Shown: one piece after another, positions 1 to 64,000 of the stretch | How positions within the stretch are numbered: the stretch's first letter is position 1 | Layout: the number at the start of each line of letters is the position of its first letter | Source of the DNA: Pontiella sp. | Lineage (GTDB): Bacteria; Verrucomicrobiota; Kiritimatiellia; Kiritimatiellales; Pontiellaceae | Reading direction: 5' to 3' | DNA: 64,000 nucleotides | Assembly: GCA_050290185.1 (NCBI GenBank) | Contig: JBNKHE010000008.1 | Coordinates: 32,001-96,000 of the forward strand | Notes under the pieces: generated by a model | Databases searched by the model: none | Seen by the model: only the letters and a program-made list of their open reading frames with translations | Told to the model about the DNA's origin: nothing | Translations under genes and position numbers: made by a program

Positions 1-69
1 ATATCGGAAAGATAATCGGAAAAATAGCAACCTGAAAAGATCTGGCGAGGGATTGTTCGACTCCAAAAA

Positions 70-100
70 AATCAAAGAATTACATGGCTTAGTTGTTGCT
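70..100 (+). promoter_or_regulatory. Putative sigma-54 promoter (-24/-12) with adjacent IHF-like site
   Basis: TGGCTTAGTTGTTGCT at 85-100 has GG-N10-GC spacing; AATCAAAGAATTA at 70-82 matches WATCAANNNNTTR. Confidence 0.6.
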
Positions 101-173
101 ACATAGTGAGTTGCGAAAGAGGTGATTTGTCACTTAACAATCAGTGTTTGATCTAATTGGAGCTTGTAGAGTT

Positions 174-524
174 ATGAAGTATTTTTTATTGGCCGGTGTT
201 GCTGCCTGTTGTCTGACTTCGATGCAGGCTGTCGCTTCGGGGAAGATAATCGGGATGAAAACAACCAGTGAAAGTCTGGAGATCACCATAGAAACCACGG
301 TTGGGGAAAGCTATCAGGTCCAATGCCGTTCATCGCTTGTGTCCGGGGATTGGAGTGATGTGGGAACAAACTTCGTGGCGGACGTCTCGACGACGCTATA
401 TTCCGTTGCAACCTCTGAAATGCACTGCTATCTGCGGGTTATCAGGATAAGCAATAACGAGCCCTCCGCCGTTCCTCCGCCCCCTCCGCCCCCTCCGCCC
501 CCTCCGCCGCCCTCGAATATATAG
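174..524 (+). CDS. Small secreted protein with beta-rich domain and C-terminal polyproline tail
   Basis: ATG at 174 gives signal peptide MKYFLLAGVAACCLTSMQAVA; GESYQVQCRSSLVSGDW...YLRV domain; 13 consecutive Pro. Confidence 0.7.
   Translation: MKYFLLAGVAACCLTSMQAVASGKIIGMKTTSESLEITIETTVGESYQVQCRSSLVSGDWSDVGTNFVADVSTTLYSVATSEMHCYLRVIRISNNEPSAVPPPPPPPPPPPPPSNI
474..512 (+). repeat. 9-bp tandem repeat (CCTCCGCCC)n encoding poly-Pro
   Basis: cctccgccc x3 followed by cctccgccg ccc, read directly. Confidence 0.9.
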
Positions 525-608
525 GGCGTGGTCTGTCCGAGATCCGCCAGGTCTCCATAGCCTTGGTGTGGGTGGCTTTTTAGGTTCGGCACGGTCTTGG
601 CCCGCACC

Positions 609-1019
609 CTACACCGAATGAAGAGCCTCTTTAACCACGGAATCCAGAATGACGATTCCTTTTGGCGTCAGGAGCCAAATCGAGGCTGCTGTATTGCACA
701 CAACCGTAATCCAGAATACAAAGCGGAACTTTTGCTTCTTCGTTTTGTGCCGCAGAGTTTGCTGCGCCACCAGCGCACCCGGCCATCCGCCCATCAAGGC
801 GAGCAGATGCAGGTGGACTTCCGGTATTCGCCAACCCTCTTTACGGGCGGCTCGCTTATCGATTGCGTAGAAAATAAACGTCACGAGACTCGCAATGCAA
901 TAGACCGCAACAATCAGGAATGATCGCTTGATGATCCATCCGGAAACGCCGGTTGCCGCGAGAAATAAGCCGGCGATGGTGATTGCTCGAAGTACTGCTC
1001 CCGGGTTCTTCATCTTCAC
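609..1019 (-). CDS. DUF1294 family membrane protein
   Basis: YAIDKRAA...WRIPE..LHLLALMGGWPGALVAQQTLRHKTKKQKF signature. Confidence 0.9.
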   Translation of the reverse strand: MKMKNPGAVLRAITIAGLFLAATGVSGWIIKRSFLIVAVYCIASLVTFIFYAIDKRAARKEGWRIPEVHLHLLALMGGWPGALVAQQTLRHKTKKQKFRFVFWITVVCNTAASIWLLTPKGIVILDSVVKEALHSV

Positions 1020-1175
1020 CGTTTACTCTCCAAAAAAAAGATTAATCAAGCGCACCATGAGTTACTGCCTTCGATAGCAAATAGGAAATGATGGTGCAGG
1101 GTCACGACGGCCTCCCGCCATACGCATGAAATCATATGACAGCCCTCTGTCCCGGGTCATGGCGTTGGGGAGATC

Positions 1176-1559
1176 CTATACGTTGATTTTATAATTGAGT
1201 CTAGCCTCGTCACCCGTAATGCCGCGAAATCCCCAGCAATGTGCGGGTTGTTCCTTAATGGTGATTTCAACATCAACGGGCGTGATGCCCACGTGCTTCT
1301 CGATTTGCTCGAACAGCATTTTAATCAGGGCCTTCTTCGTTTCCTTTTCACGACCCTCAATCATATTGATTTCAATGACGGTGTAGGCATCGCTGCGCCC
1401 GCCCGGATAATAGAAGTTTTCCTTCTCCATCGGGAAGAACCGGTGCGCCCGTTTGTCCTCCGGCATACCAAGGGCCGACTGCATGCAGTCATGGATGACA
1501 TCGGACAATCGGGCTTTTATCGGATCCAGTTTTTCTTTGATGCCATAAACCAAAATCAT
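1176..1559 (-). CDS. Tautomerase family protein (4-oxalocrotonate tautomerase-like), copy 1
   Basis: PEDKRAHRFFP...YYPGGRSDAYTVIEIN...GR...TKK.LI...DVEITIKEQPAHCWGFRG. Confidence 0.85.
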   Translation of the reverse strand: MILVYGIKEKLDPIKARLSDVIHDCMQSALGMPEDKRAHRFFPMEKENFYYPGGRSDAYTVIEINMIEGREKETKKALIKMLFEQIEKHVGITPVDVEITIKEQPAHCWGFRGITGDEARLNYKINV

Positions 1560-1681
1560 GATTCATCTCCGGTGTATTGCTGTGGTTCGGTCAAGAGGAG
1601 TGAATAACATGCCTGAAAATCAGGGCCTGCTTCAATCACTCGGTTATGGAAAACTGGATGCAAAGCATCCTTTTTTCTGCA

Positions 1682-1705
1682 TTTTGAGCAATTTCGGTCA
1701 GGACG
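1682..1705. promoter_or_regulatory. Conserved operator-like block between divergent tautomerase and araC
   Basis: TTTTGAGCAATTTCGGTCAGGACG is identical at 5450-5473 while flanking intergenic DNA has diverged. Confidence 0.5.
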
Positions 1706-1755
1706 AAGAATTTTCGCCGCGATAGGATATTTGCCGAATTGAGAAGGAATTGGCC

Positions 1756-2619
1756 GTGAATGATCTGACGTTAAAAAACTACGCGAAGCGTTTCGAGCGG
1801 GTGTTCGCTTATATCGAGCAACATTTGGACGAATCGTTGAGCGTTGAGGAATTGAGCAAGGTGGCGCATTTTTCGAAGTTCCATTTCCATCGGCAGTTTT
1901 CCCAATATGTCGGTCTTGGTGTGGCGGCCTACGTGCGCTTGCTGCGCCTTCGCAGAGCTTCCTACCGGCTGGCTTTCGGGTGCGAGCGGGTCATCGACAT
2001 TGCCTTGGAGGCGGGGTTCGAGAGCCCGGAAGCGTTTTCCCGAGCCTTTCGTCAGGCCTTTGGCCAATCCCCATCTCAGTTCCGAACGTCACCCCAATGG
2101 CAGCCGTGGGCCGAGCGTGTTCGCCTGCCTCCAAGAGAAAGGAATAAGGAAATGAACGTAACGATTGTAGATTTCGCTGAAACCCAGATCGCGGTGCTTG
2201 AACACCGCGGCGCACCGACGCTGGTTAACGACTCGGTGCAGACATTTATCGAGTGGCGCCAAGCGAGCGGCCTGTCACCGGTCAAGACGAGCCGGACGTT
2301 CGGTGTTGTCTATGATGATCCTAAGACCACTCCGGCGGAGGAATTCCGTTTCGACATCTGCGGCGAGGTGGTCGGCCCTGTTCCGGATAACGAGCAGGGT
2401 GTGGGAAACGGGCTGATTCCTGGCGGCCGATGTGCGGTGGTGCGTCATTGCGGCAGCCACGAACGGCTCGTCGAAAGCATTTATCCGCTTTATCGTGAGT
2501 GGTTGCCGCAAAGCGGCGAGGAGTTGCGTGATTTCCCGCTTTTTTTCCACTACCTCAACCTGTTGCCGGATACGGCCGAGCATGAACTGCTGACCGACCT
2601 CTACCTGCCGCTGAAATAA
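1756..2619 (+). CDS. AraC-family regulator with C-terminal GyrI-like effector domain
   Basis: N-terminal HTH (FSKFHFHRQF; GFESPEAFSRAFR), C-terminal YDDP..TP.EEFRFDIC...LYREWLPQSGE; GTG start after GAGAAGGA. Confidence 0.93.
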   Translation: MNDLTLKNYAKRFERVFAYIEQHLDESLSVEELSKVAHFSKFHFHRQFSQYVGLGVAAYVRLLRLRRASYRLAFGCERVIDIALEAGFESPEAFSRAFRQAFGQSPSQFRTSPQWQPWAERVRLPPRERNKEMNVTIVDFAETQIAVLEHRGAPTLVNDSVQTFIEWRQASGLSPVKTSRTFGVVYDDPKTTPAEEFRFDICGEVVGPVPDNEQGVGNGLIPGGRCAVVRHCGSHERLVESIYPLYREWLPQSGEELRDFPLFFHYLNLLPDTAEHELLTDLYLPLK

Positions 2620-2729
2620 TTCGTCTACGGGGCGCGGTAGCATTCTTTTTATGCAGAAGATGTAGACGAGGCCGTGGGTTTCGGGATCGTCTATACCCCG
2701 GACATCCGGCCTTTATTATGCTGAGGGGT

Positions 2730-3575
2730 TTAACCGATTTCGAACGAACAAATCCCGAATATCCGTTGCAATGGAAGCCGGGGTTCGTCGCCCGTATACA
2801 TGCGGGCCGTTTCAAACACGATCTCCATGCCGTGTCGTTTGGTGAGTTCCAGGGCGGCGGCATTTGGCTCTGGCACATCGAGATAAATGGAATCGGTTTC
2901 CTTCACCGTTGATATGAGTGCCTGGAAAAGCGACTCCGCCAACTCGGCGGAGTCCGCATAGAGCGGGCCTATCTTGTGGCCTTTCCGACAGGCGCGGATC
3001 ACGCCGTAACCCGAGAGCCGGCCCGCGTCCATTATGCCCAATGCCGTACTGTTCGGCTGGCTGATCCATGCTTTCAGAAAGGCGTCGCGGGGCGCGGGGA
3101 AAAACGGCCGTTCGTAGGCGGCAAGGATTTCAAACGGCAGCGTCGACAGCTCGACGGTATCCGCCTTGGAGGAGGATTCCCCACCGCCTTTGCCTTCGTA
3201 GCGAACATTACGATAGGCCAGCTTGAAACCGGATTTTTTGTAATTTTCCTGCTGCTCGACGACGCCGTCCAATCCAATGTTCCGGCCCTCAAGCCGCTGG
3301 AGGGCTGCCTGGGCGATTTGGAGTCCAAAGCCTTGGCCGCGATAGGCGGGCTTGACGATGTAGAAACCAGCGAAGCCGAAGCGATCACCGTATCGGGTCG
3401 ATGAAACCATGGCAACCGGTTCGCCGTCGAGCAACCCGATCAGAAAGCCGCCCGGGTCGGCCAGGTGATAGCATGCCGCATCGTGCAGTCCCGGATTCCA
3501 GCCCTCTTTTGCCGCCCATTCCACGGCAAGATCGATCTCCTCACGCGTCGCGGTTCGTATGATGTAATCCTTCAT
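2730..3575 (-). CDS. GNAT family N-acetyltransferase (two-domain, YitH-like)
   Basis: WAAKEGWNPG, GFYIVKPAYRGQGFG acetyl-CoA motif, KIGPLYAD, FETARMY; start set at MKDYII. Confidence 0.9.
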   Translation of the reverse strand: MKDYIIRTATREEIDLAVEWAAKEGWNPGLHDAACYHLADPGGFLIGLLDGEPVAMVSSTRYGDRFGFAGFYIVKPAYRGQGFGLQIAQAALQRLEGRNIGLDGVVEQQENYKKSGFKLAYRNVRYEGKGGGESSSKADTVELSTLPFEILAAYERPFFPAPRDAFLKAWISQPNSTALGIMDAGRLSGYGVIRACRKGHKIGPLYADSAELAESLFQALISTVKETDSIYLDVPEPNAAALELTKRHGMEIVFETARMYTGDEPRLPLQRIFGICSFEIG

Positions 3576-3759
3576 GAGATGCCTCCATCGTCGTGGACCA
3601 ACTTTATGGTCAGGAGGCGGCAACGGGCAACCTGCTTTCAAAGATAATCGCAAAATCACTGAAACCCGGAACGGCTCATGCTATCAATGGGCCTGTTTCC
3701 TTCGGTGCCTCTGTTTAAAAGGGATGACGGGGATGCGACCGGAATTAGAGAGGATGTTT

Positions 3760-4311
3760 ATGAGTACCAGAAGAGATATGGCGATCGCCCTGCTTGGACT
3801 ACCGCTGGTGGCCAAGGCCGTGCTGCCGGAGACGAACGTTCCGTCGGTTTTGCAACCTGATCCGGAATTGAGCCCGGAGAAAAAAACAGAGAAGAAGCCG
3901 GTGCCGCCGCCCCGCAGTGTGCATGCGGCAAACATTATCAGCTACACGCTGTATGCCGAAGCCAGGGGAGAGTCGTTTGAGGGAATGATGGCGGTGGCCT
4001 CGGTGATCAAGACCCGCGCGACACGTTCAAAGATCTCGTTGGCCGAAGTTTGTCTGCAGGATAAGCAGTTTTCCTGTTGGAATGGATTGAAGGCCGTACC
4101 GGAGTTCTTCATTTCGGGAGAGAGGATTGAGCCCGACGACCTGCAAGCCCGCAGCAAATGCTTCGGCATCGCCTGGGTCCTGATGGTGAGCAAGAGGAAA
4201 TGGGATCACCTGACCCACTTCTACAATCCCGACAAGGCCACGCCAGGCTGGGCCTACGATCTTCGGGGTGTCCGCACCATCGGCAAGCATGTCTTTGGCT
4301 ATCTCGACTAG
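3760..4311 (+). CDS. Cell wall hydrolase, SleB/CwlJ-like (Hydrolase_2), with probable Tat signal
   Basis: TLYAEARGE, AVASVIKTR, QFSCWN, HFYNP...P.WA, IGKHVF; N-terminus MSTRRDMAIALLG. Confidence 0.85.
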   Translation: MSTRRDMAIALLGLPLVAKAVLPETNVPSVLQPDPELSPEKKTEKKPVPPPRSVHAANIISYTLYAEARGESFEGMMAVASVIKTRATRSKISLAEVCLQDKQFSCWNGLKAVPEFFISGERIEPDDLQARSKCFGIAWVLMVSKRKWDHLTHFYNPDKATPGWAYDLRGVRTIGKHVFGYLD

Positions 4312-4459
4312 TGCTGGTCCGAGTCGGCTAACAGCCAACCCAAAGCTTCGTCCAGATTATTAAAGCCGCGCATCGGCTGGCCTCGACCTTGCGCAATGGT
4401 TTCGAAAAGAGCCTGCAGTTTTGTTGTGCCGATTGAACAAATAACCTTCTTTATCGGGC

Positions 4460-4867
4460 TCAATCCCGCGGAGGCATAGTTTCGAAGCAGGGGAGGTTTT
4501 CTGGAAGCCAGTTCTTGTGATCGCGCCAGTAGACGTTGATGCTGGGTGAAAATTCGAACTCGCTGTCGATGGTGCCGGCACGAAGGTAGAGCACGCCCGG
4601 CGTCACTTCGCCTCTGGCGAACAGCAGTGTACCGCAGTTTGTGCAGAAGTGGCGGTGGATGGGCTGGCCGCTGTCGCCGACGTCAGAATAGGAGCCGAGC
4701 GTTTCGCCGGCAACATTCAGGGGTTCGGGAATCCCGATGATGGCCGAGAACATGGAGCCACTGGTTTTCTTGCACGACTTGCAGTGGCAGTTCGCCATAA
4801 AGATCGGTTCGGCGGATGTGCTGTATTTAATGCTTCCGCATAGGCAGGAGCCGGTGATTTCTGGCAT
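4460..4867 (-). CDS. GFA/CENP-V family zinc protein
   Basis: GSCLCGSI, CHCKSCKK.SG, RHFCTNCGT motifs. Confidence 0.92.
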   Translation of the reverse strand: MPEITGSCLCGSIKYSTSAEPIFMANCHCKSCKKTSGSMFSAIIGIPEPLNVAGETLGSYSDVGDSGQPIHRHFCTNCGTLLFARGEVTPGVLYLRAGTIDSEFEFSPSINVYWRDHKNWLPENLPCFETMPPRD

Positions 4868-4924
4868 GGCGTTTTCCTTTCCGGATTGTGGATTTGTTGA
4901 TTTCTGTCGGACCCCAATTTAGGT

Positions 4925-5308
4925 CTATACGTTGATTTTATAATCGAGTTTGGCTTCGTCGCCCGTAATGCCTCGGAATCCCCAGCAATGCGCCGGCTGT
5001 TCCTTAATGGTGATTTCAACATCAACGGGCGTGATGCCCACGTGTTTCTCGATTTGCTCGAACAGCATTTTAATCAGGGCCTTCTTCGTTTCCTTTTCAC
5101 GACCCGCCATCATGTTGATTTCTATGATCGTGTAGGCGTCGCTGCGGCCGCCCGGATAGTAGAAATTTTCTGGATCCATCGGGAAAAACCGGTGTGCGCG
5201 CTTGTCTTCCGGCATGCCGAGAACCGATTGCATGCAACCGTGGATAACATCGGACAAACGGCCCTTGATCGGGTTCAGGGTTTCCTTGATTCCGTAAACT
5301 ACAATCAT
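4925..5308 (-). CDS. Tautomerase family protein, copy 2
   Basis: Same length as and near-identical to 1176-1559. Confidence 0.85.
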   Translation of the reverse strand: MIVVYGIKETLNPIKGRLSDVIHGCMQSVLGMPEDKRAHRFFPMDPENFYYPGGRSDAYTIIEINMMAGREKETKKALIKMLFEQIEKHVGITPVDVEITIKEQPAHCWGFRGITGDEAKLDYKINV

Positions 5309-5523
5309 CTTCATCCTCAGTTTGGTGGAAGGCCCGCTTCCAACCTTATCCATTCGCTCTGTGCTGTAAGGTATCAGGTTGGATTCTGGATTCCAGCCCG
5401 ATCCTATGCGGATTCCATGAGCAAGGACGGGCTGCTCTTGTTCCCCGTGTTTTGAGCAATTTCGGTCAGGACGGGCACGCGCCGGCGGGATAGGATGTTT
5501 GCCGAATGGAGAAGGAATCGGCC

Positions 5524-5828
5524 GTGAATGATTTGACGTTGAAAAACTACGCGAAGCGCTTCGAACGCGTCTTCGCATATATCGAGCAACATTTGGACGA
5601 ATCGTTGAGCGTCAAGGAATTGAGCCGGGTGGCCCATTTTCAAAGTTCAACTTCCATCGTCAGTTTTTTCCAGTATGTCGGGCTCGGTGTGGCGGCCTAC
5701 GTGCCTACGGAGAGCCTCCTATCGGCTGGCTTTCGGTCGCGACCGGGTCATCGATATTGCCTTGGAGGCGGGCTTCGATAGTCCCGAAGCGTTTGCCCGC
5801 GCCTTTCGCCAGGCCTTCGGTCAATCCC
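5524..5828 (+). pseudogene. Frameshifted, truncated duplicate of the AraC/GyrI regulator
   Basis: Matches 1756-2070 with a -1/+1 indel pair and a ~10-nt deletion; homology ends at GGTCAATCCC, GyrI domain missing. Confidence 0.85.
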
Positions 5829-5867
5829 TGATCGCGTTAGCAAAAGTTATTACGGGCTAATGCCAAT

Positions 5868-5891
5868 AAGGGCTGGGGAAACCCAGCCCTT
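5868..5891 (-). terminator. Hairpin downstream of malic enzyme
   Basis: AAGGGCTGGG-gaaa-CCCAGCCCTT. Confidence 0.65.
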
Positions 5892-5896
5892 TGATC

Positions 5897-7354
5897 CTAT
5901 CCCATCTGCGCGATGGTCTTTTCGAGACACTCTTCGAGCATTTCGGGGGTGGGCTCGGCGATGAACCCTTCCGACATGAGGTGTTCGGTGAGGGCTCGCG
6001 CTTCGTCGATGTCCTTTTTGGCCTTGGCGTAGACTTCGTCGCCGGACATTTCATGACGGGCAACGCCGTCTTCGATGGCTTGCAATGCCACGGCCTTTGC
6101 GACGGAGGGGAAGGTTTCGGTTTCGTCCATGAGCGGGCAGATGTAATCGGGGCTCAGTCCCTTCTTTTCGGCCACTTCGGCGATGGCGTAGGCGGCGGCG
6201 ATGGCCATCTTATCGGTAATTTTCTTGGCTTTGACCAGCAGGGCGCCTTTGAGCAGGCCGGGGAAGCAGAGCGAGTTGTTGACCTGGTTCGGGAAGTCGC
6301 CACGGCCAGTGGCGACGATGTAGGCGCCGGCTTCCTTGGCGGAGTAGGGGTAGATTTCTGGAACCGGGTTGGCGCAGACAAAGACGATCGCCTTGTCGGC
6401 CATCTTTTCGATCCACTCCGGTTTGACGGTGTCGGGACCGGGTCTGGATAGGGCGATGAGTACATCGGCATCTTCCATGGCGGCTTCAATGGAGTTGATC
6501 TTGGTGGGATTGGTGCGCTGGCAAAGATCCCATTTCTTATAGAAGGCGGTGTCGGCCTCGATATCGGCTCGGTCGGTGTGCAGTCCGCCCTTGGAATCAC
6601 ACATGACCATTTTGGCCGGATCGGCGCCGGCCTGCAGGATCAGACTGGCAATGGTGGTGTTGGAGGCGCCGGCTCCGAGCATCGCGATGCGGACATCGTC
6701 GATCGGCTTTTCAGCCACCTTGAGGGCGTTGATGAGGCCGGCGAGGGTGACGCATCCGGTGCCCTGGGCATCGTCGTGCCAGACGGGGATATCGCACGCG
6801 TCGCGCAGGGTATCGAGCACTTCGAAGCAATTCGGCTGGGAGATGTCTTCCAGATTAACGCCGCCGACGCTCGGAGCGAGCATCTTGACAAAATCGATAA
6901 TCTTTTTGGGATCGTGTTCACCCTGTTCATTGCGCGAGTCGATGCAGAGTGCAATGGAGTCCACGCCTCCGAGGTATTTCATGAGAAACGCTTTACCTTC
7001 CATTACGCCGAGGCCGCCGGAGGGGCCGCAGTCGCCATCGCCCAAAACGCGGGTGGAATCAGATACGACGGCAATGAGATTGCCGCGGTTGGAGAGCTCG
7101 AAAGAGGCATCGGGATTGTCGCGGATCGTAGTGGAAACTTTGGATACGCCGGGGGTGTACCAGACGTTGAACCAGTTGAATCCGTAGAGTCCGGCCTTCG
7201 GGATTGTCTGCATCTTGCCGCCGTAGAAGCGGTGCATGCTGTCGGATACCTCCTTGAGAAAAAGGGTTTTTGCCTTGGCGATTTGCTCTTTGGTAAAGTC
7301 GGCGGGGAACAGTTCGTCGATGTTTTCGAGTTTCAGATTATCGATCTTACCCAT
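5897..7354 (-). CDS. mae: NAD(P)-dependent malic enzyme
   Basis: YTPGV, VLGDGD, VMEGKA, NLEDI, HDD.QGT, GAGAS, ANPVPEI, TGRGDFPNQVNN. Confidence 0.93.
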   Translation of the reverse strand: MGKIDNLKLENIDELFPADFTKEQIAKAKTLFLKEVSDSMHRFYGGKMQTIPKAGLYGFNWFNVWYTPGVSKVSTTIRDNPDASFELSNRGNLIAVVSDSTRVLGDGDCGPSGGLGVMEGKAFLMKYLGGVDSIALCIDSRNEQGEHDPKKIIDFVKMLAPSVGGVNLEDISQPNCFEVLDTLRDACDIPVWHDDAQGTGCVTLAGLINALKVAEKPIDDVRIAMLGAGASNTTIASLILQAGADPAKMVMCDSKGGLHTDRADIEADTAFYKKWDLCQRTNPTKINSIEAAMEDADVLIALSRPGPDTVKPEWIEKMADKAIVFVCANPVPEIYPYSAKEAGAYIVATGRGDFPNQVNNSLCFPGLLKGALLVKAKKITDKMAIAAAYAIAEVAEKKGLSPDYICPLMDETETFPSVAKAVALQAIEDGVARHEMSGDEVYAKAKKDIDEARALTEHLMSEGFIAEPTPEMLEECLEKTIAQMG

Positions 7355-7654
7355 GGTGTTTTCTCCTTCGTTAGTTAAACGGGGCGATTATGCGCAGGCC
7401 GTCAGGCAAATCAATGCCGGAATCATAAATCTCCGTTTTGCGACTCAGTCCCAAAAAGAGCGTGCTGAGGTAATGAAAAAGGAATATGCGGCTTGATGTT
7501 CCGCCTTTCGAACATTAGAATTTTTTAATGGAGATGGGATTACTGTAGAGTTTATTCAGAAAAGCGAACAAACCGATTTTCAAATAGCTGAAAATGTTAT
7601 AGGTATACTTTCCAATAGGTATTGGCAGGCGTATTTAGAAAAGGTGTACAGTAT

Positions 7655-8314
7655 ATGAGTATTAAGCAAACGGTGTTTTCATCGATCGGCCAGAAATTAT
7701 TGTTGGCAACCTCCGGGCTGATCATGTTCCTCCTCTTTTTGATCCCCCACATGGGCGGGAATATTTTGTTTCTGTTCGGACCGGATCTCTTCAATTCCTA
7801 CGCGGAGCACCTCCACAGTCTGGTGCCGGTTTTGATCACCATAGAGGTGTTGATGATCATTTCGATCACCATCCACATGGTCATGGGAATCAGAGTGGCA
7901 TTCGCCAATGCGGCCGCACATGACAAGCGCCTTACGCAGCAATCCACACCGGAACGTTCGCTGGCCGCCCGGCTCATGCCGTATTCCGGCGGCATGATCT
8001 TTATTTTCATCGTCAAGCACCTGCTCGACTTCACCTTGCGTTCCAAGCCGGAAACGACGCTGCACGGGGAGCCGGTAATCAATGTCTACGGGATGTTGAT
8101 CGACAAGTTTTCACATCCCGGCAATGTGATCTTCTATGTGCTGTTCATGATTGCGGTTGCCTTCCACCTGAGTCACGCGTTGCAAAGTGCAATGCAGACC
8201 TATGGTATTTACGTGCCGCGTGAAGGCAGCAAGGCCAAGCTGGTCAGCACCATTATTGCCATCGGCATGGCCTCCACCTTCGCCATCATTCCGATCATCG
8301 CTTATACCCGCTAA
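7655..8314 (+). CDS. sdhC: Succinate dehydrogenase/fumarate reductase cytochrome b subunit
   Basis: SSIGQKLLLATSG, H..GN, 5 TM helices with heme His, HLSHA..S.MQTYG; upstream of sdhA. Confidence 0.9.
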   Translation: MSIKQTVFSSIGQKLLLATSGLIMFLLFLIPHMGGNILFLFGPDLFNSYAEHLHSLVPVLITIEVLMIISITIHMVMGIRVAFANAAAHDKRLTQQSTPERSLAARLMPYSGGMIFIFIVKHLLDFTLRSKPETTLHGEPVINVYGMLIDKFSHPGNVIFYVLFMIAVAFHLSHALQSAMQTYGIYVPREGSKAKLVSTIIAIGMASTFAIIPIIAYTR

Positions 8315-8338
8315 TTTTAAACCGCAGAGGATCCCCCC

Positions 8339-10255
8339 ATGGTTAAGCTCGACGCAAAAATTCCTGAAGGCCCAATGGCCGAAAAATGGACGAACCACAA
8401 ATTCAAGGTCAAGCTGGTCAACCCGGCCAACAAACGGAAACACAAGGTCATCGTGGTCGGCACCGGTCTGGCCGGTGCATCTGCCGCCGCCACCATGGCC
8501 GAGCTCGGCTACGTGGTGCACAGCTTTACCTATTCCGACAGTCCGCGCCGTGCCCACTCGATTGCCGCGCAGGGTGGCATCAACGCCGCCAAGAACTATC
8601 CCAACGACGGCGACTCCATCCATCGCCTCTTCTATGACACCGTAAAGGGTGGTGACTTCCGTTCGCGCGAGGCCAACGTCCACCGGCTGGCCGAGGTCAG
8701 CAACCAGATCATCGACCATTGCGTGGCACAGGGCATTCCGTTTGCGCGCGAATACGGCGGCTACCTTGCCAACCGCTCCTTCGGCGGCGCGCAGGTTTCC
8801 CGAACCTTCTACGCCCGCGGCCAGACCGGCCAGCAACTGCTGATCGGTGCCTACGGTGCGCTCTCCAAGGAGATCAAGAAGGGCGGCGTCACGATCCATA
8901 CCCGCTCCGAAGTGGTCGACATCGTTGTAATCGACGGACAGGCGCGCGGCATCATCGCCCGCAATCTTGTTACCGGCGAACTGACCCGCCACGAGGCCGA
9001 TGCCGTTGTGCTCGCCACCGGCGGCTACAGCAACGTCTACTTCCTTTCCACCAACGCCATGAACTGCAACGCCAGTGCGGCGTGGCGCGCCTACAAGAAA
9101 GGGGCCTGCTTCGCCAACCCATGCTACACGCAGATCCACCCGACCTGTATCCCGGTACACGGCGAATACCAGTCGAAGCTCACGCTCATGTCCGAATCGC
9201 TCCGCAACGACGGCCGCATCTGGGTGCCGAAGAAGAAGGGTGACAAGCGTCCCGCCAACCAGATTCCCGAGGACGAGCGCGACTATTACCTCGAACGCAA
9301 ATATCCCAGCTTCGGTAACCTCGTTCCGCGTGACCTCGCTTCGCGCAACGCCAAGCAGGTGTGCGACGAAGGTCGCGGCGTCGGCCCGACCGGACAGGCG
9401 GTCTATCTTGACTTTGCCGATGCCATTGCGCGTCTCGGCCGCGATAATATCGAAGCCAAATACGGCAACCTGTTCGAGATGTACAACCGTATTACCGACG
9501 AGGATCCCTACACGACACCGATGATGATCTTTCCCGCTGTGCACTACACGATGGGGGGGCTGTGGGTGGACTACAACCTGATGACTTCGTTGCCCGGCCT
9601 CTACGCCATTGGCGAAGTCAACTTCTCCGACCACGGCGCCAACCGCCTTGGCGCGAGCGCACTGATGCAGGGGCTGGCCGACGGCTATTTTGTGCTGCCC
9701 AACACCATCAACGACTATCTGGCCTCGAATAAGTTCGAGAAGGTTTCCACCGATCATGAGGCGTTTGCGGAAGCCGAAAAGACGGCGAAGGACAAACTTG
9801 ATCGTCTGCTGGCCGTCAATGGCAACCGCACGGTCGACGACTTTCATAAGGAGCTGGGCCACCTGCTGTGGGAAAACTGCGGTATGGCGCGCAACGAAAA
9901 GGGGTTGAAGGAAGCCCTTGAAAAGATTCCGAAGATCCGCGAGGAGTTCTGGAAGAACGTCAACGTGCCCGGCTCGGCCGAGGATCTGAACCAGGCGCTG
10001 GAAAAGGCCAACCGCGTGGCCGATTTCATGGAGTTCGCCGAACTGCTGGTTCGCGATGCACTCGAGCGCGCCGAATCATGCGGCGGTCACTTCCGCGAGG
10101 AGAGCCAGACCGAGGAGGGCGAAGCCCTGCGCGACGATGAAAATTTCTGCTACACTGCAGCATGGGAGTTCAAGGGATTGGATCAGGAGCCGGAGCTGCA
10201 CAAAGAAATGCTGGAGTTTGAAGAGGTCCACTTAACACAAAGGTCGTACAAATAA
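8339..10255 (+). CDS. sdhA: Succinate dehydrogenase flavoprotein subunit
   Basis: [19 protein letters not shown] covalent-FAD motif, [27 protein letters not shown]. Confidence 0.97.
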
Positions 10256-10259
10256 TATT

Positions 10260-10315
10260 AACCACGAAACGCACGAAAGCCGAAATGCGGAAGACCGTTC
10301 ATCGATTTCGTGGTT
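10260..10315. repeat. Intergenic CACGAA-type palindromic repeat
   Basis: AACCACGAAACGCACGAAA...TTTCGTGGTT; related to 16274-16331 and 55159-55231. Confidence 0.65.
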
Positions 10316-10331
10316 CTAAAAGGAAGTAGTC

Positions 10332-11096
10332 ATGTCCGAGAAAATCAATCTAACGCTAAAAGTCTGGCGCCAGAACCGGGGCGAAGCCGGGCGCTTCGAA
10401 ACCTATTCCGCAAACGGAATCGATAAAGACGCCTCGTTTCTCGAAATGCTCGATGTGGTCAATGACGAGCTCACGCTGGCCGGCACGGAGCCGATTGCCT
10501 TTGAGCATGACTGCCGTGAAGGCATCTGCGGATGCTGCGGCTCGCTGGTGAACGGCAAGACGCACGGCTCGCATGAACAAACCACGCTCTGCCAACTGCA
10601 CATGCGCAAGTTCAAGGACGGAGAAACCGTAGTCATTGAGCCTTTCCGTGCAAAAGCGTTCCCGGTTATCAAGGATTTGATCATCGACCGGAGCGGACTC
10701 GACCAGATTATTGCCGAAGGCGGCTATATTTCCGTCAAGACGGGAAATGCACCGGAAGCTTCGACCACTCCGGTGAAAAAGGAACTGGCCGAAGCGGCGA
10801 TGGATGCTGCCGAATGCATCGGATGCGGCGCCTGCGTAGCGGCCTGTCCGAACGGCGCGGCGATGCTCTTCACCGCGGCGAAGGTCAACCAGTACGCACT
10901 CCTGCCCCAAGGCCATCCCGAACGTATGCAGCGCGTTAAGAATATGGTCTCGAAAATGGACGAGCTGGGATTCGGCAACTGCTCGAACGAATACGAATGC
11001 GCGGTCGCATGCCCGAAGGGGATCAACGTCAGGAACATTGCCGCGCTCAACCGCGAGTTCATCAAGGCGAGTATAAAATGTGGAAGTGAAAAGTGA
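10332..11096 (+). CDS. sdhB: Succinate dehydrogenase iron-sulfur subunit
   Basis: CREGICGCC, CIGCGACVAACP, CSNEYECAVACP. Confidence 0.96.
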   Translation: MSEKINLTLKVWRQNRGEAGRFETYSANGIDKDASFLEMLDVVNDELTLAGTEPIAFEHDCREGICGCCGSLVNGKTHGSHEQTTLCQLHMRKFKDGETVVIEPFRAKAFPVIKDLIIDRSGLDQIIAEGGYISVKTGNAPEASTTPVKKELAEAAMDAAECIGCGACVAACPNGAAMLFTAAKVNQYALLPQGHPERMQRVKNMVSKMDELGFGNCSNEYECAVACPKGINVRNIAALNREFIKASIKCGSEK

Positions 11097-11203
11097 GATG
11101 TCAAACGTGAGGTGTGTCGGGTAATGCGTACTCCGTATTTCGCAGTCCTTTGAGCTTATACGCCGTACTCCTTAAGCAATGCGCTTCATCGGGAAAGGAA
11201 CCC

Positions 11204-11680
11204 ATGGCAGCAAGAAGGAAGAGGGAAACATTCTGGTCCGAGCCGATAAGCAAGGTGGATCTTCAAAAGGCGGCAGTGGTCGTTAGCGGGACGACCATTG
11301 TCGATGCCGTGAAAGAGATGAAATACAACCAGATCGGTTGTGTGATCATAACCGATGCAAATGGCAAGATGCTCGGAATATTGAGCAACGGCGACCTGAT
11401 GCATGAATTTGTCGGCTCAACGCTGCCCGGCGACACGCCCGTCGACACCATCATGACCAAAGAGCCTTTCACGGGTACCCCGGAACTGACCGTGCAGGAA
11501 GCCCTGGAAATCTTCCACTCCCAGCCCTTTCGCCATATGCCCATTCTGAGTGGCGACCAAATCAAGGGAATCCTATCCATTCGTGGATTGATGACGTTCA
11601 TTAGCGAGCACCTGCCTCTGGAAGTTATGAATCTTCCGCCGGACAGCAGTCTTATCGCAGCACGGACATCGGGGGAATAA
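11204..11680 (+). CDS. CBS domain pair protein
   Basis: IGCVII...GILSNGDL...IMT...FRHMPI...GILSIRGL. Confidence 0.88.
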   Translation: MAARRKRETFWSEPISKVDLQKAAVVVSGTTIVDAVKEMKYNQIGCVIITDANGKMLGILSNGDLMHEFVGSTLPGDTPVDTIMTKEPFTGTPELTVQEALEIFHSQPFRHMPILSGDQIKGILSIRGLMTFISEHLPLEVMNLPPDSSLIAARTSGE

Positions 11681-11683
11681 GCC

Positions 11684-13522
11684 ATGACAGAACCGAAAAC
11701 CCATTTAATGGAAAAAGACTCGGTGGTGGTTCGCTTTGCCGGAGACTCCGGCGACGGCATGCAAACCGTTGGCGAGCTCTTTGCGGATGCCAGTGCCCTG
11801 TTGGGCGACGCGATTGTAACCTTCCCGGATTTTCCGTCGGAAATCCGTGCCCCATCGGGGTCTCTTCCGGGCGTCTCCGGCTTCCAGGTGCATTTCGGTT
11901 GCAAGTCGGTCATGACACCGGGCGACAAGGCGGATGCACTCATCGTAATGAATCCCGCCGCGCTGAAGGTCAACCTGCGCGAGCTGGAGCCGAAGGGATT
12001 GCTGATCGTAAACACCGGCGCATTCAATACCGCTAACCTGAAGAAAGCTTTGTACACCTCCAACCCGCTCGACGACCCGGCATTGGAGGATGAATACCGG
12101 GTGCTCAAGGTGGACATCAACGCATTGACGGCAGAGGCCCTCAAGGATCTTCCGCTCAACCCGTCGCTGCGTGCCCGTTGCAAAAACTTCTTCGCGTTGG
12201 GGATCACCTACTGGGTTTACTCCCGTCCGCTGGACATGACGCTGGAGTGGATCGAAACCAAGTGGCGGAAAACCCTGCCCCTGATGGCCGATGCCAACAG
12301 CATCGCGCTAAAGATCGGTTATATCGTCGGCGAAAACAAAGATCTCGATATTCCGCACTACAGCGTGAACAGGCGGGTGCTGGAGGATGGGATCTATCGC
12401 AAAATCACCGGCAACGAGGCGACTGCGCTGGGATTGATTGCCGCAGCGGAAAACAGCTTTCGCGATCTGGTGCTCGGCAGCTATCCGATCACCCCGGCGA
12501 CGCCGATTCTTGAAACGCTGGCCAAGCACCGCAACTTCAACGTCAAGACCGTGCAGGCCGAGGACGAAATCGCGGCCATCGGCGTCGCGATCGGCGCTTC
12601 CTTTGCGGGCGCGCTTGGTGTGACGACCACCAGCGGGCCGGGATTGTGTCTGAAATCAGAAGCATTGGGTCTGGCCGTGATCACCGAACTTCCGCTGGTT
12701 GTTGTGAATGTACAGCGCGCCGGACCGAGTACGGGACTGCCGACGAAGACCGAGCAGGCGGACCTGCTGCAAACCTTCTACGGAAGAAACGGCGAATCGC
12801 CGGTGGCGATCATTGCCGCCGATTCTCCCGGAGATTGCTTCGACTGCGCCATCGAGGCGGCACGCATCGCCCTTCATTACCGCACGCCGGTGGTGATGCT
12901 GACCGATACCTATCTGGCTAATGGCTCCGAGCCGTGGAAGGTTCCGGATGTGACGGATATTCCCGATATTTCCGTTGAGCCGATCAAGCATGGCGAAAGC
13001 TATGCTCCGTACCAACGCAATTCCAAAACATTGGCGCGGCGTCTTGCCGTGCCCGGTCGACCCGGGTTCGAACATCGCATCGGCGGTCTGGAAAAAACAG
13101 AAGCCGGTGCCGTGAGCTACGATGCCGAAAACCACGACAAGATGTGCCGGCTCCGCGCGGAGAAGGTTCAACGGATCGCTGACAATATTCCCGAGGCCCA
13201 GGTTCTGGGTAAGGCAAAGGGCAAGGTGCTGGTCATCGGGTGGGGCAGCACGCGCGGCGCCATTACCATGGCCGTGGAGCGCCTGCAGACCGAAGGGGCG
13301 TCTGTGAGCTACACCCACCTGCGACATCTCAATCCGCTGCCAAAGAATCTCGGCGAATTGATGACGCAATTCGAACATGTGGTTGTGCCCGAGCTGAACC
13401 TTGGGCAACTGTCCCGCATTCTGCGCGCGGAATATCTGGTCGACGTTAAATCCATCAACAAGGTTCCTGGACGTATGTTCCAGATTTCCGATCTGGTGGC
13501 CGGGATTAGGGAGTATTTGTAA
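11684..13522 (+). CDS. korA: 2-oxoacid (2-oxoglutarate):ferredoxin oxidoreductase alpha subunit
   Basis: FAGDSGDGMQ, YPITPA, QAEDEIAA, TSGPG, QRAGPSTGLPTKTEQADL. Confidence 0.93.
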   Translation: MTEPKTHLMEKDSVVVRFAGDSGDGMQTVGELFADASALLGDAIVTFPDFPSEIRAPSGSLPGVSGFQVHFGCKSVMTPGDKADALIVMNPAALKVNLRELEPKGLLIVNTGAFNTANLKKALYTSNPLDDPALEDEYRVLKVDINALTAEALKDLPLNPSLRARCKNFFALGITYWVYSRPLDMTLEWIETKWRKTLPLMADANSIALKIGYIVGENKDLDIPHYSVNRRVLEDGIYRKITGNEATALGLIAAAENSFRDLVLGSYPITPATPILETLAKHRNFNVKTVQAEDEIAAIGVAIGASFAGALGVTTTSGPGLCLKSEALGLAVITELPLVVVNVQRAGPSTGLPTKTEQADLLQTFYGRNGESPVAIIAADSPGDCFDCAIEAARIALHYRTPVVMLTDTYLANGSEPWKVPDVTDIPDISVEPIKHGESYAPYQRNSKTLARRLAVPGRPGFEHRIGGLEKTEAGAVSYDAENHDKMCRLRAEKVQRIADNIPEAQVLGKAKGKVLVIGWGSTRGAITMAVERLQTEGASVSYTHLRHLNPLPKNLGELMTQFEHVVVPELNLGQLSRILRAEYLVDVKSINKVPGRMFQISDLVAGIREYL

Positions 13523-13533
13523 GGAGGGGCATC

Positions 13534-15099
13534 ATGGAAGGTTTTAAGGAATATCTGACCCGCAAGGATTTTGTCTCTTCCTCCGAAGTGCGCTGGTGCC
13601 CCGGATGCGGCGATTATGCCATACTCAATGCCGTGCAGAACGTGCTGCCACGCCTCGGTCTTCCGAAGGAGAAGTACGTATTCGTTAGCGGCATCGGCTG
13701 CTCCAGCCGTTTCCCATACTATCTGGATACCTATGGCTTTCATTCGATCCATGGTCGCGCACCCACGATTGCCACCGGCGTCAAGGTGGCGAATCCGGAG
13801 CTTTCCGTCTGGGTGGTTACCGGCGATGGCGATGGACTCAGTATCGGCGGAAACCATCTTGTACATGCGTTGCGCCGCAACCTCGACATGAATATCCTCC
13901 TGCTCAACAACCGCATCTACGGATTGACCAAGGGGCAGTACAGTCCAACCTCGGAGATCGGAAAGATTACCAAGACCAGTCCGTACGGCGTGATCGACGA
14001 ACCGATCAACCCGCTCCGTATCGCGCTGGCATCGGAGGCGACGTTTGTCGGGCGGGCGGTAGATACCGATCCGAAGCATATTGCCGAAGTCCTGGAAGCC
14101 GGTGCCGAACACAAAGGCACATCTTTCGTGGAAATCCTGCAAAGTTGCGTGATTTTCAACAAGAAGGCCTGGGCCGATATTTCCGACCGGTCCTGCCGCG
14201 AAGACCGTCTGCTCTATCTGGAACAGGGCAAGCCCCTCATTTTCGGGGAAAAGCGCAACAAGGGGATCATGCTGCGCGGCACTGACCCGATCGTGGTCAC
14301 CCTCGGCGAACACGGCGTCACCAAGAAGGACTTGGTTGTGCATGATCGATATCGCGAAGATCCAGTATATGCTTCGATGCTGACCATGATGGACTATCCG
14401 GACTTTCCGCTGCCCGTTGGAATTTTCCGCGCCGTGAAAAAACCGGTCTACGAAGAGGAGCTTGAAAAGCAAATCAAGGAAGTCACCGTGCTTAAGGGCC
14501 GCCGTAATCTGCAGGCGCTGCTGCGCGGATCGGAGTATTGGACCGTTACAAACCACGGAAAATCGATCAAGCGTTCCTCCAGTATCAGTGCGCTGGCCAA
14601 CGACGAATCGCAGGTCATGGACGAGCAGATTCACTCCGTGCTCAAATCCACTGACCCGTTGACCGCCAGCCTGAAAACCAAGGTTGGAAAGATATTCTAC
14701 GACTACGATTACCAGCGCTCGAAAATGCTCTCGCCGCGCGACAGCATTTCGAAAGCCATCGCCAACTTCAAGGCGACGCGCATCGAATGTATTCTGGTAG
14801 GCGACGAGAAGCGGCTCTACGGCATCCTGTCTGAACGGGATATTATCCAGAACGTTGTGCTGACCTCAATTGACCGGGATCGACTTCCGATCTCGTCTAT
14901 CATGCGCCCGATCTATGAAATCATGGACGAGTCGAATTCCATCGGCGATGTAATTAACATACTCTCCATCAGCGGACACCGGCATGTACCGATCCGGCTG
15001 AAGGACGGCGGTTTTGGATTGGTGACGATCCGGCAGATATTACGCTTTATCCACGACACCGTGGAACAGGTTGAAAAAAAGGAAACTAAAGATAAATGA
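13534..15099 (+). CDS. korB: 2-oxoacid:ferredoxin oxidoreductase beta subunit fused to C-terminal CBS pair
   Basis: WCPGCGD, SGIGCSSR, HGRA, GDGD...NN..YGLTKGQ.SPT; tail GILSERDI...IM...HRHVPI. Confidence 0.9.
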   Translation: MEGFKEYLTRKDFVSSSEVRWCPGCGDYAILNAVQNVLPRLGLPKEKYVFVSGIGCSSRFPYYLDTYGFHSIHGRAPTIATGVKVANPELSVWVVTGDGDGLSIGGNHLVHALRRNLDMNILLLNNRIYGLTKGQYSPTSEIGKITKTSPYGVIDEPINPLRIALASEATFVGRAVDTDPKHIAEVLEAGAEHKGTSFVEILQSCVIFNKKAWADISDRSCREDRLLYLEQGKPLIFGEKRNKGIMLRGTDPIVVTLGEHGVTKKDLVVHDRYREDPVYASMLTMMDYPDFPLPVGIFRAVKKPVYEEELEKQIKEVTVLKGRRNLQALLRGSEYWTVTNHGKSIKRSSSISALANDESQVMDEQIHSVLKSTDPLTASLKTKVGKIFYDYDYQRSKMLSPRDSISKAIANFKATRIECILVGDEKRLYGILSERDIIQNVVLTSIDRDRLPISSIMRPIYEIMDESNSIGDVINILSISGHRHVPIRLKDGGFGLVTIRQILRFIHDTVEQVEKKETKDK

Positions 15100-16271
15100 A
15101 AATACATGAATACCAAGCCAAGGAGCTGTTGAAAGGGTTCGGAATCCCCATCCAGGATGGCGTAACCATCGAAGATCTGGCGCAGGCCGAAGCGGCCATC
15201 GACCAGGTTGCAAAGGAACATAACACGGAACAATTTGTCATCAAGGCCCAGGTGCATGCCGGCGGTCGTGGCAAGGGTGGCGGCGTAAAGTTTTCCCCCG
15301 ACCGGGCCAGTGCGTTGGAGAACATCCAGAAGATTCTGGGCATGACGCTCATCACGCACCAGACCGGCGCGGAAGGGCGGCTGGTCAAGAAGGTTATGGT
15401 CAGCCAGGCGCTTGATATCGAGAAGGAGTTCTATGCGGCGATCACGCTCGACCGTTCCAAGGGAATGGATGTTTTCATGGTCTCTTCCGAAGGGGGCATG
15501 GAGATCGAGGAAGTCGCCAGGACCTCCCCCGAAAAGATCGTGAAGGAAGCGGTGGTTCCGGGATTCGGGCTACGTCCATTTCAGGCGCGCAACCTGACCA
15601 TGGCATTGGGGCTCGAAGGACAAGCCGCCAAACAGGCGGTCGGCATGTTCCAGAAACTCTACAAGCTCTACCGGGAACTCGACTGCTCCATCGTGGAAAT
15701 CAATCCGCTGGTGGTCACCGAACAGGGCGATCTGGTGGCGCTCGACGCCAAGATCAACTTTGACGACAATGCGCTCTACCTCCATCCAAATGTGGCTGAA
15801 ATGCGCGACCTGGATGAAGAAGATCCTGCGGAAGTCGAGGCGGGCAAGTTCCATCTCAACTATATCAAGCTTGATGGAAACGTGGGCTGCATGGTCAACG
15901 GCGCGGGGCTGGCGATGTCGACGATGGACATCATCAAGCAGCGCGGCGGATCTCCCGCCAATTTTCTCGACGTCGGTGGCGGTGCAAACGTGGAAACCGT
16001 AAAGAACGGATTCCGGATCATTCTTTCCGACGAAAACGTAAAGGCGGTGCTGATCAATATCTTTGGTGGAATCGTCCGATGCGACCGCATCGCCAACGGC
16101 ATTATCGAGGCGGTCAAGGAGCTGGATTTGAATGTTCCGGTGGTGGTCCGTTTAGCCGGCACGAATGCCGAGCTGGCGAAAGAACTGCTGGCCGGTTCCG
16201 GAGTATCGATTATATCCGCGGACTCCTTCGAGGACGCCGCAATCAAGGTAGTGGAAGCTGCGAGAAAATAG
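15096..16271 (+). CDS. sucC: Succinyl-CoA ligase beta subunit
   Basis: MKIHEYQAK, KAQVHAGGRGKGGGV, EINPL, NGAGLAM, ANFLDVGG, NIFGGIVRCD. Confidence 0.97.
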   Translation: MKIHEYQAKELLKGFGIPIQDGVTIEDLAQAEAAIDQVAKEHNTEQFVIKAQVHAGGRGKGGGVKFSPDRASALENIQKILGMTLITHQTGAEGRLVKKVMVSQALDIEKEFYAAITLDRSKGMDVFMVSSEGGMEIEEVARTSPEKIVKEAVVPGFGLRPFQARNLTMALGLEGQAAKQAVGMFQKLYKLYRELDCSIVEINPLVVTEQGDLVALDAKINFDDNALYLHPNVAEMRDLDEEDPAEVEAGKFHLNYIKLDGNVGCMVNGAGLAMSTMDIIKQRGGSPANFLDVGGGANVETVKNGFRIILSDENVKAVLINIFGGIVRCDRIANGIIEAVKELDLNVPVVVRLAGTNAELAKELLAGSGVSIISADSFEDAAIKVVEAARK

Positions 16272-16273
16272 CT

Positions 16274-16331
16274 AACCACGAAACACACGAACCACACGAA
16301 ACTTTCGTGCATGTTGGTGAATTCCGTGGCT
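16274..16331. repeat. Intergenic CACGAA-type palindromic repeat
   Basis: AACCACGAAACACACGAACCACACGAAACTTTCGTG...TTCCGTGGCT. Confidence 0.65.
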
Positions 16332-16350
16332 CAACAAAGAAGGTTGAACG

Positions 16351-17250
16351 ATGTCGATTTTAGTTAACAAGGATTCAAAGATTATTGTGCAGGGAATCAC
16401 AGGCTCCGAAGGAAGCTTCCACGCCTCCCAATGTCTGGAATATGGCGGCAATGTTGTTGGCGGGGTTACCCCCGGCAAAGGCGGGCAGACTGCGCTTGAG
16501 GGGGCGGTTCCGGTTTTCAACAGCTGTGCCGAAGCACGCGCCGAAACCGGCGCAAACGTCTCGCTTATTTTCGTGCCTCCGCCGTTTGCTGCGGACGCCA
16601 TTATGGAAGCGGCTGCGGCGGGGATCGAGCTGATCGTCTGCATTACGGAAGGCATTCCGGTGGCGCAGATGGTTGAGGTGAAGGCGTTCGTCGATAAGAC
16701 CGGCTCGCGGTTCATCGGGCCCAACTGTCCGGGCATCCTGACACCGAACGAAGCGAAAGTCGGCATTATGCCCGGCTTCATTGCGAAGAAGGGAACGGTG
16801 GGTGTTATTTCCAAATCGGGAACATTGACCTACGAAGCCGTCGATCAGCTTTGCCAACAGGGGCTGGGACAGTCGACCTGCATCGGTATCGGAGGGGATC
16901 CCGTTATCGGCACGACGATGAAGGATTTGTTGAAGATGTTCGAAGCTGATCCGGAAACCGAAGCGATTGTGATGATTGGTGAAATCGGCGGTTCAATGGA
17001 AATCGAGGCCGCACAGTACGCGAAGGAGAATGTCACCAAGCCGGTCATCGGATTTATTGCCGGCCAAACCGCTCCGCCGGGTCGCCGAATGGGTCATGCC
17101 GGTGCGATTGTATCCGGGGCCGATGAATCGGCCGCCGCAAAAAAGAAATTAATGGCCGAGTGCGGCATATTGGTGGTCGAGTCCCCGGCTGATATCGGAC
17201 GGACCGTTAAGAAATCTTTAAAGAGAATAGAAATTGGAGTTGAACTATGA
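16351..17250 (+). CDS. sucD: Succinyl-CoA ligase alpha subunit
   Basis: QGITG, GPNCPG, SGTLTYE, GIGGDP, GEIGG, MGHAGA. Confidence 0.97.
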
Positions 17251-18533
17251 GCAACAAAGCAACACTGGAGTATGAAGACAAAAAAATAGAGCTGGATGCT
17301 ATCATAGGGACGGAAGGTGAAATCGGTCTGGATATCACGCAACTGCGAGCGCAGACGGGAATGATCACTCTCGATCCGGGCTACGGAAACACGGGGTCGT
17401 GCACATCGGACATCACGTTCATTAATGGAGAAAAGGGCATTCTGCGTCATCGCGGATACGCGATTGAGGAGCTTGCTGAAAAGTCGACCTTCATGGAAAC
17501 CGCCTTTCTGGTGCTCTATGGCCACCTTCCAAGCGCCGCAGAGCTCGCGGCATTCGAAAAGGAAATTGCAAGCGAAGCCAGCTTGCACTATGGCATGAAA
17601 AGCCACTTCGAAGGTTTTCCGGACAATGCGCCGCCGATGGCTGTACTTTCGGCAATGCTTAATGTTCTTTCGTGCTATAACACCGATCTGCTTACCACCG
17701 CGACGGAAGGTCCGAAGTTCACCGTGCCGGCGTCAAAAATTATCTCCAAAGTACGTGCCATCGCGGCCTGGGCTTACCGTACATCGATCGGCAAACCGTT
17801 TATGCCACCGCGCCCGGACCTGAGCTATACCGGTAACTTTCTGCATATGCTGTTTTCCGAAACCTTCAATCCCTACGAGCCGCTTCCCGAAGTGGAACGC
17901 GCTATGGATCTGTTCTTCACCCTTCACGCCGATCATGAGCAAAACTGTTCGACCTCGACCGTGCGCATGGTAGGGAGCTCGCGCGCGAGTTTGTTCAGTT
18001 CCGTCGCTGCCGGCGTCGGCGCGCTGTGGGGGCCGCTGCATGGCGGAGCCAACTGCGAAGTGATCAAGATGCTGACGAATATCCACGAAAACGGCATCAA
18101 GCCAAGCGTCTTTGTCGAGCAGGCCAAGGACAAAAATTCCGACGTCAAGCTCATGGGTTTCGGGCATCGTGTATACAAGAGTTTTGATCCGCGCGCCAAG
18201 ATTCTCAAGGGACAGGTAGATAACGTGCTCAAGGCTTTGAATATCGAAGATCCCTTGCTCGATATCGCCTACGAGCTCGAAGAGATGGCGCGAAGCGACA
18301 GCTACTTTATTGAGCGCAACCTGTATCCGAACGTCGACTTCTACAGCGGGATCCTGCTGCGGGCGGTCGGTATTCCAGTGGACATGTTCACCGTGCTCTT
18401 CGCCATTGGCCGCATGCCGGGCTGGATCGCCAACTGGCGGGAAATGCATGTACAAAGCCTGCGCATCAGTCGTCCGCGCCAGATCTACACCGGAGAAAAC
18501 CTCCGTTCATACGTTCCCGTCGAAGAGCGGTAG
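17247..18533 (+). CDS. gltA: Citrate synthase
   Basis: [42 protein letters not shown]. Confidence 0.97.
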
Positions 18534-18553
18534 ACCGCGTTTTCGTCATGATC

Positions 18554-18580
18554 AAGGACGGCTCGTTGAGCCGTCCTTTT
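18554..18580 (+). terminator. Rho-independent terminator after gltA (probably bidirectional)
   Basis: AAGGACGGCTC-gtt-GAGCCGTCCTT-TT. Confidence 0.8.
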
Positions 18581-19010
18581 ATCTTTCCGGAAGCCGCCGC
18601 TCAAAAATCGATTTGGCGGTTTTGTTGCCGACCACATAGATCAACAGCAAGATGAGCGGAATAGCCAGAATGTTCACGGAGATAATGTTGACGATGCCGA
18701 TGCCGAAGTAGCAGACCACGGCAACCTTGTACGCCCATAAGGCGTAGCGGATCAGGCCGATGGCGAGGATGAGGTTAATCGTAGAAAGTGCCACCACCCC
18801 CCCTGTAGGCAGTGTGATTTCTGTCAGTGCCATGATGCCGATACCTGCCAGAATCAAATGCAGCATGGCTAGAAAGCGGATGTTGAGGGCGGCGCGCCGA
18901 ACCTGCTTCTCTTTTTGAGTCAGGTCGGTTCGGGCCTTCTCCTGATCAATCCCGCAGACCGGGCAGATATCGGCTTCGGCCCGGGTGCGGCAACTCTTGC
19001 ATTGCTTCAT
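18579..19010 (-). CDS. Hypothetical membrane protein with N-terminal zinc ribbon
   Basis: CKSC...CPVCG followed by ~4 hydrophobic helices. Confidence 0.75.
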   Translation of the reverse strand: MKQCKSCRTRAEADICPVCGIDQEKARTDLTQKEKQVRRAALNIRFLAMLHLILAGIGIMALTEITLPTGGVVALSTINLILAIGLIRYALWAYKVAVVCYFGIGIVNIISVNILAIPLILLLIYVVGNKTAKSIFERRLPER

Positions 19011-19087
19011 GAATCATCTCCTGCATTTAGGAGTAGGATAGAGGATTGCTGTTACAGGTGAAAGTCCACCGTCGGGTTTTAAAAGGC

Positions 19088-19122
19088 GAACGGACCGCCA
19101 AGGGGGAGGAGGCGGTCCGTTC
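19088..19122 (-). terminator. Hairpin downstream of tpx
   Basis: GAACGGACCGCC...GGCGGTCCGTTC, T-run follows on minus strand. Confidence 0.65.
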
Positions 19123-19152
19123 TGTTGGGGTGGGTGTTTCTAGGAAAAATTC

Positions 19153-19650
19153 TTACAGTGCTGCCAGCGCAGCCTCATAGTTTGGTTCCTGGGTGATTTC
19201 GGGAACCTGTTCGGTATAGAGCACGTTGCCTGATTCATCAATCACCACAACCGCGCGGGATAAAAGTCCGGCCAGCGGTCCGTCTGCGATGGTTACGCCA
19301 TAGCTGCTTCCAAATTCCGGATTGCGGAAAACGGAAACCGGTACGACGTTATCGAGGCCTTCGGCTCCGCAGAAACGTCCCAAAGCAAAAGGCAGATCAA
19401 CCGATACGCAAAGAACGACGGTGTTGTCCAGTGAACTGGCTGCTTCGTTAAAGTGGCGGGTCGATGCGGCGCATACACCCGTATCGATACTTGGGAAAAT
19501 ATTGAGGACTACTTTTTTTCCGGCGAAATCGGCCAGCGCGCAACCGGAAAGGTCGGTTTTTACGCCTTCAAAGGCGGGTGCGTTACTACCTGCAGCCGGT
19601 AGTTCACCTACGGTGCTTACGGGGTTTCCTTTTAAAGTGATTGAAGCCAT
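19153..19650 (-). CDS. tpx: Thiol peroxidase Tpx
   Basis: [34 protein letters not shown]. Confidence 0.95.
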
Positions 19651-19846
19651 TGTTTCTCCTTTTGTGTTTACGAGCACATACGGTAAATGAATGCCATTTG
19701 TTAATCAAGTACAATATTTGTACTATTTAACCCTCGGGCTAATGACCTTGTTTCACCGGCCGTATATAGGGTTGACCGGATAGGGGGCTAGGCTCTAGTT
19801 TTAGTCTATACATAAAGCGATCTGATAATCGCCATAGGAGAGAGGT

Positions 19847-20443
19847 ATGAAATTCATTCACACCATTACCATTTTAAGTCTAACTGTAGTTTTGACCGGT
19901 TGCGCGACCTCATCGAAGGTTCAGGACATGATCGATGCTTCGAATCAGGATTACCTGACTCAAATCAAGGAGCACGAAGGCTCGATTACGGTATTAAAGC
20001 AATCCGCTATGGCTGGATTGGAAAAGAGTTCGGAAAACGCCAAACAGCTCGATGAGCTGGTAAAACGGATGGATGCACTGGTCCGGAAAATGGTCGTTGT
20101 GCAGGATTTGGCTAATGCTTCCAAGGTCATGAGTGCGGCCAATACGGTCAAGGTGTCTGATCTCGAAGAGCGGGTTGCCACCCACGAGGAAGAGAATGCA
20201 AAAGTCATCGCGCAGATGACCGAGATCGACAAGCTTTATGAAGAGGTATTGATTCGTCAGTATCAGGCCATCGCCGAAAGTGCCAATGCGGCCATCGAAT
20301 CCCTGAAGGAAGACGGATTCTCCGCTTCCACCAATGCGCCCGTGAAGCTTGATGAGCCCATAGAAATTGTTGCTCCCGATACGGCCACACCGACCAACGG
20401 GTCTGATCCGGCGCCGGGAGGAAAGACCGTGCCGATGGATTGA
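19847..20443 (+). CDS. Hypothetical coiled-coil lipoprotein
   Basis: Lipobox LTGC, heptad-rich helical body, RBS AGGAGAGAGG. Confidence 0.75.
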   Translation: MKFIHTITILSLTVVLTGCATSSKVQDMIDASNQDYLTQIKEHEGSITVLKQSAMAGLEKSSENAKQLDELVKRMDALVRKMVVVQDLANASKVMSAANTVKVSDLEERVATHEEENAKVIAQMTEIDKLYEEVLIRQYQAIAESANAAIESLKEDGFSASTNAPVKLDEPIEIVAPDTATPTNGSDPAPGGKTVPMD

Positions 20444-20468
20444 CGCTCGTGAGTGATCAGCCTGTATC

Positions 20469-20506
20469 CACCCGCCCTGCCGTTGTAGAGCGGGTGTTTG
20501 TTTTTC
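20469..20506 (+). terminator. Rho-independent terminator
   Basis: CACCCGC...GCGGGTG followed by TTTGTTTTTC. Confidence 0.65.
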
Positions 20507-20561
20507 TGGCTTGATGCCATTCGAATGCACTTTTAAGTTATGCCAAAGCAAAGGAACCGTT

Positions 20562-21173
20562 ATGGATCAGCAAGCACGCACCGCCCATATCACGCGCAAT
20601 ACCAAAGAAACACAGATTGAGCTTTCGTTGGATATCGACGGCAAGGCCGAGTATGAGATTTCCACCGGGGTTCCCTTTTTCGACCACATGCTTGATCTAC
20701 TCGCCAAACATGCACTGTTTGACCTAAGGATCAAGGCTTCCGGTGATATCGATGTGGATTATCATCATCTTGTTGAAGATGTCGGCATTGTGCTGGGTGA
20801 GGCACTGAATCAGGCGCTGGGTGACCGCAAGGGGATCAACCGCTACGGTTTCTGGGTCCTGCCGATGGATGAGGCGCAGGCACAGGCTGATGTCTGTCTT
20901 GATCTCGGCGGCCGGCCCTTCTTCGTCTATCACGTGGAACACGATCAGAAATATATCCGCGACTTCGATGTGACGATCATTAAACATTTTTGGCGCTCGT
21001 TTTGCGACTCGGCCAAAATGAACCTCCACATCGAACTGAAGTTTGGTGAAGACCTTCATCATTGTATTGAAGCCATCTTCAAGGCTGTTGCCCGCGCGTT
21101 GCGTGTTGCGTGCGATAGCGATCCGCGCGCCTTGGATCTGATTCCTTCCAGCAAGGGGCGCATCGGCGCCTAG
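20562..21173 (+). CDS. hisB: Imidazoleglycerol-phosphate dehydratase
   Basis: RNTKETQI, FFDHML, D.HH.VED.GI, PMDE, HH.IEA.FKA. Confidence 0.96.
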   Translation: MDQQARTAHITRNTKETQIELSLDIDGKAEYEISTGVPFFDHMLDLLAKHALFDLRIKASGDIDVDYHHLVEDVGIVLGEALNQALGDRKGINRYGFWVLPMDEAQAQADVCLDLGGRPFFVYHVEHDQKYIRDFDVTIIKHFWRSFCDSAKMNLHIELKFGEDLHHCIEAIFKAVARALRVACDSDPRALDLIPSSKGRIGA

Positions 21174-21176
21174 CCC

Positions 21177-21965
21177 ATGGATTTCCTTTCCCAGTTTTCT
21201 CTACTCGACCTTTTCTGGGTCGGACTGAGTTTATTTCTGATTGGTATGGGGAAGGGCGGTTTTCCTGTTGGCTCCATTGCGTTGCCTGTGTTGATTCTGG
21301 TTTGGCCCGCTCAGACGTATGCGGCGCGGCAGGCCGTGGGTTTTATGCTGCCGATGCTGTGCCTGATGGATTTGGTTGCCCTCACTTTCTATTGGCGCCA
21401 CGTGCAATGGGGACGCCTGATCTATTTGATTCCGGCAACCTTGCTGGGGGTGGCGGTGGCGAGTTTCCTGTTTGTCTCGAACGAGGCGGCTGTAGCGGTA
21501 TCGGATCAGGCGCTCAAAATTCTCATTGGCGTACTCGGGATTCTGTTTGTGGGCTACTTTGCCACGAAGACATGGATTCTTCGGCACATCCATGCCGCGG
21601 AACCGAATTGGACCAAGGGCGGGGCGTTCGGCTTTGCGGCCGGAATGACCTCCACGCTGGCGCATGCGGCTGGTCCGGTAATGCAGATGTATCTGCTGCC
21701 TCAGCAACTCGAAAAGAAAAAGTTTGCCGCAACCAGTTGTGCGTTTTTCTGGATGCTCAACCTCGTCAAGCTGCTGCCGTTTTCGCTGATGGGTCGAATC
21801 GAACCGGACAACCTAAAACTTGGTGTGTTGTTGTTGCCCGTGATTCCTCTGGGTGTTGCATGCGGGTGGTGGCTGACGCACCGGACGGAGCAGAAGCATT
21901 ACACGCTGCTGATCTACACCGTGCTTCTGATTACATCTATCACCTTGATCTTCAAGGCGCTCTAA
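21177..21965 (+). CDS. TSUP (TauE/SafE) family transporter
   Basis: IGMGKGGF, MLPML..MD, AHAAGP, N..KL.PF; ~8 TM. Confidence 0.88.
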   Translation: MDFLSQFSLLDLFWVGLSLFLIGMGKGGFPVGSIALPVLILVWPAQTYAARQAVGFMLPMLCLMDLVALTFYWRHVQWGRLIYLIPATLLGVAVASFLFVSNEAAVAVSDQALKILIGVLGILFVGYFATKTWILRHIHAAEPNWTKGGAFGFAAGMTSTLAHAAGPVMQMYLLPQQLEKKKFAATSCAFFWMLNLVKLLPFSLMGRIEPDNLKLGVLLLPVIPLGVACGWWLTHRTEQKHYTLLIYTVLLITSITLIFKAL

Positions 21966-21969
21966 TGGC

Positions 21970-22920
21970 TTAGTCATCGCCATACATTTGATTGGCCTGC
22001 AGCAACTGCCCTTCGATTAGGGATTGTATGGCCAGTCCGCTTTCACGCCATGCCGCCAGCTGTTCCGGGGTCAGGATCGCCTGCATGCGTTGATCCATCA
22101 GTTCTCCGACCGCCTTCACATCGGCGATATGCTTGCGGATGTTTTCCTGCGAGTACCGCTCGGCGCTGAGATCCCTGTTTTCGTTATCGTTAAGGTCCGT
22201 GGACCAGTTGTATTTTTCCCGCTCTTCGTACATGATGTTGAGCACTTCACGATACGAGTCTTCCGGAAGGGCATTTTCGCCCAGCATCTGGTCCATCTGC
22301 GAAAGCATCATGCGTTCACCGATGGTGTCTTCATAATATTTGAATTCCTCGAAGTCCTTGGAATCATTCAGGAACTGTTCCATTTCAGCGCGCATGGCGT
22401 CGTTGACTTCATAAACATGTTCCTGAAGCGCCTGTTTTTCTTCTTCGGTGAGGGTGCCCGATGTCATTTTTATGTGCGCGTCCACATTCGCCATCTGGCG
22501 ATACATCAACAGGTCCATGAAATATTTAGTCTCATCGGCATTTAAACCCAGATACTCAATCATGTCGGCATACAGCGCTCCGATGGCTCCACGCTGACTG
22601 GCTTCGATCATCTTGTTGATGGTTGGGTTTTCCTCCATGGTCTTTGCCATATCGCGCATGATCCGGCTGGTTCCGTCCACGCTTCGATCCGGTTCCGGTT
22701 CAGGGGTTTCATCGATGGTTGCAGGTCCGTCCTCTCGGGCTGTCTGGTCCTGTCCAGCGGCCTGGTGGGCTTCGGTGGGCTGGTTCCCGGAATGCGATCC
22801 GGCTTCCATGTCCGCGATTTTCTTCGCCATTTGGGCTTTTTCCCGTTGCTGCAGCTGGAGAAAGACCGCGAGGGCCGCACAGACGATAACCAGAAGAATG
22901 ATGGGCATTTTCCGTTTCAT
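21970..22920 (-). CDS. Hypothetical membrane-anchored helical protein
   Basis: N-terminal hydrophobic anchor, long ORF, RBS GGAGGGA; no family recognised. Confidence 0.75.
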   Translation of the reverse strand: MKRKMPIILLVIVCAALAVFLQLQQREKAQMAKKIADMEAGSHSGNQPTEAHQAAGQDQTAREDGPATIDETPEPEPDRSVDGTSRIMRDMAKTMEENPTINKMIEASQRGAIGALYADMIEYLGLNADETKYFMDLLMYRQMANVDAHIKMTSGTLTEEEKQALQEHVYEVNDAMRAEMEQFLNDSKDFEEFKYYEDTIGERMMLSQMDQMLGENALPEDSYREVLNIMYEEREKYNWSTDLNDNENRDLSAERYSQENIRKHIADVKAVGELMDQRMQAILTPEQLAAWRESGLAIQSLIEGQLLQANQMYGDD

Positions 22921-23031
22921 GATTCCCTCCCTTGGTTCGGTTGTGTCACTTGTGTATCAACCCGTTGACAAAAAAGTAATTACAACATTTACTACCCGTT
23001 GTAAAGGTTGGTGGAAAAAAGAGCTATATTC

Positions 23032-24204
23032 ATGAAATGGGAGCGGACAGATCTGGGGCGGTTACCGGTAAAATCGTGGTGCGACCGGGTGGAACAAGGC
23101 GCATTGGATCAGGCGGCCAACCTAGCGAACCATCCTCGCGTGGTTGGTCACGTGGCGTTGATGCCGGACTGCCATGTGGGATACGGCATGCCGATCGGCG
23201 GGGTGGTTGCATGCGATAACGCCATTATTCCAAACGCGGTCGGTGTGGATATCGGTTGCGGCATGTGCGCGGTTCAGACCAGCGTCGAGGTTGACGCGAT
23301 TTCCCGCAGTCAGATTCGAAAATGCATGGATGCAGTCCAGGAACGCATTCCGCTGGGCGAGGGCCATTGCCATCGCAGACCGCAGCAATGGGATCGGTTT
23401 AACGAATTACCGTCGTGGCTGGATGAACATGCCCGCGAACTGGCGTTCAGGAATCTCGGATCGCTTGGCGGCGGAAACCATTTTGTTGAATTGCAGGCCG
23501 GCGATGATGGAATGGTTTGGTTGATGCTCCACTCCGGCTCGCGGAACCTCGGCTACCGGATTGCCGAGCGTCATCATGGTATTGCATTGAAGCGCCATTC
23601 CGAGCTGGGCGACCTCGCGTATCTCGAGGTGGGCAGTAGTGAAGGGCAGGCCTATCTCCATGACATGAATGTTGCCTTGGCCTACGCGCAGGAAAACCGT
23701 GCACGCATGATGCAAGTGTTCAGGGAAGCACTATTCGTCACGTTTGGCGATGTACGGTTCACTAAGGAGATCAATATCCACCACAACTATGCCGCCAAGG
23801 AAGCGCATTTCGGGAGAACCGTGTGGGTGCATCGCAAGGGGGCGACATCGGCCAAGGAGGGGGAAGAGGGGATTATTCCCGGCAGCATGGGAACGCATTC
23901 GTACATCGTGCGAGGTTGCGGGAATCCGGAATCGTTTCAGTCCTGCGCACATGGCGCCGGCAGGAAGTTGGGGCGCATGGCGGCTTCGCGCACGTTGTTG
24001 CGGGAGGATTGCGACAAGGCGATGACGGGCATCGTTTTTTCCGGCTGGCATGCGTTTCGGGGCGGTGGACGGAAGATGAAGGGATTGCTTGATCTCAGTG
24101 AAGCACCGCAGGCCTACAAGGATATTGATGAGGTTGTTGGGGCTTCTTCGGATCTGGCTGTGCCGCTGGTTCGATTGCGTCCTTTAGGTGTGGTGAAGGG
24201 GTAA
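23032..24204 (+). CDS. rtcB: RtcB family RNA ligase
   Basis: MPDCH.GYG.PIGG, GVDIGCG, GGGNHF.E, HSGSR, HNYA, HRKGAT, PGSMG, HGAGR, AYKDI. Confidence 0.95.
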   Translation: MKWERTDLGRLPVKSWCDRVEQGALDQAANLANHPRVVGHVALMPDCHVGYGMPIGGVVACDNAIIPNAVGVDIGCGMCAVQTSVEVDAISRSQIRKCMDAVQERIPLGEGHCHRRPQQWDRFNELPSWLDEHARELAFRNLGSLGGGNHFVELQAGDDGMVWLMLHSGSRNLGYRIAERHHGIALKRHSELGDLAYLEVGSSEGQAYLHDMNVALAYAQENRARMMQVFREALFVTFGDVRFTKEINIHHNYAAKEAHFGRTVWVHRKGATSAKEGEEGIIPGSMGTHSYIVRGCGNPESFQSCAHGAGRKLGRMAASRTLLREDCDKAMTGIVFSGWHAFRGGGRKMKGLLDLSEAPQAYKDIDEVVGASSDLAVPLVRLRPLGVVKG

Positions 24205-24279
24205 TTGATTCCATGTTTTTCGTGTAATTTTTCTTTCCTCCCGTTTAGACTCCGCTTTTTGATTCAACGGAACGATGGC

Positions 24280-24900
24280 ATGATTGGAATTATTGACTAT
24301 GGAATGGGGAATCTTGGAAGCGTTTCCAACGCCTTCCGGTTTCTTGGACTTGATGCAAAGATTGTTTCACGAAAAAGTGAAATGGAGGATTGTCGTGCGG
24401 TACTGCTTCCGGGCGTCGGCGCATTTGGCGATTGCATGAGTCATCTGGTCGAGCACGATTTTGTCGAGGCGATCGGCACCTGGGTTCAGGCGGGCAAGCC
24501 TATGATGGGTATTTGTCTTGGACTGCAGGTCCTGTTCGACTCCAGCGAAGAGACGCCCGGCGTTCCGGGGCTTGGAATCTTTCCGGGAAGCGTGAAGCGC
24601 TTTGATCTTCCTAGGGAACTTAAGGTGCCCCAGATCGGCTGGAACCGGATCAATGAGGTTCAACCCGGGTGTCCTATGTTCGATGGAATCGACGATGGCT
24701 CGTTCTTCTATCTGGTGCACTCCTATTATGTTAGTCCTGAAAACGAGGCGGTCATTGCCGGCAGGACGGAATACGGGATCGATTACTGTTCGTGTGTCTG
24801 GAAGGACAATGTGTTTGCCACCCAGTTCCACCCGGAGAAGTCACAGGAAGCGGGGCTTCGCATGCTGCGGAATTTCCAGACCTGGGCCGCGGCGATGTAG
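24280..24900 (+). CDS. hisH: Imidazole glycerol phosphate synthase glutaminase subunit
   Basis: IDYGMGNL.SV, PGVGAF, GICLG, P.IGWN, HSYY, QFHPEKS. Confidence 0.96.
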   Translation: MIGIIDYGMGNLGSVSNAFRFLGLDAKIVSRKSEMEDCRAVLLPGVGAFGDCMSHLVEHDFVEAIGTWVQAGKPMMGICLGLQVLFDSSEETPGVPGLGIFPGSVKRFDLPRELKVPQIGWNRINEVQPGCPMFDGIDDGSFFYLVHSYYVSPENEAVIAGRTEYGIDYCSCVWKDNVFATQFHPEKSQEAGLRMLRNFQTWAAAM

Positions 24901-24985
24901 GGTCGGCCAGCTGAGAAAGGCCTTGTTTTGGATATGTCCCGATCAGAAATGATGATAGGTTTTTCCCGTTTTCGGAATAGGATTT

Positions 24986-26434
24986 ATGAGTCTGAAAAAT
25001 AGAATATTGCTGATTATATTTGTCGCTTCGATCGCATCATCGGTCGTTACTGGTTGCTTTTTAGTCTACCTGCTCAAGCTTTCCGGGCAAATGGCGATCA
25101 GCTCCGAAGGGCACTCCATCGCGCTTGTTTTTGCGATTGCCGTTTATCTGCTTAGTGGTCTTTTCATTCTGATCCTGCTGAATGTGTTGCTCAGTAAAAA
25201 TGTAGTTATTCCTGCGGTGGAGCGTAAGCTCATAGACAATGAAAGGGAGATGCTGACCCGGCAGCTACACCATTCTCAGAAGATGGAAGCGGTCGGGAAG
25301 CTGGCGGGCAGTATTGCGCACGATTTTAACAACCTGCTTACGATTATCGATGGCTACTCAAGTATGATCATTGCCAGTCCTGACTCGCCTGATGTCCAGC
25401 AGAATGCCGAGGAAGTCGTTGAGGCGGCCCGAAAAGCTTCATTTATTACGCGCAAACTGCTCAGCTTTAGTCAAAAGGAAAAAGCCGAGCCGGTGTTGCT
25501 CGATCTTAATACAACGCTACAGGATACGCATAAGATGTTAACCCGGCTGATCGGGGAAAAAATCGCGTTGGTCACCAAGGCCTATGATGAACCGGTCTAT
25601 GCGAAGGCGGATCCGGTTCAGATCGGACAGGTGCTGATGAATCTTGCGGTGAATGCGCGGGACGCTATGCCGAATGGGGGACGTATCACCATCAAGATCG
25701 ATTGCCTGGAGGTCGGTGACGGGGAGTGCGGTAAGCCTTCCAGTCTGTCGGCTGGTCGCTATGCGGAGATATCTGTACACGATACAGGGGTCGGCATGGA
25801 TGAAGAACTTCTGGATCGGGTTTTTGAAGCATTCTTTACCACCAAGCAGGAAGGCAAAGGGTCGGGGCTGGGATTGTCGATTGTCAAAGGCATCATGAAG
25901 GGCAATAAAGGATTTGTTGATGTTCACAGCAAGCTAGGAAATGGAACCACGTTCCTGCTCTATCTGCCGGTTGTAGAACTTGAGGTTGCCGCGGATATGC
26001 TTGAAGAGGAAGCGGCGGCAGCCGTGGTGGATAAAGCGACTGTCGATGCGGATACTCCGGTTGAGCAAGAGACAAAAACCATTCTCCTGGCGGAGGATGA
26101 TCCCATGATTCGGAATCTCGTACAGCAAACGCTGGAGGCAAAGGGGTATACGGTGTTGATTGCCGAAGATGGCTGGGAGGGAATCAAGATTGCACGTAAC
26201 CACAAGGGGCGGATCGACCTGCTCTTTACCGATGTTGTCATGCCGGGAATGGGCGGTGCCGAGCTTGCCGTGGCGATGAATGAACTTTATATCGGCATCA
26301 AGGTGTTGTTCATGTCTGGCTATTCGCGCTCGCAACTCATTGATGAGGGCGTTGCTGAAGATGCGGCATTGATCGAGAAGCCCTTCTCGCCAGATAAAGT
26401 GGTGAGCATGGTCCGAAAACTACTGGCCAGCTAA
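24986..26434 (+). CDS. Hybrid sensor histidine kinase/receiver (CckA-like)
   Basis: 2 TM, SQKMEAVGKLAGSIAHDFNNLL, NARDAM, GSGLGLS, C-terminal REC (EDD, TDVVMP, KPF). Confidence 0.92.
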   Translation: MSLKNRILLIIFVASIASSVVTGCFLVYLLKLSGQMAISSEGHSIALVFAIAVYLLSGLFILILLNVLLSKNVVIPAVERKLIDNEREMLTRQLHHSQKMEAVGKLAGSIAHDFNNLLTIIDGYSSMIIASPDSPDVQQNAEEVVEAARKASFITRKLLSFSQKEKAEPVLLDLNTTLQDTHKMLTRLIGEKIALVTKAYDEPVYAKADPVQIGQVLMNLAVNARDAMPNGGRITIKIDCLEVGDGECGKPSSLSAGRYAEISVHDTGVGMDEELLDRVFEAFFTTKQEGKGSGLGLSIVKGIMKGNKGFVDVHSKLGNGTTFLLYLPVVELEVAADMLEEEAAAAVVDKATVDADTPVEQETKTILLAEDDPMIRNLVQQTLEAKGYTVLIAEDGWEGIKIARNHKGRIDLLFTDVVMPGMGGAELAVAMNELYIGIKVLFMSGYSRSQLIDEGVAEDAALIEKPFSPDKVVSMVRKLLAS

Positions 26435-26941
26435 TGTTGGGATGGTTCTGTCGGCCTGTTTACCGGATGCCGGTACGACCATAACGTTGCATGGGGCATG
26501 GCGCATAACTGATTCGGATACGCTTCCGAGCAGGGCTTTATGAAGCATACCGTGTCCATGGGAGCCGAGGATTATGATATCGGCTTTCAGGTCGGTGGCC
26601 TTTTTGATAATAAGTTTGGCTGCATTTCCCTTTAGCAGGATGGCCCGCGCATCGATCCCTTCATTACGCAGGCCGGAAGAAATCGACAAGAGCTCGTCGT
26701 GTTCGCGTTTGAGCTCCTCTGCGCTAAGATCGCGGGCGACTTGAACATCTCCAGGTGTACTGATGAAGTCGGGCGAATAGTCTGCATATTGCGTAGTTTC
26801 GTAGATGACGGCATTAGTCTCGTCGGAGGCAATATGCACGATCCAAAGCTTCGCATTGAGAGTTTTTGCCAGCGAGGATGCCTGTTGCAATACGACGCCA
26901 GTGGTTTTGGAGAAGTCGATAGCGACTAAAAGCGTTTTCAT
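26420..26941 (-). CDS. Universal stress protein
   Basis: LVAIDFS, DIIILGSHG...LLGSVSESVMRHAPCNVMVVP. Confidence 0.92.
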   Translation of the reverse strand: MKTLLVAIDFSKTTGVVLQQASSLAKTLNAKLWIVHIASDETNAVIYETTQYADYSPDFISTPGDVQVARDLSAEELKREHDELLSISSGLRNEGIDARAILLKGNAAKLIIKKATDLKADIIILGSHGHGMLHKALLGSVSESVMRHAPCNVMVVPASGKQADRTIPTLAGQ

Positions 26942-27064
26942 TCTACCTCCTTTTCTCTTCCGGTATTCTAATACCTTATCCCTACATGGCAAGCTGGGCT
27001 TTTCCTGTTTCGGAAAGGATCGGAGGTTTAAAAATTGTTTTGAGAGAAGGGGATGCTATTTTTG

Positions 27065-29047
27065 CTAGGAATCAAGAGCGGGAAGCGTAATGAAGACCGT
27101 GGTGCCGCCTTCACTTGTTTCAATGTCCAGTTGGCCGTTATGGTCAATTACAGCCCGTTTGGCGATCGGCAGGCCGAGTCCAAGACCCCGGGCTTTGATG
27201 GTGCTGAACGGCGAGAAGACTTTGTCGCGCAACGAGGGGGAAACGCCGCTTCCGTTGTCGGTGATCATGATATATACGGCACTGCCATTTTGCGAGGAAC
27301 GCCCCTTGACGGTTACATTGATCCGTGAGCCGGGTTTGTTTGAAAGGTTCTCCGCTGCATTTCTCAAGAGATGATAAATGCATTCCTCCAGCGAAGCCGC
27401 GTCACCGTTGACCTGCCGTCCCGTATCATCTGATGAAAGGTGAATCTTGAGGTTTTCGTGATCAAACTCGGATTGAATGCGTGTGACGGCAAATTCGATG
27501 GGTTTATGGACATCCAACGGTTGGAAGATCGGTTTTGGTGGATTGGCAAATTCATTGATCTTTTCGATGATGTGATTAAGTTTATCCACTTCGGCTGTAA
27601 CCTGTTCGCTAAAGTCTGCCCGGAAATCAGGATCTTCATACCGGTCGGGCAGAAGTTGCGAAAAGGTCTTGATGGCAACCAGTGGATTGCGGATTTCGTG
27701 ACTCATGCTTGAGGCCAACTCGTTCCAGAATGCTGCTCGTTCAAGTTGCTCTGCTTTTTCCTGAAGGAGTTTGGCGCCGGTTACATCGTGAAGCATCATC
27801 ATGGCCCCGACGCAGGTGCCGTTATCCATCAACCTGCGGGTTTCCGCTGAAAGGGTCCGTTTCGTCCGCACATCGGTCCACTCGTTGGCGTCGCGAATTT
27901 CCCGGTCCTCGATTGTTCTGCGCAACATATCTGCTATGCGGCTTCCAACTTCTTCTGCCTTGCCGCCGATCACGTCCTCGGTTTCAGGGCTCAGGATGGT
28001 TCGTGCAGTGCTATTGAACCAGCGTATTATGGCATTTTCATCGCAGGCAATAATGCCAAAAGGAATGGAATGGAGAAGGGTTTCCGCCAGGGCTTTCTGC
28101 AGGGCGGTTTCTTCGTACTTGAGTGCTTTTTCGAGGGTGGTGGAGATATGGTCGGCCAGCGCCGTCATGTCTTCGAGATCGGCCACGTCGAAAGGGATTC
28201 CGGTAGAGCGCTGGCCAACAAAAATCCACCCCTTAATGGTGCCCGTTGCGTATAGGGGAATAATGATCTCGGCACCTAGCGAGTCGAGCATCCGTTTGAG
28301 CATGGAGCGCTCTTCGGGATCCAAAATGTTTTTCAGCGTGGATCGAGAAACTAGATGGGTATTCATCTCCATCCAGCGGATAAAGGGATCGTTTGAATGA
28401 ATCCGCAGTTTTTCCGTTGCAGCAAGGCAGCGGGTGCCTGCCTGGTATATGTAGCATTCATCGGCTTCCGTGCATATGAATATGCCGGCGCGGGAGACGC
28501 GTGCTGTGGCTACAAGTCCATCGACCACACTGTCAAACAGCATCTCCAGATTGTCGACGTTGCGCTGCGCCTTTAAGAAGTTTTGGAGGGGGGCCGCAAA
28601 CAGGGTGCGGGATTCCTGTTTGGGTTCAGAGAGTCGAGCGTTCAGCGTTGCCAGTTCTTGCGCCAGCACACTGTTTTTATTGCGTAGGGCAAGGCATTCG
28701 ACCGCTTGTTTTAGCACAACGCGAAACTCACGGCTTCCTGGCTCCAGTGAGAGTGTGCAGAATGGATCCATCATTTCAGCCGCAAGCATGGGATCCGACC
28801 GGTCGACGCCCATGGGTATAATGATGGTTAGCGGCCTTTCATGTTTAAGTCCTGATATGACATCAAGACAATGGGGCGCGCGTAGGTCTGCCAAAAGAAC
28901 CGTGTCGCCAAATTGCATGAACCGTTGCTCAAGTTCTTCTTGAGTGGATATGGGCTCTATGAAGGCTACATTTGATCCAAGACGGGGGAGCTTGTTTACA
29001 AGTTCGGTATCCCTGCTATATAGAATGCATGAAGGCAGTGAGGTCAT
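27065..29047 (-). CDS. Cytoplasmic histidine kinase (degenerate REC-GAF-PAS-HisKA-HATPase)
   Basis: SHEIRNPL H-box, NA.E N-box, DNGSG, GLGLGL; GAF (IIPLYATGTIKGWIFVG); N-terminal LLADLRAP receiver-like segment. Confidence 0.88.
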   Translation of the reverse strand: MTSLPSCILYSRDTELVNKLPRLGSNVAFIEPISTQEELEQRFMQFGDTVLLADLRAPHCLDVISGLKHERPLTIIIPMGVDRSDPMLAAEMMDPFCTLSLEPGSREFRVVLKQAVECLALRNKNSVLAQELATLNARLSEPKQESRTLFAAPLQNFLKAQRNVDNLEMLFDSVVDGLVATARVSRAGIFICTEADECYIYQAGTRCLAATEKLRIHSNDPFIRWMEMNTHLVSRSTLKNILDPEERSMLKRMLDSLGAEIIIPLYATGTIKGWIFVGQRSTGIPFDVADLEDMTALADHISTTLEKALKYEETALQKALAETLLHSIPFGIIACDENAIIRWFNSTARTILSPETEDVIGGKAEEVGSRIADMLRRTIEDREIRDANEWTDVRTKRTLSAETRRLMDNGTCVGAMMMLHDVTGAKLLQEKAEQLERAAFWNELASSMSHEIRNPLVAIKTFSQLLPDRYEDPDFRADFSEQVTAEVDKLNHIIEKINEFANPPKPIFQPLDVHKPIEFAVTRIQSEFDHENLKIHLSSDDTGRQVNGDAASLEECIYHLLRNAAENLSNKPGSRINVTVKGRSSQNGSAVYIMITDNGSGVSPSLRDKVFSPFSTIKARGLGLGLPIAKRAVIDHNGQLDIETSEGGTTVFITLPALDS

Positions 29048-31557
29048 GAGGCCTCCTGCTGGATAACCGGAAGGTATACATAGAAGGTAGAGCCGGCTCC
29101 CGTTTCACTCTCCACTTCGATAACGCCTCCATGATCCTGAATGATACCATGCGCGACCGATAGACCCATGCCGGTTCCTTCGCTCTTGCTGGTGAAGAAC
29201 GGATCAAAAATCTTTTGGAGGCTTTCTCGTGGGATTCCGTGTCCGGTATCGCTGATTTGGACACGAATGCACGCTAGATTGACCCCATGGTTTGGATGCT
29301 CTCCAGTGGCAAACTGATATTTACAGTTAGAGGATCCCACTGTAATCGTGCCATCATTGCCGATGGCTTCTATGGCGTTTAGCATGAGGTTGATCAGGGC
29401 CTGGGACAAAAGCTTCGCGTCGCCTTGGATTTCGTCTACATCCGCATGGCATCTGTTGTTCATGCCGATGTTCTTTTGAATCATTTGCTCATGGGTGAGT
29501 TTGAGAATCTGGTCAATCGTATCGTGGAGTTTCATCGGCACAAGATGAGGTTTTGTAGGTTTGGAGAAGCTGAGCAACTCATTAACGATCCCGTCAATCC
29601 GTGACACTTCGTGCGCCACCAACTCAGAAAACTCCAGCCTGAAGTCCTCATCCGAATATCGGCTCGGCAACAACTGTGTAAAGGTTTTAATGGTCACCAG
29701 TGGATTCTTGATTTCGTGGGCCATGCCGGCGGCAAGCGTACCTACGCTGGAAAGCTGATCCGTACGCCGAACCTGCTCCTCCAGGCTTTTAAGTTCAGTC
29801 AGGTCTGTAAACACCAAGAGAGCCCCCATAGGCTTCTGATCATGACTCAGAAGAAAGGTTGTGCCCATTCTAATGCTCAGGCTTTTTTTCGCTTCATCCA
29901 GTTCGAACAGTCTGGCATCGACATTTCGCTGACCTTTCTCGCGTTTGAGCGCGTCTTCCAGCGAACGGGCAATCGCTTTTGGCAGCACATCGATATCCAT
30001 ACCGATGGCATCCTTATCCTGAATGCCGGTAATACGTTGTGCTTCATGATTGAACAAAGTTATTTTCCGCTCTGTATTAGCTAGAATCACACCGCTTACT
30101 AGTTGATCGAGCATGATCTCATTGCGTATCTTGCTGTCTTGGACTTCGGTATAAAGCTGGGCGTTTTCCAGTGCCACGGAGAATTGATTGCACAATAGCT
30201 GGAGGGCATCTTGCTCGGCGCTGTCATAGATACGACCATCAGTCTTTGGGCCGAGAAGCACTACGCCCGTTAATCCTTCTTTTGCGAATATCCCCGTGGC
30301 AACCTGAACATCATATTTGGTTAATGTATCTATGGCTTCCTGTATCTTAGCTGTAGGGCGTGTTCTTAGGAGACTATCTTTTGATATTGGTTCTTTTGAC
30401 TTCTTAATCATTTCTATAACCGCATTACTGGGCTCGAATGTAATGGTATTTTCACATTGCTCGGTGCAGTAACGCAAAGAATACCCGAGGTCTGAATACG
30501 CAAGCATTCCTATGCGTTCCGTCCCGAGTGCTGTGACAAGCAGTCTTAGAAAATGATCCAGAATTGCATCAATGGTGGTGACAGATTGAAACATTTTGCT
30601 TGCCGCTCTCATGGTTGACGATACATCCATGGACTTTGAGGCAATCAGTTTTTCGGCTACTTTCTGCAGTCGCCCATGCGCGGGTGTCATTGAAAATGCA
30701 ACCACTAGCGTTGCAATGATTTGAGCTGGGAGGTGCGAGTAAATCATGAATTGGCTGAGCAATAAGGACCCTAGGCTCCATGTAATTAAATAAACAATCA
30801 CAAGGTATACAATAAGTAGTGCGTAGGCAATTGCCCTACGAATAATGGTTAGGATGCCCAGTATTTTATGGATGGCTATCCCATACCCGACGGTTGCGAC
30901 AAGCGCTACAATGCTTAGCGCATTGGTAAATGGAACGTACTGTGATGTTCCGGCAATTAGGGGGATGAAAAGTCCGAGGACTGATCCTATCAAGAGCGCT
31001 ATTGTTGCGCCCAATACTACAAATGAAAGCTCTGCTCGCTGGACCCCGTCCAAGGTCTTCATGTCGCGTTTGAAGGCGACAATGAGACTTATGCCGGACA
31101 GCAAAAAATAAAAGGCATATATGGAAAGTCCCGCTCCATATTTGGGCTCTGCTAATGCCATGTCGGATGAGACGTTATCAGGCATAACCGTTGTTTTTAA
31201 GAAAAACTCTGTAAAACACAATGCGGTTGTGAGTATGTTTATAATTAAATATCGGATTCCTATCCTGAGAATGGACGTAAAAGAGCACTGGGGACATTTA
31301 ATGGAAAGCCGCAGGAGGTGACAGGAGGTCGGTATAATTGCTGCGAAGACGGAAGCCCATCGTATTGCCAGTGTTGCGGCTTCGGCGGTAGCCGCCTGGA
31401 TTATGAACCATCCGGATAGTTGCCACAACGTCACGCATCCGGCAAAGACTAAGAAATACTGGTTGACTACTCGGCGCGTATTGGTGAAATAGACGACTAT
31501 GCCGAGTATACTGGCGAACAAAAGCGTTCCAAGTATGGCGATCTCAACAATCAACAT
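29044..31557 (-). CDS. Membrane sensor histidine kinase (7TM-type input, GAF, PAS, HisKA, HATPase)
   Basis: ~9 hydrophobic helices in the first ~290 aa; [40 protein letters not shown]. Confidence 0.9.
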
Positions 31558-32798
31558 GTGTAATCAACTTTACTTATGATGAGTGAGCTATTTATGGCTC
31601 CGCTTCCATGGGAGTTTATTAGAAGCTTGCCTATTTCCGTATGCCTCGGCTCCTGCGATACGAAATCCAGATTGCAATCTGGATCAAGATTAACGAGGTT
31701 TGCCGTTGGCGGTACTACTTGATTGGCAATCGCCAGAGAACTTGCGATTACTTGATGGGCGCCTGCCGCCCCCAAGGGATTTCCGGTTGCTCCTTTGATT
31801 GAGGTTACGGGAACTGAATAAGCATGTTTTCCCAAAAGCTGCTCAATCAGTTTCGATTCTGCGGCATCAAGTATTTGGTCGCTGGGCCCGTGGGCAAAAA
31901 CAACATCAATTTCACGAGGTAACAACCCGGAATTGGCTAGTGCCTTATTCATGCTCGAGAGTAAGCCATTGCCGGCGCCGTCATAGTTAAGATCTCGGGA
32001 TGTTCCATGTCCAAGAATTTCAGCATACAAAGGAGCATTTCTGCTTTGGGCATGTTGCATGGATTCGAGGATGACAATCCCGCTGCCCTCGGCAAGTACT
32101 CCTCCGTCTCTGTTAATGTCAAAAGGGCGGCTTGCATGCATAGGGTCGTCGTTGTTCACGCTGACCATTCCGGCCGCGCAAAAACCGGCCATGGCTGACG
32201 GGACAATGGGAGCCTCGGTACCTCCGCAGATGCAAATGTCGGCTTTGCCTTCTTTAATTAACTTAGCTCCTGCGGCGATCGCATCAAGTCCGCTGACACA
32301 GGTATTGGAAATCGTGCTGATTTCCGTTTCTACTTCAAGCATGGCGCCTAGTAAACTGGACGCGGCTAAGTGAATGCATCCTTCTACCGCATATGGGACA
32401 AGTTTATTGGGGCCCATTTTGGCTACCCGGAGAATTTGGTTCTCAATGTGGTCAAACCCACCTAGGCTAATGCCTAGGATGATTGGTATAGGGGCCGCGC
32501 TTAGAAGGTCGGTATGCGCAATTCCCGCATCTACATTCGCATCGGCGGCAGCCCTCAAGCCCAATTGCACATTTCGACTCAGGCGCCTAGATTTTATGCG
32601 CCCATCCATATAGTCCTCGGGCACAAATCCAGTAACTTCTCCTGCAATTTTTGATTTAAAATCTGTTGCATCAAAAAGGGTAATCGGCCCGATGCCAGAT
32701 TCTCCTGCAAGAAGGGAGTTCCAGAAGGCGTCTTTGCCGATGCCGTTGGCGGCTAGTACGCCGATGCCGGTAATCACAACCCTGTTTCTTCCGATCAC
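31551..32798 (-). CDS. Atypical FabF-fold beta-ketoacyl synthase (Cys-His-Asn)
   Basis: RVVITGIG, SGIGPITLFD, NTCVSG, SRPFD.NRDG..LAEG; variant motifs AHGPSD, SIKGATGNPLGAAG, NSHGSG; GTG start. Confidence 0.88.
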   Translation of the reverse strand: MIGRNRVVITGIGVLAANGIGKDAFWNSLLAGESGIGPITLFDATDFKSKIAGEVTGFVPEDYMDGRIKSRRLSRNVQLGLRAAADANVDAGIAHTDLLSAAPIPIILGISLGGFDHIENQILRVAKMGPNKLVPYAVEGCIHLAASSLLGAMLEVETEISTISNTCVSGLDAIAAGAKLIKEGKADICICGGTEAPIVPSAMAGFCAAGMVSVNNDDPMHASRPFDINRDGGVLAEGSGIVILESMQHAQSRNAPLYAEILGHGTSRDLNYDGAGNGLLSSMNKALANSGLLPREIDVVFAHGPSDQILDAAESKLIEQLLGKHAYSVPVTSIKGATGNPLGAAGAHQVIASSLAIANQVVPPTANLVNLDPDCNLDFVSQEPRHTEIGKLLINSHGSGAINSSLIISKVDYTC

Positions 32799-32894
32799 GC
32801 GCTTTGCCCCCTGTGCCCTTATTCGATGCTGACTCGATGGAAAATGATGCCGCATAAGCGCTTCCGTCCGAGAGTCCTGTGCTATTTTGTCTCA

Positions 32895-32923
32895 ATTAAA
32901 TATCAATATATTGTATAGATCAA
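32895..32923 (-). promoter_or_regulatory. Putative sigma-70 promoter for the KS-HK-HK operon
   Basis: Minus strand TTGATC-N17-TTTAAT. Confidence 0.45.
32901..32913 (+). promoter_or_regulatory. IHF-like binding site
   Basis: TATCAATATATTG matches WATCAANNNNTTR. Confidence 0.55.
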
Positions 32924-32963
32924 GAATTATCACACAACCTGTGGACAAAAACTGAGTGACAAA

Positions 32964-32979
32964 TGGCATAACTGTTGCT
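32964..32979 (+). promoter_or_regulatory. Sigma-54 promoter for fadL operon
   Basis: TGGCATAACTGTTGCT, near-consensus TGGCAC-N5-TTGCW, ~48 nt before the ATG. Confidence 0.7.
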
Positions 32980-33027
32980 ATCAACTATCAGGTTAGATTT
33001 GACCAATTCAACTTAAGGGGCAGTATT

Positions 33028-34257
33028 ATGAATAAACAAAGTTTTTACATCGTTTCCAGATCGGCAATATTTGGTGCGGCAGCGGCAGCGGCAGCGGCAA
33101 TGGCAAGCACTGTAATGGCTGATGGCTACCGGAACCCGCCACCGACCGCTGAAGGCATAGGTAAATCCGGTGTGAATAGCGTATTTGTGGATGATGCGTC
33201 GGCGATTTCGTACAATCCCGCCAACCTCGCACTGCAAGGCAACAACTCATTGGTTGTTGCGGCAACCTGGGCCAAGACGGAGAATTCTTATTCCAATCCC
33301 TTGAATCCGGCGGGACGTGTGGATTCGAATGACGAATGGGTTTTATTGCCCAATCTCTATATTTCCATGCCTTCAAGTTTTGACGGTGTGGTTTTGGGGC
33401 TTGGCATAACAACGCCTTATGGTCAGGGAATCGATTGGACTCCCACGGATCAATACAATCCGTTCGCGCCTATATCGATCTACCAGGCTGAAATCAGTCT
33501 GATAAATATTAATCCAACGGTTGCGTTTAAGATGGGTGATAAAGTGTCTGTTGGGGTTGGCGCGGATATCTATTATTCCGAACTGGTGTTCAATGCTTTG
33601 ACTGGCCTCGGCATAGGCGCTCCTCCGAATGGGAAGGCGAATGCAGAAGGCGATGACTTTGGGTATGGGGGAAATCTTGGCGTTACGTGGCAAATCGATG
33701 AACACCATCGGGCTATATTCACATACCGTAGCGAAGTGAAACTGGACTATGAAGGCGATTTGACGGCAACACCGGGCTCTTCGCTGACCAGCAGTAGCTT
33801 TGGTCTGGGCGTTACTTATCCCAACACGTTGGCTGCAGGATATGGTATTGAGCTGACGGAAGACATCCGCATTGAAGCCAATATCGAATGGCTTGAATGG
33901 TCTTCGACCAAGGTGCAGGTTGCCGATCTCGGAGCAAACGGAGCCCTGCCGCTGCCGCAAAACTGGGACGACACCTTTACCTTTGGGATTGGTGGTGATT
34001 GGAAGCTCGATGAAAATTGGGTGATCCGAGCAGGCTATGCCTTTATTGAGTCACCGATTCCGGACTCTACTATTTCACCGTTGCTCCCTGATTCCGACCG
34101 TCATGCTTTGAGTTTGGGGGCGGGCTATACTTCGGGGGGCCATACCGTGGATGTCGCCTATACGTTCAGTATTTACGATGATCGGGGCATGACGGCTTCA
34201 GGCACATATGACATTGATTCCGACTTGGTGGGTGTGACATATTCCTACTCGTTTTAA
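33028..34257 (+). CDS. FadL/OmpP1/TodX family outer-membrane channel
   Basis: Signal peptide, DDASAISYNPA hatch motif, TPYG, ININP..AFK, W.D, R.GYAF..SPIP, PDSDR, C-terminal YSF. Confidence 0.9.
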   Translation: MNKQSFYIVSRSAIFGAAAAAAAAMASTVMADGYRNPPPTAEGIGKSGVNSVFVDDASAISYNPANLALQGNNSLVVAATWAKTENSYSNPLNPAGRVDSNDEWVLLPNLYISMPSSFDGVVLGLGITTPYGQGIDWTPTDQYNPFAPISIYQAEISLININPTVAFKMGDKVSVGVGADIYYSELVFNALTGLGIGAPPNGKANAEGDDFGYGGNLGVTWQIDEHHRAIFTYRSEVKLDYEGDLTATPGSSLTSSSFGLGVTYPNTLAAGYGIELTEDIRIEANIEWLEWSSTKVQVADLGANGALPLPQNWDDTFTFGIGGDWKLDENWVIRAGYAFIESPIPDSTISPLLPDSDRHALSLGAGYTSGGHTVDVAYTFSIYDDRGMTASGTYDIDSDLVGVTYSYSF

Positions 34258-34272
34258 CCGGAGGTAGGAACC

Positions 34273-35460
34273 GTGGAATCGAAACAGTTGCAAGGCACGA
34301 TTTTAGTAATCGATGACGAGCGGGGACCGCGTGAAAGCCTGCGCATGGTACTCAAGTACGATTATGAAATGTTCCTCGCCGACCGCGTTGATGGCGGAGT
34401 GGAGCTGTTGCGCGAGCATCAACCGGACCTTGTGATTATGGATATCCGCATGCCGGAGAAAAGCGGTATTGAGGGGTTGCAGGAGATCCGCGAGATCGAC
34501 CCGAACGTTTCCATTGTCATGCTTACCGGCTACGGGGATCTGGAAACCGCCCAGCAGGCCATCCGCTACGGGGCCAACGACTATCTCCAAAAACCTTTTG
34601 ATGCCAATGAGATTCAGGAAGTCGTAAAGAAGTATGTCGATCGGAGCAAGCTCTACTCGCGCAAACGGCAGGCACAGGAAGAGCTTCAGAAGATGACCCA
34701 GTCGTTGGGTCGGGAAGTCGGGAAAACCAATAAGCTAACATCGTTGGGCGCAGCCTCGTCCGAGTTGGTTCATGATCTGCGTAATCCGCTCACCATCATT
34801 CGCGGCTATCTTGATCTGCTCAACTACGAGCTGAAGGAAAAACAGGAATCAACATCCGATGAAATGAACGAATATCTGGATCAGATCGAACGCAACGTCG
34901 AACGTTGCGCTGAGCTGGTCGAGTCATGGCGTTCGCTGGGCCGGTTTGATTTTTCCCAGTTGCAACGGCTCAATCTTCCAAAGCTGCTGAACGACTGTTT
35001 CCGCGATGCTGCGGCGCATTCCGATATCTCCTTTTCGCTGCAGGTGGAAGGAGGGGAAGAGCAGTATGAGATGCTGGGAGAGCGGTTGCAGATGCAGCGG
35101 GCTTTCCAGAATCTGATCGACAATGCCGTTGAAGCGGTTGCCCAGGTCTCTTCTCCGGGAATCACGATCTTGTTCTCCATGAATCATGCGGATATAACGG
35201 TCAAGGTAAAGGACAACGGATGCGGCGTTGATGCAAAAAATCTGAGATGGATTTTTGAACCGTTCGATAATATGGCCACAATTGAAAAGGGCGCCGGCCT
35301 CGGATTATTTATCACCAAAAAGGTGCTCGAAGAGCATCGTGGCACCTTGCAGTTTGAAAGCAAGGTGGGGGAAGGTTCCGTCGTTACGGTTCACGTTCCG
35401 CAGGCCCACACGGCCCTTGGATATTTTTCCAGTCCCGAATCTATGATCCAAGCCCGATGA
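34273..35460 (+). CDS. Receiver-histidine kinase hybrid (REC-HisKA-HATPase)
   Basis: VIDDE, MDIRMP, TGYG, KPFD; VHDLRNPL; NAVEA, DNGCG, GAGLGL. Confidence 0.9.
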   Translation: MESKQLQGTILVIDDERGPRESLRMVLKYDYEMFLADRVDGGVELLREHQPDLVIMDIRMPEKSGIEGLQEIREIDPNVSIVMLTGYGDLETAQQAIRYGANDYLQKPFDANEIQEVVKKYVDRSKLYSRKRQAQEELQKMTQSLGREVGKTNKLTSLGAASSELVHDLRNPLTIIRGYLDLLNYELKEKQESTSDEMNEYLDQIERNVERCAELVESWRSLGRFDFSQLQRLNLPKLLNDCFRDAAAHSDISFSLQVEGGEEQYEMLGERLQMQRAFQNLIDNAVEAVAQVSSPGITILFSMNHADITVKVKDNGCGVDAKNLRWIFEPFDNMATIEKGAGLGLFITKKVLEEHRGTLQFESKVGEGSVVTVHVPQAHTALGYFSSPESMIQAR

Positions 35461-35467
35461 ACTCCCG

Positions 35468-37084
35468 ATGAGTATTTCCGATTCTGTCTCTGCCGCAATC
35501 GCATCCTGGAAACAGGATCTTGGCGAGTCGGCCGTGATGACTGAATCCGGTCCGCTGGATGACTATACAAGCAGTGTTTGCGCATCATCACGTGAAGTCG
35601 TCGCTGTTCTTAAGCCCACTTCAATGGAGCAGGTTCAATGCATCGTTGCAAAGGCCAATGAACACAAGGTTCCGCTCTACCCCATCAGCTGCGGCAAGCA
35701 GTGGGGAATGGGGTCAAAATTGCCCGTGGAAGATGGCGCCGCCATTGTCGACCTTTCGGGAATGAACCGGATCATCGAAGTCAATCCCCGGTTCCATTAC
35801 GCAGTCGTCGAACCGGGTGTGACGCAACGGCAACTGCTCGACTATATCAAAGAGCACCATTTTCCGCTTATGCTCAATGTAACGGGCTCCACATCCGATA
35901 CCAGCCTGATCGGGAATGCGATGGATCGTGGTGTGGGCTACTTTGATTCCCGGGCACACGGAATTTCCGATATGCAGGTTGTTTTGGGAAATGGGAAAAC
36001 CATCCAAACCGGATTCAGCCACTACGGGAATGCCAAAACAAAAAACCTGTACGCTCACGGTGTGGGACCTTCGCTTGATGGACTGTTTCCTCAGGGAAAC
36101 TTTGGCATTGTAACCTCCGCGTGTATCGACCTTATGCCCAAACCCGATGAGCATATGTCGGTTATTTTAAAGATCGATGCAGAGGAGAAGCTTCCGGCGC
36201 TCATCAATACGCTGGTGTCGTTGCGATCGAGAGGTGTATTCGCAACGATAGCGCACATGGGAAATCGTGAGCGCTCGTACATCACATTGGCGCCGTTGCT
36301 TTATGAGCAACTGGTAAAATCCGGCGAACCAGAAGGAGAAGCCACTCGAACTAAGGCCGTGACCATGCTGGAAGACGGCGGCTTCGGACCATGGAGTGCG
36401 GCCATCGGCATCCTCGGAACCAAGGACCAGCTCAAGCTGGCAAAAAAAGAAATTCGCAAGGCGGTCAAAGGCTTTGCCTCGACGATGTTCCTGAATGACA
36501 ATCTGATTGCCTGGGCAAAGGCCTTTGCCCAAAAGCTGACCTTCATTCCGGCGGTCAAGAACCAGCTCATGATGCTCAAGGCCATAGAACCCGTCTATGG
36601 ATTTACGGCGGGCGAAGCCACCAATCAATCGCTAAAGGCTGTGTATTGGTCAGCCGGCGACTATGAACACCTAGACGCTTCCGATCCCGACCAGTCTGAT
36701 AGCGGCCTGTTATTCTGCCTACCCATCATTCCTGCCGACGGTCAAGCTGTGAACGAAGTCGTCCGCGATACCCGCGATACTTTTTCCCGCCACGGTTTCG
36801 AGGCCGCGATTACTGTAAATCTAATGAGTACCAAGGCGATGGAAGGCGTTGTCAGTCTGGCATTCGATCGCCGCGATCCGGAGCAAACCCAACGGGCGCA
36901 TACCTGCATTCAGGAGATGGAAGCGCGCTACATGACGCAGGGTTATCCTCCATACCGGGTTGGAATCAATTCCATGCACCATGTGGTTCGGGAAGACGAT
37001 TCGTTCTGGCAAACCATCCGGGAACTCAAGACCGTGCTCGATCCGAATAATATCATTGCGCCCGGCCGTTACAACTTGGTGTAG
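35468..37084 (+). CDS. FAD-linked oxidase, vanillyl-alcohol oxidase/p-cresol methylhydroxylase family
   Basis: YPIS.G..WG.GS, DLS.MNRI, VEPGVT, GPSLDGLF.QGNFGIVT, GYPPYR, LDPNNIIAPGRY. Confidence 0.9.
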   Translation: MSISDSVSAAIASWKQDLGESAVMTESGPLDDYTSSVCASSREVVAVLKPTSMEQVQCIVAKANEHKVPLYPISCGKQWGMGSKLPVEDGAAIVDLSGMNRIIEVNPRFHYAVVEPGVTQRQLLDYIKEHHFPLMLNVTGSTSDTSLIGNAMDRGVGYFDSRAHGISDMQVVLGNGKTIQTGFSHYGNAKTKNLYAHGVGPSLDGLFPQGNFGIVTSACIDLMPKPDEHMSVILKIDAEEKLPALINTLVSLRSRGVFATIAHMGNRERSYITLAPLLYEQLVKSGEPEGEATRTKAVTMLEDGGFGPWSAAIGILGTKDQLKLAKKEIRKAVKGFASTMFLNDNLIAWAKAFAQKLTFIPAVKNQLMMLKAIEPVYGFTAGEATNQSLKAVYWSAGDYEHLDASDPDQSDSGLLFCLPIIPADGQAVNEVVRDTRDTFSRHGFEAAITVNLMSTKAMEGVVSLAFDRRDPEQTQRAHTCIQEMEARYMTQGYPPYRVGINSMHHVVREDDSFWQTIRELKTVLDPNNIIAPGRYNLV

Positions 37085-37256
37085 GTTACAACGGGCCAAA
37101 GTGTGCAAAGAGCAGATCGTTTGCGCCCTGTTGTTGTGGACGGCTTGTAAGAGCGTTCTTCCGGAAGATTTATTCTTTGGTCTGGAGGGATATGGAGCGA
37201 GCACCTTTTTTCCCTCGGGCGAAATCAGCAGCTTCCAGCCGATTAACGGCAAGCCG

Positions 37257-37754
37257 CTATGAGTAAGTGAATTCCTTTATCACATGCCGGTTAACCCTGT
37301 TGGTCGCGTGCTGCACCTCAAGGATTTTAGCATCGATCGCTACCAGTTTACTTTCGGATAGTTGTGTGGTTTCTGTGGTGTCGAGTATGTGTCGGTCGAT
37401 TTTTTCTATCATGTCGATACAAGCGCATAGCGCTTGTTTGAAGTTTGACCCCAGTGATAGGTCTTCGTGAGGTACATGCAGTTCGGCGGCAACTATGCAT
37501 AGGGTGCGAAAGGCGCTTAGCATCAATTCCTTCGAACTCTCCCAGGCTTCTTCAGTATCAATCATCTTCCAATAGATATGTGTTGGCGTGGGTGCCATCC
37601 GTTTCTTTTTGTAGTGCAGAACCTCCATCAAGCACACCCTGATGGCGCATAAATGGGCATCCAGCAGATCCCCGTCAATACCCGGTTCCATAGGCGATTC
37701 GCTTGCGGCGTGGTCAGCTTGATCAACCTTGTTTCTCTTGAAAAATGTGAACAT
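37257..37754 (-). CDS. Hypothetical helical protein
   Basis: 165-aa ORF with RBS GGGAGA and AT-rich upstream region; no family recognised. Confidence 0.55.
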   Translation of the reverse strand: MFTFFKRNKVDQADHAASESPMEPGIDGDLLDAHLCAIRVCLMEVLHYKKKRMAPTPTHIYWKMIDTEEAWESSKELMLSAFRTLCIVAAELHVPHEDLSLGSNFKQALCACIDMIEKIDRHILDTTETTQLSESKLVAIDAKILEVQHATNRVNRHVIKEFTYS

Positions 37755-38378
37755 GCTTTCTCCCGTATGCTATGCGGTTGCTACCGATTAAAATACGTAT
37801 ACATAGTCCGCATTAAAAAACATAAATATTTAGTGGAAACAAGTAAAAACAGTATGGCAAATGTGGGTATTTTCGGGCTGTTGCTGAATCGTTGAATCTT
37901 TGTCGGAATGGATCTGACGGTTAACGCATGAATCCAAACAGGCGTCCTCGATCTTCCAGAAGAGTTGTGTTTGGCCGGTTCTGGGTTGAACGTGCCATTT
38001 CCAGTGTTTGCAGGCAGATTGCCTGTTCATCAATCAACAGGACTTAACGTATCGTAGTGGTTGTGCCCTGCCGGGAAAAGAACGGCGCTATGATTCCTGT
38101 TGCGCTGCCACATCAGAGGCACAGGTTGCAACAAGGTATGGAGACGGTTGATAGAAATGCGGATGCGACCGGCCATGGGATTGACCGACAGATATGCGTT
38201 GAGTTCCTCCTCGACCCAATCCTTGTGAGGGCGAACCATATGGAAAAGATCACTCCCATAAGTTTGCGGCATTTCATTCGCAAGGTTCGCTAGATGTTCT
38301 TCAATGGACAGATGCAGGACTAAGAGCGTTCAGCGGGAGTTGCCTGTACTGAACAGAGCGCTTTGTCACGGAGCTATG

Positions 38379-39479
38379 TTACGCAGAAACCGGTCGTTCG
38401 GCCACCCACTGGCGCATGGCATCCTTGGTTTTCTTCCAAGCCGCCGAATCATTGCGCTCTTTCACGAATTCGCGGAAGAGGTGGAAAAACATCTGTCGGA
38501 AGGTCTCGAGCAGGACCATGCGTTCCTGGAACTTGCCAACGCGGTCGAAGGTTTCGGTTTGCGGGAGCTTCAGGCTGCGGAAGACAAATTCGTCGGCGTC
38601 GAACGTAAAGGCCCAGGCCTCCTCGCCGCGCACGAACTGGAGTTTGGCCTTCTTGAGTTTCTTGCCGCTGAGCAGGGCGGTGCGGGCTTCGGCGCTGAGC
38701 ATCGGCTCGCCCTTGCGCAGGGTGATTTCATGCGCTCCCTTTCCTTCCATCACGAATGTCAGTGGGCCCTCTACCATGAAGGCGATTTCCCCGACATCGG
38801 GAATTTGGGACAGTCCGCCGCGTTTTTCGGAACAGTACCACAGCCACATCAGAAATTCGCGCCCGGCGGTGCCGTCGACCATGCCGTCTTCGAGTTCGCC
38901 GGAAAAGCTGGCCGGGCCCCAGTTTTGCACATCGATACTTTCTGTTTTTGCGGCCATCGTTTCCGGATCGGCCACTTGTGCGGAACAGCCGGTTGTTTGC
39001 ATTAGGGTAAGCGCGAAAGCATCGAGTTGCTTTTCGGACGTGGCCGAGGCGTAAATCATATGCGAGCGTTCATCGAACACAAAATCGATGCCCTTGAGCT
39101 GCGGCGGCATATCGGGTAGCAGGCGTTCCTTGACCTGTTTCTTGATTTCGGAGCGCGCCTGCTGGTTGAGGTATTGCTTGTCGTCCGCTTCCATGACCGC
39201 CATTTCTTCGACCGCGCATTCGGCAGCCAGCAGGGAGGACGGCACTGTTTTTTTTGCTTGTGTCAGGGTCAGACGGAGGTAGCCGCCCAGAAAGGCGCTT
39301 TCCTCGGTAATGTTGCGGTCGAGCAGGTGGCGTCCGGCCACCCAGCCGTGGACTTCCTCTTCAACCAGAGTGTTCAATGGCGGCAGCGCCGCGGCGGAAA
39401 ACTTTTCGACATCTTCCGCTCCCAAATCCCGCGATGCGAAAAACATACGGAAGCTCAACGATCCCTTTTCAAATCCCAT
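38379..39479 (-). CDS. rdgC: RdgC-like recombination-associated protein
   Basis: MGFEKGSLSFRMF, GW...L, K.VPSSLL, EIKKQVKERLL, GREFL.WLW, EARTAL..GKK, F.F.SLKLP. Confidence 0.7.
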   Translation of the reverse strand: MGFEKGSLSFRMFFASRDLGAEDVEKFSAAALPPLNTLVEEEVHGWVAGRHLLDRNITEESAFLGGYLRLTLTQAKKTVPSSLLAAECAVEEMAVMEADDKQYLNQQARSEIKKQVKERLLPDMPPQLKGIDFVFDERSHMIYASATSEKQLDAFALTLMQTTGCSAQVADPETMAAKTESIDVQNWGPASFSGELEDGMVDGTAGREFLMWLWYCSEKRGGLSQIPDVGEIAFMVEGPLTFVMEGKGAHEITLRKGEPMLSAEARTALLSGKKLKKAKLQFVRGEEAWAFTFDADEFVFRSLKLPQTETFDRVGKFQERMVLLETFRQMFFHLFREFVKERNDSAAWKKTKDAMRQWVAERPVSA

Positions 39480-39515
39480 CTCAAAACCTCTTCTATCAAA
39501 TTTATTTGGCCCTGG

Positions 39516-39580
39516 CAGCGACGCTGAGGGCGCAGAGTTTATAACGTGCACTTCTCCGCGATCTCTGCATCTCTGCGAGG
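39516..39580. repeat. Intergenic CGCAGAG/CTCTGCG palindromic repeat
   Basis: GCAGCGACGCTGAGGGCGCAGAG...CTCCGCGATCTCTGCATCTCTGCG. Confidence 0.5.
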
Positions 39581-39588
39581 AATGTCTT

Positions 39589-41229
39589 TTACCAAGTCAT
39601 GGTAATTCCGGTGGAGACGGAGGTGGGGCGCGGCTTCAGGCCGGGTATGGCTTGGAAGTCGGATCCCCACAGGTTTTCCACCAGGAACGAAAGGCGCACA
39701 TTCTTGGCGAAGCGGGGGTCGTAATGCAAGCCCAGGGATGCCTCGGCACCGAAGTCGTTGCTGGTACGCACCTTGTTTCCTGTCTGGTAGCGCAGGTTCT
39801 GGGAGCCGATCAGCTGAAGCTCCGGCGTAATCTGCCAGAAGCCGGCCAACGCCAGCAGATGTTCCGGATAATCGAGTTCATACAGTCCCGCATAGACGTC
39901 GTATTCATCCTTTGTGATCCACTGGTAGTACAGCTCGATCTTCAATTCATCCGAGGTCCGATAGTTCACTTTGGCGTTGATTCCCGAAACGTTCAGATGG
40001 CCGAGGTCAGTTGCCCTCCATGCCGTGTCGGCGACGGTTGTCTTCGTCCAGGCCGAAGCGTTTTCCAATCGGCGGTGGAAAGCCGCGGCTTTCCAGTCGA
40101 GCCGCGCCGAAAGAAACTGGTGAAGTCCCAGTTCGGTGTTTTTCGATCGTTGCAGGTTCAGTGCATTGTTGCCCGTGTGGTAGGGATCCGAGTAGTAGAG
40201 CGTTTGATAGTCCGGTTGCTGCACGGTTTCCGAATAGGAGGCGTAGAGCTTGATGTTGTCGGTGGCGAAGTAGTCGATGCCCGTTTGCGGGAGCCATTCG
40301 GTGGATTCGTCGGTTTGGAAGACGCTGTTCAGGCCGGCCTTGAAGGTAAAGCGCTCAAAGCGCGCCTCCGGCAGGATTAGGACCGAAGCGCGTGTACGGT
40401 CATGGTTGCCGATGTCGCCGTCTACCCGCTCGTGCTCAATATCGCTCCGCAGGTTCAATGCAATGTTTTGGATTTCCAGCGTACGGCCTTCGACGAAGGC
40501 CGTACCCAGATACGAATGGATACCGTTGTCAAAGGTTGCACTGGGAATGCGGTACTCATCGTCGAACGCCCGGAACGCAGTGCCGGCACGGAGATAGGAT
40601 CCATCCAGTTCGCCGTATGTCGCGCCAAGGAACAGCAGCGTATCCTTTGTTTGCTCATCGGCATATACATTGGTGGGAATGCCGTAATAACCCTGAGCGC
40701 CGAAGTTCTTCTGCTGGTATCCCGCCAGCAGATCCAGCTGCCAGTCGTTGACGGACTGCTTGACATAGGCGCCGCCCGAATAGCGGTTGAGGCCGTTGGC
40801 GTCGTGGTCGATTTGCAACGCCTTTTCACCTTCAATGAAACCGCCGATACCGGAGTCGAATACCGACATGTCTGCCGAATAATGCTCCCGCGTGCCGATG
40901 CCTAGCGTGGTCTGCAGACGAGCCGCTTGCGGTATGGTGCGGTAGGCGGAGGTTCCGACAAGATAGCCTGATGCATTGTCTAGCCCATAGTGTGCGGCAG
41001 GATCGGAGAGCAAATAGGCGGGAATGGGAGCTTCGTTGTTGAAATGGGCGGAATAGGGAACCTTCAGGTTCAGGCCGTTCAGCGAGATTCCCGTGCCTGC
41101 ATAGCTACTCCCCCGGATCGAAAGATCCTGCTGGGCCAATCCCTGCGAATTGACCAGAATCTCCGGCGATCCCGCGAATGCGAGTGCCGGGGCAATCAGT
41201 CCGATCAGCCCGATCCGTCTGATGTTCAT
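39589..41229 (-). CDS. TonB-dependent receptor-like protein with shortened plug
   Basis: Signal peptide, DLSIRGS...LNG plug motif, amphipathic beta-strands, P..YQTLY, VENL, C-terminal W. Confidence 0.8.
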   Translation of the reverse strand: MNIRRIGLIGLIAPALAFAGSPEILVNSQGLAQQDLSIRGSSYAGTGISLNGLNLKVPYSAHFNNEAPIPAYLLSDPAAHYGLDNASGYLVGTSAYRTIPQAARLQTTLGIGTREHYSADMSVFDSGIGGFIEGEKALQIDHDANGLNRYSGGAYVKQSVNDWQLDLLAGYQQKNFGAQGYYGIPTNVYADEQTKDTLLFLGATYGELDGSYLRAGTAFRAFDDEYRIPSATFDNGIHSYLGTAFVEGRTLEIQNIALNLRSDIEHERVDGDIGNHDRTRASVLILPEARFERFTFKAGLNSVFQTDESTEWLPQTGIDYFATDNIKLYASYSETVQQPDYQTLYYSDPYHTGNNALNLQRSKNTELGLHQFLSARLDWKAAAFHRRLENASAWTKTTVADTAWRATDLGHLNVSGINAKVNYRTSDELKIELYYQWITKDEYDVYAGLYELDYPEHLLALAGFWQITPELQLIGSQNLRYQTGNKVRTSNDFGAEASLGLHYDPRFAKNVRLSFLVENLWGSDFQAIPGLKPRPTSVSTGITMTW

Positions 41230-42488
41230 CAGCAGAATTCCTCGATGGTTTGCTGGAGCGCATACACGGCGCCGCGGAGTTCGTCGTCGGTGATGACCAG
41301 CGGCGGCATCAGGTAGAACATGGTGCCGAGCGGCCGGAAGAGGTAGCCTTGTTCCTTGAGTGATTGCTTGATTTTAGCGATCAGAGGTTTGGTTTCCGGC
41401 TTGAGTTCAACCACGCCGATCATGCCGAGGAAGCGCAGTTCCTTGACGCATTCCAGTTCCTCCATCGGCAACATCCATTGTCTCATTTTTTCGGCCATTT
41501 CTGCGGCGCGTTTAACCGTATCTTCGGCCTCGTAGATATCGAGGGCAGCAAGCGCGGCGGCGCATCCGATTGGGTGGCCGGCATAAGTGTTTCCGTGGTA
41601 GAAAGTGCAGTCTTTTTCGCCGTCGTCGGAAAAGGTGTTGTAGATTTCGTCTTTCACGATGCAGGCGCTCAGCGGCATGTAGCCCGCCGTCAAAGCCTTG
41701 CCGACGCAGACCATATCCGGATCGATGGAGGCATGGTTGAAGGCGAAGCGCTGGCCGGTGCGGCCGAAGCCCATCGCCACCTCATCGACGATGAGCAGGA
41801 CGTCGTTGGCGGCGCAGCAGTCGGCCAGCTTTTTCAGATAGCCTGCCGAATAGATCTTCATGCCTGCGGAACCGAGGCAGAGCGGTTCGACGATCACGGC
41901 GGCGAGCTGGTCGGCATGCAGTTCAATTACCTGTTGGCTCGGAATGAATCCGTCGGGATCGTCTTTGGTCGGAATGGGGAAGGGCAGTTTGGCCGGATGC
42001 TTGACCGTTTTCTTGTAGGGCTCATGGAAGCCGTCGACAAAGCCAACGGAGAGGGCTCCGAGCGAGTCGCCGTGATAGCCCTGGTCCATGCCGATCAACC
42101 AGTTCTTTTCCGGCCGGCCCACGTTGTACCAATATTGCACCGCAATCTTCAGCGCGGCCTCCACGGCACTGCAGCCGTCGCTCGCGAAAACCGAATGGCG
42201 CTCCGGCGTCGGCATCAGTTGGGCCAGGCGGTCGGCCAGCTCCAGCACCTTCGGGTGGGTCATGCTGCCGGTGATGCTATGCTGCAAAACCGCAGCCTGC
42301 TCCTGGATGGCCTTAACCACCTTCGGGTGGCTATGGCCCAGTGCGGTGGCCCACCAGCTTGAAACGATGTCGACATACTGGTTTCCCTGGTCATCGAACA
42401 GATAAATGCCATCGCCCCGAACGATGTTCGGTAGTTCATTCTTTAATGCGGAAAACGGTGTATAGGGGTGGAATATCCTGTTTTGCAT
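41229..42488 (-). CDS. bioA: Adenosylmethionine-8-amino-7-oxononanoate transaminase
   Basis: FHPYT, SSWW..LGH, AVE.ALK, GYHGD, DEVA.GFGRTG, GKALTAGYMPLS. Confidence 0.93.
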   Translation of the reverse strand: MQNRIFHPYTPFSALKNELPNIVRGDGIYLFDDQGNQYVDIVSSWWATALGHSHPKVVKAIQEQAAVLQHSITGSMTHPKVLELADRLAQLMPTPERHSVFASDGCSAVEAALKIAVQYWYNVGRPEKNWLIGMDQGYHGDSLGALSVGFVDGFHEPYKKTVKHPAKLPFPIPTKDDPDGFIPSQQVIELHADQLAAVIVEPLCLGSAGMKIYSAGYLKKLADCCAANDVLLIVDEVAMGFGRTGQRFAFNHASIDPDMVCVGKALTAGYMPLSACIVKDEIYNTFSDDGEKDCTFYHGNTYAGHPIGCAAALAALDIYEAEDTVKRAAEMAEKMRQWMLPMEELECVKELRFLGMIGVVELKPETKPLIAKIKQSLKEQGYLFRPLGTMFYLMPPLVITDDELRGAVYALQQTIEEFC

Positions 42489-42526
42489 GAGCTCGATCCT
42501 TCTCTACGGAATAGCATTTCGGGAAT

Positions 42527-43948
42527 CTATGCCATCTTGCGCACTTTGCCAAGCAATGCCGCAATGATGAAGGGAATGAAGCCGGCCACGATGCCGGGGG
42601 CGGCGCAGTAGATGACCGAGCCAACGCCGGATTTCGAGCAAACGATGAATACGGCCAGACCGGTGAGAATCATCAGCACTTCAACCCATTCGGAGGTTTT
42701 GCGTCCCATAACGTTCACGAGCAGCAACGCGACAAAGGCGGAACCAAGCATGGCCCAGGCATCCAGCACCAGATTGAAAATAGAATCGTTTCCGGTGATG
42801 GCGATCAGGGTGGCGAAGGCGACCACCAGCGCGGTTGTGAGCTTGCTGACCCATAGCGCCTTGATAGGCTGTTCCGTGAGGTCGTGCGTGACGGAGGCCG
42901 AGCAGGAGAGCACCAGCGAATCGGCCGTGGACATGGTGGCCGCAAAGAGCGCGGCGAGGATCAGTCCAATGAAGATTTTCCCGAAAACCGGAATCGAGCT
43001 GAACAGTTCGATGGTTACCTTGGGGAGTGCCAGCTCGGCGTCGAAGCCATCGAGAGGAATGTCGAGAATAAGCCGGGCGAGCATGCCCACGACGATGGTG
43101 CTGGCATAAAAGAAGGTGAACCAGCCATAGTAGTAATATCGCATGCGTTTGACGCTGTCCACGGAAGGGAGTGTCATGAAGCGCACCACGACATGGGGTT
43201 GGCCGATGATGGCAATCCCGCCGAAGAGCCAGCCCACGATGAACAGGATGATGCCTCCCGTACTGCGTTGCGGGAAGAGCGATAAATAGTGGGGATCGAT
43301 CGCGGCAAGTTGTTCGCGCAAGACGCCCGGCCCGCCGGCGTGGTGGAGGCCCGTCAACATGAGCATGAGCATGCCGACCAGCATGACGATGGCTTGGGCG
43401 GCATCGGTCCATATGGACGCGCGGATTCCGCCGGCGGCGGAGTAGAACAAGACAATGATGGCGCCAATGATGATCCCCGCATTGGGATTCCAGTGCAGCA
43501 GTTCAACGGTGGCCTTGCTGCCCGCCTTCAACTGGGCGGCGGCATAGATGCCGAGAAAGACGACAATGAGAATGCTGGCCAGTGTGCGCGTGATGCGGTT
43601 GCGGTCGCCAAACCAGTTTGCCAGCAGGCTTCCGTATGAATTGAAGTTGAACTGTTCGGTACGTGCCTTGATCTTGCGCACCGTGAGCAGGGACATCATC
43701 AAATCCCCCACAATCCATCCCACCATGAGCCAGACCGACTCCAGTCCGTAGGCATAGGTGTAGCCGATCATGCCAATGAACATAAAACCGCTATTGTTGG
43801 TCGCGACGGCGGATAGACCAGCCAGCCAGGGGCTGATCGTGTTGCCAGCCATCAGATAGTCGTCGGTGGTCTTCTTGCTGTGCCGCATGGAGGCTCCGCC
43901 GATCGCGGCAAATGCCAGTAGGCAAAGCACAAAGCTAATGGTGATCAT
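42527..43948 (-). CDS. putP: Sodium:solute (proline/PutP-like) symporter
   Basis: LSAVATNNSGFMFIG, GG.RAS.WTD, GQPH...RFM, AA.MSTADS; ~13 TM. Confidence 0.85.
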   Translation of the reverse strand: MITISFVLCLLAFAAIGGASMRHSKKTTDDYLMAGNTISPWLAGLSAVATNNSGFMFIGMIGYTYAYGLESVWLMVGWIVGDLMMSLLTVRKIKARTEQFNFNSYGSLLANWFGDRNRITRTLASILIVVFLGIYAAAQLKAGSKATVELLHWNPNAGIIIGAIIVLFYSAAGGIRASIWTDAAQAIVMLVGMLMLMLTGLHHAGGPGVLREQLAAIDPHYLSLFPQRSTGGIILFIVGWLFGGIAIIGQPHVVVRFMTLPSVDSVKRMRYYYYGWFTFFYASTIVVGMLARLILDIPLDGFDAELALPKVTIELFSSIPVFGKIFIGLILAALFAATMSTADSLVLSCSASVTHDLTEQPIKALWVSKLTTALVVAFATLIAITGNDSIFNLVLDAWAMLGSAFVALLLVNVMGRKTSEWVEVLMILTGLAVFIVCSKSGVGSVIYCAAPGIVAGFIPFIIAALLGKVRKMA

Positions 43949-43971
43949 GGATGTTGCTCCTGGGCGGTCGC

Positions 43972-44376
43972 CTAAGCCTCGATGGGGTCCGCTTCGAGGT
44001 TATACGACCCGTCCGGATTGTGGACTTCCTTGCCATGCAGCGGCGGGTTGAATACGCAGGCCATCTTCATCTCCTCAAAGGCGCGGAGTATATGCTTGTC
44101 GTTTTCGTTGAGGATATAGACGGTTCCGGGCTCGATCGGGTGCTTTTTCCCGTCGCTGAGCGTTTCCACCTCGCCGCGTCCCGACATGCAGTAGACGGTT
44201 TCAAGGTGCCGCTTATAATGCAGCATGAAGTCCGCGCCCTTGTAGATGGTTGTGATGTGGAACGAGTAGCCCATGCCATCCTCTTTCAGCAACAGGCGGG
44301 TGCTTTCCCAGTTGCCGTCCGGGGAGACGATTCGCCGGTTGCTCTTTTCGGCGTTCTTCAACTGTCTAACGATCAT
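43972..44376 (-). CDS. ectC: L-ectoine synthase
   Basis: [39 protein letters not shown]. Confidence 0.97.
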
Positions 44377-44378
44377 GA

Positions 44379-45710
44379 TTAATCCTTGTTGTTTTGCTGT
44401 GGTTCGGTGTCCACGGTGACGTCATCGAAATAGTCGCTCTCCTCGGGGATTTCGTCGAGGCGGCCGCAGACGGCCTTGACTGCGCTTTCGATAATGTCGA
44501 TGCCTTTCTTTAGGTTCTCATCGGAGATGATCAGCGGACAAAGCAATTTGATCACCTGGTCATCCGCTCCGCTGGTTTCAATGATCAGTCCCTGCAGGTA
44601 TGCGGCGTGGGTGATCTGGCCGGCAATATCGCCGTTTACGCAATTAATCCCTTGGAACATTCCGCGACCGCGCGTGGTGAAGTTTCCTTCACCATATTGC
44701 GCAACAATGCAATCCAGTCGTTGTTCGATGTATTCCCCCTTGCGACGAACCTCCTTCGCAAAGGTATCGTCGCTCCAGTATTCATCGAGCGCCGCCTTGG
44801 CCGTCACGAAGGCCATGTTGTTGCCGCGGAAGGTGCCGTTGTGCTCGCCGGGTTTCCATTGGTCGTATTGCGGGCGGATCAGCACCAGCGCAAAGGGCAG
44901 GCCGTATCCGCTGATGGATTTGGATATGGTAACAATGTCCGGTTCGATCCCTGCGGGCTCGAAGCTGAAGAAGGTGCCGGTTCTCCCGTTGCCCGCCTGG
45001 ATGTCGTCGACAATCAGCAGCATGCCGTGCTTTTTACAGACGGCCTGCAGGCTCTGCAGCCATTCCATGCTGCAGACATTGATGCCGCCTTCGCCCTGCA
45101 CGGTTTCCACAATGGCCGCGGCGGGTTTATCAATACCGCTGCTTGAATCTGACAGCATTTTGTCGAGGTATTCTATCGTATCAAGGTCTTCCCCGAGATA
45201 GCCGTCGTAGGGCATGCGAGAGCTGCCGGGCAACGAAACGCCGGCGGCCCCGCGGTGGTGGGAGTTCCCGGTGCAGGCCAGCGAGCCGAGGCTGACTCCA
45301 TGGAAGCCGTTGGTGAAGGAGATGATGTTCGACCGGCCGGTATAGTTGCGTGCCGCTTTCAGCGCCGCCTCGACGGCGTTGGTGCCGGTTGGGCCGGTAA
45401 ACATCACCATGTATTCCAGCTTGCGGGGGGCGAGAATCTTTTCCTGGAACGTTTCTAGAAACTCTCGCTTGGCTTCGGTGTGCAGGTCCAGACTGTGGGA
45501 AATGCCGTCGCGGGCAATATACTCCAGCAACTTTTCCTTAAGGATCGGGTTGTTGTGACCGTAGTTGAGCGATCCGGCGCCGGCCAGAAAGTCCAGATAC
45601 TGGTTTCCTTCGTCGTCGTAGACATGCTCCCCCTGGGCCCGGTCGAAAATGCGGGGGAAATTACGGGCATAGCTTTGGACTTCGGATTCGATTTCTTCAA
45701 ATATTTTCAT
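44379..45710 (-). CDS. ectB: Diaminobutyrate-2-oxoglutarate transaminase
   Basis: [52 protein letters not shown]. Confidence 0.96.
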
Positions 45711-45714
45711 GTGA

Positions 45715-46224
45715 TCAACCTCTTTCGTTATGTGCAATGGGGCCGATGTGCCAGAGTTCTTCCGACTCATGCTGGCCGTTGAAGTGTTCGGACTTGTCAA
45801 AGCCTTGCAGGATTCGTGCTTCGGTCGACAACGTGTCGGCCAGCCGTTTGAATAGGGCCTGCGAGGCCGCATTGTCCGGAGTGATGGTGGTTTCTATAAA
45901 GTCGACGTTCTGGCAGGCCGGTTGTTTCAGCAAGGCCTGCAGCATTCGGATCGCCAATCCCTGCCCCCGCGCTTCCTCGGCCACGACGACCTGCCAGACG
46001 AACAAGGTGTCCGGCTTCGCCGGAAGCAGGTAGCCGGAAACAAAGCCGACCAGCTTGCCATCGGATTTGGCGCAGATGCAGGTATCCTGGAAGTGGGTGC
46101 ATTGCAGTAGATTGCAGTACACGGAGTTGGGGTCCAATGGCGGACTTTTTTCTATAAGACGGTTCAATTCATAACCGTCACTCGACTTGGGTGATTCTAT
46201 GGTAACTTCAGTTGTATGTCGCAA
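45715..46224 (-). CDS. ectA: Diaminobutyrate acetyltransferase
   Basis: PPLD.NS.YCNLLQC.HF, LFVWQV, ETTIT.DN.AS, H..E.L..IGP. Confidence 0.95.
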
Positions 46225-46413
46225 AACGCCTCTCTCGTTGTTGCGGTTAAGTCTTCTTGCGGTCCGGCGATAAACAGTCGTGTTGCAGTCCGGAATTTGG
46301 CATCCCTCATGTCCCGATGTGGAACTGCTGGGATGTATTTTGTTTTGCTAGTAAGAGGGGACAAACAAGCAGACATGCGGAGGCAATGCAAGGGATAGTC
46401 GGGTTTTTCTTGG

Positions 46414-47190
46414 CTAGATGGCCAGCTGGTTCACGATCTTTTCGATTGCTGCCGCGACGGGAATGGGGAGATCGGCATAGCGGGGATTGGGATCGGTTAA
46501 TTGGGCGCAATAGGGGATGGTTCCAAGGATCGGAACCTTGCCGAACTGTTCAATCGTGGCGGCGTTATCCTCTTCGATGAAGCCAGGTTCGCCGGGTTCG
46601 TTGTCTACAAACACCACACCGCTGATTTCCAGATCGTCGGATCGCAAAGCACGGATCGAAAGCAATGTGTGGTTGATCGTTCCAAGTCCAGGACGAGCGG
46701 CGATAATGATCGGGAACTTGAGCGCCTGCATCAGGTCGAGTGTGGTTTCACGTCGGTTGAGCGGAACCATAATACCGCCGGCACCTTCCGCAATGATAAA
46801 TTCGTATTCCGAGGCCAGTGTACGTGCGGCAATCACGATTTCGGCGATATCGATGTCGGTTCCCGCCAATTCTGCAGCGAGATGCGGCGAACAGGCCGGT
46901 TCGAATGTGTATGGCGCCATGTTGGTGTAGGTTTCGGTGTCGATCTTTAGCGACGCCATTGAAAGGGAGTAGTCGAGATCGGGGACCGTGAGCCGTGACG
47001 GTTGAGCCGTGATACCACTATTGCCTAATGCCTCTTGCCTATTGCCTGTTGCGGAAACGCCGCAACCTGTCTGCACCGGTTTGATGGGGGCAGCGTTGAT
47101 GTTGCGGCGGCGGATTTCGGCAAGCAACAATGCGCTGAGTGCCGTTTTGCCAATGCCAGTGTCGGTTCCTGTAACAAATAGTCCTCTCAT
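46414..47190 (-). CDS. bioD: Dethiobiotin synthase
   Basis: VTGTDTGIGKT, KPVQTG, SPHLAA, EGAGG, LGTINHTLL. Confidence 0.95.
   Translation of the reverse strand: MRGLFVTGTDTGIGKTALSALLLAEIRRRNINAAPIKPVQTGCGVSATGNRQEALGNSGITAQPSRLTVPDLDYSLSMASLKIDTETYTNMAPYTFEPACSPHLAAELAGTDIDIAEIVIAARTLASEYEFIIAEGAGGIMVPLNRRETTLDLMQALKFPIIIAARPGLGTINHTLLSIRALRSDDLEISGVVFVDNEPGEPGFIEEDNAATIEQFGKVPILGTIPYCAQLTDPNPRYADLPIPVAAAIEKIVNQLAI
46985..47052. repeat. Two blocks of heptamer tandem repeats inside bioD
   Basis: GCCGTGA-like x4 (46985-47012) and CTATTGC-like x5 (47018-47052). Confidence 0.8.
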
Positions 47191-47213
47191 AATAGGCGCA
47201 CTTTGCCCGAAAA

Positions 47214-48008
47214 CTATTTGGTCAGCAAGAACGTAGCGCTTTCATAGGTGGCGTAAACGTCGTCGTCGGAGGTGTAGTTGTCCTGATAGTCCGCCACCAG
47301 TTGCGCGAGTTCGGTGCGGGAGAGCGGGGCATTGCCCGCGCTAACCTTGCCGCCGGTCACACCCTGTTCATGGATGGCTTTGAGAAAGGACGTGGCGTTG
47401 TCGTAGAGAATCTCCTCTTCGCTGTGCTTGCGGCGTTCCAGCTTGAATCCGGCCGCCTGAAGGCAGGCCTTGGTTTCCTCGTAGGTCGGCAGTGTAACCA
47501 CCGGGGTTTTTTCAGGGGCAATCTCATTGCGCAGTTCGCGCAGCTCCTTGAGGGTACCTTTCAGCATCATGCCCAGTGCGAAAAAACCGCCGGGTTCGAG
47601 ATTGGCATAGATGTTTTCGCAGGTGGCTTTGAGGTCGGTGGTCCAGTGCAGGGCGGCACTGGAAACGATCAGCGGATACTGATCTTTGGCGTGCCACGTC
47701 TGGGCATCGCCTACGACCCAGTTAATCTGCGGGAATCGGCGGAATTTGGCCTGGCTGTGCATAACCATTTTTTCCGCCAGATCGACTGCATCGATGAGAA
47801 CATCCGGGAATCGGTCCGTAAGCAGGCGGGTCAGCTGGCCGGTCCCGGCGCCGAATTCCAGAATTTGTTCCGGATACATTTCCGGCAACATGGAGATTAC
47901 CGATTGGGCCAGCGCCAACTGCGGGCGGGCATGGCGGTCGTAGGTTTCGGCCGCAGCTGAAAAACGTTTAGAAATCATGACATGCTTCCTCAATTCAGGC
48001 GCGGACAT
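47214..48008 (-). CDS. bioC: Malonyl-ACP O-methyltransferase
   Basis: RFS.AA.TYD.HA..Q, LEFGAGTG SAM motif, S.AALHW, GTL.EL; adjacent to bioD. Confidence 0.88.
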   Translation of the reverse strand: MSAPELRKHVMISKRFSAAAETYDRHARPQLALAQSVISMLPEMYPEQILEFGAGTGQLTRLLTDRFPDVLIDAVDLAEKMVMHSQAKFRRFPQINWVVGDAQTWHAKDQYPLIVSSAALHWTTDLKATCENIYANLEPGGFFALGMMLKGTLKELRELRNEIAPEKTPVVTLPTYEETKACLQAAGFKLERRKHSEEEILYDNATSFLKAIHEQGVTGGKVSAGNAPLSRTELAQLVADYQDNYTSDDDVYATYESATFLLTK

Positions 48009-48055
48009 TGCGTCATTTGACCGGGCAATGCAACCATGGTTCGAGACGTTTTTAC

Positions 48056-50455
48056 CTATTGCAGATGCCGGATAAAGAAGTTTTCGCGCAGGCGCGTCCC
48101 ATACGGACCCATGCCCGCGCCATGTCCTGCGGAGGGGAAGACCATGAGCTCGAAATCCTTGTTGGCCTTGATGAGTTCATCGACGACTTGCATGGTCGAG
48201 GAGGGATCCACGTTGCTATCCATCGCGCCTACGGTGAGCAATAGCTTGCCACCGAGCTTGTGGGCGTCTTCCATGTTGGAGTTGCGGGCATAGCTCTCGT
48301 CGACCGGCCAGCCCATCCACTGCTCGTTCCACCAGATTTTGTCCATGCGGTTGTCGTGGCATCCGGAGTCGGCGGCCGCGGCCTTGTAGAAGTCGGCGTG
48401 GTCGATCACCGCCCGCATGGCGCTTTGGCCGCCGGCGGAGGTGCCATAGATGCCGACCCGGGTTAAATCCATCCACGGATATTTTTTTGCGGCGGCTTTC
48501 ATCCAGGCAATACGATCCGGGAAGCCGGCATCCTTGAGGTTCTTCCAACAAACATCGTGGAATTCCTTGGATCTCCAGTTGGTACCCATGCCGTCGATCT
48601 GCACCACGATAAACCCGAGTTCGGCGAGACGCTGGACGTTGCGATACGGGCTGAATTCCTTTGGCACGAAAAAGTCCTGTGGGCCGGCATAGATGCTTTC
48701 CACAACCGGGTATTTTTTCTTGGGATCGAAATCCGAGGGGCGATAGATCACTCCGTAGATATCGGTTTCTCCATCACGCCCTTTTGCGCAAAAGGGTTCG
48801 GGAAGGTACGGGTGGATTTTCAATAGTGCGGAAGCATCCGCCTTTCCGAGAGGCATAACCTGCCTGCCGTCGGAAGCGCGGCGAAGCACATGTGCAGGCG
48901 GTTGATCGACCCGCGACCAGCTATCGACATAATAGTCGCCCTTGGGCGAGAAGCTGACGGAATGGGTGCCGTTGCCCTCTGTGAGCCATTTCAGGTTTGA
49001 GCCATCAAACGAGATGAGGCCGTAGTGAATATAGTAGGGGTCCTGTCCGGGATGGGTTCCGGCAGCGCGGAATAGGATTTCGCGTTTGTCCTCGTCGACT
49101 TGCTCAATGCTTCGGACAACCCATTCTCCGGAGGTGATCGGATTGATTTTTCCGGTTTTGCGGTCGACGAGATACAGGTGGTTCCAGCCGGAGCGTTCCG
49201 ACATCCAGATGGCTTCGTCGGTATTGTCGAGATGGCGGACCATAAGCTTATTGGTCCAGTCGATGAAGGTTCGGCTCTTATCTTCAGCCAAAACGGCCAT
49301 CTTTCCGCTCTTTGCCTGCACGGCGAGCAGGCGAGCGGTCTGGTGTCCGCGCTCGTTGTAGATAAAGAAAAAGCGCTTGCTGTCCGGTGCCCAGTGGAAG
49401 TCGTCGACGGACCAGGGATTGGGAAACAGCGTATCGTCGAGAGGAATGGGTTTCATGGTTTGCAGGTCGAACAGGCAGGGTTTGCGTATCGGTATCTGGT
49501 CGCCCGGTTTGAGGTAGGGGATCGATACGGTCCGCGGCTGGAGTTGCTCTTCGGGAGCGGCCTGGATCAGATCGATGTGCCGGTCGTTGACGGCTTTTTC
49601 GCGTATGACAATCAAATAACGTCCATCTGGCGACTCGATGGCTGGTTCGCAGTATTTCAATTCCGAACTTCCATCGGTGGTGAGTTGGGATTCCTTGCCG
49701 GTTTCGGGATTCTTGACGAACAGGTTGTCGTTTCGGAAATAGGATTCCCATTTTCCAGATGGCTTCCATTCCCGATTTTGCTCCTGTGCCTCAGGTGTTG
49801 CAGCCAGATAGGCGATCGCCGGTTCATCGCCGGCGACGAATGCGAGGTTGCCAGCAACCCATGCATGGCCTGCAAAAGTATGCTGCCGGTAACACTCGCC
49901 GGGTTTCAGGGTGTTGTAGGGCTGGTGAATGCCGGCGGAGTCGGCCCAGAATAGTTGGACGGATTGGTCGGTGTTGTTAATGAAGATGATGGCGGATACA
50001 GGCCCGTTTGCAACGCTTCGGACCGGTTCATTGCCTGGACGGGCTTTCAGGGCAAAAGGATCGTCTTCCGGTGCAACGTGGTCGATGTCGTTTCCGTTAA
50101 TCCGCAGGGTCGAATGGTCGCTTCCTGCCGAAACGAGGCAGATAAAATCGCCGTTCCCGGCAATCGCAAAACGTTCGATCCGCGGCGATTCGTCTCCAAC
50201 TTGTTTGGCGATGGCCTTAAAATTGATCATGGGCTTGGATTTTCCGGTGCCGGTATCGACCCGCAGGATCTGGTCGCCCCTTTGGATGTAGAGGGCGGTG
50301 TCGTCGGGCGCCCATGCGGGATGCATGTCAATCCCGCTGACACTTCCGTTCAGGCGCTGGGCCAAGGTCTCTGCCGATTTTCGGTCGGCGGACGCGGTAT
50401 TCCCCATGGTAGACAGCATGAGCAATAGTAAAATTGATCTGAGTTGCGTAGTCAT
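48056..50455 (-). CDS. Secreted S9 (DPP-IV-like) peptidase with VHL-like insert
   Basis: Signal peptide, SERSGWNHLY, YAGP, GTSAGG nucleophile, DSNVD, GHG. Confidence 0.9.
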   Translation of the reverse strand: MTTQLRSILLLLMLSTMGNTASADRKSAETLAQRLNGSVSGIDMHPAWAPDDTALYIQRGDQILRVDTGTGKSKPMINFKAIAKQVGDESPRIERFAIAGNGDFICLVSAGSDHSTLRINGNDIDHVAPEDDPFALKARPGNEPVRSVANGPVSAIIFINNTDQSVQLFWADSAGIHQPYNTLKPGECYRQHTFAGHAWVAGNLAFVAGDEPAIAYLAATPEAQEQNREWKPSGKWESYFRNDNLFVKNPETGKESQLTTDGSSELKYCEPAIESPDGRYLIVIREKAVNDRHIDLIQAAPEEQLQPRTVSIPYLKPGDQIPIRKPCLFDLQTMKPIPLDDTLFPNPWSVDDFHWAPDSKRFFFIYNERGHQTARLLAVQAKSGKMAVLAEDKSRTFIDWTNKLMVRHLDNTDEAIWMSERSGWNHLYLVDRKTGKINPITSGEWVVRSIEQVDEDKREILFRAAGTHPGQDPYYIHYGLISFDGSNLKWLTEGNGTHSVSFSPKGDYYVDSWSRVDQPPAHVLRRASDGRQVMPLGKADASALLKIHPYLPEPFCAKGRDGETDIYGVIYRPSDFDPKKKYPVVESIYAGPQDFFVPKEFSPYRNVQRLAELGFIVVQIDGMGTNWRSKEFHDVCWKNLKDAGFPDRIAWMKAAAKKYPWMDLTRVGIYGTSAGGQSAMRAVIDHADFYKAAAADSGCHDNRMDKIWWNEQWMGWPVDESYARNSNMEDAHKLGGKLLLTVGAMDSNVDPSSTMQVVDELIKANKDFELMVFPSAGHGAGMGPYGTRLRENFFIRHLQ

Positions 50456-50599
50456 AGCCTATGAATGCGCCATTCACCCGATGGTTCGCAAGTAAAAGCA
50501 GAGGTTATTCTAGGGCTTGAATTTACCGATATACTTTACATTGGAGCACTTTCAGCGTATTGGTCATCACATGACCATGGACCTTGCCGGAGACGTTTT

Positions 50600-51532
50600 A
50601 TGATCGAGAGAATAGCCGAACTGCTACACATTCCCTCTAACCTAGCTGTAAAACTGATCTATACCTTAAGCTGGATGCTGGTTTTGTTTGCGCTCAAATT
50701 CTTTACCGCCAAACTGGTCTGCCGGCAGGTTGACGATGACAAGCGGCGATATCATATCCGCCGGACGATTAGCTATGTTTATACCTTTATCGTCGTGATT
50801 GTGATCGGGTCGATCTGGTTTAAGGGCATTGCGTCACTAAGCACCTTTCTCGGTCTGGCCAGCGCCGGCCTGGCGGTGGCCATGCACGATACCATTGCCA
50901 ACATGGCCGGCTTCTTTTTTATCGAGGCCCGCAAGCCCTTTCGTGTAGGTGATCGCATCCAGCTCGAAGATTTTAAAGGCGACGTCATCGATATCCGGCT
51001 CTTCCAGTTCAGCATCGTGGAAGTCGGAAACTGGGTCGATGCGGATCAAAGCACCGGTCGGATTGTTCACGTTCCCAACAGTCTGGTGCTGCGATCACCC
51101 CTCTCCAACTATCACATTGGCTTCGAGTATATCTGGAACGAGATCCCCATCCTGATCACCTTCGAAAGCAACTGGAAAAAGGCCAAGGAACTGCTGCTGG
51201 GAATCGGTCGCGAAAACGCGGAATACCTTTCGCAGGGCGCGCAGGCACAGATCCGCCACGCCGCCCAGAAATACCTCATCGTAGCCGGCAAGCTAACCCC
51301 CACGGTCTACACCTCCGTGAAGGATAGCGGCGTTATGCTAACCATTCGCTACCTCGTCGATCCGCGCCAGCGGCGCGGCACGGAGCAAAAGATCTGGGAA
51401 AACATTCTCGATGCCTTCGCCCAGGAACCGGATATCGATCTGGCCTACAACACGACCCGGTTTTATGTAACTTCCGGCGGTGAAATGAAGGACCCCGGAG
51501 GAACGGTCATCCAGGATGAAAAACATTCTTGA
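50600..51532 (+). CDS. mscS: MscS family mechanosensitive channel
   Basis: GLASAGLAVA..D...N.AG, PF.VGDRI, G.V.DI, VPNS. Confidence 0.9.
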   Translation: MIERIAELLHIPSNLAVKLIYTLSWMLVLFALKFFTAKLVCRQVDDDKRRYHIRRTISYVYTFIVVIVIGSIWFKGIASLSTFLGLASAGLAVAMHDTIANMAGFFFIEARKPFRVGDRIQLEDFKGDVIDIRLFQFSIVEVGNWVDADQSTGRIVHVPNSLVLRSPLSNYHIGFEYIWNEIPILITFESNWKKAKELLLGIGRENAEYLSQGAQAQIRHAAQKYLIVAGKLTPTVYTSVKDSGVMLTIRYLVDPRQRRGTEQKIWENILDAFAQEPDIDLAYNTTRFYVTSGGEMKDPGGTVIQDEKHS

Positions 51533-51740
51533 ACGATATTGGTGTGATAACGCCGGCGTATGGGTTGCCGGCGCTTGCTGCCAGGGGGAAGTCAGGATCT
51601 TTAATCTGCAGGCCTGATTTTCGGTTTTTTTAACGGTTTATTAAATGTAAAACATTTTAAGTTGTATTATTAATACTTTTCGTTTGCTACTGTTCGGGTG
51701 ATTTGTTAATCCCCACCAACTCAAGGAATTAGGTCTGATT

Positions 51741-54494
51741 ATGGAGGAGCACATATACAAGCTGGTTGAAAAGTTTCCATTTGCTGTATATGAGTGTAAA
51801 CGCTCGGAAAACGGGCAATTTGTCTTCACATACTGCAGCGAATCCATTGAGCAACTTTTGTTCGTCGACTCCGGGGAGCTGACCCCGGATGGTAATGTCG
51901 CATGGCGTCATGTCTGCCCGGAGTTTGTCGAATCCATACGTTCGGCATTTGAATCCTCGGCGAAATCACTCGTTCCCCTGGAAATCAAGTTCAAGGTTCG
52001 CACCCCCGAAGGCGTGCGCCTGTGGGTGCGCAGCAGGGGCTTTCCCAATCGGGAAGAGGATGGAAGTGTTGTCTGGAATGGTTTCATGGAGGATATTACG
52101 GGTTTGGTCCAGGAGGATGATGAGGCCAAGCGGAGAGACTCCCTGCTGCGGAATATCTTCGAAAACCTGCCGGACTCGATCTACTACAAGGATGCCAAAG
52201 GACGGATGATCGATGCCAACGAGGCCTGTTGCCTGCATCATAATACAACCAGAGGGGAAATCCGGGGGAAAACCGACCTGGATCTTTATCCGGGGCCAAG
52301 GGGAGAAGAAGCCCGGGAAAAGGAACAACGGTTGATGGCTGAGGGCGCCGTGCTTCGGTTGCAGGAAAGTTTCGATGAAGCCGATGGTCGCACTCTGTAC
52401 TTGGATACGGTCAAGATCCCCTTGTTCAGCGAGTCCGGCCGCTTGCTCGGGTTGGCTGGCATCTCGCGCGATGTAACCGCTCAGGTGCTGGGGGAACAGG
52501 CGTTGGTTCGGGCCAAGCAGGAGAGCGAGCACCACGCCGCATTCATTCAGGCGATTTTCGACAATCTCGACGATCAGTTCTACTACAAGGATGCCCAGTC
52601 GCGTGTGATTGGCGGCAACAAGGCATGGGTCAGGTATTGCGGTGCAGCATCGTTGGATGAACTGATCGGTAAAACGGATTTGGAACTGCACCCCTTCCCC
52701 CTGGGAAAACAACTGTACGACGGTGAACAGGCCCTGATTGCTTCCGGCGAAAACATCCGAATGCGCGAATGCCACAAACAGGATGATGGCCGCGTCTGTT
52801 ATGTTGAATCCATCAAGTGTCCGATGAGAAATGAAAATGGCGAGGTGATCGGGCTGGCCGGCATTTCCAGGGATATCACGGCACAGGTGGAAGATGAAAA
52901 TGCGTTGGTCGAGGCGCGGCAGGCTGCTGAAGTCGCCAACGAGGCCAAAAGCATGTTCCTTGCGATGATGAGCCACGAAATAAGGACCCCGATGAACGGG
53001 GTCATTGGCGCGGCAAGCCTGCTTTCCGGCACGCCGCTTACCCCGTTGCAAAGCGAATTTGTCCACACCATCAACGTGAGCGGCGAAAACCTGCTGTGTC
53101 TTATCAATGATATTCTCGACTACTCGAAAATCGAAGCTGGAAAGATTGAGCTTGAACAGGTTCCTTTCAGCCTGCGCTCTTGCATTGAGGACTCGTTCGA
53201 CCTCTTCGTCCGGTCCGCGATCAAGAAGAACCTGGAGCTGTTCCATTTCATCGATCCCGCCATTCCCGAAACCCTGGTTGGCGATCCGTCCCGCTTGCGG
53301 CAGGTCATCATCAACCTGGTGGGAAATGCGGTCAAATTCACCGAAACGGGGGAGGTTGGTCTTCGAGTGGTTCCGGTGGAAGGTCAATCGGATGGGGATA
53401 GGCAGCGCATAAGGATTTCCGTACGCGACACAGGCATCGGCATCCCGGACGATGCGAAGAAAAATCTTTTCCAGGCCTTTACCCAGGTTGAAGGATCCAG
53501 TACGCGCAAATATGAAGGAACCGGACTGGGCCTGACGATCAGCCGCCGGATGATCGAACTTATGGGCGGGCGGATTTGGTTCGAAAGCAAACACGGAGAA
53601 GGTAGCACATTCTTCTTCGAACTTGAGTTGCCGGTCTCACCGGAAAGTCCCGAATCCCTTAATCGTCCGGTTCACCCTGCGGTCCTGGTCGGCAAGCGCG
53701 CCCTGATTGTCGACGACAACGAAACAAATCGCTGGCTGCTGGTCGACCAACTGGCCCGGTGGTCGATTGATTCCAAATCGTTTTCTTCCCCGAAAGAGGC
53801 GTTGCGCCATCTGGGCGAGGGCCACGAGTACGATATTGCATTGCTTGATTTCAATATGCCGGAAATGGACGGACGGGAGTTGGCCTCGGCTATATGCGAC
53901 CTCCAAGGAGAAGCACGCCTTCCGGTGGTTATCCTGAGTAGTTCGTGTGAAAACTATTCATCCGACTCCGCCATCGATGCATGGCTTTCCAAGCCCGTCA
54001 AGCAGGAGAAATTACGCGCTCAACTTCTCCATGTGTTTTCTGCCGCGCCCCGAATGGGCGAGGATGAGGTTGAATCATCAACCACGCGTGTACAGGTTCG
54101 TAAGGATTACGACCTTCGCATCCTCGTTGGCGAAGACAATGCCATTAACCGGCGCGTCGTGAAAATGATGTTGGAGCGGCTTGGCTATGGCAACGTAGTC
54201 GTTGTTCCAGATGGTGAGGATGCGGTGGCGGCCGCAACCGACATGCAGTTCGATGTGGTTCTCATGGATGTCCAGATGCCGGGCATGGACGGGCTGGAGG
54301 CAACCCGACAGATCAGGAACCATACGGGCAACAAGGAAATACCTTGGATTGTTGCGTTGACGGCAGGGGTTATGGAAAACGAGCGAAACACTGCATTCGC
54401 TGCCGGCATGAACGGATTCCTTCCCAAGCCACTGAGGGTGGAAATGCTTGAAGAAGTTCTGGATATGGTGCGGGAGAAATACCGAAAAGGCTAG
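51741..54494 (+). CDS. Cytoplasmic hybrid histidine kinase (3 PAS, HisKA, HATPase, 2 REC)
   Basis: AKS.FLA.MSHEIRTPMNGV, GDP.RLRQ..INL.GNA.KFT, GTGLGL, two receiver domains. Confidence 0.93.
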   Translation: MEEHIYKLVEKFPFAVYECKRSENGQFVFTYCSESIEQLLFVDSGELTPDGNVAWRHVCPEFVESIRSAFESSAKSLVPLEIKFKVRTPEGVRLWVRSRGFPNREEDGSVVWNGFMEDITGLVQEDDEAKRRDSLLRNIFENLPDSIYYKDAKGRMIDANEACCLHHNTTRGEIRGKTDLDLYPGPRGEEAREKEQRLMAEGAVLRLQESFDEADGRTLYLDTVKIPLFSESGRLLGLAGISRDVTAQVLGEQALVRAKQESEHHAAFIQAIFDNLDDQFYYKDAQSRVIGGNKAWVRYCGAASLDELIGKTDLELHPFPLGKQLYDGEQALIASGENIRMRECHKQDDGRVCYVESIKCPMRNENGEVIGLAGISRDITAQVEDENALVEARQAAEVANEAKSMFLAMMSHEIRTPMNGVIGAASLLSGTPLTPLQSEFVHTINVSGENLLCLINDILDYSKIEAGKIELEQVPFSLRSCIEDSFDLFVRSAIKKNLELFHFIDPAIPETLVGDPSRLRQVIINLVGNAVKFTETGEVGLRVVPVEGQSDGDRQRIRISVRDTGIGIPDDAKKNLFQAFTQVEGSSTRKYEGTGLGLTISRRMIELMGGRIWFESKHGEGSTFFFELELPVSPESPESLNRPVHPAVLVGKRALIVDDNETNRWLLVDQLARWSIDSKSFSSPKEALRHLGEGHEYDIALLDFNMPEMDGRELASAICDLQGEARLPVVILSSSCENYSSDSAIDAWLSKPVKQEKLRAQLLHVFSAAPRMGEDEVESSTTRVQVRKDYDLRILVGEDNAINRRVVKMMLERLGYGNVVVVPDGEDAVAAATDMQFDVVLMDVQMPGMDGLEATRQIRNHTGNKEIPWIVALTAGVMENERNTAFAAGMNGFLPKPLRVEMLEEVLDMVREKYRKG

Positions 54495-55156
54495 CCTTGC
54501 AGAAACGACCGAATTTCCTTCATGACCGATTCGAAATGATGGGCCGGCAAGGCGTGTCCACCGTTTTCGAAGATCTTCAAGGTGCTATTCTGCAGATGCG
54601 CTTGCAGCCATTCACTCGCGCCGGAAGGGATGATGCGATCTCCGGCGCCGTGCAGCAACAAAACCGGAAGGTTGATTCCGGAAATCTTTTCCCGGAGATC
54701 CGACTGAAGCAGGTATTCGAGCCCCGCCACGAGGCCGGTCAAATCAAGCGACGCGTTTTTTCTCATCGCGGCGGCTTGGCGGCTTTCCCTGCGCGGGAAA
54801 TGCACGTTCTTGAAGAATTCATCCAGCACGGATTCAGAATCTCGCTTGAGTTGGAGAATCATGCGCCGCAACACCTTTTCGTGTGTTCCGCATGGGTAGC
54901 CATCGGTGGAACAGAACTTGGCGGTCGATGAAATCAGAACCAGCTTTTTGCAAGATGCCGGCAATAGCTCCATCGCCAGTAACCCGCCCATTGAGCCGGT
55001 GACAATATAATCCGCCGCAGGAATTGTTCGGGTATTCAAGACTTCGCTGCCGGTGACCAGTTGAACATCAAAGACCTTTTCCATCGCCTCGCCCATCGGC
55101 TTGATGGCATCGATACCATGTGCCCATCCTGAAATAATGACTACGCTTTGTTTCAT
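54491..55156 (-). CDS. bioH: BioH-like pimeloyl-ACP methyl ester esterase
   Basis: SGWA, GSMGG nucleophile elbow, HG..D.IIP, GHALP; downstream of bioF. Confidence 0.75.
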   Translation of the reverse strand: MKQSVVIISGWAHGIDAIKPMGEAMEKVFDVQLVTGSEVLNTRTIPAADYIVTGSMGGLLAMELLPASCKKLVLISSTAKFCSTDGYPCGTHEKVLRRMILQLKRDSESVLDEFFKNVHFPRRESRQAAAMRKNASLDLTGLVAGLEYLLQSDLREKISGINLPVLLLHGAGDRIIPSGASEWLQAHLQNSTLKIFENGGHALPAHHFESVMKEIRSFLQG

Positions 55157-55158
55157 TT

Positions 55159-55231
55159 AAACACGAAGGCACGAAGATCACGAAGCGAGAGCTTCCTTTG
55201 TGCCCTTTGAGTCCTTTCTTTCTTAGTGTTT
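55159..55231. repeat. Intergenic CACGAAG 9-mer palindromic repeat
   Basis: AAACACGAAGGCACGAAGATCACGAAG...CTTTGTGCCCTTTGAG...CTTAGTGTTT. Confidence 0.6.
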
Positions 55232-56383
55232 TATGGTCTCAAGAATTGCTTTGGCAGCGTGTTCGAGGTCGTCGATGTGGTGGGCGAGGGTGATGGAGAT
55301 GCGCAGCCGGGCGGAGCCGGCGGGAACCGTCGGCGGCCGGATGGCGGTGGCAATGATGCCCTGTTCGCGCAACTTCTGCGAAACAGTCACAGCTTTTTCA
55401 TTGTCGCCGATAACGACCGGAATGATCTGGCTTTGGCTTTGCAGGGTGTCGACTCCTGCTTCATGCAGCAACGACCGGAAATATTCGGCGTTGGCCTGCA
55501 GGACGTTTCCGAGATTCGGCGAGGCGTCCAGCACATCGAGTACGCCAAGGGCTGCACCGATGACCGCAGGTGGCGGGGCGGTAGTGTAGATAAAGGCGCG
55601 CGCGGAGTTGACCAGCAGCTTGCGCAGGTTTTCGGAGCAGGCCACGAAGCCGCCGAAGCCGGCCAGCGCCTTGCTCATGGTTCCCATCGAGACGGTGATG
55701 GAACTTTCCAGTCCGTGTTCGCGGATCAGTCCGGCACCGTTGGGTCCGAACGTGCCCGTGCCATGGGCTTCATCCACCATGCACATGGCGGCGTGTTTTT
55801 CCGCGAGCTCGGCGATTTCCTTTAAGGGAGCAATGTCGCCATCCATGCCGAAAACGGATTCGGTAATGATCAGTTTGCGACATTGGGTATCCGCATACTG
55901 TTCCAGCCGCTGTTCCAACGCCGCGGCATCGTTATGCGCAAAACGCACGAGCCTAGCTCCGCTCAGCCTGCAGGCATCGATCATGCTGGCATGGACGAGC
56001 TTGTCGGCAAAGATCAGGTCTTCTCGTCCGGCGAGTATGGGAATAGTGCCGGCGTTGGCCATGTAGCCCGTGCCAAACACGAGTGCGGACGGGTAGCCTT
56101 TTTTCTTGGCGAGACGTGCTTCCAGCTCTTCGTGGATCGGCAGCGTTCCCGTGACCAACCGCGAGGCCGTCGACCCGATGCCGTATTGATCCAGTGCTTC
56201 GCGGGCGCGATCCATCACGTGGCGGTGGTGCGATAGATCAAGATAGTCGTTGCTCGAAAAGTTGAGCACTTCCTTCCCGTTGATCACAATTTTCCCGCCC
56301 GCTTCGGGATAGACCCGTGCCGTCCGCTCGAGTCCCTGGGTTTTTGCCTCGTCCAGTATTGGTTGTATCCAGTCTTCACGCAT
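55223..56383 (-). CDS. bioF: 8-amino-7-oxononanoate synthase
   Basis: FSSNDYL, SRLVTG, HASMIDA, SVFGMDGD, DEAH, GT.SKA, IRPPTVP. Confidence 0.95.
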   Translation of the reverse strand: MREDWIQPILDEAKTQGLERTARVYPEAGGKIVINGKEVLNFSSNDYLDLSHHRHVMDRAREALDQYGIGSTASRLVTGTLPIHEELEARLAKKKGYPSALVFGTGYMANAGTIPILAGREDLIFADKLVHASMIDACRLSGARLVRFAHNDAAALEQRLEQYADTQCRKLIITESVFGMDGDIAPLKEIAELAEKHAAMCMVDEAHGTGTFGPNGAGLIREHGLESSITVSMGTMSKALAGFGGFVACSENLRKLLVNSARAFIYTTAPPPAVIGAALGVLDVLDASPNLGNVLQANAEYFRSLLHEAGVDTLQSQSQIIPVVIGDNEKAVTVSQKLREQGIIATAIRPPTVPAGSARLRISITLAHHIDDLEHAAKAILETIKH

Positions 56384-56447
56384 AGTTGACACTTTCGCCA
56401 ACTTGCGGAATTGGCGCAATCCCGAAAAGGGAATATAACTCGAAGGC

Positions 56448-57068
56448 ATGATTAACCTAATGGCCCCTTGGATTCCCTATGTAGCTGTATTGATCGGCAT
56501 GTATGTATTGCATAGTGCGTGGATTGCTATCCTGCTTTACCATGCAGGGATCGCCGCATTTCTATTTCTTCGCAAGCCAGCCGGCCTATGGATTCGAATG
56601 AGAACGGGCTTCAAAACGCCGCTGCTCATGCCTGGATTGCTCATCGGCGCACTGGCTGCGCCGGTCGTCTATTTCCTGTGGCCGTGGTTTTCGGTCTCGG
56701 ATAATATCCTGCCGCAGTGGATGGCGTACTATGGCTTGAGCGGCTGGGCATGGCTGTTGCTCATTCCCTACTTTTCAATGATCCACCCGATTCTGGAAGA
56801 AGCGCTTTGGCGTGAAATTGCTCCGAAACGCTTTACCTGGTTCTGCCGCCAGGATCTGCTATTTGCGGGCTACCACGTGCTGGTGTTGCTGCAGCTCATG
56901 AAGACGCCGTGGCTCGTGCTGGTTTTTCCCATCCTGGCGGGGAGCTCTATATGGTGGCGCTGGTCCGTTGCGCGTTGCGGCGGTTACGGGGTGTCGCTCC
57001 TTACCCATGCCACGGCCGATGCAGGCGTCGTGATAGCCGTACTTTTACTGTTGCGGCATTATTCATGA
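56448..57068 (+). CDS. CPBP (CAAX/Abi) intramembrane protease
   Basis: EEALWR, FAGYH, THA.AD motifs in a multi-TM protein. Confidence 0.75.
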   Translation: MINLMAPWIPYVAVLIGMYVLHSAWIAILLYHAGIAAFLFLRKPAGLWIRMRTGFKTPLLMPGLLIGALAAPVVYFLWPWFSVSDNILPQWMAYYGLSGWAWLLLIPYFSMIHPILEEALWREIAPKRFTWFCRQDLLFAGYHVLVLLQLMKTPWLVLVFPILAGSSIWWRWSVARCGGYGVSLLTHATADAGVVIAVLLLLRHYS

Positions 57069-57129
57069 TCGGTTTTGACAACGGGTTGAATGCGACTAAT
57101 GTAGTCCTGTTAAGGATAGGAGTTTTGCT

Positions 57130-57306
57130 ATGAGAAAATCACCCAAAGAACTGATTCAACAAGCCAAGGGTCCATGTGGCTGCCTGGAGCTTGACGATCC
57201 CTTTATCGAATATGTCAACGGCGCGGATTATGTGAAGTTAAACGGCGAATACTCCGCCGAAGAACTGCATACCATTGCCCATTGGATGGAAGGGAAAGTA
57301 GAATAA
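57130..57306 (+). CDS. Small hypothetical protein (58 aa, not in ORF track)
   Basis: MRKSPKELIQQAKGPCGCLELDDPFIEYVNGADYVKLNGEYSAEELHTIAHWMEGKVE; RBS AGGATAGGAG; TTGACA upstream. Confidence 0.6.
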   Translation: MRKSPKELIQQAKGPCGCLELDDPFIEYVNGADYVKLNGEYSAEELHTIAHWMEGKVE

Positions 57307-57364
57307 AAAGTACGTGCCTTTAGACGGCTTCTGCGGACGGGCCGTCTAAAGGCACGTACTTTTT
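57305..57364. terminator. Perfect 24-bp inverted repeat (terminator- or REP-like)
   Basis: AAAAAGTACGTGCCTTTAGACGGC-N12-GCCGTCTAAAGGCACGTACTTTTT. Confidence 0.7.
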
Positions 57365-57389
57365 CAACGCCGGTTTAACGGAGGACGCT

Positions 57390-58181
57390 ATGGAACTGGG
57401 ACTGCGCGGAAAGGTAGCGATGGTGGCGGCATCGAGCAAGGGGCTGGGCTTTGGCATTGCCCGCGAACTGGCACGGGAGGGCGCGCTGGTCTCCATCGGA
57501 AGCCGAACGGAATCCGATATTTTTGACGCTGCCGCACTGCTGGCCGATGAGACGGAGACCGAGGTGCTTCCGAACGTGCTCGATGCCTCCGACCCTGATT
57601 CCATCAATCTGTGGCTGGACAACACGATCAATGCCTTTGGCGGCGTGGATATGTTGGTGGTCAATGCCGGCGGACCTCCGGCCGGGATTTTTGATGACTT
57701 TGACGATGACGACTGGCAGAACGCTTTTGAACTGACGCTCATGAGTGCTGTACGGATGATACGCGGCGTTTTGCCCTTTATGCGGACAGCTGGCGGCGGT
57801 TCGATCCTGACCATTACCTCCTGTTCGGTGAAAGAGCCGATCGATTTTCTACTGCTTTCCAATGTGATGCGCTCCGGCGTGACGAGCCTGGCCAAAAGCT
57901 TGTCTCAACAGCTTGCGCCGGAAAACATCCGCGTCAACAACCTGATGCCGGGGCGGATCAATACCGACCGCGTGCAGTCGCTCGATGCCATGAATGCCGA
58001 AAAGCGCGGCCTGGATATCGAGGATATCAAAGCGGCCAATGAACTGGGCATTCCGTTGCGCCGCTATGGCACCATCGAGGAGTTCGGGCGGCTCGGCGCC
58101 TTCCTGCTTTCCGATGCCGCCAGCTACATCACCGGCCAGACCATCGCCGTCGACGGAGGCTCCATCAAGACGGTCTGGTAG
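57390..58181 (+). CDS. SDR family oxidoreductase (atypical, BKR-like)
   Basis: AASSKGLG, NAGGPP, SN..R in place of YxxxK, YITGQ..VDGG. Confidence 0.88.
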   Translation: MELGLRGKVAMVAASSKGLGFGIARELAREGALVSIGSRTESDIFDAAALLADETETEVLPNVLDASDPDSINLWLDNTINAFGGVDMLVVNAGGPPAGIFDDFDDDDWQNAFELTLMSAVRMIRGVLPFMRTAGGGSILTITSCSVKEPIDFLLLSNVMRSGVTSLAKSLSQQLAPENIRVNNLMPGRINTDRVQSLDAMNAEKRGLDIEDIKAANELGIPLRRYGTIEEFGRLGAFLLSDAASYITGQTIAVDGGSIKTVW

Positions 58182-58263
58182 CCGCTAATTTAGACACGGT
58201 CTCGGTTTACTTCACCGCCGATGCTCTCTACTCTCTGCCGCTCATTTTCAACGAGGAAGAACA

Positions 58264-59250
58264 ATGGACTGGAAAGCTTTGGCAAACCGAATTCTGGATG
58301 GTGGAGAACCGATCACGCGCGATGAGGCGTTGGCGGTGCTGAACTCGTCCGACGACGAGCTGCTCGACGTGCTGCAGGCGTCGTACCTGATCCGCAAGAA
58401 CTTCTTCGGCAAGAAGGTCAGCCTGCATGTGCTGAAGAATGCCAAGAGCGGCGTCTGTCCCGAAGATTGCTCATTCTGCAGCCAGTCGAAAAGTTCCAGC
58501 GCGGATGTCGAGGAATACGAAATGCAGTCGGCCGATGAAATCGTGGCCGGCGCGCAGGATGCCGCCGACATGCAGGCCTTGCGCTACTGCGTTGTGACCA
58601 GCTCGCGCGCACCGTCCGAAAACGAGATGAAGACCATTACCGATGCCGCTTCGCGCATAAAGCAAGAATATCCCCAGCTCGAACTCTGCGCTTCCATGGG
58701 TTTTCTGACCGAGGACAAGGCGCGCCGCCTGAAGGAATCCGGCGTCGACCGCTTCAACCACAATCTCGAAACCTCGGCCAGCTTCTATCCTTCGATCTGC
58801 TCCACGCACCAGTACGAAGACCGCGTTGCGACGGCAAAAACCGTCAAGAAAGTCGGGTTGGATCTCTGTTGCGGCGGGCTGATCGGCATGGGCGAAGCCC
58901 TCGAAGACCGCGTGGATCTGGCGCTGGCGCTCAAGGAATTGAAGGCCGATTCCGCGCCGATCAACTTCCTCGACCCGCGCGAAGGCACCAAGCTCGAAGG
59001 ATCCGCGCGCGTGACGCCCAACGATTGTCTGCGTACGCTCGCTATGTTCCGCTTCGTGCTGACCTATGCCGAAGTGCGTATCGCCGGTGGCCGCGAAACC
59101 TGTCTGCGCAATCTCCAGCCGCTCTCGCTCTATCCCGCCAACTCCATGTTCACCAACGGTTATCTGACCACCGGTGGACAGAACTTTGATGCGGATAAAC
59201 GCATGATCGAAGATGCCGGTTTTGAAATCGGCCATCTGGTGAACGCGTAG
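58264..59250 (+). CDS. bioB: Biotin synthase
   Basis: CPEDCSFCSQ radical-SAM motif, NHNLET, CCGG..GMGE, PINFL, R.AGGRE, YLTT.G. Confidence 0.97.
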   Translation: MDWKALANRILDGGEPITRDEALAVLNSSDDELLDVLQASYLIRKNFFGKKVSLHVLKNAKSGVCPEDCSFCSQSKSSSADVEEYEMQSADEIVAGAQDAADMQALRYCVVTSSRAPSENEMKTITDAASRIKQEYPQLELCASMGFLTEDKARRLKESGVDRFNHNLETSASFYPSICSTHQYEDRVATAKTVKKVGLDLCCGGLIGMGEALEDRVDLALALKELKADSAPINFLDPREGTKLEGSARVTPNDCLRTLAMFRFVLTYAEVRIAGGRETCLRNLQPLSLYPANSMFTNGYLTTGGQNFDADKRMIEDAGFEIGHLVNA

Positions 59251-59259
59251 AAACGTTCC

Positions 59260-59310
59260 TGGAGGGGCATCGGCCTCGATGCCCGAGAATGCGGGGACAG
59301 CGTCCCTCCA
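59260..59310. repeat. REP-like element (TGGAGGG...CCCTCCA)
   Basis: Terminal inverted repeat with internal hairpin GGGCATCG-gcct-CGATGCCC; same architecture at 60603-60654. Confidence 0.55.
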
Positions 59311-59393
59311 TCCATTACCCCTTTTGGGTCTGTACGTTTAGCGGCGGATTGGATATAGTCTTTCGTTATTAAACCGAATTTCCGGGGTATAGA

Positions 59394-60596
59394 ATGAATA
59401 AGACCACATCGCTTTTCCTGGCATGCTTGCTGTTGACCGGAGGGTGTGCAACCGCACAAAACGGTGAGCTGGAAAAGTCCATCAACCATGCGCTGCAAGT
59501 GGCCAGGAGCCAGAGCATCGACATGGCCAAAGCCTTGGAAGATCAGGACGAACGGTTGCCGAAAACCATCAATGGCAACGGCGATCTGGAAACCTGCGCA
59601 TCGAGTTGGTGGGTCAGCGGCTTCTTTCCCGGCGTATTGTGGTATCTGTACGAGGAGTTTGAAACGGACCAACTGAAGGATTTTGCCGAAGAATACACGG
59701 ACCGTGTGGAAGACCAGAAACGTACTACCGACAACCATGACGTTGGATTCATGATTTTCTGCAGCTTTGGCAACGGCTATCGCATCACCAAAGACAAGGA
59801 ATATGCCAGGGTCATCAAGACGGCCTGCAAGTCGTTAAGCACACGCTTCGACTCTAGGATCGGTTGCATCCGGTCGTGGGATTATGCCGAGTGGAACAAG
59901 CAGTGGAAGTATCCGGTCATCATCGACAACATGATGAATCTGGAAATGCTGATGTGGGGCGGCAGGGAATTCCACAACAAGAAGTTTACCGATATTGCTA
60001 TCAGCCACGCCGATACCACGCTCAAGAACCACTTTCGCGAGGATGGAAGTTCCTTCCACGTGGTTTCCTACGAGTCGGACGGTGCTGTGGAAAAAAAGAA
60101 CACCTCGCAAGGCTATAGCGACGATTCGGCCTGGGCGCGCGGGCAGGGCTGGGGGCTCTACGGCTATACGATGATGTACCGTTTTACAAAGGATAAGAAA
60201 TATCTCGACCAGGCCGTCAAGATTGCCGAGTTCATCACCAATCATCCGCGTCTGCCGGAAGATAAGATTCCCTATTGGGATTTCGATGCGCCCGATATTC
60301 CTGATACGTTGCGCGATGCCTCCGCCGGGGCGCTGATCTGTTCCGCGCTGCTGGAGTTGAGCCTGTATGTAGACGACGCCCATTCGAAGAAATACATGGC
60401 GGTCGCCGAAATGCAGCTCAAAACCCTCTGCTCGCCGGAGTATCTCGCGGAGCCCGGCACCAACGGGCATTTTATCCTCAAGCACAGCGTTGGACACATG
60501 CCCAACAGGACGGAGGTCGACGTCCCTCTGACCTACGCCGACTACTACTTCATGGAAGCGTTGACTCGCTACAAGAAGATCAAGGGGTTGAAATAA
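59394..60596 (+). CDS. Glycoside hydrolase family 88 (unsaturated glucuronyl hydrolase), lipoprotein
   Basis: W.SGFFPG, NHDVGF, IIDNMMNLE, WARGQ.W..YG, WDF, DASA, YADYYF.EAL; lipobox TGGC. Confidence 0.92.
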   Translation: MNKTTSLFLACLLLTGGCATAQNGELEKSINHALQVARSQSIDMAKALEDQDERLPKTINGNGDLETCASSWWVSGFFPGVLWYLYEEFETDQLKDFAEEYTDRVEDQKRTTDNHDVGFMIFCSFGNGYRITKDKEYARVIKTACKSLSTRFDSRIGCIRSWDYAEWNKQWKYPVIIDNMMNLEMLMWGGREFHNKKFTDIAISHADTTLKNHFREDGSSFHVVSYESDGAVEKKNTSQGYSDDSAWARGQGWGLYGYTMMYRFTKDKKYLDQAVKIAEFITNHPRLPEDKIPYWDFDAPDIPDTLRDASAGALICSALLELSLYVDDAHSKKYMAVAEMQLKTLCSPEYLAEPGTNGHFILKHSVGHMPNRTEVDVPLTYADYYFMEALTRYKKIKGLK

Positions 60597-60602
60597 CGTA
60601 GT

Positions 60603-60654
60603 TGGAGGGATGACCTCGGGGTCGTCCTTCGGCCGGAACGGAGCCCGGCCCTCC
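60603..60654. repeat. REP-like element (TGGAGGG...CCCTCC)
   Basis: Internal hairpin GGATGACC-tcgg-GGTCGTCC. Confidence 0.55.
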
Positions 60655-60808
60655 GGTTTAGGAAATATCCCGGATCTTCACCGGGCCGTAGGCGTTGAGT
60701 TTGCCGGGACTGGCGACGCCTGCGCTTAGGGACGTAAATTCGCCCACGAAGGGCTTGAGGTCATTTCGCGGTTCCAATCATAGGAAGCAACACGCTATAA
60801 GTGGTGGT

Positions 60809-61000
60809 ATGAAACTTCAACAAAACCAGCTATATAAAAAGGGCGAAGACTACATCCGCATTGTGGAATTGGCGCGTCTCGCCGTGAGTTACAAAATAAT
60901 GCAAAATCCGATGACTGGAGAGGGGACCACCCATCTTGTCACCAAGAAGGAGTTTTGCCGGCTCATCAAAGACGCCGAACTGCTCGACTACGAACCCTGA
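60809..61000 (+). CDS. Small hypothetical protein
   Basis: MKLQQNQLYKKGEDYIRIVELARLAVSYK...VTKKEFCRLIKDAELL; protein-like composition. Confidence 0.7.
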   Translation: MKLQQNQLYKKGEDYIRIVELARLAVSYKIMQNPMTGEGTTHLVTKKEFCRLIKDAELLDYEP

Positions 61001-61208
61001 GCATGGGGTTGTTCAATGTTCTGAAGACAAAGCATCCCACTTCTGTCAGGTGGCCGGCCCCAGACTTGTGTCTGGAAATCCCGGGCCTCCGGCGATGACG
61101 ATCTTTCCGGTAGGTATCGGATCCTTTGTCATGATCTTCTCCTCATCCCGGATGCGGTGGCCTTAGCTTGTAGGGAGGGAGCTGTCAACGACCTTCGCGC
61201 CGCGCGGC

Positions 61209-61970
61209 TCACGGATAGTCCTGGCGGGTGGCGCGGACGACGATATCGCTGATGTTCACGTTGGGCGGCTGGCTGATGACATAGTGCATCGCGTTGGCAA
61301 TATCGTCGCAGGTTGGCAAGGGACCGAATTTTTCATGGAAGCTGTCGACCAGTCCGTCGCTGTAGTTGGCGCCGGCCTGGAACCCGCTGATCACGATGCC
61401 CGGCTGTATCAACGAGACGCGCACCCCTTTGGGGCCGACGTCTCGGCGCAAGCCTTCGGCCAGTGCATGAACGGCAAATTTTGTGGCCCCGTAGACCGCA
61501 CTGAAGGGCGAAATATGTTTCCCGACCACCGATCCGACGATGACAATATCGGCCGCCGATTCCGGGAAGGCGGTCTTTTGGGTTTTCACCATATGTTGCG
61601 CCGCCTTTTGAATGAGCTGAAGCGTGCCGGTGACATTGATGTTCAGTAGATCCTGAAATTGCGATAGATCGGCATCTTTGACCGAGCCGCCGAGTCCGCG
61701 GCCGGCGTTGGCCACCACGATGTCGGCTTCATGGCCGAATCGGTCAATGGCGGTTTCGAAAAGCGAGTCCAGCACGGCCTCGTCCGAAGCATCGCCGGCC
61801 ACGCCAACGAAGGTATCGCCGAGTTCCTGCTCAAGCGCCGACAGCTTTTCGGAGGTGCGTCCATTGCCGACCACGTTGATTCCGCCGGCTACAAATTTCC
61901 GCACTGTTGCCTCCCCGATGCCGGAGGTGGCTCCGGTAATGATCGCGATACGGTTTTTATTTGCAGTCAT
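61209..61970 (-). CDS. SDR family oxidoreductase
   Basis: TGATSGIG, NAG, YGATK catalytic motif. Confidence 0.92.
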   Translation of the reverse strand: MTANKNRIAIITGATSGIGEATVRKFVAGGINVVGNGRTSEKLSALEQELGDTFVGVAGDASDEAVLDSLFETAIDRFGHEADIVVANAGRGLGGSVKDADLSQFQDLLNINVTGTLQLIQKAAQHMVKTQKTAFPESAADIVIVGSVVGKHISPFSAVYGATKFAVHALAEGLRRDVGPKGVRVSLIQPGIVISGFQAGANYSDGLVDSFHEKFGPLPTCDDIANAMHYVISQPPNVNISDIVVRATRQDYP

Positions 61971-62160
61971 GATTCATTTTTCCTTTCTTGCAGTGGGCTG
62001 GAGTGATCACGCTTTGTCCAGTTTTTACGGGTAGGGGGTGGTTGGTGAATACCTGGACAAACAGGAGCCAGTAGAACGGGATCAGGACCAGGCCAAAAGG
62101 GCGACAGGGATGATGGCTGTATGTTTTCGGGTTGCTGTCACGATTGGTTTCCGAACCTGC

Positions 62161-62721
62161 TCAATTGTCGCCGAGCGCAGTCTCGATGGCTTTAATGAGT
62201 TCGGCATCATCCGGTTCCACGGCGGACCGGTAGCGGCCGATTAGGTCTCCGTTGCGGTTGAAGAGGAATTTCTCGAAGTTCCATTTAACCGGGCCTTGGT
62301 CGGAGAGGGGAATCGTATCGGATGTCAGGTATTGGTAAAGGGGAGAGGCGTTTTCTCCGTTGACATCAATCTTGCTGAACATCGGAAAATCCACGGAGAA
62401 CGTTTTCTCGCAGAACGTCTTGATCTCGGCCTCCGATCCGGGCTCCTGCTGGCCGAATTGATTGCATGGGAAGCCCAGAACAACGAAGCCGCGCTCCTGA
62501 TATTTTTCATAGACCTTTTGCAACTGCTCGTATTGCTTTGTGAAGCCACAGTGGCTCGCCACATTGACGACCAGTACGACCTTTCCCGTGTAGGAACCCA
62601 GTTCAACCGGTTTGCCATCAATCGACATGACGGTTCCCATCAGGGGCTTTGTTTCAATGTCCGCCGCCAGGACAGCTGTAGCGGTAATCATCAGGACTCC
62701 TATCCATGCAAATCGACTCAT
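62161..62721 (-). CDS. Glutathione peroxidase family protein (exported)
   Basis: NVASHCGFT.QY, FPCNQFG.QEPG, KWNFEKFL; signal peptide. Confidence 0.95.
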   Translation of the reverse strand: MSRFAWIGVLMITATAVLAADIETKPLMGTVMSIDGKPVELGSYTGKVVLVVNVASHCGFTKQYEQLQKVYEKYQERGFVVLGFPCNQFGQQEPGSEAEIKTFCEKTFSVDFPMFSKIDVNGENASPLYQYLTSDTIPLSDQGPVKWNFEKFLFNRNGDLIGRYRSAVEPDDAELIKAIETALGDN

Positions 62722-62909
62722 CGGGTTTCCTTTCGTTTGGGCTCCCTTTTGCGGAGATAGTACGGGGGTAAAGAAAGAATACAAGACGTAATCGGAGTGT
62801 AAGCGGGGGCGAATATAACGTTGTATCGGTGGGCTGCGGGAGGTTGATGCAGGCGAGTGCGAAAGCGCTGAAACTCTTACATTTCGCTCAATGCCGCCCG
62901 GCAGTCCAA

Positions 62910-63482
62910 TTATTTAGTCATGCGCTGCAGATCCTCATGCACGTGATACAGCTCTTCATTCACTTTCTTCATGAAATTGCAAAGTGAACACGAACTCCCG
63001 AGATAAATACTCCCACATGAATTGCACTGGGAATAATTGTTTTTGTATTCGGGATGGGTATGTTTTTCGGGGGCATACTCCGGGTGGTTATGGTCTGTAG
63101 GCGCATATTCATTGTGGTCATGAGAAACAGAAGCATACTCGGAATGTTCATGATCCATGGGAGCGTACCCGGAATGTTCATGCACCATGGGAGCATAATT
63201 GGAATGTTCATGATCCAGAAGGGCATACTCGGAATGCCCATGGGCGAGGGCAGCGTACTCGGCGTGTTCGTGGTCTAAAAATGCATATTCAGAATGATTG
63301 TGATTTTGATCGGCTTTGATGCATGCAGGGCAGTGATCGCCCCTGTATAGAACCCTGCAAGAATCACATTCCTCAAATACAAGGGCATCTTTTGCATCGA
63401 AGGCCATTGCAGCTACATAGATAATAACGCCCCACATCAATAGGATGTTCACGAATATGGCAACTGTGGTTTTTCTGCTCAT
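62910..63482 (-). CDS. Membrane-anchored His-x-His decamer-repeat protein with two Cys4 motifs
   Basis: N-terminal TM helix; nine HxHxxYxxxx repeats between two CxxC-x8-CxxC motifs. Confidence 0.8.
   Translation of the reverse strand: MSRKTTVAIFVNILLMWGVIIYVAAMAFDAKDALVFEECDSCRVLYRGDHCPACIKADQNHNHSEYAFLDHEHAEYAALAHGHSEYALLDHEHSNYAPMVHEHSGYAPMDHEHSEYASVSHDHNEYAPTDHNHPEYAPEKHTHPEYKNNYSQCNSCGSIYLGSSCSLCNFMKKVNEELYHVHEDLQRMTK
63033..63302 (-). repeat. 30-bp coding tandem repeat x9
   Basis: Recurrent GCATACTCGGAATGTTCATG-like units on the + strand. Confidence 0.85.
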
Positions 63483-63842
63483 CGCTCTCCCCTTGTAATC
63501 AAGCGGGCCAAACTAGCCCTCATACTTTTAAAGATTAATCCTTCTGCTATATTAAGAGGGTAAGTATGAAAAACAAGAAGCAATTGGGGGCGAAGAACCG
63601 ACGACTTGCTGCAGACAGAGGCTGGTAGAGCGACGGCAGAGAGAGCTGAGGGTTGTTTAGATTAATCGGCTGTGTTTGCTCTGCTGGCTCTGTGTGAGGA
63701 ACATAGTACCATGCGGTGTAGATCGAAGGCGGGAGATTGTCGCATTTGCGGCGCATTTCCACGGTTTGGATTTCAAATCATCGGTCGGTCGTGCTAGTTT
63801 CTGTCCCGCTGTTGAAAACACAAAATGAAAAGCCGCTGAAGT

Positions 63843-64000
63843 ATGAATATTGATCAGGTATACAAACAGGTTGTTGAAAAAATCCTCCGGGAGGGAAAGA
63901 AGAAAACCAACCGGACGGCCACGGATACCATTTCCGTCAGTGGCTGTATGATTGATTACGACATGGCCAACGGCTTTCCGTTGCTCACGACCAAAAAAAT
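63843..64000 (+). CDS. thyA: Thymidylate synthase, 5' end (runs off window)
   Basis: Hand translation MNIDQVYKQVVEKILREGKKKTNRTATDTISVSGCMIDYDMANGFPLLTTKK. Confidence 0.9.
   Translation, partial: MNIDQVYKQVVEKILREGKKKTNRTATDTISVSGCMIDYDMANGFPLLTTKK

What the first reader, a model, noticed from the sequence alone, without database searches (positions are those of the whole stretch)
27065..37084. Candidate undescribed lipid-signal (quorum-sensing-like) system: ketosynthase, 7TM kinase and soluble kinase divergent from FadL, receiver-kinase and a VAO-family oxidase
Seen: six genes in two divergent operons. On the left, the KS stop overlaps the 7TM-kinase start (7 nt), and that kinase's stop overlaps the soluble kinase's start (ATGA). 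On the right are fadL, the REC-kinase and the flavoprotein, with gaps of 15 and 7 nt. No ACP, reductase, dehydratase or other fab/PKS gene is nearby, so this is not a biosynthetic cluster. Established: FadL channels import hydrophobic molecules, including long-chain signal lipids; stand-alone ketosynthases make QS signals in Photorhabdus (PpyS photopyrones, DarB dialkylresorcinols), but those are sensed by LuxR solos; the TM-GAF kinase PrsK is linked to N-acyl amino acid synthases and the sigma-54 activator PrsR. Inference: the KS makes an acylated autoinducer, FadL carries it across the outer membrane, the 7TM domain senses it, a three-kinase relay activates a sigma-54 activator encoded elsewhere, and the oxidase matures or destroys the signal. 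I know of no described system with this combination.
Basis: partly seen in the sequence, partly recalled or inferred. Interest (0 to 1): 0.9.

Follow-up and report, generated by a model that had tools for sequence, protein, structure and literature searches.

The report
Swappable signal-maker and receptor gene pair
A remodelled fatty-acid-type enzyme and the sensing half of the neighbouring membrane kinase change together as one swappable unit across many Verrucomicrobiota relatives, the pattern expected of a self-made chemical signal and its matching receptor, though no signal has been shown.

Summary
All six genes and their overlaps are real. The conserved core is KS + membrane kinase + two receiver-kinases. 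FadL and the oxidase are lineage-specific extras. The KS lies directly upstream of the receptor in 74 of 80 and 39 of 40 related loci (nearly all misses are contig ends). It has the FabF fold and an invariant catalytic Cys but never both FabF histidines; here the triad is Cys-His-Asn. KS plus receptor residues 1-450 form a hypervariable cassette: 52% identity within the genus against 82% for housekeeping FabF, a sharp edge inside the kinase gene, and trees that follow each other, not the kinase cores. The 7TM part has a GPCR-like fold. The fadL operon has a conserved sigma-54 promoter, but the cognate activator, locus-encoded in other lineages, was not found in this genome. Best reading (0.62): a self-made acyl signal with strain-specific types, working like agr/ComQXP/Phc but with new parts. 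The oxidase fills an interchangeable modifier slot, which hints at a phenolic signal. No paper found in ten searches. This scan noted the module before on other genomes (at least six notes). No signal, binding or expression is shown.

The parts
27065..29047 (-). Cytoplasmic kinase 'HK660': receiver-like domain (Asp54), GAF, PAS, HisKA, HATPase; core part
   Evidence: Asp54, His450 and N-box invariant in 75 of 75 orthologues
29044..31557 (-). Membrane receptor kinase: 7TM bundle (aa 1-234, GPCR-like fold) + 2 further helices + GAF (hypervariable, aa 1-450), then conserved PAS-HisKA-HATPase; core part
   Evidence: His614 invariant in 85 of 85
31551..32798 (-). FabF-fold ketosynthase-like enzyme with remodelled active site (Cys186, His322, Asn359, His416, counted from the ATG at 32855); likely start GTG 32798; core part, candidate signal synthase
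30200..32680 (-). Approximate hypervariable cassette: KS from about residue 60 through receptor residue about 450; G+C 0.44-0.47 over the sensor part against 0.54 for the genome
32878..32893 (+). Decayed upstream activator site; intact form TGTACA-N4-TGTACA in relatives that keep the locus regulator's Fis-type HTH
   Evidence: 17 of 77 loci, 0.06 expected; the window does not match
32901..32913 (+). IHF-type site (WATCAA-N4-TTR; consensus recalled)
   Evidence: 12 of 77 loci, 1.2 expected, window included
32964..32979 (+). Sigma-54 (-24/-12) promoter of the fadL operon, TGGCA-N6-TTGCT
   Evidence: (17 of 77 strict, 0.4 expected); rpoN present
33028..34257 (+). FadL-family outer-membrane channel; accessory, variable, not co-varying with the KS
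34273..35460 (+). Receiver-kinase (REC-HisKA-HATPase, no DNA-binding domain; PhcR-like architecture); most conserved core part
35468..37084 (+). VAO/PCMH-family flavoprotein in the interchangeable 'modifier' slot; keeps Tyr496-Arg497, has Met at the place of the other phenol-binding Tyr

Best explanation
A self-made small-molecule signalling system with specificity types. SHOWN (by sequence): KS and the membrane sensor domain are inherited and exchanged as one unit against conserved kinase cores; the KS keeps its acyl-accepting Cys; all three kinases keep their phospho-His; the fadL-receiver-kinase-oxidase operon has a sigma-54 promoter. INFERRED: (1) The KS takes an acyl group from primary fatty-acid synthesis (acyl-ACP) onto Cys186 and joins it to an acceptor by a reaction other than normal FabF elongation; each KS allele makes a different product. 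(2) The product leaves the cell and binds the outer half of the 7TM bundle of the matching receptor allele; FadL eases passage across the outer membrane. (3) The receptor passes phosphate through the receiver domains of HK660 and the receiver-kinase. In lineages with the full set this reaches a locus-encoded sigma-54 activator that drives the fadL operon (feedback). In this genome that activator is lost and the end point of the relay is unknown. (4) The oxidase, like the methyltransferases, nucleotidyltransferase and LanB-like proteins that replace it elsewhere, modifies a hydroxyl- or phenol-bearing signal, more likely to switch it off than to mature it. Chemistry, given this model: an acylated tyrosine-like phenol (about 0.35) or a head-to-head condensation product such as a pyrone or resorcinol (about 0.35), otherwise unknown.
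For: Linkage: KS directly upstream of the receptor in 74 of 80 loci (5 cut by contig ends, 1 solo) and 39 of 40 further loci (1 cut). All 41 top-scoring KS-clade hits (500 bits or more) in 401 phylum genomes are in genomes with the receptor, on the same contig beside it. One copy per genome as a rule. Hypervariability: within the genus KS 52% and sensor 39%, against housekeeping FabF 82%, receiver-kinase 84% and kinase cores 71-74% in the same genomes; KS distance is unrelated to FabF distance (rho -0.01) while the cores follow it (0.40-0.64). Sharp edge at receptor residue about 450 (L032/L033: 21-52% before, 77-96% after). Co-variation: rho 0.84 for KS against 7TM in 341 close-core pairs of 61 loci, 0.08 for KS against FadL. 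On the KS alignment the 7TM tree costs 287 log-likelihood units and the core tree 1441 (23 loci). The outer halves of the helices are less conserved than the inner (0.31 against 0.42). The agr locus shows this pattern (PMC5007282). Enzyme: Cys kept in 84 of 84 loci and 120 of 120 database proteins (sets overlap), never both FabF histidines; Cys-His-Asn is also the PpyS triad (PMC4578411). Receptor without synthase exists: G086 keeps receptor, both kinases, activator and oxidase while the KS is a 100-aa remnant; L110 is a solo receptor. Modifier slot: VAO (34), LanB-N-like (25), nucleotidyltransferase (15), UbiE-type methyltransferase (6) and one B12-radical-SAM family (8) never occur together in 107 loci. 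VAO-family FeeG and CndG act on N-acyl tyrosines.
Against: No product, binding, phosphotransfer or expression is shown. KS and sensor are neighbours, so linkage alone makes them travel together. The match is imperfect: each tree rejects the other's topology, nearest neighbours agree in only 28 of 61 loci, L038 and L049 pair one KS type with another group's sensor type, and KS also correlates with the receptor's own core (rho 0.57). Pairs are not independent. The cytoplasmic GAF domain varies with the cassette too, which a purely external ligand does not require. The His positions drift widely (His/Tyr/Trp/Asn; Asn/Ser/His/Thr), as they might in a binding protein. This genome lacks the cognate activator and has a decayed binding site. 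17 of 107 loci show none of the modifiers tested (7 of them are cut at the contig end). The oxidase lacks one of the three phenol-binding residues, and FeeG/CndG sequences could not be compared.
Confidence: 0.62

Rival explanations
1. The KS is an intracellular co-sensor, not a synthase. It binds or is acylated by a ligand (the acyl-ACP pool, or an incoming lipophilic or phenolic inhibitor of fatty-acid synthesis), touches the receptor's cytoplasmic face or GAF domain, and switches on an uptake and detoxification operon (FadL plus oxidase, methyltransferase or nucleotidyltransferase). Co-variation then reflects a protein-protein interface.
For: No orthologue keeps both catalytic histidines, and they vary widely. 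The GAF domain co-varies (rho 0.78). KS and receptor are translationally coupled. Nucleotidyltransferases and methyltransferases of these kinds also serve in antibiotic inactivation (Pfam Adenyl_transf match; role recalled).
Against: The receptor's most variable membrane part faces outward and its cytoplasmic ends are conserved. Receptor, relay and oxidase stay intact where the KS has collapsed (G086). The GAF tree shares about as many splits with the cores as with the KS. A GPCR-like bundle suits direct ligand binding.
Confidence: 0.18
2. The KS makes an antagonistic compound against competitors or non-kin. The receptor senses the cell's own compound and induces self-protection through the modifier enzyme. 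It is a weapon with inducible immunity rather than a density signal.
For: The same cassette variation is expected. The modifier slot holds enzyme types that inactivate small molecules. N-acyl tyrosines of a planctomycete alter competitors' biofilms (PMC7293339).
Against: The modifier does not co-vary with the KS allele (rho -0.29 within the genus) and is missing in family f3. A three-kinase relay is much for immunity. No exporter is linked.
Confidence: 0.1
3. A lipid-remodelling unit: the KS is a variant elongase or initiator (FabH-like triad) for special membrane fatty acids, FadL takes up fatty acids, and the kinases sense a membrane property.
For: Cys-His-Asn can support condensation (PpyS triad; FabH triad recalled). 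A PlsY-like gene and a FeeM/GNAT-PLP fusion follow the oxidase in several genus members.
Against: It does not explain allele swapping or a KS far more divergent than FabF. Many orthologues have Tyr, Trp or Asn at the first His position. No ACP, reductase or ligase is linked. The PlsY/FeeM pair was not found in this genome.
Confidence: 0.07

Closest known systems
Staphylococcus agrBDCA and Bacillus comQXP specificity-group loci
   Same: Synthase side and N-terminal membrane sensor domain diverge together while the kinase domain is conserved (agr: PMC5007282 passages; comQXP recalled); here.
   Different: Those signals are peptides in Gram-positive bacteria. Here the adjacent gene is a FabF-fold enzyme, there is no peptide precursor or LytTR/NarL regulator, and the output is a sigma-54 promoter.
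Ralstonia phcBSRQ
   Same: A fatty-acid-derived signal, a synthase gene next to the sensor kinase, and a soluble receiver + kinase protein without DNA-binding domain (PhcR; PMC8578825 passages), like the 395-aa protein here.
   Different: PhcB is a methyltransferase and the output is the LysR regulator PhcA. No homology of the sensor domains was tested.
Vibrio LuxM/LuxN (AinS/AinR)
   Same: A nine-helix membrane kinase that binds an acyl signal between helices 4 and 7 and feeds a sigma-54 activator through a relay. 3 of 85 sensor regions give weak, in-register matches to the LuxN model's membrane part (E 0.01-0.46).
   Different: The homology is not established. There is no AHL synthase, the receptor has a PAS domain and no C-terminal receiver, and the window's own sensor gives no LuxN match.
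Photorhabdus PpyS/PluR and DarABC/PauR
   Same: A stand-alone ketosynthase drawing acyl groups from primary metabolism makes the signal; Cys-His-Asn triad (PMC4578411).
   Different: PpyS was modelled on OleA and is sensed by a LuxR-type receptor. This enzyme has the FabF fold (TM-score 0.95, 33-39% identity) and a membrane kinase partner.
FabF / KAS II
   Same: Fold, length, catalytic Cys and the basic patch near residues 91-94.
   Different: His340 replaced by Asn, His168 by Asp, Phe398 by His/Arg (E. coli numbering recalled). Below the TIGR03150 cut-off (372 against 494 bits). Outside the fab cluster, with a canonical FabF in each of 19 genomes checked.
fee / chondrochloren / hyellamide N-acyl-tyrosine pathways (FeeM-FeeG, CndG, HyeB) and stieleriacines
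   Same: A VAO/PCMH-family flavoprotein acting on an acylated tyrosine whose acyl group comes from primary ACP; ring-methylated N-acyl tyrosines occur in a planctomycete.
   Different: There the acyl transfer is done by FeeM-type synthases, not a KS, and no matched receptor is described. The substrate here is not shown.

Membership tests
FabF / KAS II | Thiolase-type FabF fold with catalytic Cys | tested here: met
   Cys kept in all 204 rows
FabF / KAS II | Cys-His-His triad | tested here: not met
   0 of 84 loci and 0 of 120 database proteins keep both His; window Cys-His-Asn
FabF / KAS II | Score above the TIGR03150 cut-off and place in the fab cluster | tested here: not met
   372.5 against 493.75 bits; canonical fabF lies on C1 with acp and fabD/fabH-like genes
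PpyS / DarB signal ketosynthases | Cys-His-Asn triad | tested here: met
   PpyS triad from PMC4578411
PpyS / DarB signal ketosynthases | OleA/FabH-type scaffold and linked LuxR solo | tested here: not met
   all listed structural matches are KAS II-type; the linked partner is a membrane kinase
PpyS / DarB signal ketosynthases | Cross-subunit Glu base (PpyS E105); makes a pyrone or cyclohexanedione | not testable with these tools
   no PpyS sequence or model coordinates in hand; needs an assay
agr / comQXP specificity-group loci | Hypervariable block spanning synthase and sensor N-terminus, with conserved kinase domain | tested here: met
agr / comQXP specificity-group loci | Peptide precursor and its processing enzyme | tested here: not met
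   the KS overlaps the receptor start, leaving no room for a precursor gene; no AgrB/ComQ family match
LuxN / AinR receptors | Nine membrane helices ahead of the kinase | tested here: met
   model with 7 + 2 helices; LuxN prediction in PMC5007282
LuxN / AinR receptors | Sequence homology of the sensor domain | tested here: inconclusive
   3 of 85 members, E 0.0099-0.46, in register with LuxN model positions 91-293
LuxN / AinR receptors | Hybrid kinase with C-terminal receiver, linked LuxM/AinS synthase | tested here: not met
HisKA_7TM (PF16927) sensor kinases | Match to the Pfam model | tested here: inconclusive
   34 of 85 members at E up to 0.1, best 3.9e-14; the window's protein has no match; top Atlas look-alike cluster carries PF16927 in 22% of members
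Ralstonia Phc system | Soluble receiver + kinase protein without DNA-binding domain in the locus | tested here: met
Ralstonia Phc system | Methyltransferase synthase PhcB upstream of the sensor | tested here: not met
   the upstream gene is the KS in 74 of 80 loci
PrsK / PrsR (PEP-CTERM system) | TIGR02916 above cut-off; linkage to PEP-CTERM genes | tested here: not met
   only kinase cores match (HK660 92 bits, receiver-kinase 88 bits; cut-off 300; the membrane kinase does not list it among its best 25); the 5 PEP-CTERM hits are on other contigs
VAO / PCMH 4-phenol-oxidising flavoproteins | Sequence homology to p-cresol methylhydroxylase flavoprotein | tested here: met
   E 2.5e-62 to 1wve/1dii
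VAO / PCMH 4-phenol-oxidising flavoproteins | Tyr-Tyr-Arg phenolate pocket (roles recalled) | tested here: inconclusive
   Tyr496 and Arg497 kept in 24 of 24; the N-terminal Tyr is Met or Leu in 24 of 24
Sigma-54 enhancer-dependent promoter | -24/-12 site, IHF site, upstream activator site, cognate activator | tested here: inconclusive
   -24/-12 and IHF-type site met in the window; activator site decayed and cognate activator not found in this 95.5% complete genome

The most novel reading that the evidence does not exclude
A lineage-wide cell-to-cell signalling language of Verrucomicrobiota, Kiritimatiellota and Lentisphaerota. A FabF enzyme has been converted into an acyl-transferring signal synthase that makes strain-specific phenolic lipids (for example acylated tyrosine derivatives). 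These are read by a histidine kinase whose sensor has a GPCR-like seven-helix fold, perhaps distantly related to LuxN, and are switched off by any of several unrelated hydroxyl-modifying enzymes. Dozens of natural synthase-receptor allele pairs would then be a ready library of orthogonal signals.
Probability: 0.3. Interest if true: 0.92.

Novelty: new variant of a known kind. Interest (0 to 1): 0.76.

Why it matters
The searches made here found no description of a native signal-synthase/receptor system in these abundant soil, freshwater and marine-sediment bacteria. If the reading holds, it gives them one. It adds a new synthase family (a rebuilt FabF) and assigns a ligand class to a large unstudied group of 7TM sensor kinases with a GPCR-like fold (490 representatives at E up to 1e-30). 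It is directly testable: database names show the KS in cultured Pontiella desulfatans, P. agarivorans and Kiritimatiella glycovorans, and one gene expressed in E. coli should give the product. The step-wise loss of the output regulator is a natural experiment in how a signalling relay is rewired.

Tried and rejected
Complex prediction of receptor residues 1-460 with the KS gave no answer (score 0.00). No RNA holder was listed for the locus. Plasmid search with the sensor region gave no match; the oxidase gave only distant VAO-family hits. Rfam gave nothing in 24000-40000. The sigma-70 and terminator scan was at chance level. The genome pattern search was mis-spaced by one base and was replaced. 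A direct LuxN comparison was not possible: no LuxN sequence came from the tools (one search gave only kinase-core matches). PDB sequence searches with the LanB-like protein and the nucleotidyltransferase found nothing. One search (six genomes near G084, one of them the unpublished G430) showed no close activator; no claim here rests on it. The idea that some genus members lack the KS was rejected for three genomes: their contigs end inside the KS or at the promoter (G012, G013, G023). The idea that two alleles coexist in one genome (G141, G263) is not supported: the two extra 2.6-kb contigs are 99.9% identical to each other and unlike either host locus. A KS remnant in L038 was looked for and not found. 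The idea that distant receptor relatives pair with a different synthase family was tested on 20 weaker hits and not borne out: 19 have the KS and 1 is cut. The tenth look at earlier scan notes by place gave nothing. Paper searches; none describes this module. The library lacks most subscription papers, and the supplements of the Kiritimatiellia synteny preprint were not seen and could list the cluster.


Full report
OBSERVATION. Pfam and NCBIfam give a FabF-like KS, two PAS-HisKA-HATPase kinases, FadL, a REC-HisKA-HATPase protein and a VAO-type flavoprotein. The genome (95.5% complete) has a separate canonical fabF on contig C1 with the ACP and fabD/fabH-like genes, and rpoN. The closest named relatives are Pontiella. 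Two starts need moving: KS to GTG 32798 and FadL to ATG 33028.

CONSERVATION. Among 40 relatives a second KS clade (42-53% identity) stands apart from housekeeping FabF (33-37%). I fetched 20 of these loci, in three families; all 20 show KS, receptor and divergent FadL, with HK660 and the receiver-kinase wherever the contig reaches. A receptor profile found 242 loci in the GTDB collection, of which the tool kept the best 80: Kiritimatiellia, Chthoniobacterales and Lentisphaeria. The KS is directly upstream in 74 of 80; five are cut within 340 bases and one (L110) is a solo receptor. In 401 genomes drawn from the phylum, 66 have a receptor match. I fetched 40 of those loci, including 20 of the weakest; 39 have the KS directly upstream and one is cut. 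Conversely, all 41 KS hits of 500 bits or more lie beside a receptor gene. So the core is KS + receptor + HK660 + receiver-kinase. FadL is absent from the Chthoniobacterales and family-f39 loci, and the oxidase is in 34 of 107 loci. These counts include close kin and are not independent events.

THE KS. The model has the FabF fold (pLDDT 96, TM-score 0.95). The catalytic Cys is kept in 84 of 84 loci and 120 of 120 database proteins (the sets overlap), but none keeps both FabF histidines. The commonest pattern, and the window's, is Cys-His-Asn; others are Cys-Tyr-Asn, Cys-His-Ser and Cys-Asn-His, and family f39 mostly has Trp at the first position. New near-invariant residues are Asp191 and His/Arg416, the latter in the loop that carries the acid/base Cys of thiolases (recalled). 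Arg91 and Arg94 are conserved where FabF binds ACP (position recalled). Cys-His-Asn is the triad given for PpyS (PMC4578411, first third read), so condensation is not excluded; but the family as a whole cannot be doing ordinary FabF chemistry. An acyl-enzyme on Cys is the common denominator (inference).

THE RECEPTOR. The model of residues 1-460 has a seven-helix bundle, two further membrane helices and a GAF domain. Residues 1-234 align with GPCR seven-helix domains at Z 14-18, rmsd 3-4 over about 215 residues (Z under about 13 is common for helical bundles, and a shared fold shows no function). 34 of 85 orthologues match HisKA_7TM. Three give weak in-register matches to the membrane part of the LuxN model, a lead only; LuxN is predicted to have nine helices (PMC5007282 passages). 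Conserved residues gather at the cytoplasmic ends, and the outer halves vary more (0.31 against 0.42; topology inferred from the model and basic loops). All three kinases keep their N and G boxes. The phospho-His is invariant in the receptor (85 of 85) and HK660 (75 of 75) and is Arg in 11 of 72 receiver-kinases.

THE CASSETTE. Within the genus (11 genomes) mean identity is 82% for housekeeping FabF, 84% for the receiver-kinase and 71-74% for the kinase cores, but 52% for the KS and 39% for the sensor. The cores follow FabF distance; the KS and sensor do not. Sliding windows show the switch inside the receptor gene near residue 450 and near residue 60 of the KS. L032 and L033 are 84-88% alike in the cores but 44% in KS and 35% in sensor, while L033 and L036 share both (82%, 77%). 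Over 61 loci, among 341 pairs with close cores, KS and 7TM identity correlate at 0.84, KS and FadL at 0.08, KS and the receptor's own core at 0.57. Trees of 23 Kiritimatiellales loci: on the KS alignment the 7TM topology costs 287 log-likelihood units and the core topology 1441; on the 7TM alignment the KS topology costs 288 and the core 805. Every foreign topology is rejected, so KS and 7TM histories are close but not the same. L038, L049 and partly L070 combine a different KS type with one group's sensor type. In the window the sensor part has G+C 0.44-0.47 against 0.54 for the genome. Several draft genomes break at or inside the cassette. This is the pattern of agr, where the sensor domain is as divergent as agrB and agrD and the kinase domain is conserved. 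Physical linkage alone would also move neighbours together, but it would not explain why the block is far more divergent than its flanks or ends inside a gene.

THE OUTPUT. A sigma-54 site points towards fadL or the receiver-kinase in 17 of 77 loci by a strict pattern (0.4 expected) and in 50 of 77 by a looser one at near-constant spacing within lineages (no shuffle control for that pattern). The window has it at 32964, with an IHF-type site at 32901. In 15 of the 80 loci a REC-AAA-Fis activator of one clade (support 99/99) follows HK660. The palindrome TGTACA-N4-TGTACA (17 of 77, 0.06 expected) is intact in 7 of 8 genus loci that keep the HTH and in 0 of 10 that lack it, the window among them. 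No member of the activator clade was found in 21 genomes of the order: best matches 43-46%, against 57-81% within the clade.

THE MODIFIER SLOT. Over 107 loci, the oxidase (34), a LanB-N-domain protein (25), an adenylyltransferase-like protein (15), a UbiE-type methyltransferase (6) and one B12-radical-SAM family (8) never occur together; 17 loci show none of those tested. They are lineage-bound, so this is a handful of replacement events. A further methyltransferase (9 loci) is closest to SibL (E 1e-68), which methylates an aromatic amino-acid derivative (recalled). The oxidase is closest to p-cresol methylhydroxylase and keeps two of three phenol-binding residues. Its family includes FeeG and CndG, which decarboxylate N-acyl tyrosines (PMC11350588 and PMC11959600, passages). 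Ring-methylated N-acyl tyrosines are made by a planctomycete (PMC7293339, passages). Together this hints at a ligand with a phenolic or enolic hydroxyl (inference). The oxidase is conserved across KS alleles and is kept in G086, where the KS is a 100-aa remnant but receptor, kinases and activator are whole. That fits turnover of an incoming signal better than maturation.

MECHANISM AND RIVALS. Best reading (0.62): the KS makes an allele-specific acyl product from acyl-ACP, the matching 7TM domain senses it from outside, the relay runs through two receiver-kinases to a sigma-54 operon for uptake and turnover. Rivals: KS as an intracellular co-sensor with an inducible detoxification operon (0.18); an antagonistic compound with inducible immunity (0.10); lipid remodelling (0.07). 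Nothing here shows a product, binding, phosphotransfer or expression.

KNOWN SYSTEMS AND NOVELTY. It works like agr/ComQXP (cassette), Phc (fatty-acid signal, PhcR-like protein; PMC8578825 passages) and LuxM/LuxN (nine-helix receptor, sigma-54 output), and is a member of none. Ten paper searches (listings and abstract starts) found no description. The Kiritimatiellia synteny preprint 10.64898/2026.10.06.756941 (first quarter read, plus a term search) has no mention of FadL, FabF or histidine kinases; its supplements were not seen. PMC8895600 (passages) added nothing on the sensor domain. This scan's earlier notes describe the same module on other genomes; my cassette reading was reached before I opened them, and they are not independent support. 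Verdict: real, conserved, apparently undescribed; a new variant of a known kind; interest 0.76.

Noticed in passing
window 26420-26941: A universal stress protein gene follows HK660 on the same strand here and in many genus members; it may be co-transcribed.
   Followed up: partly
window 24986-26434: A hybrid kinase (HisKA-HATPase-REC) converges on the operon; orthologues sit at the same place in L024 and L025 (67-78%). It could be another relay member.
   Followed up: no
window 37257-37754: 165-aa ORF with no Pfam match; homologues lie near the oxidase in L026 and L030.
   Followed up: no
L023:15000-17240: A PlsY-like gene and a FeeM/GNAT-PLP-enzyme fusion follow the oxidase in many genus members but were not found in this genome; they may make an acylated amine or lipid.
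   Followed up: partly
L024:7632-9104 and L030:7612-9081: A B12-dependent radical SAM gene is inserted between promoter and KS in two genomes with different KS alleles but similar FadL (74%).
   Followed up: partly
L101:2755-5181: An 808-aa protein with only a lantibiotic-dehydratase N-terminal match follows the receiver-kinase in Chthoniobacterales loci, with no precursor peptide seen; no PDB relative.
   Followed up: partly
L066-L120, Chthoniobacterales loci, promoter region: A conserved TTATTCACA motif, like a DnaA box (consensus recalled), lies about 95 bases upstream of the sigma-54 site; 33 of 77 loci have the exact pattern, 2 expected.
   Followed up: partly
L203 and L204: Two 2.6-kb contigs, 99.9% identical, binned in two different genomes, hold just the KS and receptor residues 1-476, the extent of the cassette.
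   Followed up: partly
L196:8821-9985, L077:8001-9362, L155: The KS is split by a frameshift in G280, the receptor is split in L077, and L155 has no KS within 1.5 kb upstream of the receptor; real breaks or assembly errors were not told apart.
   Followed up: no
L190:7981-9759 and other family-f39 loci: The HK660 counterpart is strongly diverged, with no Pfam match, and the receiver-kinase often lies upstream of the KS in one operon.
   Followed up: partly
L121:6251-8810 (G000:C8:186250-188809): A soluble PAS kinase and a REC-sigma-54 activator; the activator has a 43-46% best match in all 21 genomes of the order checked. A candidate for driving PfadL here.
   Followed up: partly
window 38379-44376: RdgC-like gene, TonB-dependent receptor, class-III aminotransferase, a sodium/solute symporter-like gene and an ectoine-synthase-like gene (last two names recalled from the sequence, not tested).
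   Followed up: no
L124:4581-7554 (G000:C2): The genome's second FadL paralogue lies behind a 571-aa gene that looks like an acyl-CoA ligase (recalled, not tested), probably the ordinary fatty-acid uptake route.
   Followed up: no

Follow-up and report, generated by a model that had tools for sequence, protein, structure and literature searches.

A FabF-fold enzyme type-matched to a membrane sensor kinase in Pontiella: a candidate acyltransferase for a lipid signal

What could a FabF-fold enzyme be doing in an operon of sensor kinases, with its malonyl-handling residues replaced? The question is raised by a gene, here called KS*, in a 64,000-nucleotide stretch of a Pontiella genome (the window). 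Our comparisons of the enzyme, its family and its neighbours lead us to a tentative reading, with close to an even chance of being right, in which KS* would transfer acyl chains without decarboxylation and thereby supply the membrane sensor of the adjacent kinase, HK1, with a type-specific lipid signal.

Active site and family of KS*

The gene and the residues that matter for its function lie as follows.

31551..32798, minus strand: KS*, enzyme of FabF fold whose acceptor pocket is rebuilt; intact open reading frame, 415 aa from GTG
32583..32594, minus strand: basic patch K69/R71/R72 (E. coli K65/R68/K69), ACP-docking region 1, by alignment
32298..32300, minus strand: Cys167 (E. coli C163), the nucleophile, in NTCVSG; present in 119/119 family members
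32100..32102, minus strand: Gly233 (E. coli F229); Gly in 117/119 members versus Phe in 15/15 canonical controls
31878..31892, minus strand: HGPSD, with His303, Pro305 and Asp307 (the last two replacing Thr305/Thr307), by alignment
31890..31892, minus strand: codon of His303 in HGPSD
31779..31781, minus strand: Asn340 (E. coli H340) in GNPLGAAG, aligning with the thiolase GHP His; Asn in 103/119
31602..31610, minus strand: His397-Gly-Ser399 (E. coli F398/F400) in NSHGSGA, by alignment
31608..31610, minus strand: codon of His397 in NSHGSGA
31602..31604, minus strand: codon of Ser399 in NSHGSGA

Relatives of KS* likewise begin V/M-IG[RK]NRVV, as at its GTG start. The FabF fold assigned in an earlier note on this DNA held on superposition: the AlphaFold model (pLDDT 92.9) matches FabF by Foldseek with a TM of 0.94-0.95 and by VIA-align with Z 61.8 and an rmsd of 1.5 over 404 residues, and FabF structures share 35-39% identity with KS*. 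In the alignment to E. coli FabF, C163, H303 and K335 are kept and the changes are T305P, T307D, H340N, F398H, F400S and G402A. The same note had read Cys167 and His303 as kept and HGPSD, GNPLGAAG and NSHGSGA as the altered motifs, and all of these are located at the codons listed above. In E. coli FabF, Thr305 and Thr307 are the pantetheine anchors, condensation requires His340 and falls about 50-fold in G310M/F, and transacylation is also lowered by G310M or by loss of Phe400 (to 4.5% in F400A) and stands at 0.3-0.4% in loop chimeras.

These positions have changed throughout the family. Among its 119 members, H340 is kept in two, T305 in four and T307 in none, while F229G occurs in 117, E349Q in 111 and replacement of G310 by L/I/M in 110; loop 2 is three residues shorter in 117. 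As read from this alignment, the malonyl/pantetheine subsite is rebuilt across the KS* family, so that the altered acceptor pocket proposed in the earlier note is borne out as family-wide remodelling; Gly233 in place of Phe229 would open the pocket in KS*. The basic patch, which forms ACP-docking region 1 in FabF according to the available part of PMC7138838, has K or R at K69, R71 and R72 in 101, 106 and 113 of the 119, and ACP region 2 is poorly conserved, R206 being Gly in 82/119. Gate Phe400 is retained in 20/119, and position 398 (E. coli numbering) is His in 75/119 and Arg in 43/119. In a thiolase profile alignment, which is global and of low column confidence there, His397 falls on the CxG Cys that serves as general base in thiolases.

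A switch to a Cys-His-Asn triad, as in FabH or chalcone synthase, had been put forward as the defining event, and the family does not uphold it. Cys-His-Asn is found in 62/119 members and Cys-His-His in 0/119, and of the triad Cys alone is invariant. Position 303 is H/Y/W/N in 73/36/6/4 members and position 340 is N/S/C/H/I/T in 103/5/5/2/2/2; N303 is paired with H340 in two members, and position 340 is Ser in 5/26 same-genus members.

The substitutions are the mark of a family, not of decay. Cys167, Lys335 and Asn340 are present in 120/120 of the best listed homologues and Phe at 398 in none (P0002, the window's own entry, is one of the 120; the others show 45-74% identity); dN/dS is about 0.04-0.12 in the 8/13 pairs with unsaturated dS; and 39/401 phylum genomes score at least 485 bits, each of them holding a second FabF-level match. 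Decay or changes unique to this strain, among the conditions named in the earlier note as contrary to its reading, are thereby refuted. The substituted enzymes also form a clade, as that note had wondered, both by the homologue residues and in a quick tree in which canonical FabF is represented by just 16 rows, 11 from cyanobacteria. Nothing in the KS* data points to a role in antibiotic resistance.

How should KS* then be classified? Public sources annotate the family as KAS II, the top NCBIfam matches are FabF/FabB models, and Pfam finds the N and C domains of ketoacyl-synt as well as a short stretch of Thiolase_N. KS* has the fold of FabF/KAS II and lacks Cys-His-His, the Thr305/Thr307 anchors and the GFGG gate with Phe400; it scores 372.8 bits against TIGR03150, below the cut-off of 493.75. 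A canonical FabF is encoded elsewhere in the genome, KS* being a second FabF-type gene on a different contig. As to FabH/KAS III, KS* has the Cys-His-Asn triad but falls outside the sequence family, no FabH model of NCBIfam matching it at E<=1e-8. Membership of thiolase I/II was also rejected, since NEAF Asn, GHP His and CxG Cys correspond to His303, Asn340 and His397 and the TIGR01930 score is 36.3 bits against a cut-off of 240.55; a thiolase-like mode of working remains as a reading. In a chain-length factor (KS-beta) the catalytic Cys is replaced and a partner KS-alpha is adjacent, and this class is ruled out by Cys in 119/119 and by the presence of just two ketosynthase-type genes, on different contigs.

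The locus and the exchange of KS* with its sensor

KS* lies between two kinase genes and a divergent operon, in the following arrangement.

27065..29047, minus strand: HK2, soluble kinase of 660 aa (degenerate receiver-like N-terminus, GAF, PAS, HisKA, HATPase); overlaps HK1 by 4 nt
29044..31557, minus strand: HK1, sensor kinase of 837 aa (7TM, GAF, PAS, HisKA, HATPase); start overlaps the KS* stop by 7 nt
30237..32678, no strand assigned: approximate swappable block (blastn), HK1 membrane sensor and most of KS*
32964..32978, plus strand: sigma54-type -24/-12 site facing fadL; sole exact match in the window
33028..34257, plus strand: FadL/OmpP1-family outer-membrane channel (family match)
34273..35460, plus strand: REC-HisKA-HATPase hybrid kinase (domain matches)
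35468..37084, plus strand: VAO/PCMH-family flavin oxidase, variable tailoring-enzyme slot (family match)

The earlier note missed this context, in which KS* and a membrane sensor kinase form a fixed pair of matching types. HK1 lies immediately 3' of KS* in 62/65 loci, the remaining three ending within 712 nt, and the REC-kinase is divergent from KS* in 54/65. FadL is found in 63/118 family loci and the flavin oxidase in 34/118; none of HK1, HK2, the REC-kinase, FadL or the oxidase is found at 15 canonical FabF loci. A sigma54-type site in the fadL-facing orientation occurs in 20/116 family loci against 1.25 expected, and the operon of fadL, REC-kinase and tailoring enzyme is likely driven by sigma54. 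No sigma54 activator is present at the window's locus, where a 126-nt gap follows HK2.

Residues 1-230 of HK1 form a 7TM bundle with a predicted GPCR-like fold. Foldseek matches of HK1 are mostly to its GAF domain; the sensor part reached no curated cut-off, and 1/22 members weakly matched LuxN (E 1.6e-4). The oxidase has p-cresol methylhydroxylase as its closest solved relative (E 2.5e-62); it keeps the C-terminal YR motif and has Met/Leu in place of the Tyr of GYG. We take the GYG Tyr and YR residues of p-cresol methylhydroxylase to be phenolate-binding; with YR and without the GYG Tyr, a tyrosine-type substrate is a guess. In other loci the slot holds an O-methyltransferase, a B12 radical SAM enzyme or a PaaK-like or LanB-like enzyme, the LanB-like one matching neither a solved structure nor an NCBIfam model. 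In many same-genus loci the oxidase is followed by a PlsY plus FeeM-domain/aminotransferase pair (a FeeM gene is found in 12/118 family loci), which was not found in the window's genome.

KS* and the membrane sensor of HK1 travel as one exchangeable block between related bacteria. The block 30237..32678 cannot be aligned by blastn to a relative of a different type (L172), and a same-type relative (L167) aligns over 30503-32963; the region of hypervariability takes in the putative synthase and the N-terminus of the receptor, and the sequence on either side is conserved. Other KS* proteins of the genus share 43-73% identity with that of the window, compared with 78-89% for canonical FabF in 24 of the 27 other KS*-bearing genomes. 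KS* and the 7TM sensor fall into nine types, by thresholds chosen after the within-genus data had been seen, and the types match in 26/28 same-genus genomes; in the two mismatches (L087 and L185) one KS* type is paired with another sensor type. The Mantel correlation of KS* with the 7TM part is 0.50 (rho, p 0.0005), against 0.04 with the kinase core, -0.06 with the REC-kinase and 0.01 with FadL, so that the KS*/sensor type is independent of the rest of the locus. Within HK1 the partial r with KS* falls from 0.55 (7TM) through 0.41 (GAF-PAS) to 0.19 (kinase core), the membrane bundle being also its most variable part (28-48% within the genus). That KS* is swapped together with the HK1 sensor suggests that it is likely to make a strain-specific fatty signal, which HK1 would read. 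The two genes are adjacent, however, and linkage alone can give co-exchange, as would direct protein contact.

What KS* could do

A possible sequence of events starts from what is observed, namely that Cys167 and the ACP-docking patch are kept and the malonyl-handling residues are replaced family-wide. Host acyl-ACP would acylate Cys167, a step made uncertain by the lost pantetheine anchors and the poorly kept ACP region 2, and a small acceptor lodged in the enlarged pocket would receive the chain, with no loss of CO2; in the window's KS* type, His397 could act as a thiolase-like base. As a first guess, the acceptor would be an aromatic amino acid or amine and the product an amide, because a gene of a phenol-oxidase family adjoins. 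The variable neighbouring enzyme, here the flavin oxidase, may tailor the product; FadL would let it through the outer membrane to be bound by the 7TM bundle, and HK1, HK2 and the REC-kinase could relay the signal to a sigma54 activator raising the fadL operon. Acyl transfer to a non-malonyl acceptor, one of two activities offered by the earlier note, is thus our favoured reading; the other, a one-off condensation, is kept as a lesser rival.

Several observations speak against acyl transfer. The Arg at 398 in 43/119 members would be a poor base; His303, Asn340 and Lys335, found together in 62/119 members including KS*, could still support decarboxylation; and the effects of Phe400 loss and G310M on transacylation in E. 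coli FabF bear on this activity too. In loci that carry it, the PlsY and FeeM-domain pair could make the amide. The two KS*/sensor mismatches and the finding of no sigma54 activator at the window's locus also weigh against the scheme.

Among the alternatives, it is unlikely, though worth keeping in view, that KS* is a cytoplasmic co-receptor which holds an acyl ligand or acyl-ACP, bound or covalently attached, and controls the kinase through direct contact, giving no diffusible product. The overlap of the KS* stop with the HK1 start and the place of KS* in the kinase operon instead of the sigma54 operon would suit this, as would the invariance of Cys alone; the graded co-variation could stem from contact co-evolution, and with its gate and pantetheine anchors lost, the enzyme would tend to turn over slowly. 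However, kinase genes are kept without an intact KS* at three loci (L153, where KS* is reduced to a 91-aa relic and FadL is also lost, L154 and L163), which is expected if KS* makes the signal and does not read it. Biosynthetic tailoring genes vary beside KS*, the variability of HK1 is centred on its membrane bundle, and FadL implies a ligand from outside. A little less probable still is a synthase acting by a single C-C condensation, either malonyl-dependent like FabH and chalcone synthase or head-to-head like PpyS and DarB, which would yield a pyrone, resorcinol or ketone. Signals made by ketosynthases are known (PpyS and DarB, in the available text of PMC7154725), Cys-His-Asn with Lys335 is present in KS* and in 62/119 members, hydrogen bonds can be donated by every residue type found at 303 and by most of those at 340, and nearby O-methyltransferase and phenol-oxidase-family genes would suit a phenolic product. 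Yet His303 is Tyr, Trp or Asn in 46/119 and Asn340 gives way to Ser in the same-genus members noted above, the malonyl/pantetheine subsite appears rebuilt throughout, and the window's locus shows no gene for an ACP or a partner synthase.

We consider it improbable that KS* processes or destroys an incoming signal by thiolysis, hydrolysis or re-acylation. In its favour are the layout, which resembles thiolase in having a base at the CxG position, and the two N303/H340 members; FadL import with an oxidase under a likely sigma54 promoter would fit uptake and breakdown too, and sensor-type matching is expected here as well; against this, the ACP-docking patch is kept, KS* lies outside the sigma54 operon, and no other hypervariable candidate synthase was seen at the window's locus. 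It is hardly credible that KS* elongates chains as an ordinary FabF does, serves as a drug-resistant spare or is a paralogue in decay: its fold, its identity to FabF structures and its public annotation are outweighed by the TIGR03150 score, the canonical FabF elsewhere in the genome, the family-wide substitutions under purifying selection and the fixed kinase context.

Known systems and wider meaning

In the available descriptions of Ralstonia PhcB/PhcS/PhcR, a fatty-acyl signal synthase adjoins a membrane histidine kinase, as proposed for KS*/HK1. PhcR is a REC-plus-kinase relay protein, a kind also found at the KS* locus, and in Vibrio CqsA/CqsS the synthase gene again neighbours that of a membrane histidine kinase; the synthases are a methyltransferase and a PLP enzyme, unlike KS*. 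Unlike Phc and Cqs, the KS* locus combines FadL and a sigma54-type promoter with a pair of GAF-PAS kinases, and a single genus contains at least nine KS*/sensor types. The agr and comQXPA systems, whose signals are ribosomal peptides of Gram-positive bacteria, have a hypervariable block of signal-making gene and kinase N-terminal sensor within conserved flanks; the organisation is alike, and homology is not claimed. FeeM is a GNAT-type enzyme, and FeeG belongs to the VAO/PCMH family, in which the window's oxidase is placed as well. According to the available part of PMC11959600, FeeG/CndG-type flavin oxidases act on N-acyl tyrosine, and in the FeeM/FeeG pathway acyl transfer precedes a flavin oxidase, the order proposed at the KS* locus.

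Among ketosynthases, FabF/KAS II (E. coli, B. subtilis, P. aeruginosa) shares with KS* the fold, Cys163, Lys335, Asp265, Asp311, Glu314 and the region-1 patch; the KS* family replaces His340, Thr305, Thr307, Phe229, Phe398, Glu349, Gly310 and loop 2, and KS* sits in a kinase operon whereas canonical FabF is separate. PpyS/PluR and DarB/PauR of Photorhabdus, as far as PMC7154725 was available, also involve a stand-alone ketosynthase using host acyl precursors, a synthase role like that proposed for KS*; PpyS is FabH-like and the PpyS and DarB signals are read by LuxR-type receptors, in contrast to a FabF fold with a 7TM kinase in matched types. PhlC/MucB are described in the available part of PMC12960953 as thiolase-fold enzymes turned into small-molecule acylases through loss of the HDxF His; as in KS*, the Cys is kept, the catalytic His motif is lost and the pocket is remodelled for a small-molecule acceptor, but they are of archaeal-type thiolase origin, use an acetyl donor and form a three-subunit complex, whereas KS* is FabF-derived and single-gene (model Z 28.2 to PhlC vs 61.8 to FabF). 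PhlC has Gly384/Gly385 at the CxG position (PMC12955522), and a His base there was dropped, H385 being absent from PMC6392133, PMC12955522 and the available part of PMC12960953.

A literature search found no description of such a KS*/sensor system, including for Verrucomicrobiota. An atlas search returned ketosynthase clusters only. A FeeM-type synthase standing in for KS* next to similar kinases was sought in plasmids, metagenomes and another phylum, with no usable result: plasmid oxidase matches, among those listed, were 26-29% identical, the metagenome scan gave 6 relatives, all close, and the other phylum gave weak partial matches only, in 45/251 genomes (a tally that includes G472, whose locus was left out), with no ketosynthase within 1.5 kb in 19/20 loci examined. 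It is possible, at somewhat less than an even chance, that the locus represents a new class of cell-to-cell signal in Verrucomicrobiota, pairing a FabF-derived non-decarboxylating acyltransferase that has a thiolase-like base with a GPCR-fold 7TM kinase, exchanged as a block and giving one genus nine or more lipid "dialects" that are mutually specific and further varied by plug-in tailoring enzymes. If so, the FabF fold would gain a new chemistry, and Verrucomicrobiota, plentiful in soil (Chthoniobacterales) and sediment (Kiritimatiellia), a new pair of signal and receptor. There would also be a candidate source of ligands for orphan 7TM histidine kinases, a very large group of which we count 33,608 representatives at E<=0.001, matched partly via the GAF domain. 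The model is directly testable, matched and mismatched enzyme/sensor pairs being built-in controls, and KS* proteins are at hand from three described Pontiella species (P0007, 72%; P0018, 53%; P0028, 53%).

Active-site variation in the divergent ketosynthase

The ketosynthase homologue for which the earlier note claimed a rewired active site (here variant KS; 415 aa, 31551-32798, minus strand) is an intact open reading frame in which each residue named there lies at its codon, and structure prediction with superposition confirms the FabF fold (pLDDT 92.9; TM 0.94-0.95; Z 61.8). The observation is real. The protein scores below the fabF model cut-off in a profile search, and by membership tests it fails to fall into the FabF, FabH, thiolase and chain-length-factor groups. 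The genome holds exactly two FabF-type genes, variant KS and, on another contig, a canonical Cys-His-His FabF 35% identical to it.

The substitutions mark a family, Cys167, Lys335 and Asn340 being present in 120/120 homologues listed (His at position 303 in 69 and Tyr in 51; at position 398 of E. coli FabF, His 60, Arg 58, Cys 2; the window's own entry counted throughout). A rapidly computed tree (70 rows) recovered the clade envisaged for such enzymes, with a 100% branch splitting off all 16 canonical rows, these controls being few and mostly cyanobacterial. The family accounts for 65 of 80 genome-collection loci, titled Chthoniobacterales, Kiritimatiellia, Lentisphaeria, other Verrucomicrobiota and, once, Nitrospirales; the other 15 are canonical FabF and served as controls. 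Of 401 genomes sampled from the phylum, 39 reach at least 485 bits, the next score being 450, and each of the 39 has a second FabF-level match. Using the kinase as query returned additional, more divergent members. In four divergent Trp303 members (loci L161, L162, L164 and L165) the REC-kinase or the oxidase is co-oriented, the kinases are shorter and an adenylyltransferase-like gene is present.

We aligned 118 family loci and the window (119 rows) with the 15 controls and E. coli FabF, having removed six duplicates, the loci whose hits were short, and seven rows with a stop codon inside the hit span. In E. coli numbering, C163, D311 and E314 are retained in 119/119 rows, K335 in 117 and D265 in 111, as is the K65/R68/K69 patch, which docks ACP in FabF (PMC7138838). 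Position H340 is Asn in 103 rows (Ser 5, Cys 5, His 2, Ile 2, Thr 2) and H303 is His in 73 (Tyr 36, Trp 6, Asn 4). T305 has become Pro in 98 rows, T307 Asp in 60 and His in 55, F229 Gly in 117, G310 Leu, Ile or Met in 110, E349 Gln in 111, and F398 His in 75 and Arg in 43; Phe occupies F400 in only 20, and loop 2 is three residues shorter in 117. The Cys-His-Asn triad thus stands for the window's enzyme but not as a family mark (62/119, with Cys-His-His in 0/119), and the family signature is therefore "Cys plus a rebuilt acceptor pocket".

Profile alignment with three thiolases places His303 on the NEAF Asn, Asn340 on the GHP His and, in the global profile alignment only and with low column confidence, His397 on the CxG Cys; the thiolase base is this Cys378 (PMC3406046). 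Asn303/His340 members (L088 and L092, also L063, L089 and L093) have the order of thiolase NEAF/GHP.

Gene neighbourhood and accessory genes

The 3' end of the variant KS gene runs into the start of the gene for HK1, an 837-aa 7TM-GAF-PAS kinase, with a 660-aa soluble kinase (HK2) next; divergent from these are fadL and the genes for a REC-kinase and a VAO/PCMH-family oxidase. HK1 directly follows the enzyme in 62/65 family loci, the remaining three ending within 712 nt, and none of the 39 phylum-sample genomes that carry the enzyme lacks it; 54/65 loci have a divergent REC-kinase. None of HK1, HK2, REC-kinase, FadL or oxidase was present in the 15 control loci. In the model of the HK1 sensor (pLDDT 85.7), residues 1-230 form a 7TM bundle. 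Its best match is to the membrane domains of class C GPCRs (Z 17.7, rmsd 3.5 over 223 residues, 8% identity), a modelled likeness of common helical fold that does not show function. GC is 0.46 over the sensor half of HK1 (29790-31557) against 0.54 genome-wide.

A predicted sigma54-type site faces fadL (32964-32978; sole exact match in the window), and such fadL-facing sites occur within 450 nt in 20/116 family loci against 1.25 expected. A full sigma54 activator was seen in 26/118 family loci and none in the window, where the gap between HK2 and usp is just 126 nt (26939-27064), so that no activator fits there. A sigma54 activator at G000:C8:187475-188836 (genome, contig, positions) is 43% identical to the cassette type.

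Accessory genes were counted over 118 family loci, many of them short: FadL in 63, oxidase in 34, three radical SAM kinds in 2, 4 and 7, O-methyltransferase in 5, PaaK-like in 3, adenylyltransferase-like in 4, PlsY and a FeeM-domain/aminotransferase class V fusion in 12 each, and a LanB-N-like gene in 34, all Tyr303/Arg397 yet a single lineage. The latter is a stand-alone LanB N-terminal-domain protein of ~690-840 aa (L001:4106-6568, minus strand, and 33 other loci; Pfam Lant_dehydr_N, E 3.7e-15, in L044), which may be an aminoacyl-tRNA-dependent ligase. It lies behind the REC-kinase in 34/36 Tyr303/Arg397 loci, and in these loci FadL was not found. PlsY and the fusion follow the oxidase in many same-genus loci (L170:186-2399 and L084:1-1585, both minus strand); the fusion was not found in the window's genome.

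Other genes in the window, from Pfam searches except where noted:
21970-22920, minus strand, ORF of 316 aa without Pfam match
23008-24204, plus strand, RtcB
37257-37754, minus strand, ORF of 165 aa without Pfam match
38379-39551, minus strand, RdgC-like protein
39589-41229, minus strand, TonB-dependent receptor
43972-46224, minus strand, three ectABC-like genes, recognised by eye

Matched enzyme and sensor types

Within the window's taxonomic family, 28/54 genomes carry variant KS at E<=1e-85, with 43-73% identity to the copy in the window. In 24 of the 27 others, canonical FabF shares 78-89% identity with that of the window's genome; one further genome has a partial match at 82%, the sole other-genus genome has one at 69%, and two gave no match, some of these assemblies being incomplete. 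Clustering at 60% identity for the enzyme and 46% for the sensor (residues 1-300), thresholds set after looking at the data, gave nine groups of each, with the same grouping in 26/28 genomes; L087 and L185 pair an enzyme of one type with a sensor of another. The Mantel rho with the enzyme was 0.50 for the sensor (p 0.0005), 0.04 for the kinase core, -0.06 for the REC-kinase and 0.01 for FadL, and partial correlations over 65 loci were 0.55 (7TM), 0.41 (GAF-PAS) and 0.19 (core).

Between loci L082 and L186, a 2.4-kb unalignable stretch holds sensor and enzyme while flanking DNA is 81-85% identical on both sides; a like gap in the alignment, at 30237-32678, lies between the window and L172 but not between the window and same-type L167. 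Adjacent genes can be co-exchanged from linkage alone, but FadL, on the enzyme's other side, does not follow type, and the block has its edges within the enzyme and HK1 genes. This hypervariability is not universal, since the Chthoniobacterales enzyme differs far less between loci (often 70-80% identity, against 75-85% for the backbone there). In its organisation the locus resembles a type-specific synthase/receptor cassette, for which agr, comQXPA and CqsA/S are signalling systems for comparison. We found no description of such a ketosynthase/kinase module in a search of mainly open-access literature.

Possible functions of the enzyme

Taking the synthase readings together, variant KS is probably a signal synthase of some chemistry. 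Described systems include signals that a ketosynthase makes and a LuxR-type receptor perceives (PpyS, DarB), and fatty signals perceived by a kinase (PhcB/S/R) (PMC7154725). On the leading reading, the enzyme may well be an acyltransferase that works without decarboxylation and makes a type-specific signal read by the 7TM kinase, although what is observed comprises anatomy, conservation and co-exchange only. Acyl-ACP would acylate Cys167, a small acceptor specific to the type would then take up the chain with no decarboxylation, a neighbouring gene's enzyme would tailor the product, and HK1 would read it and feed a sigma54 output. PhlC and MucB are described as thiolase-superfamily members turned small-molecule acylases, with the Cys kept and a His motif lost (PMC12960953). 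Condensation by E. coli FabF requires His340 and falls about 50-fold in G310M/F, and the pantetheine is anchored by Thr305/307; gate changes lower transacylation too, which weakens the acyltransferase reading (bioRxiv 10.1101/2021.02.13.431092). A signal synthase working by C-C condensation appears unlikely, and a signal-processing enzyme quite improbable. An ordinary or decaying FabF is highly improbable; dN/dS is ~0.04-0.12 (8/13 pairs with unsaturated dS).

That the enzyme acts instead as a co-receptor of the kinase is somewhat unlikely, though the strongest of the rival readings, although enzyme and sensor types match; against it, kinases persist without the enzyme in three loci. L153 keeps both kinases, activator, REC-kinase and oxidase, with FadL absent, and a 91-aa, internally deleted relic of the enzyme abuts HK1 (9084-9359, minus strand; identified visually, its tblastn E being just 3.4), making this locus a candidate receptor-only state. 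HK1 stands alone in L154, and the kinase pair of L163 is more distant. These loci mildly favour a signal maker over an obligatory co-receptor. As a guess by analogy, the acyltransferase's product might be an N-acyl aromatic amide, a reading drawn from the oxidase because FeeG/CndG act on N-acyl tyrosine (PMC11959600).
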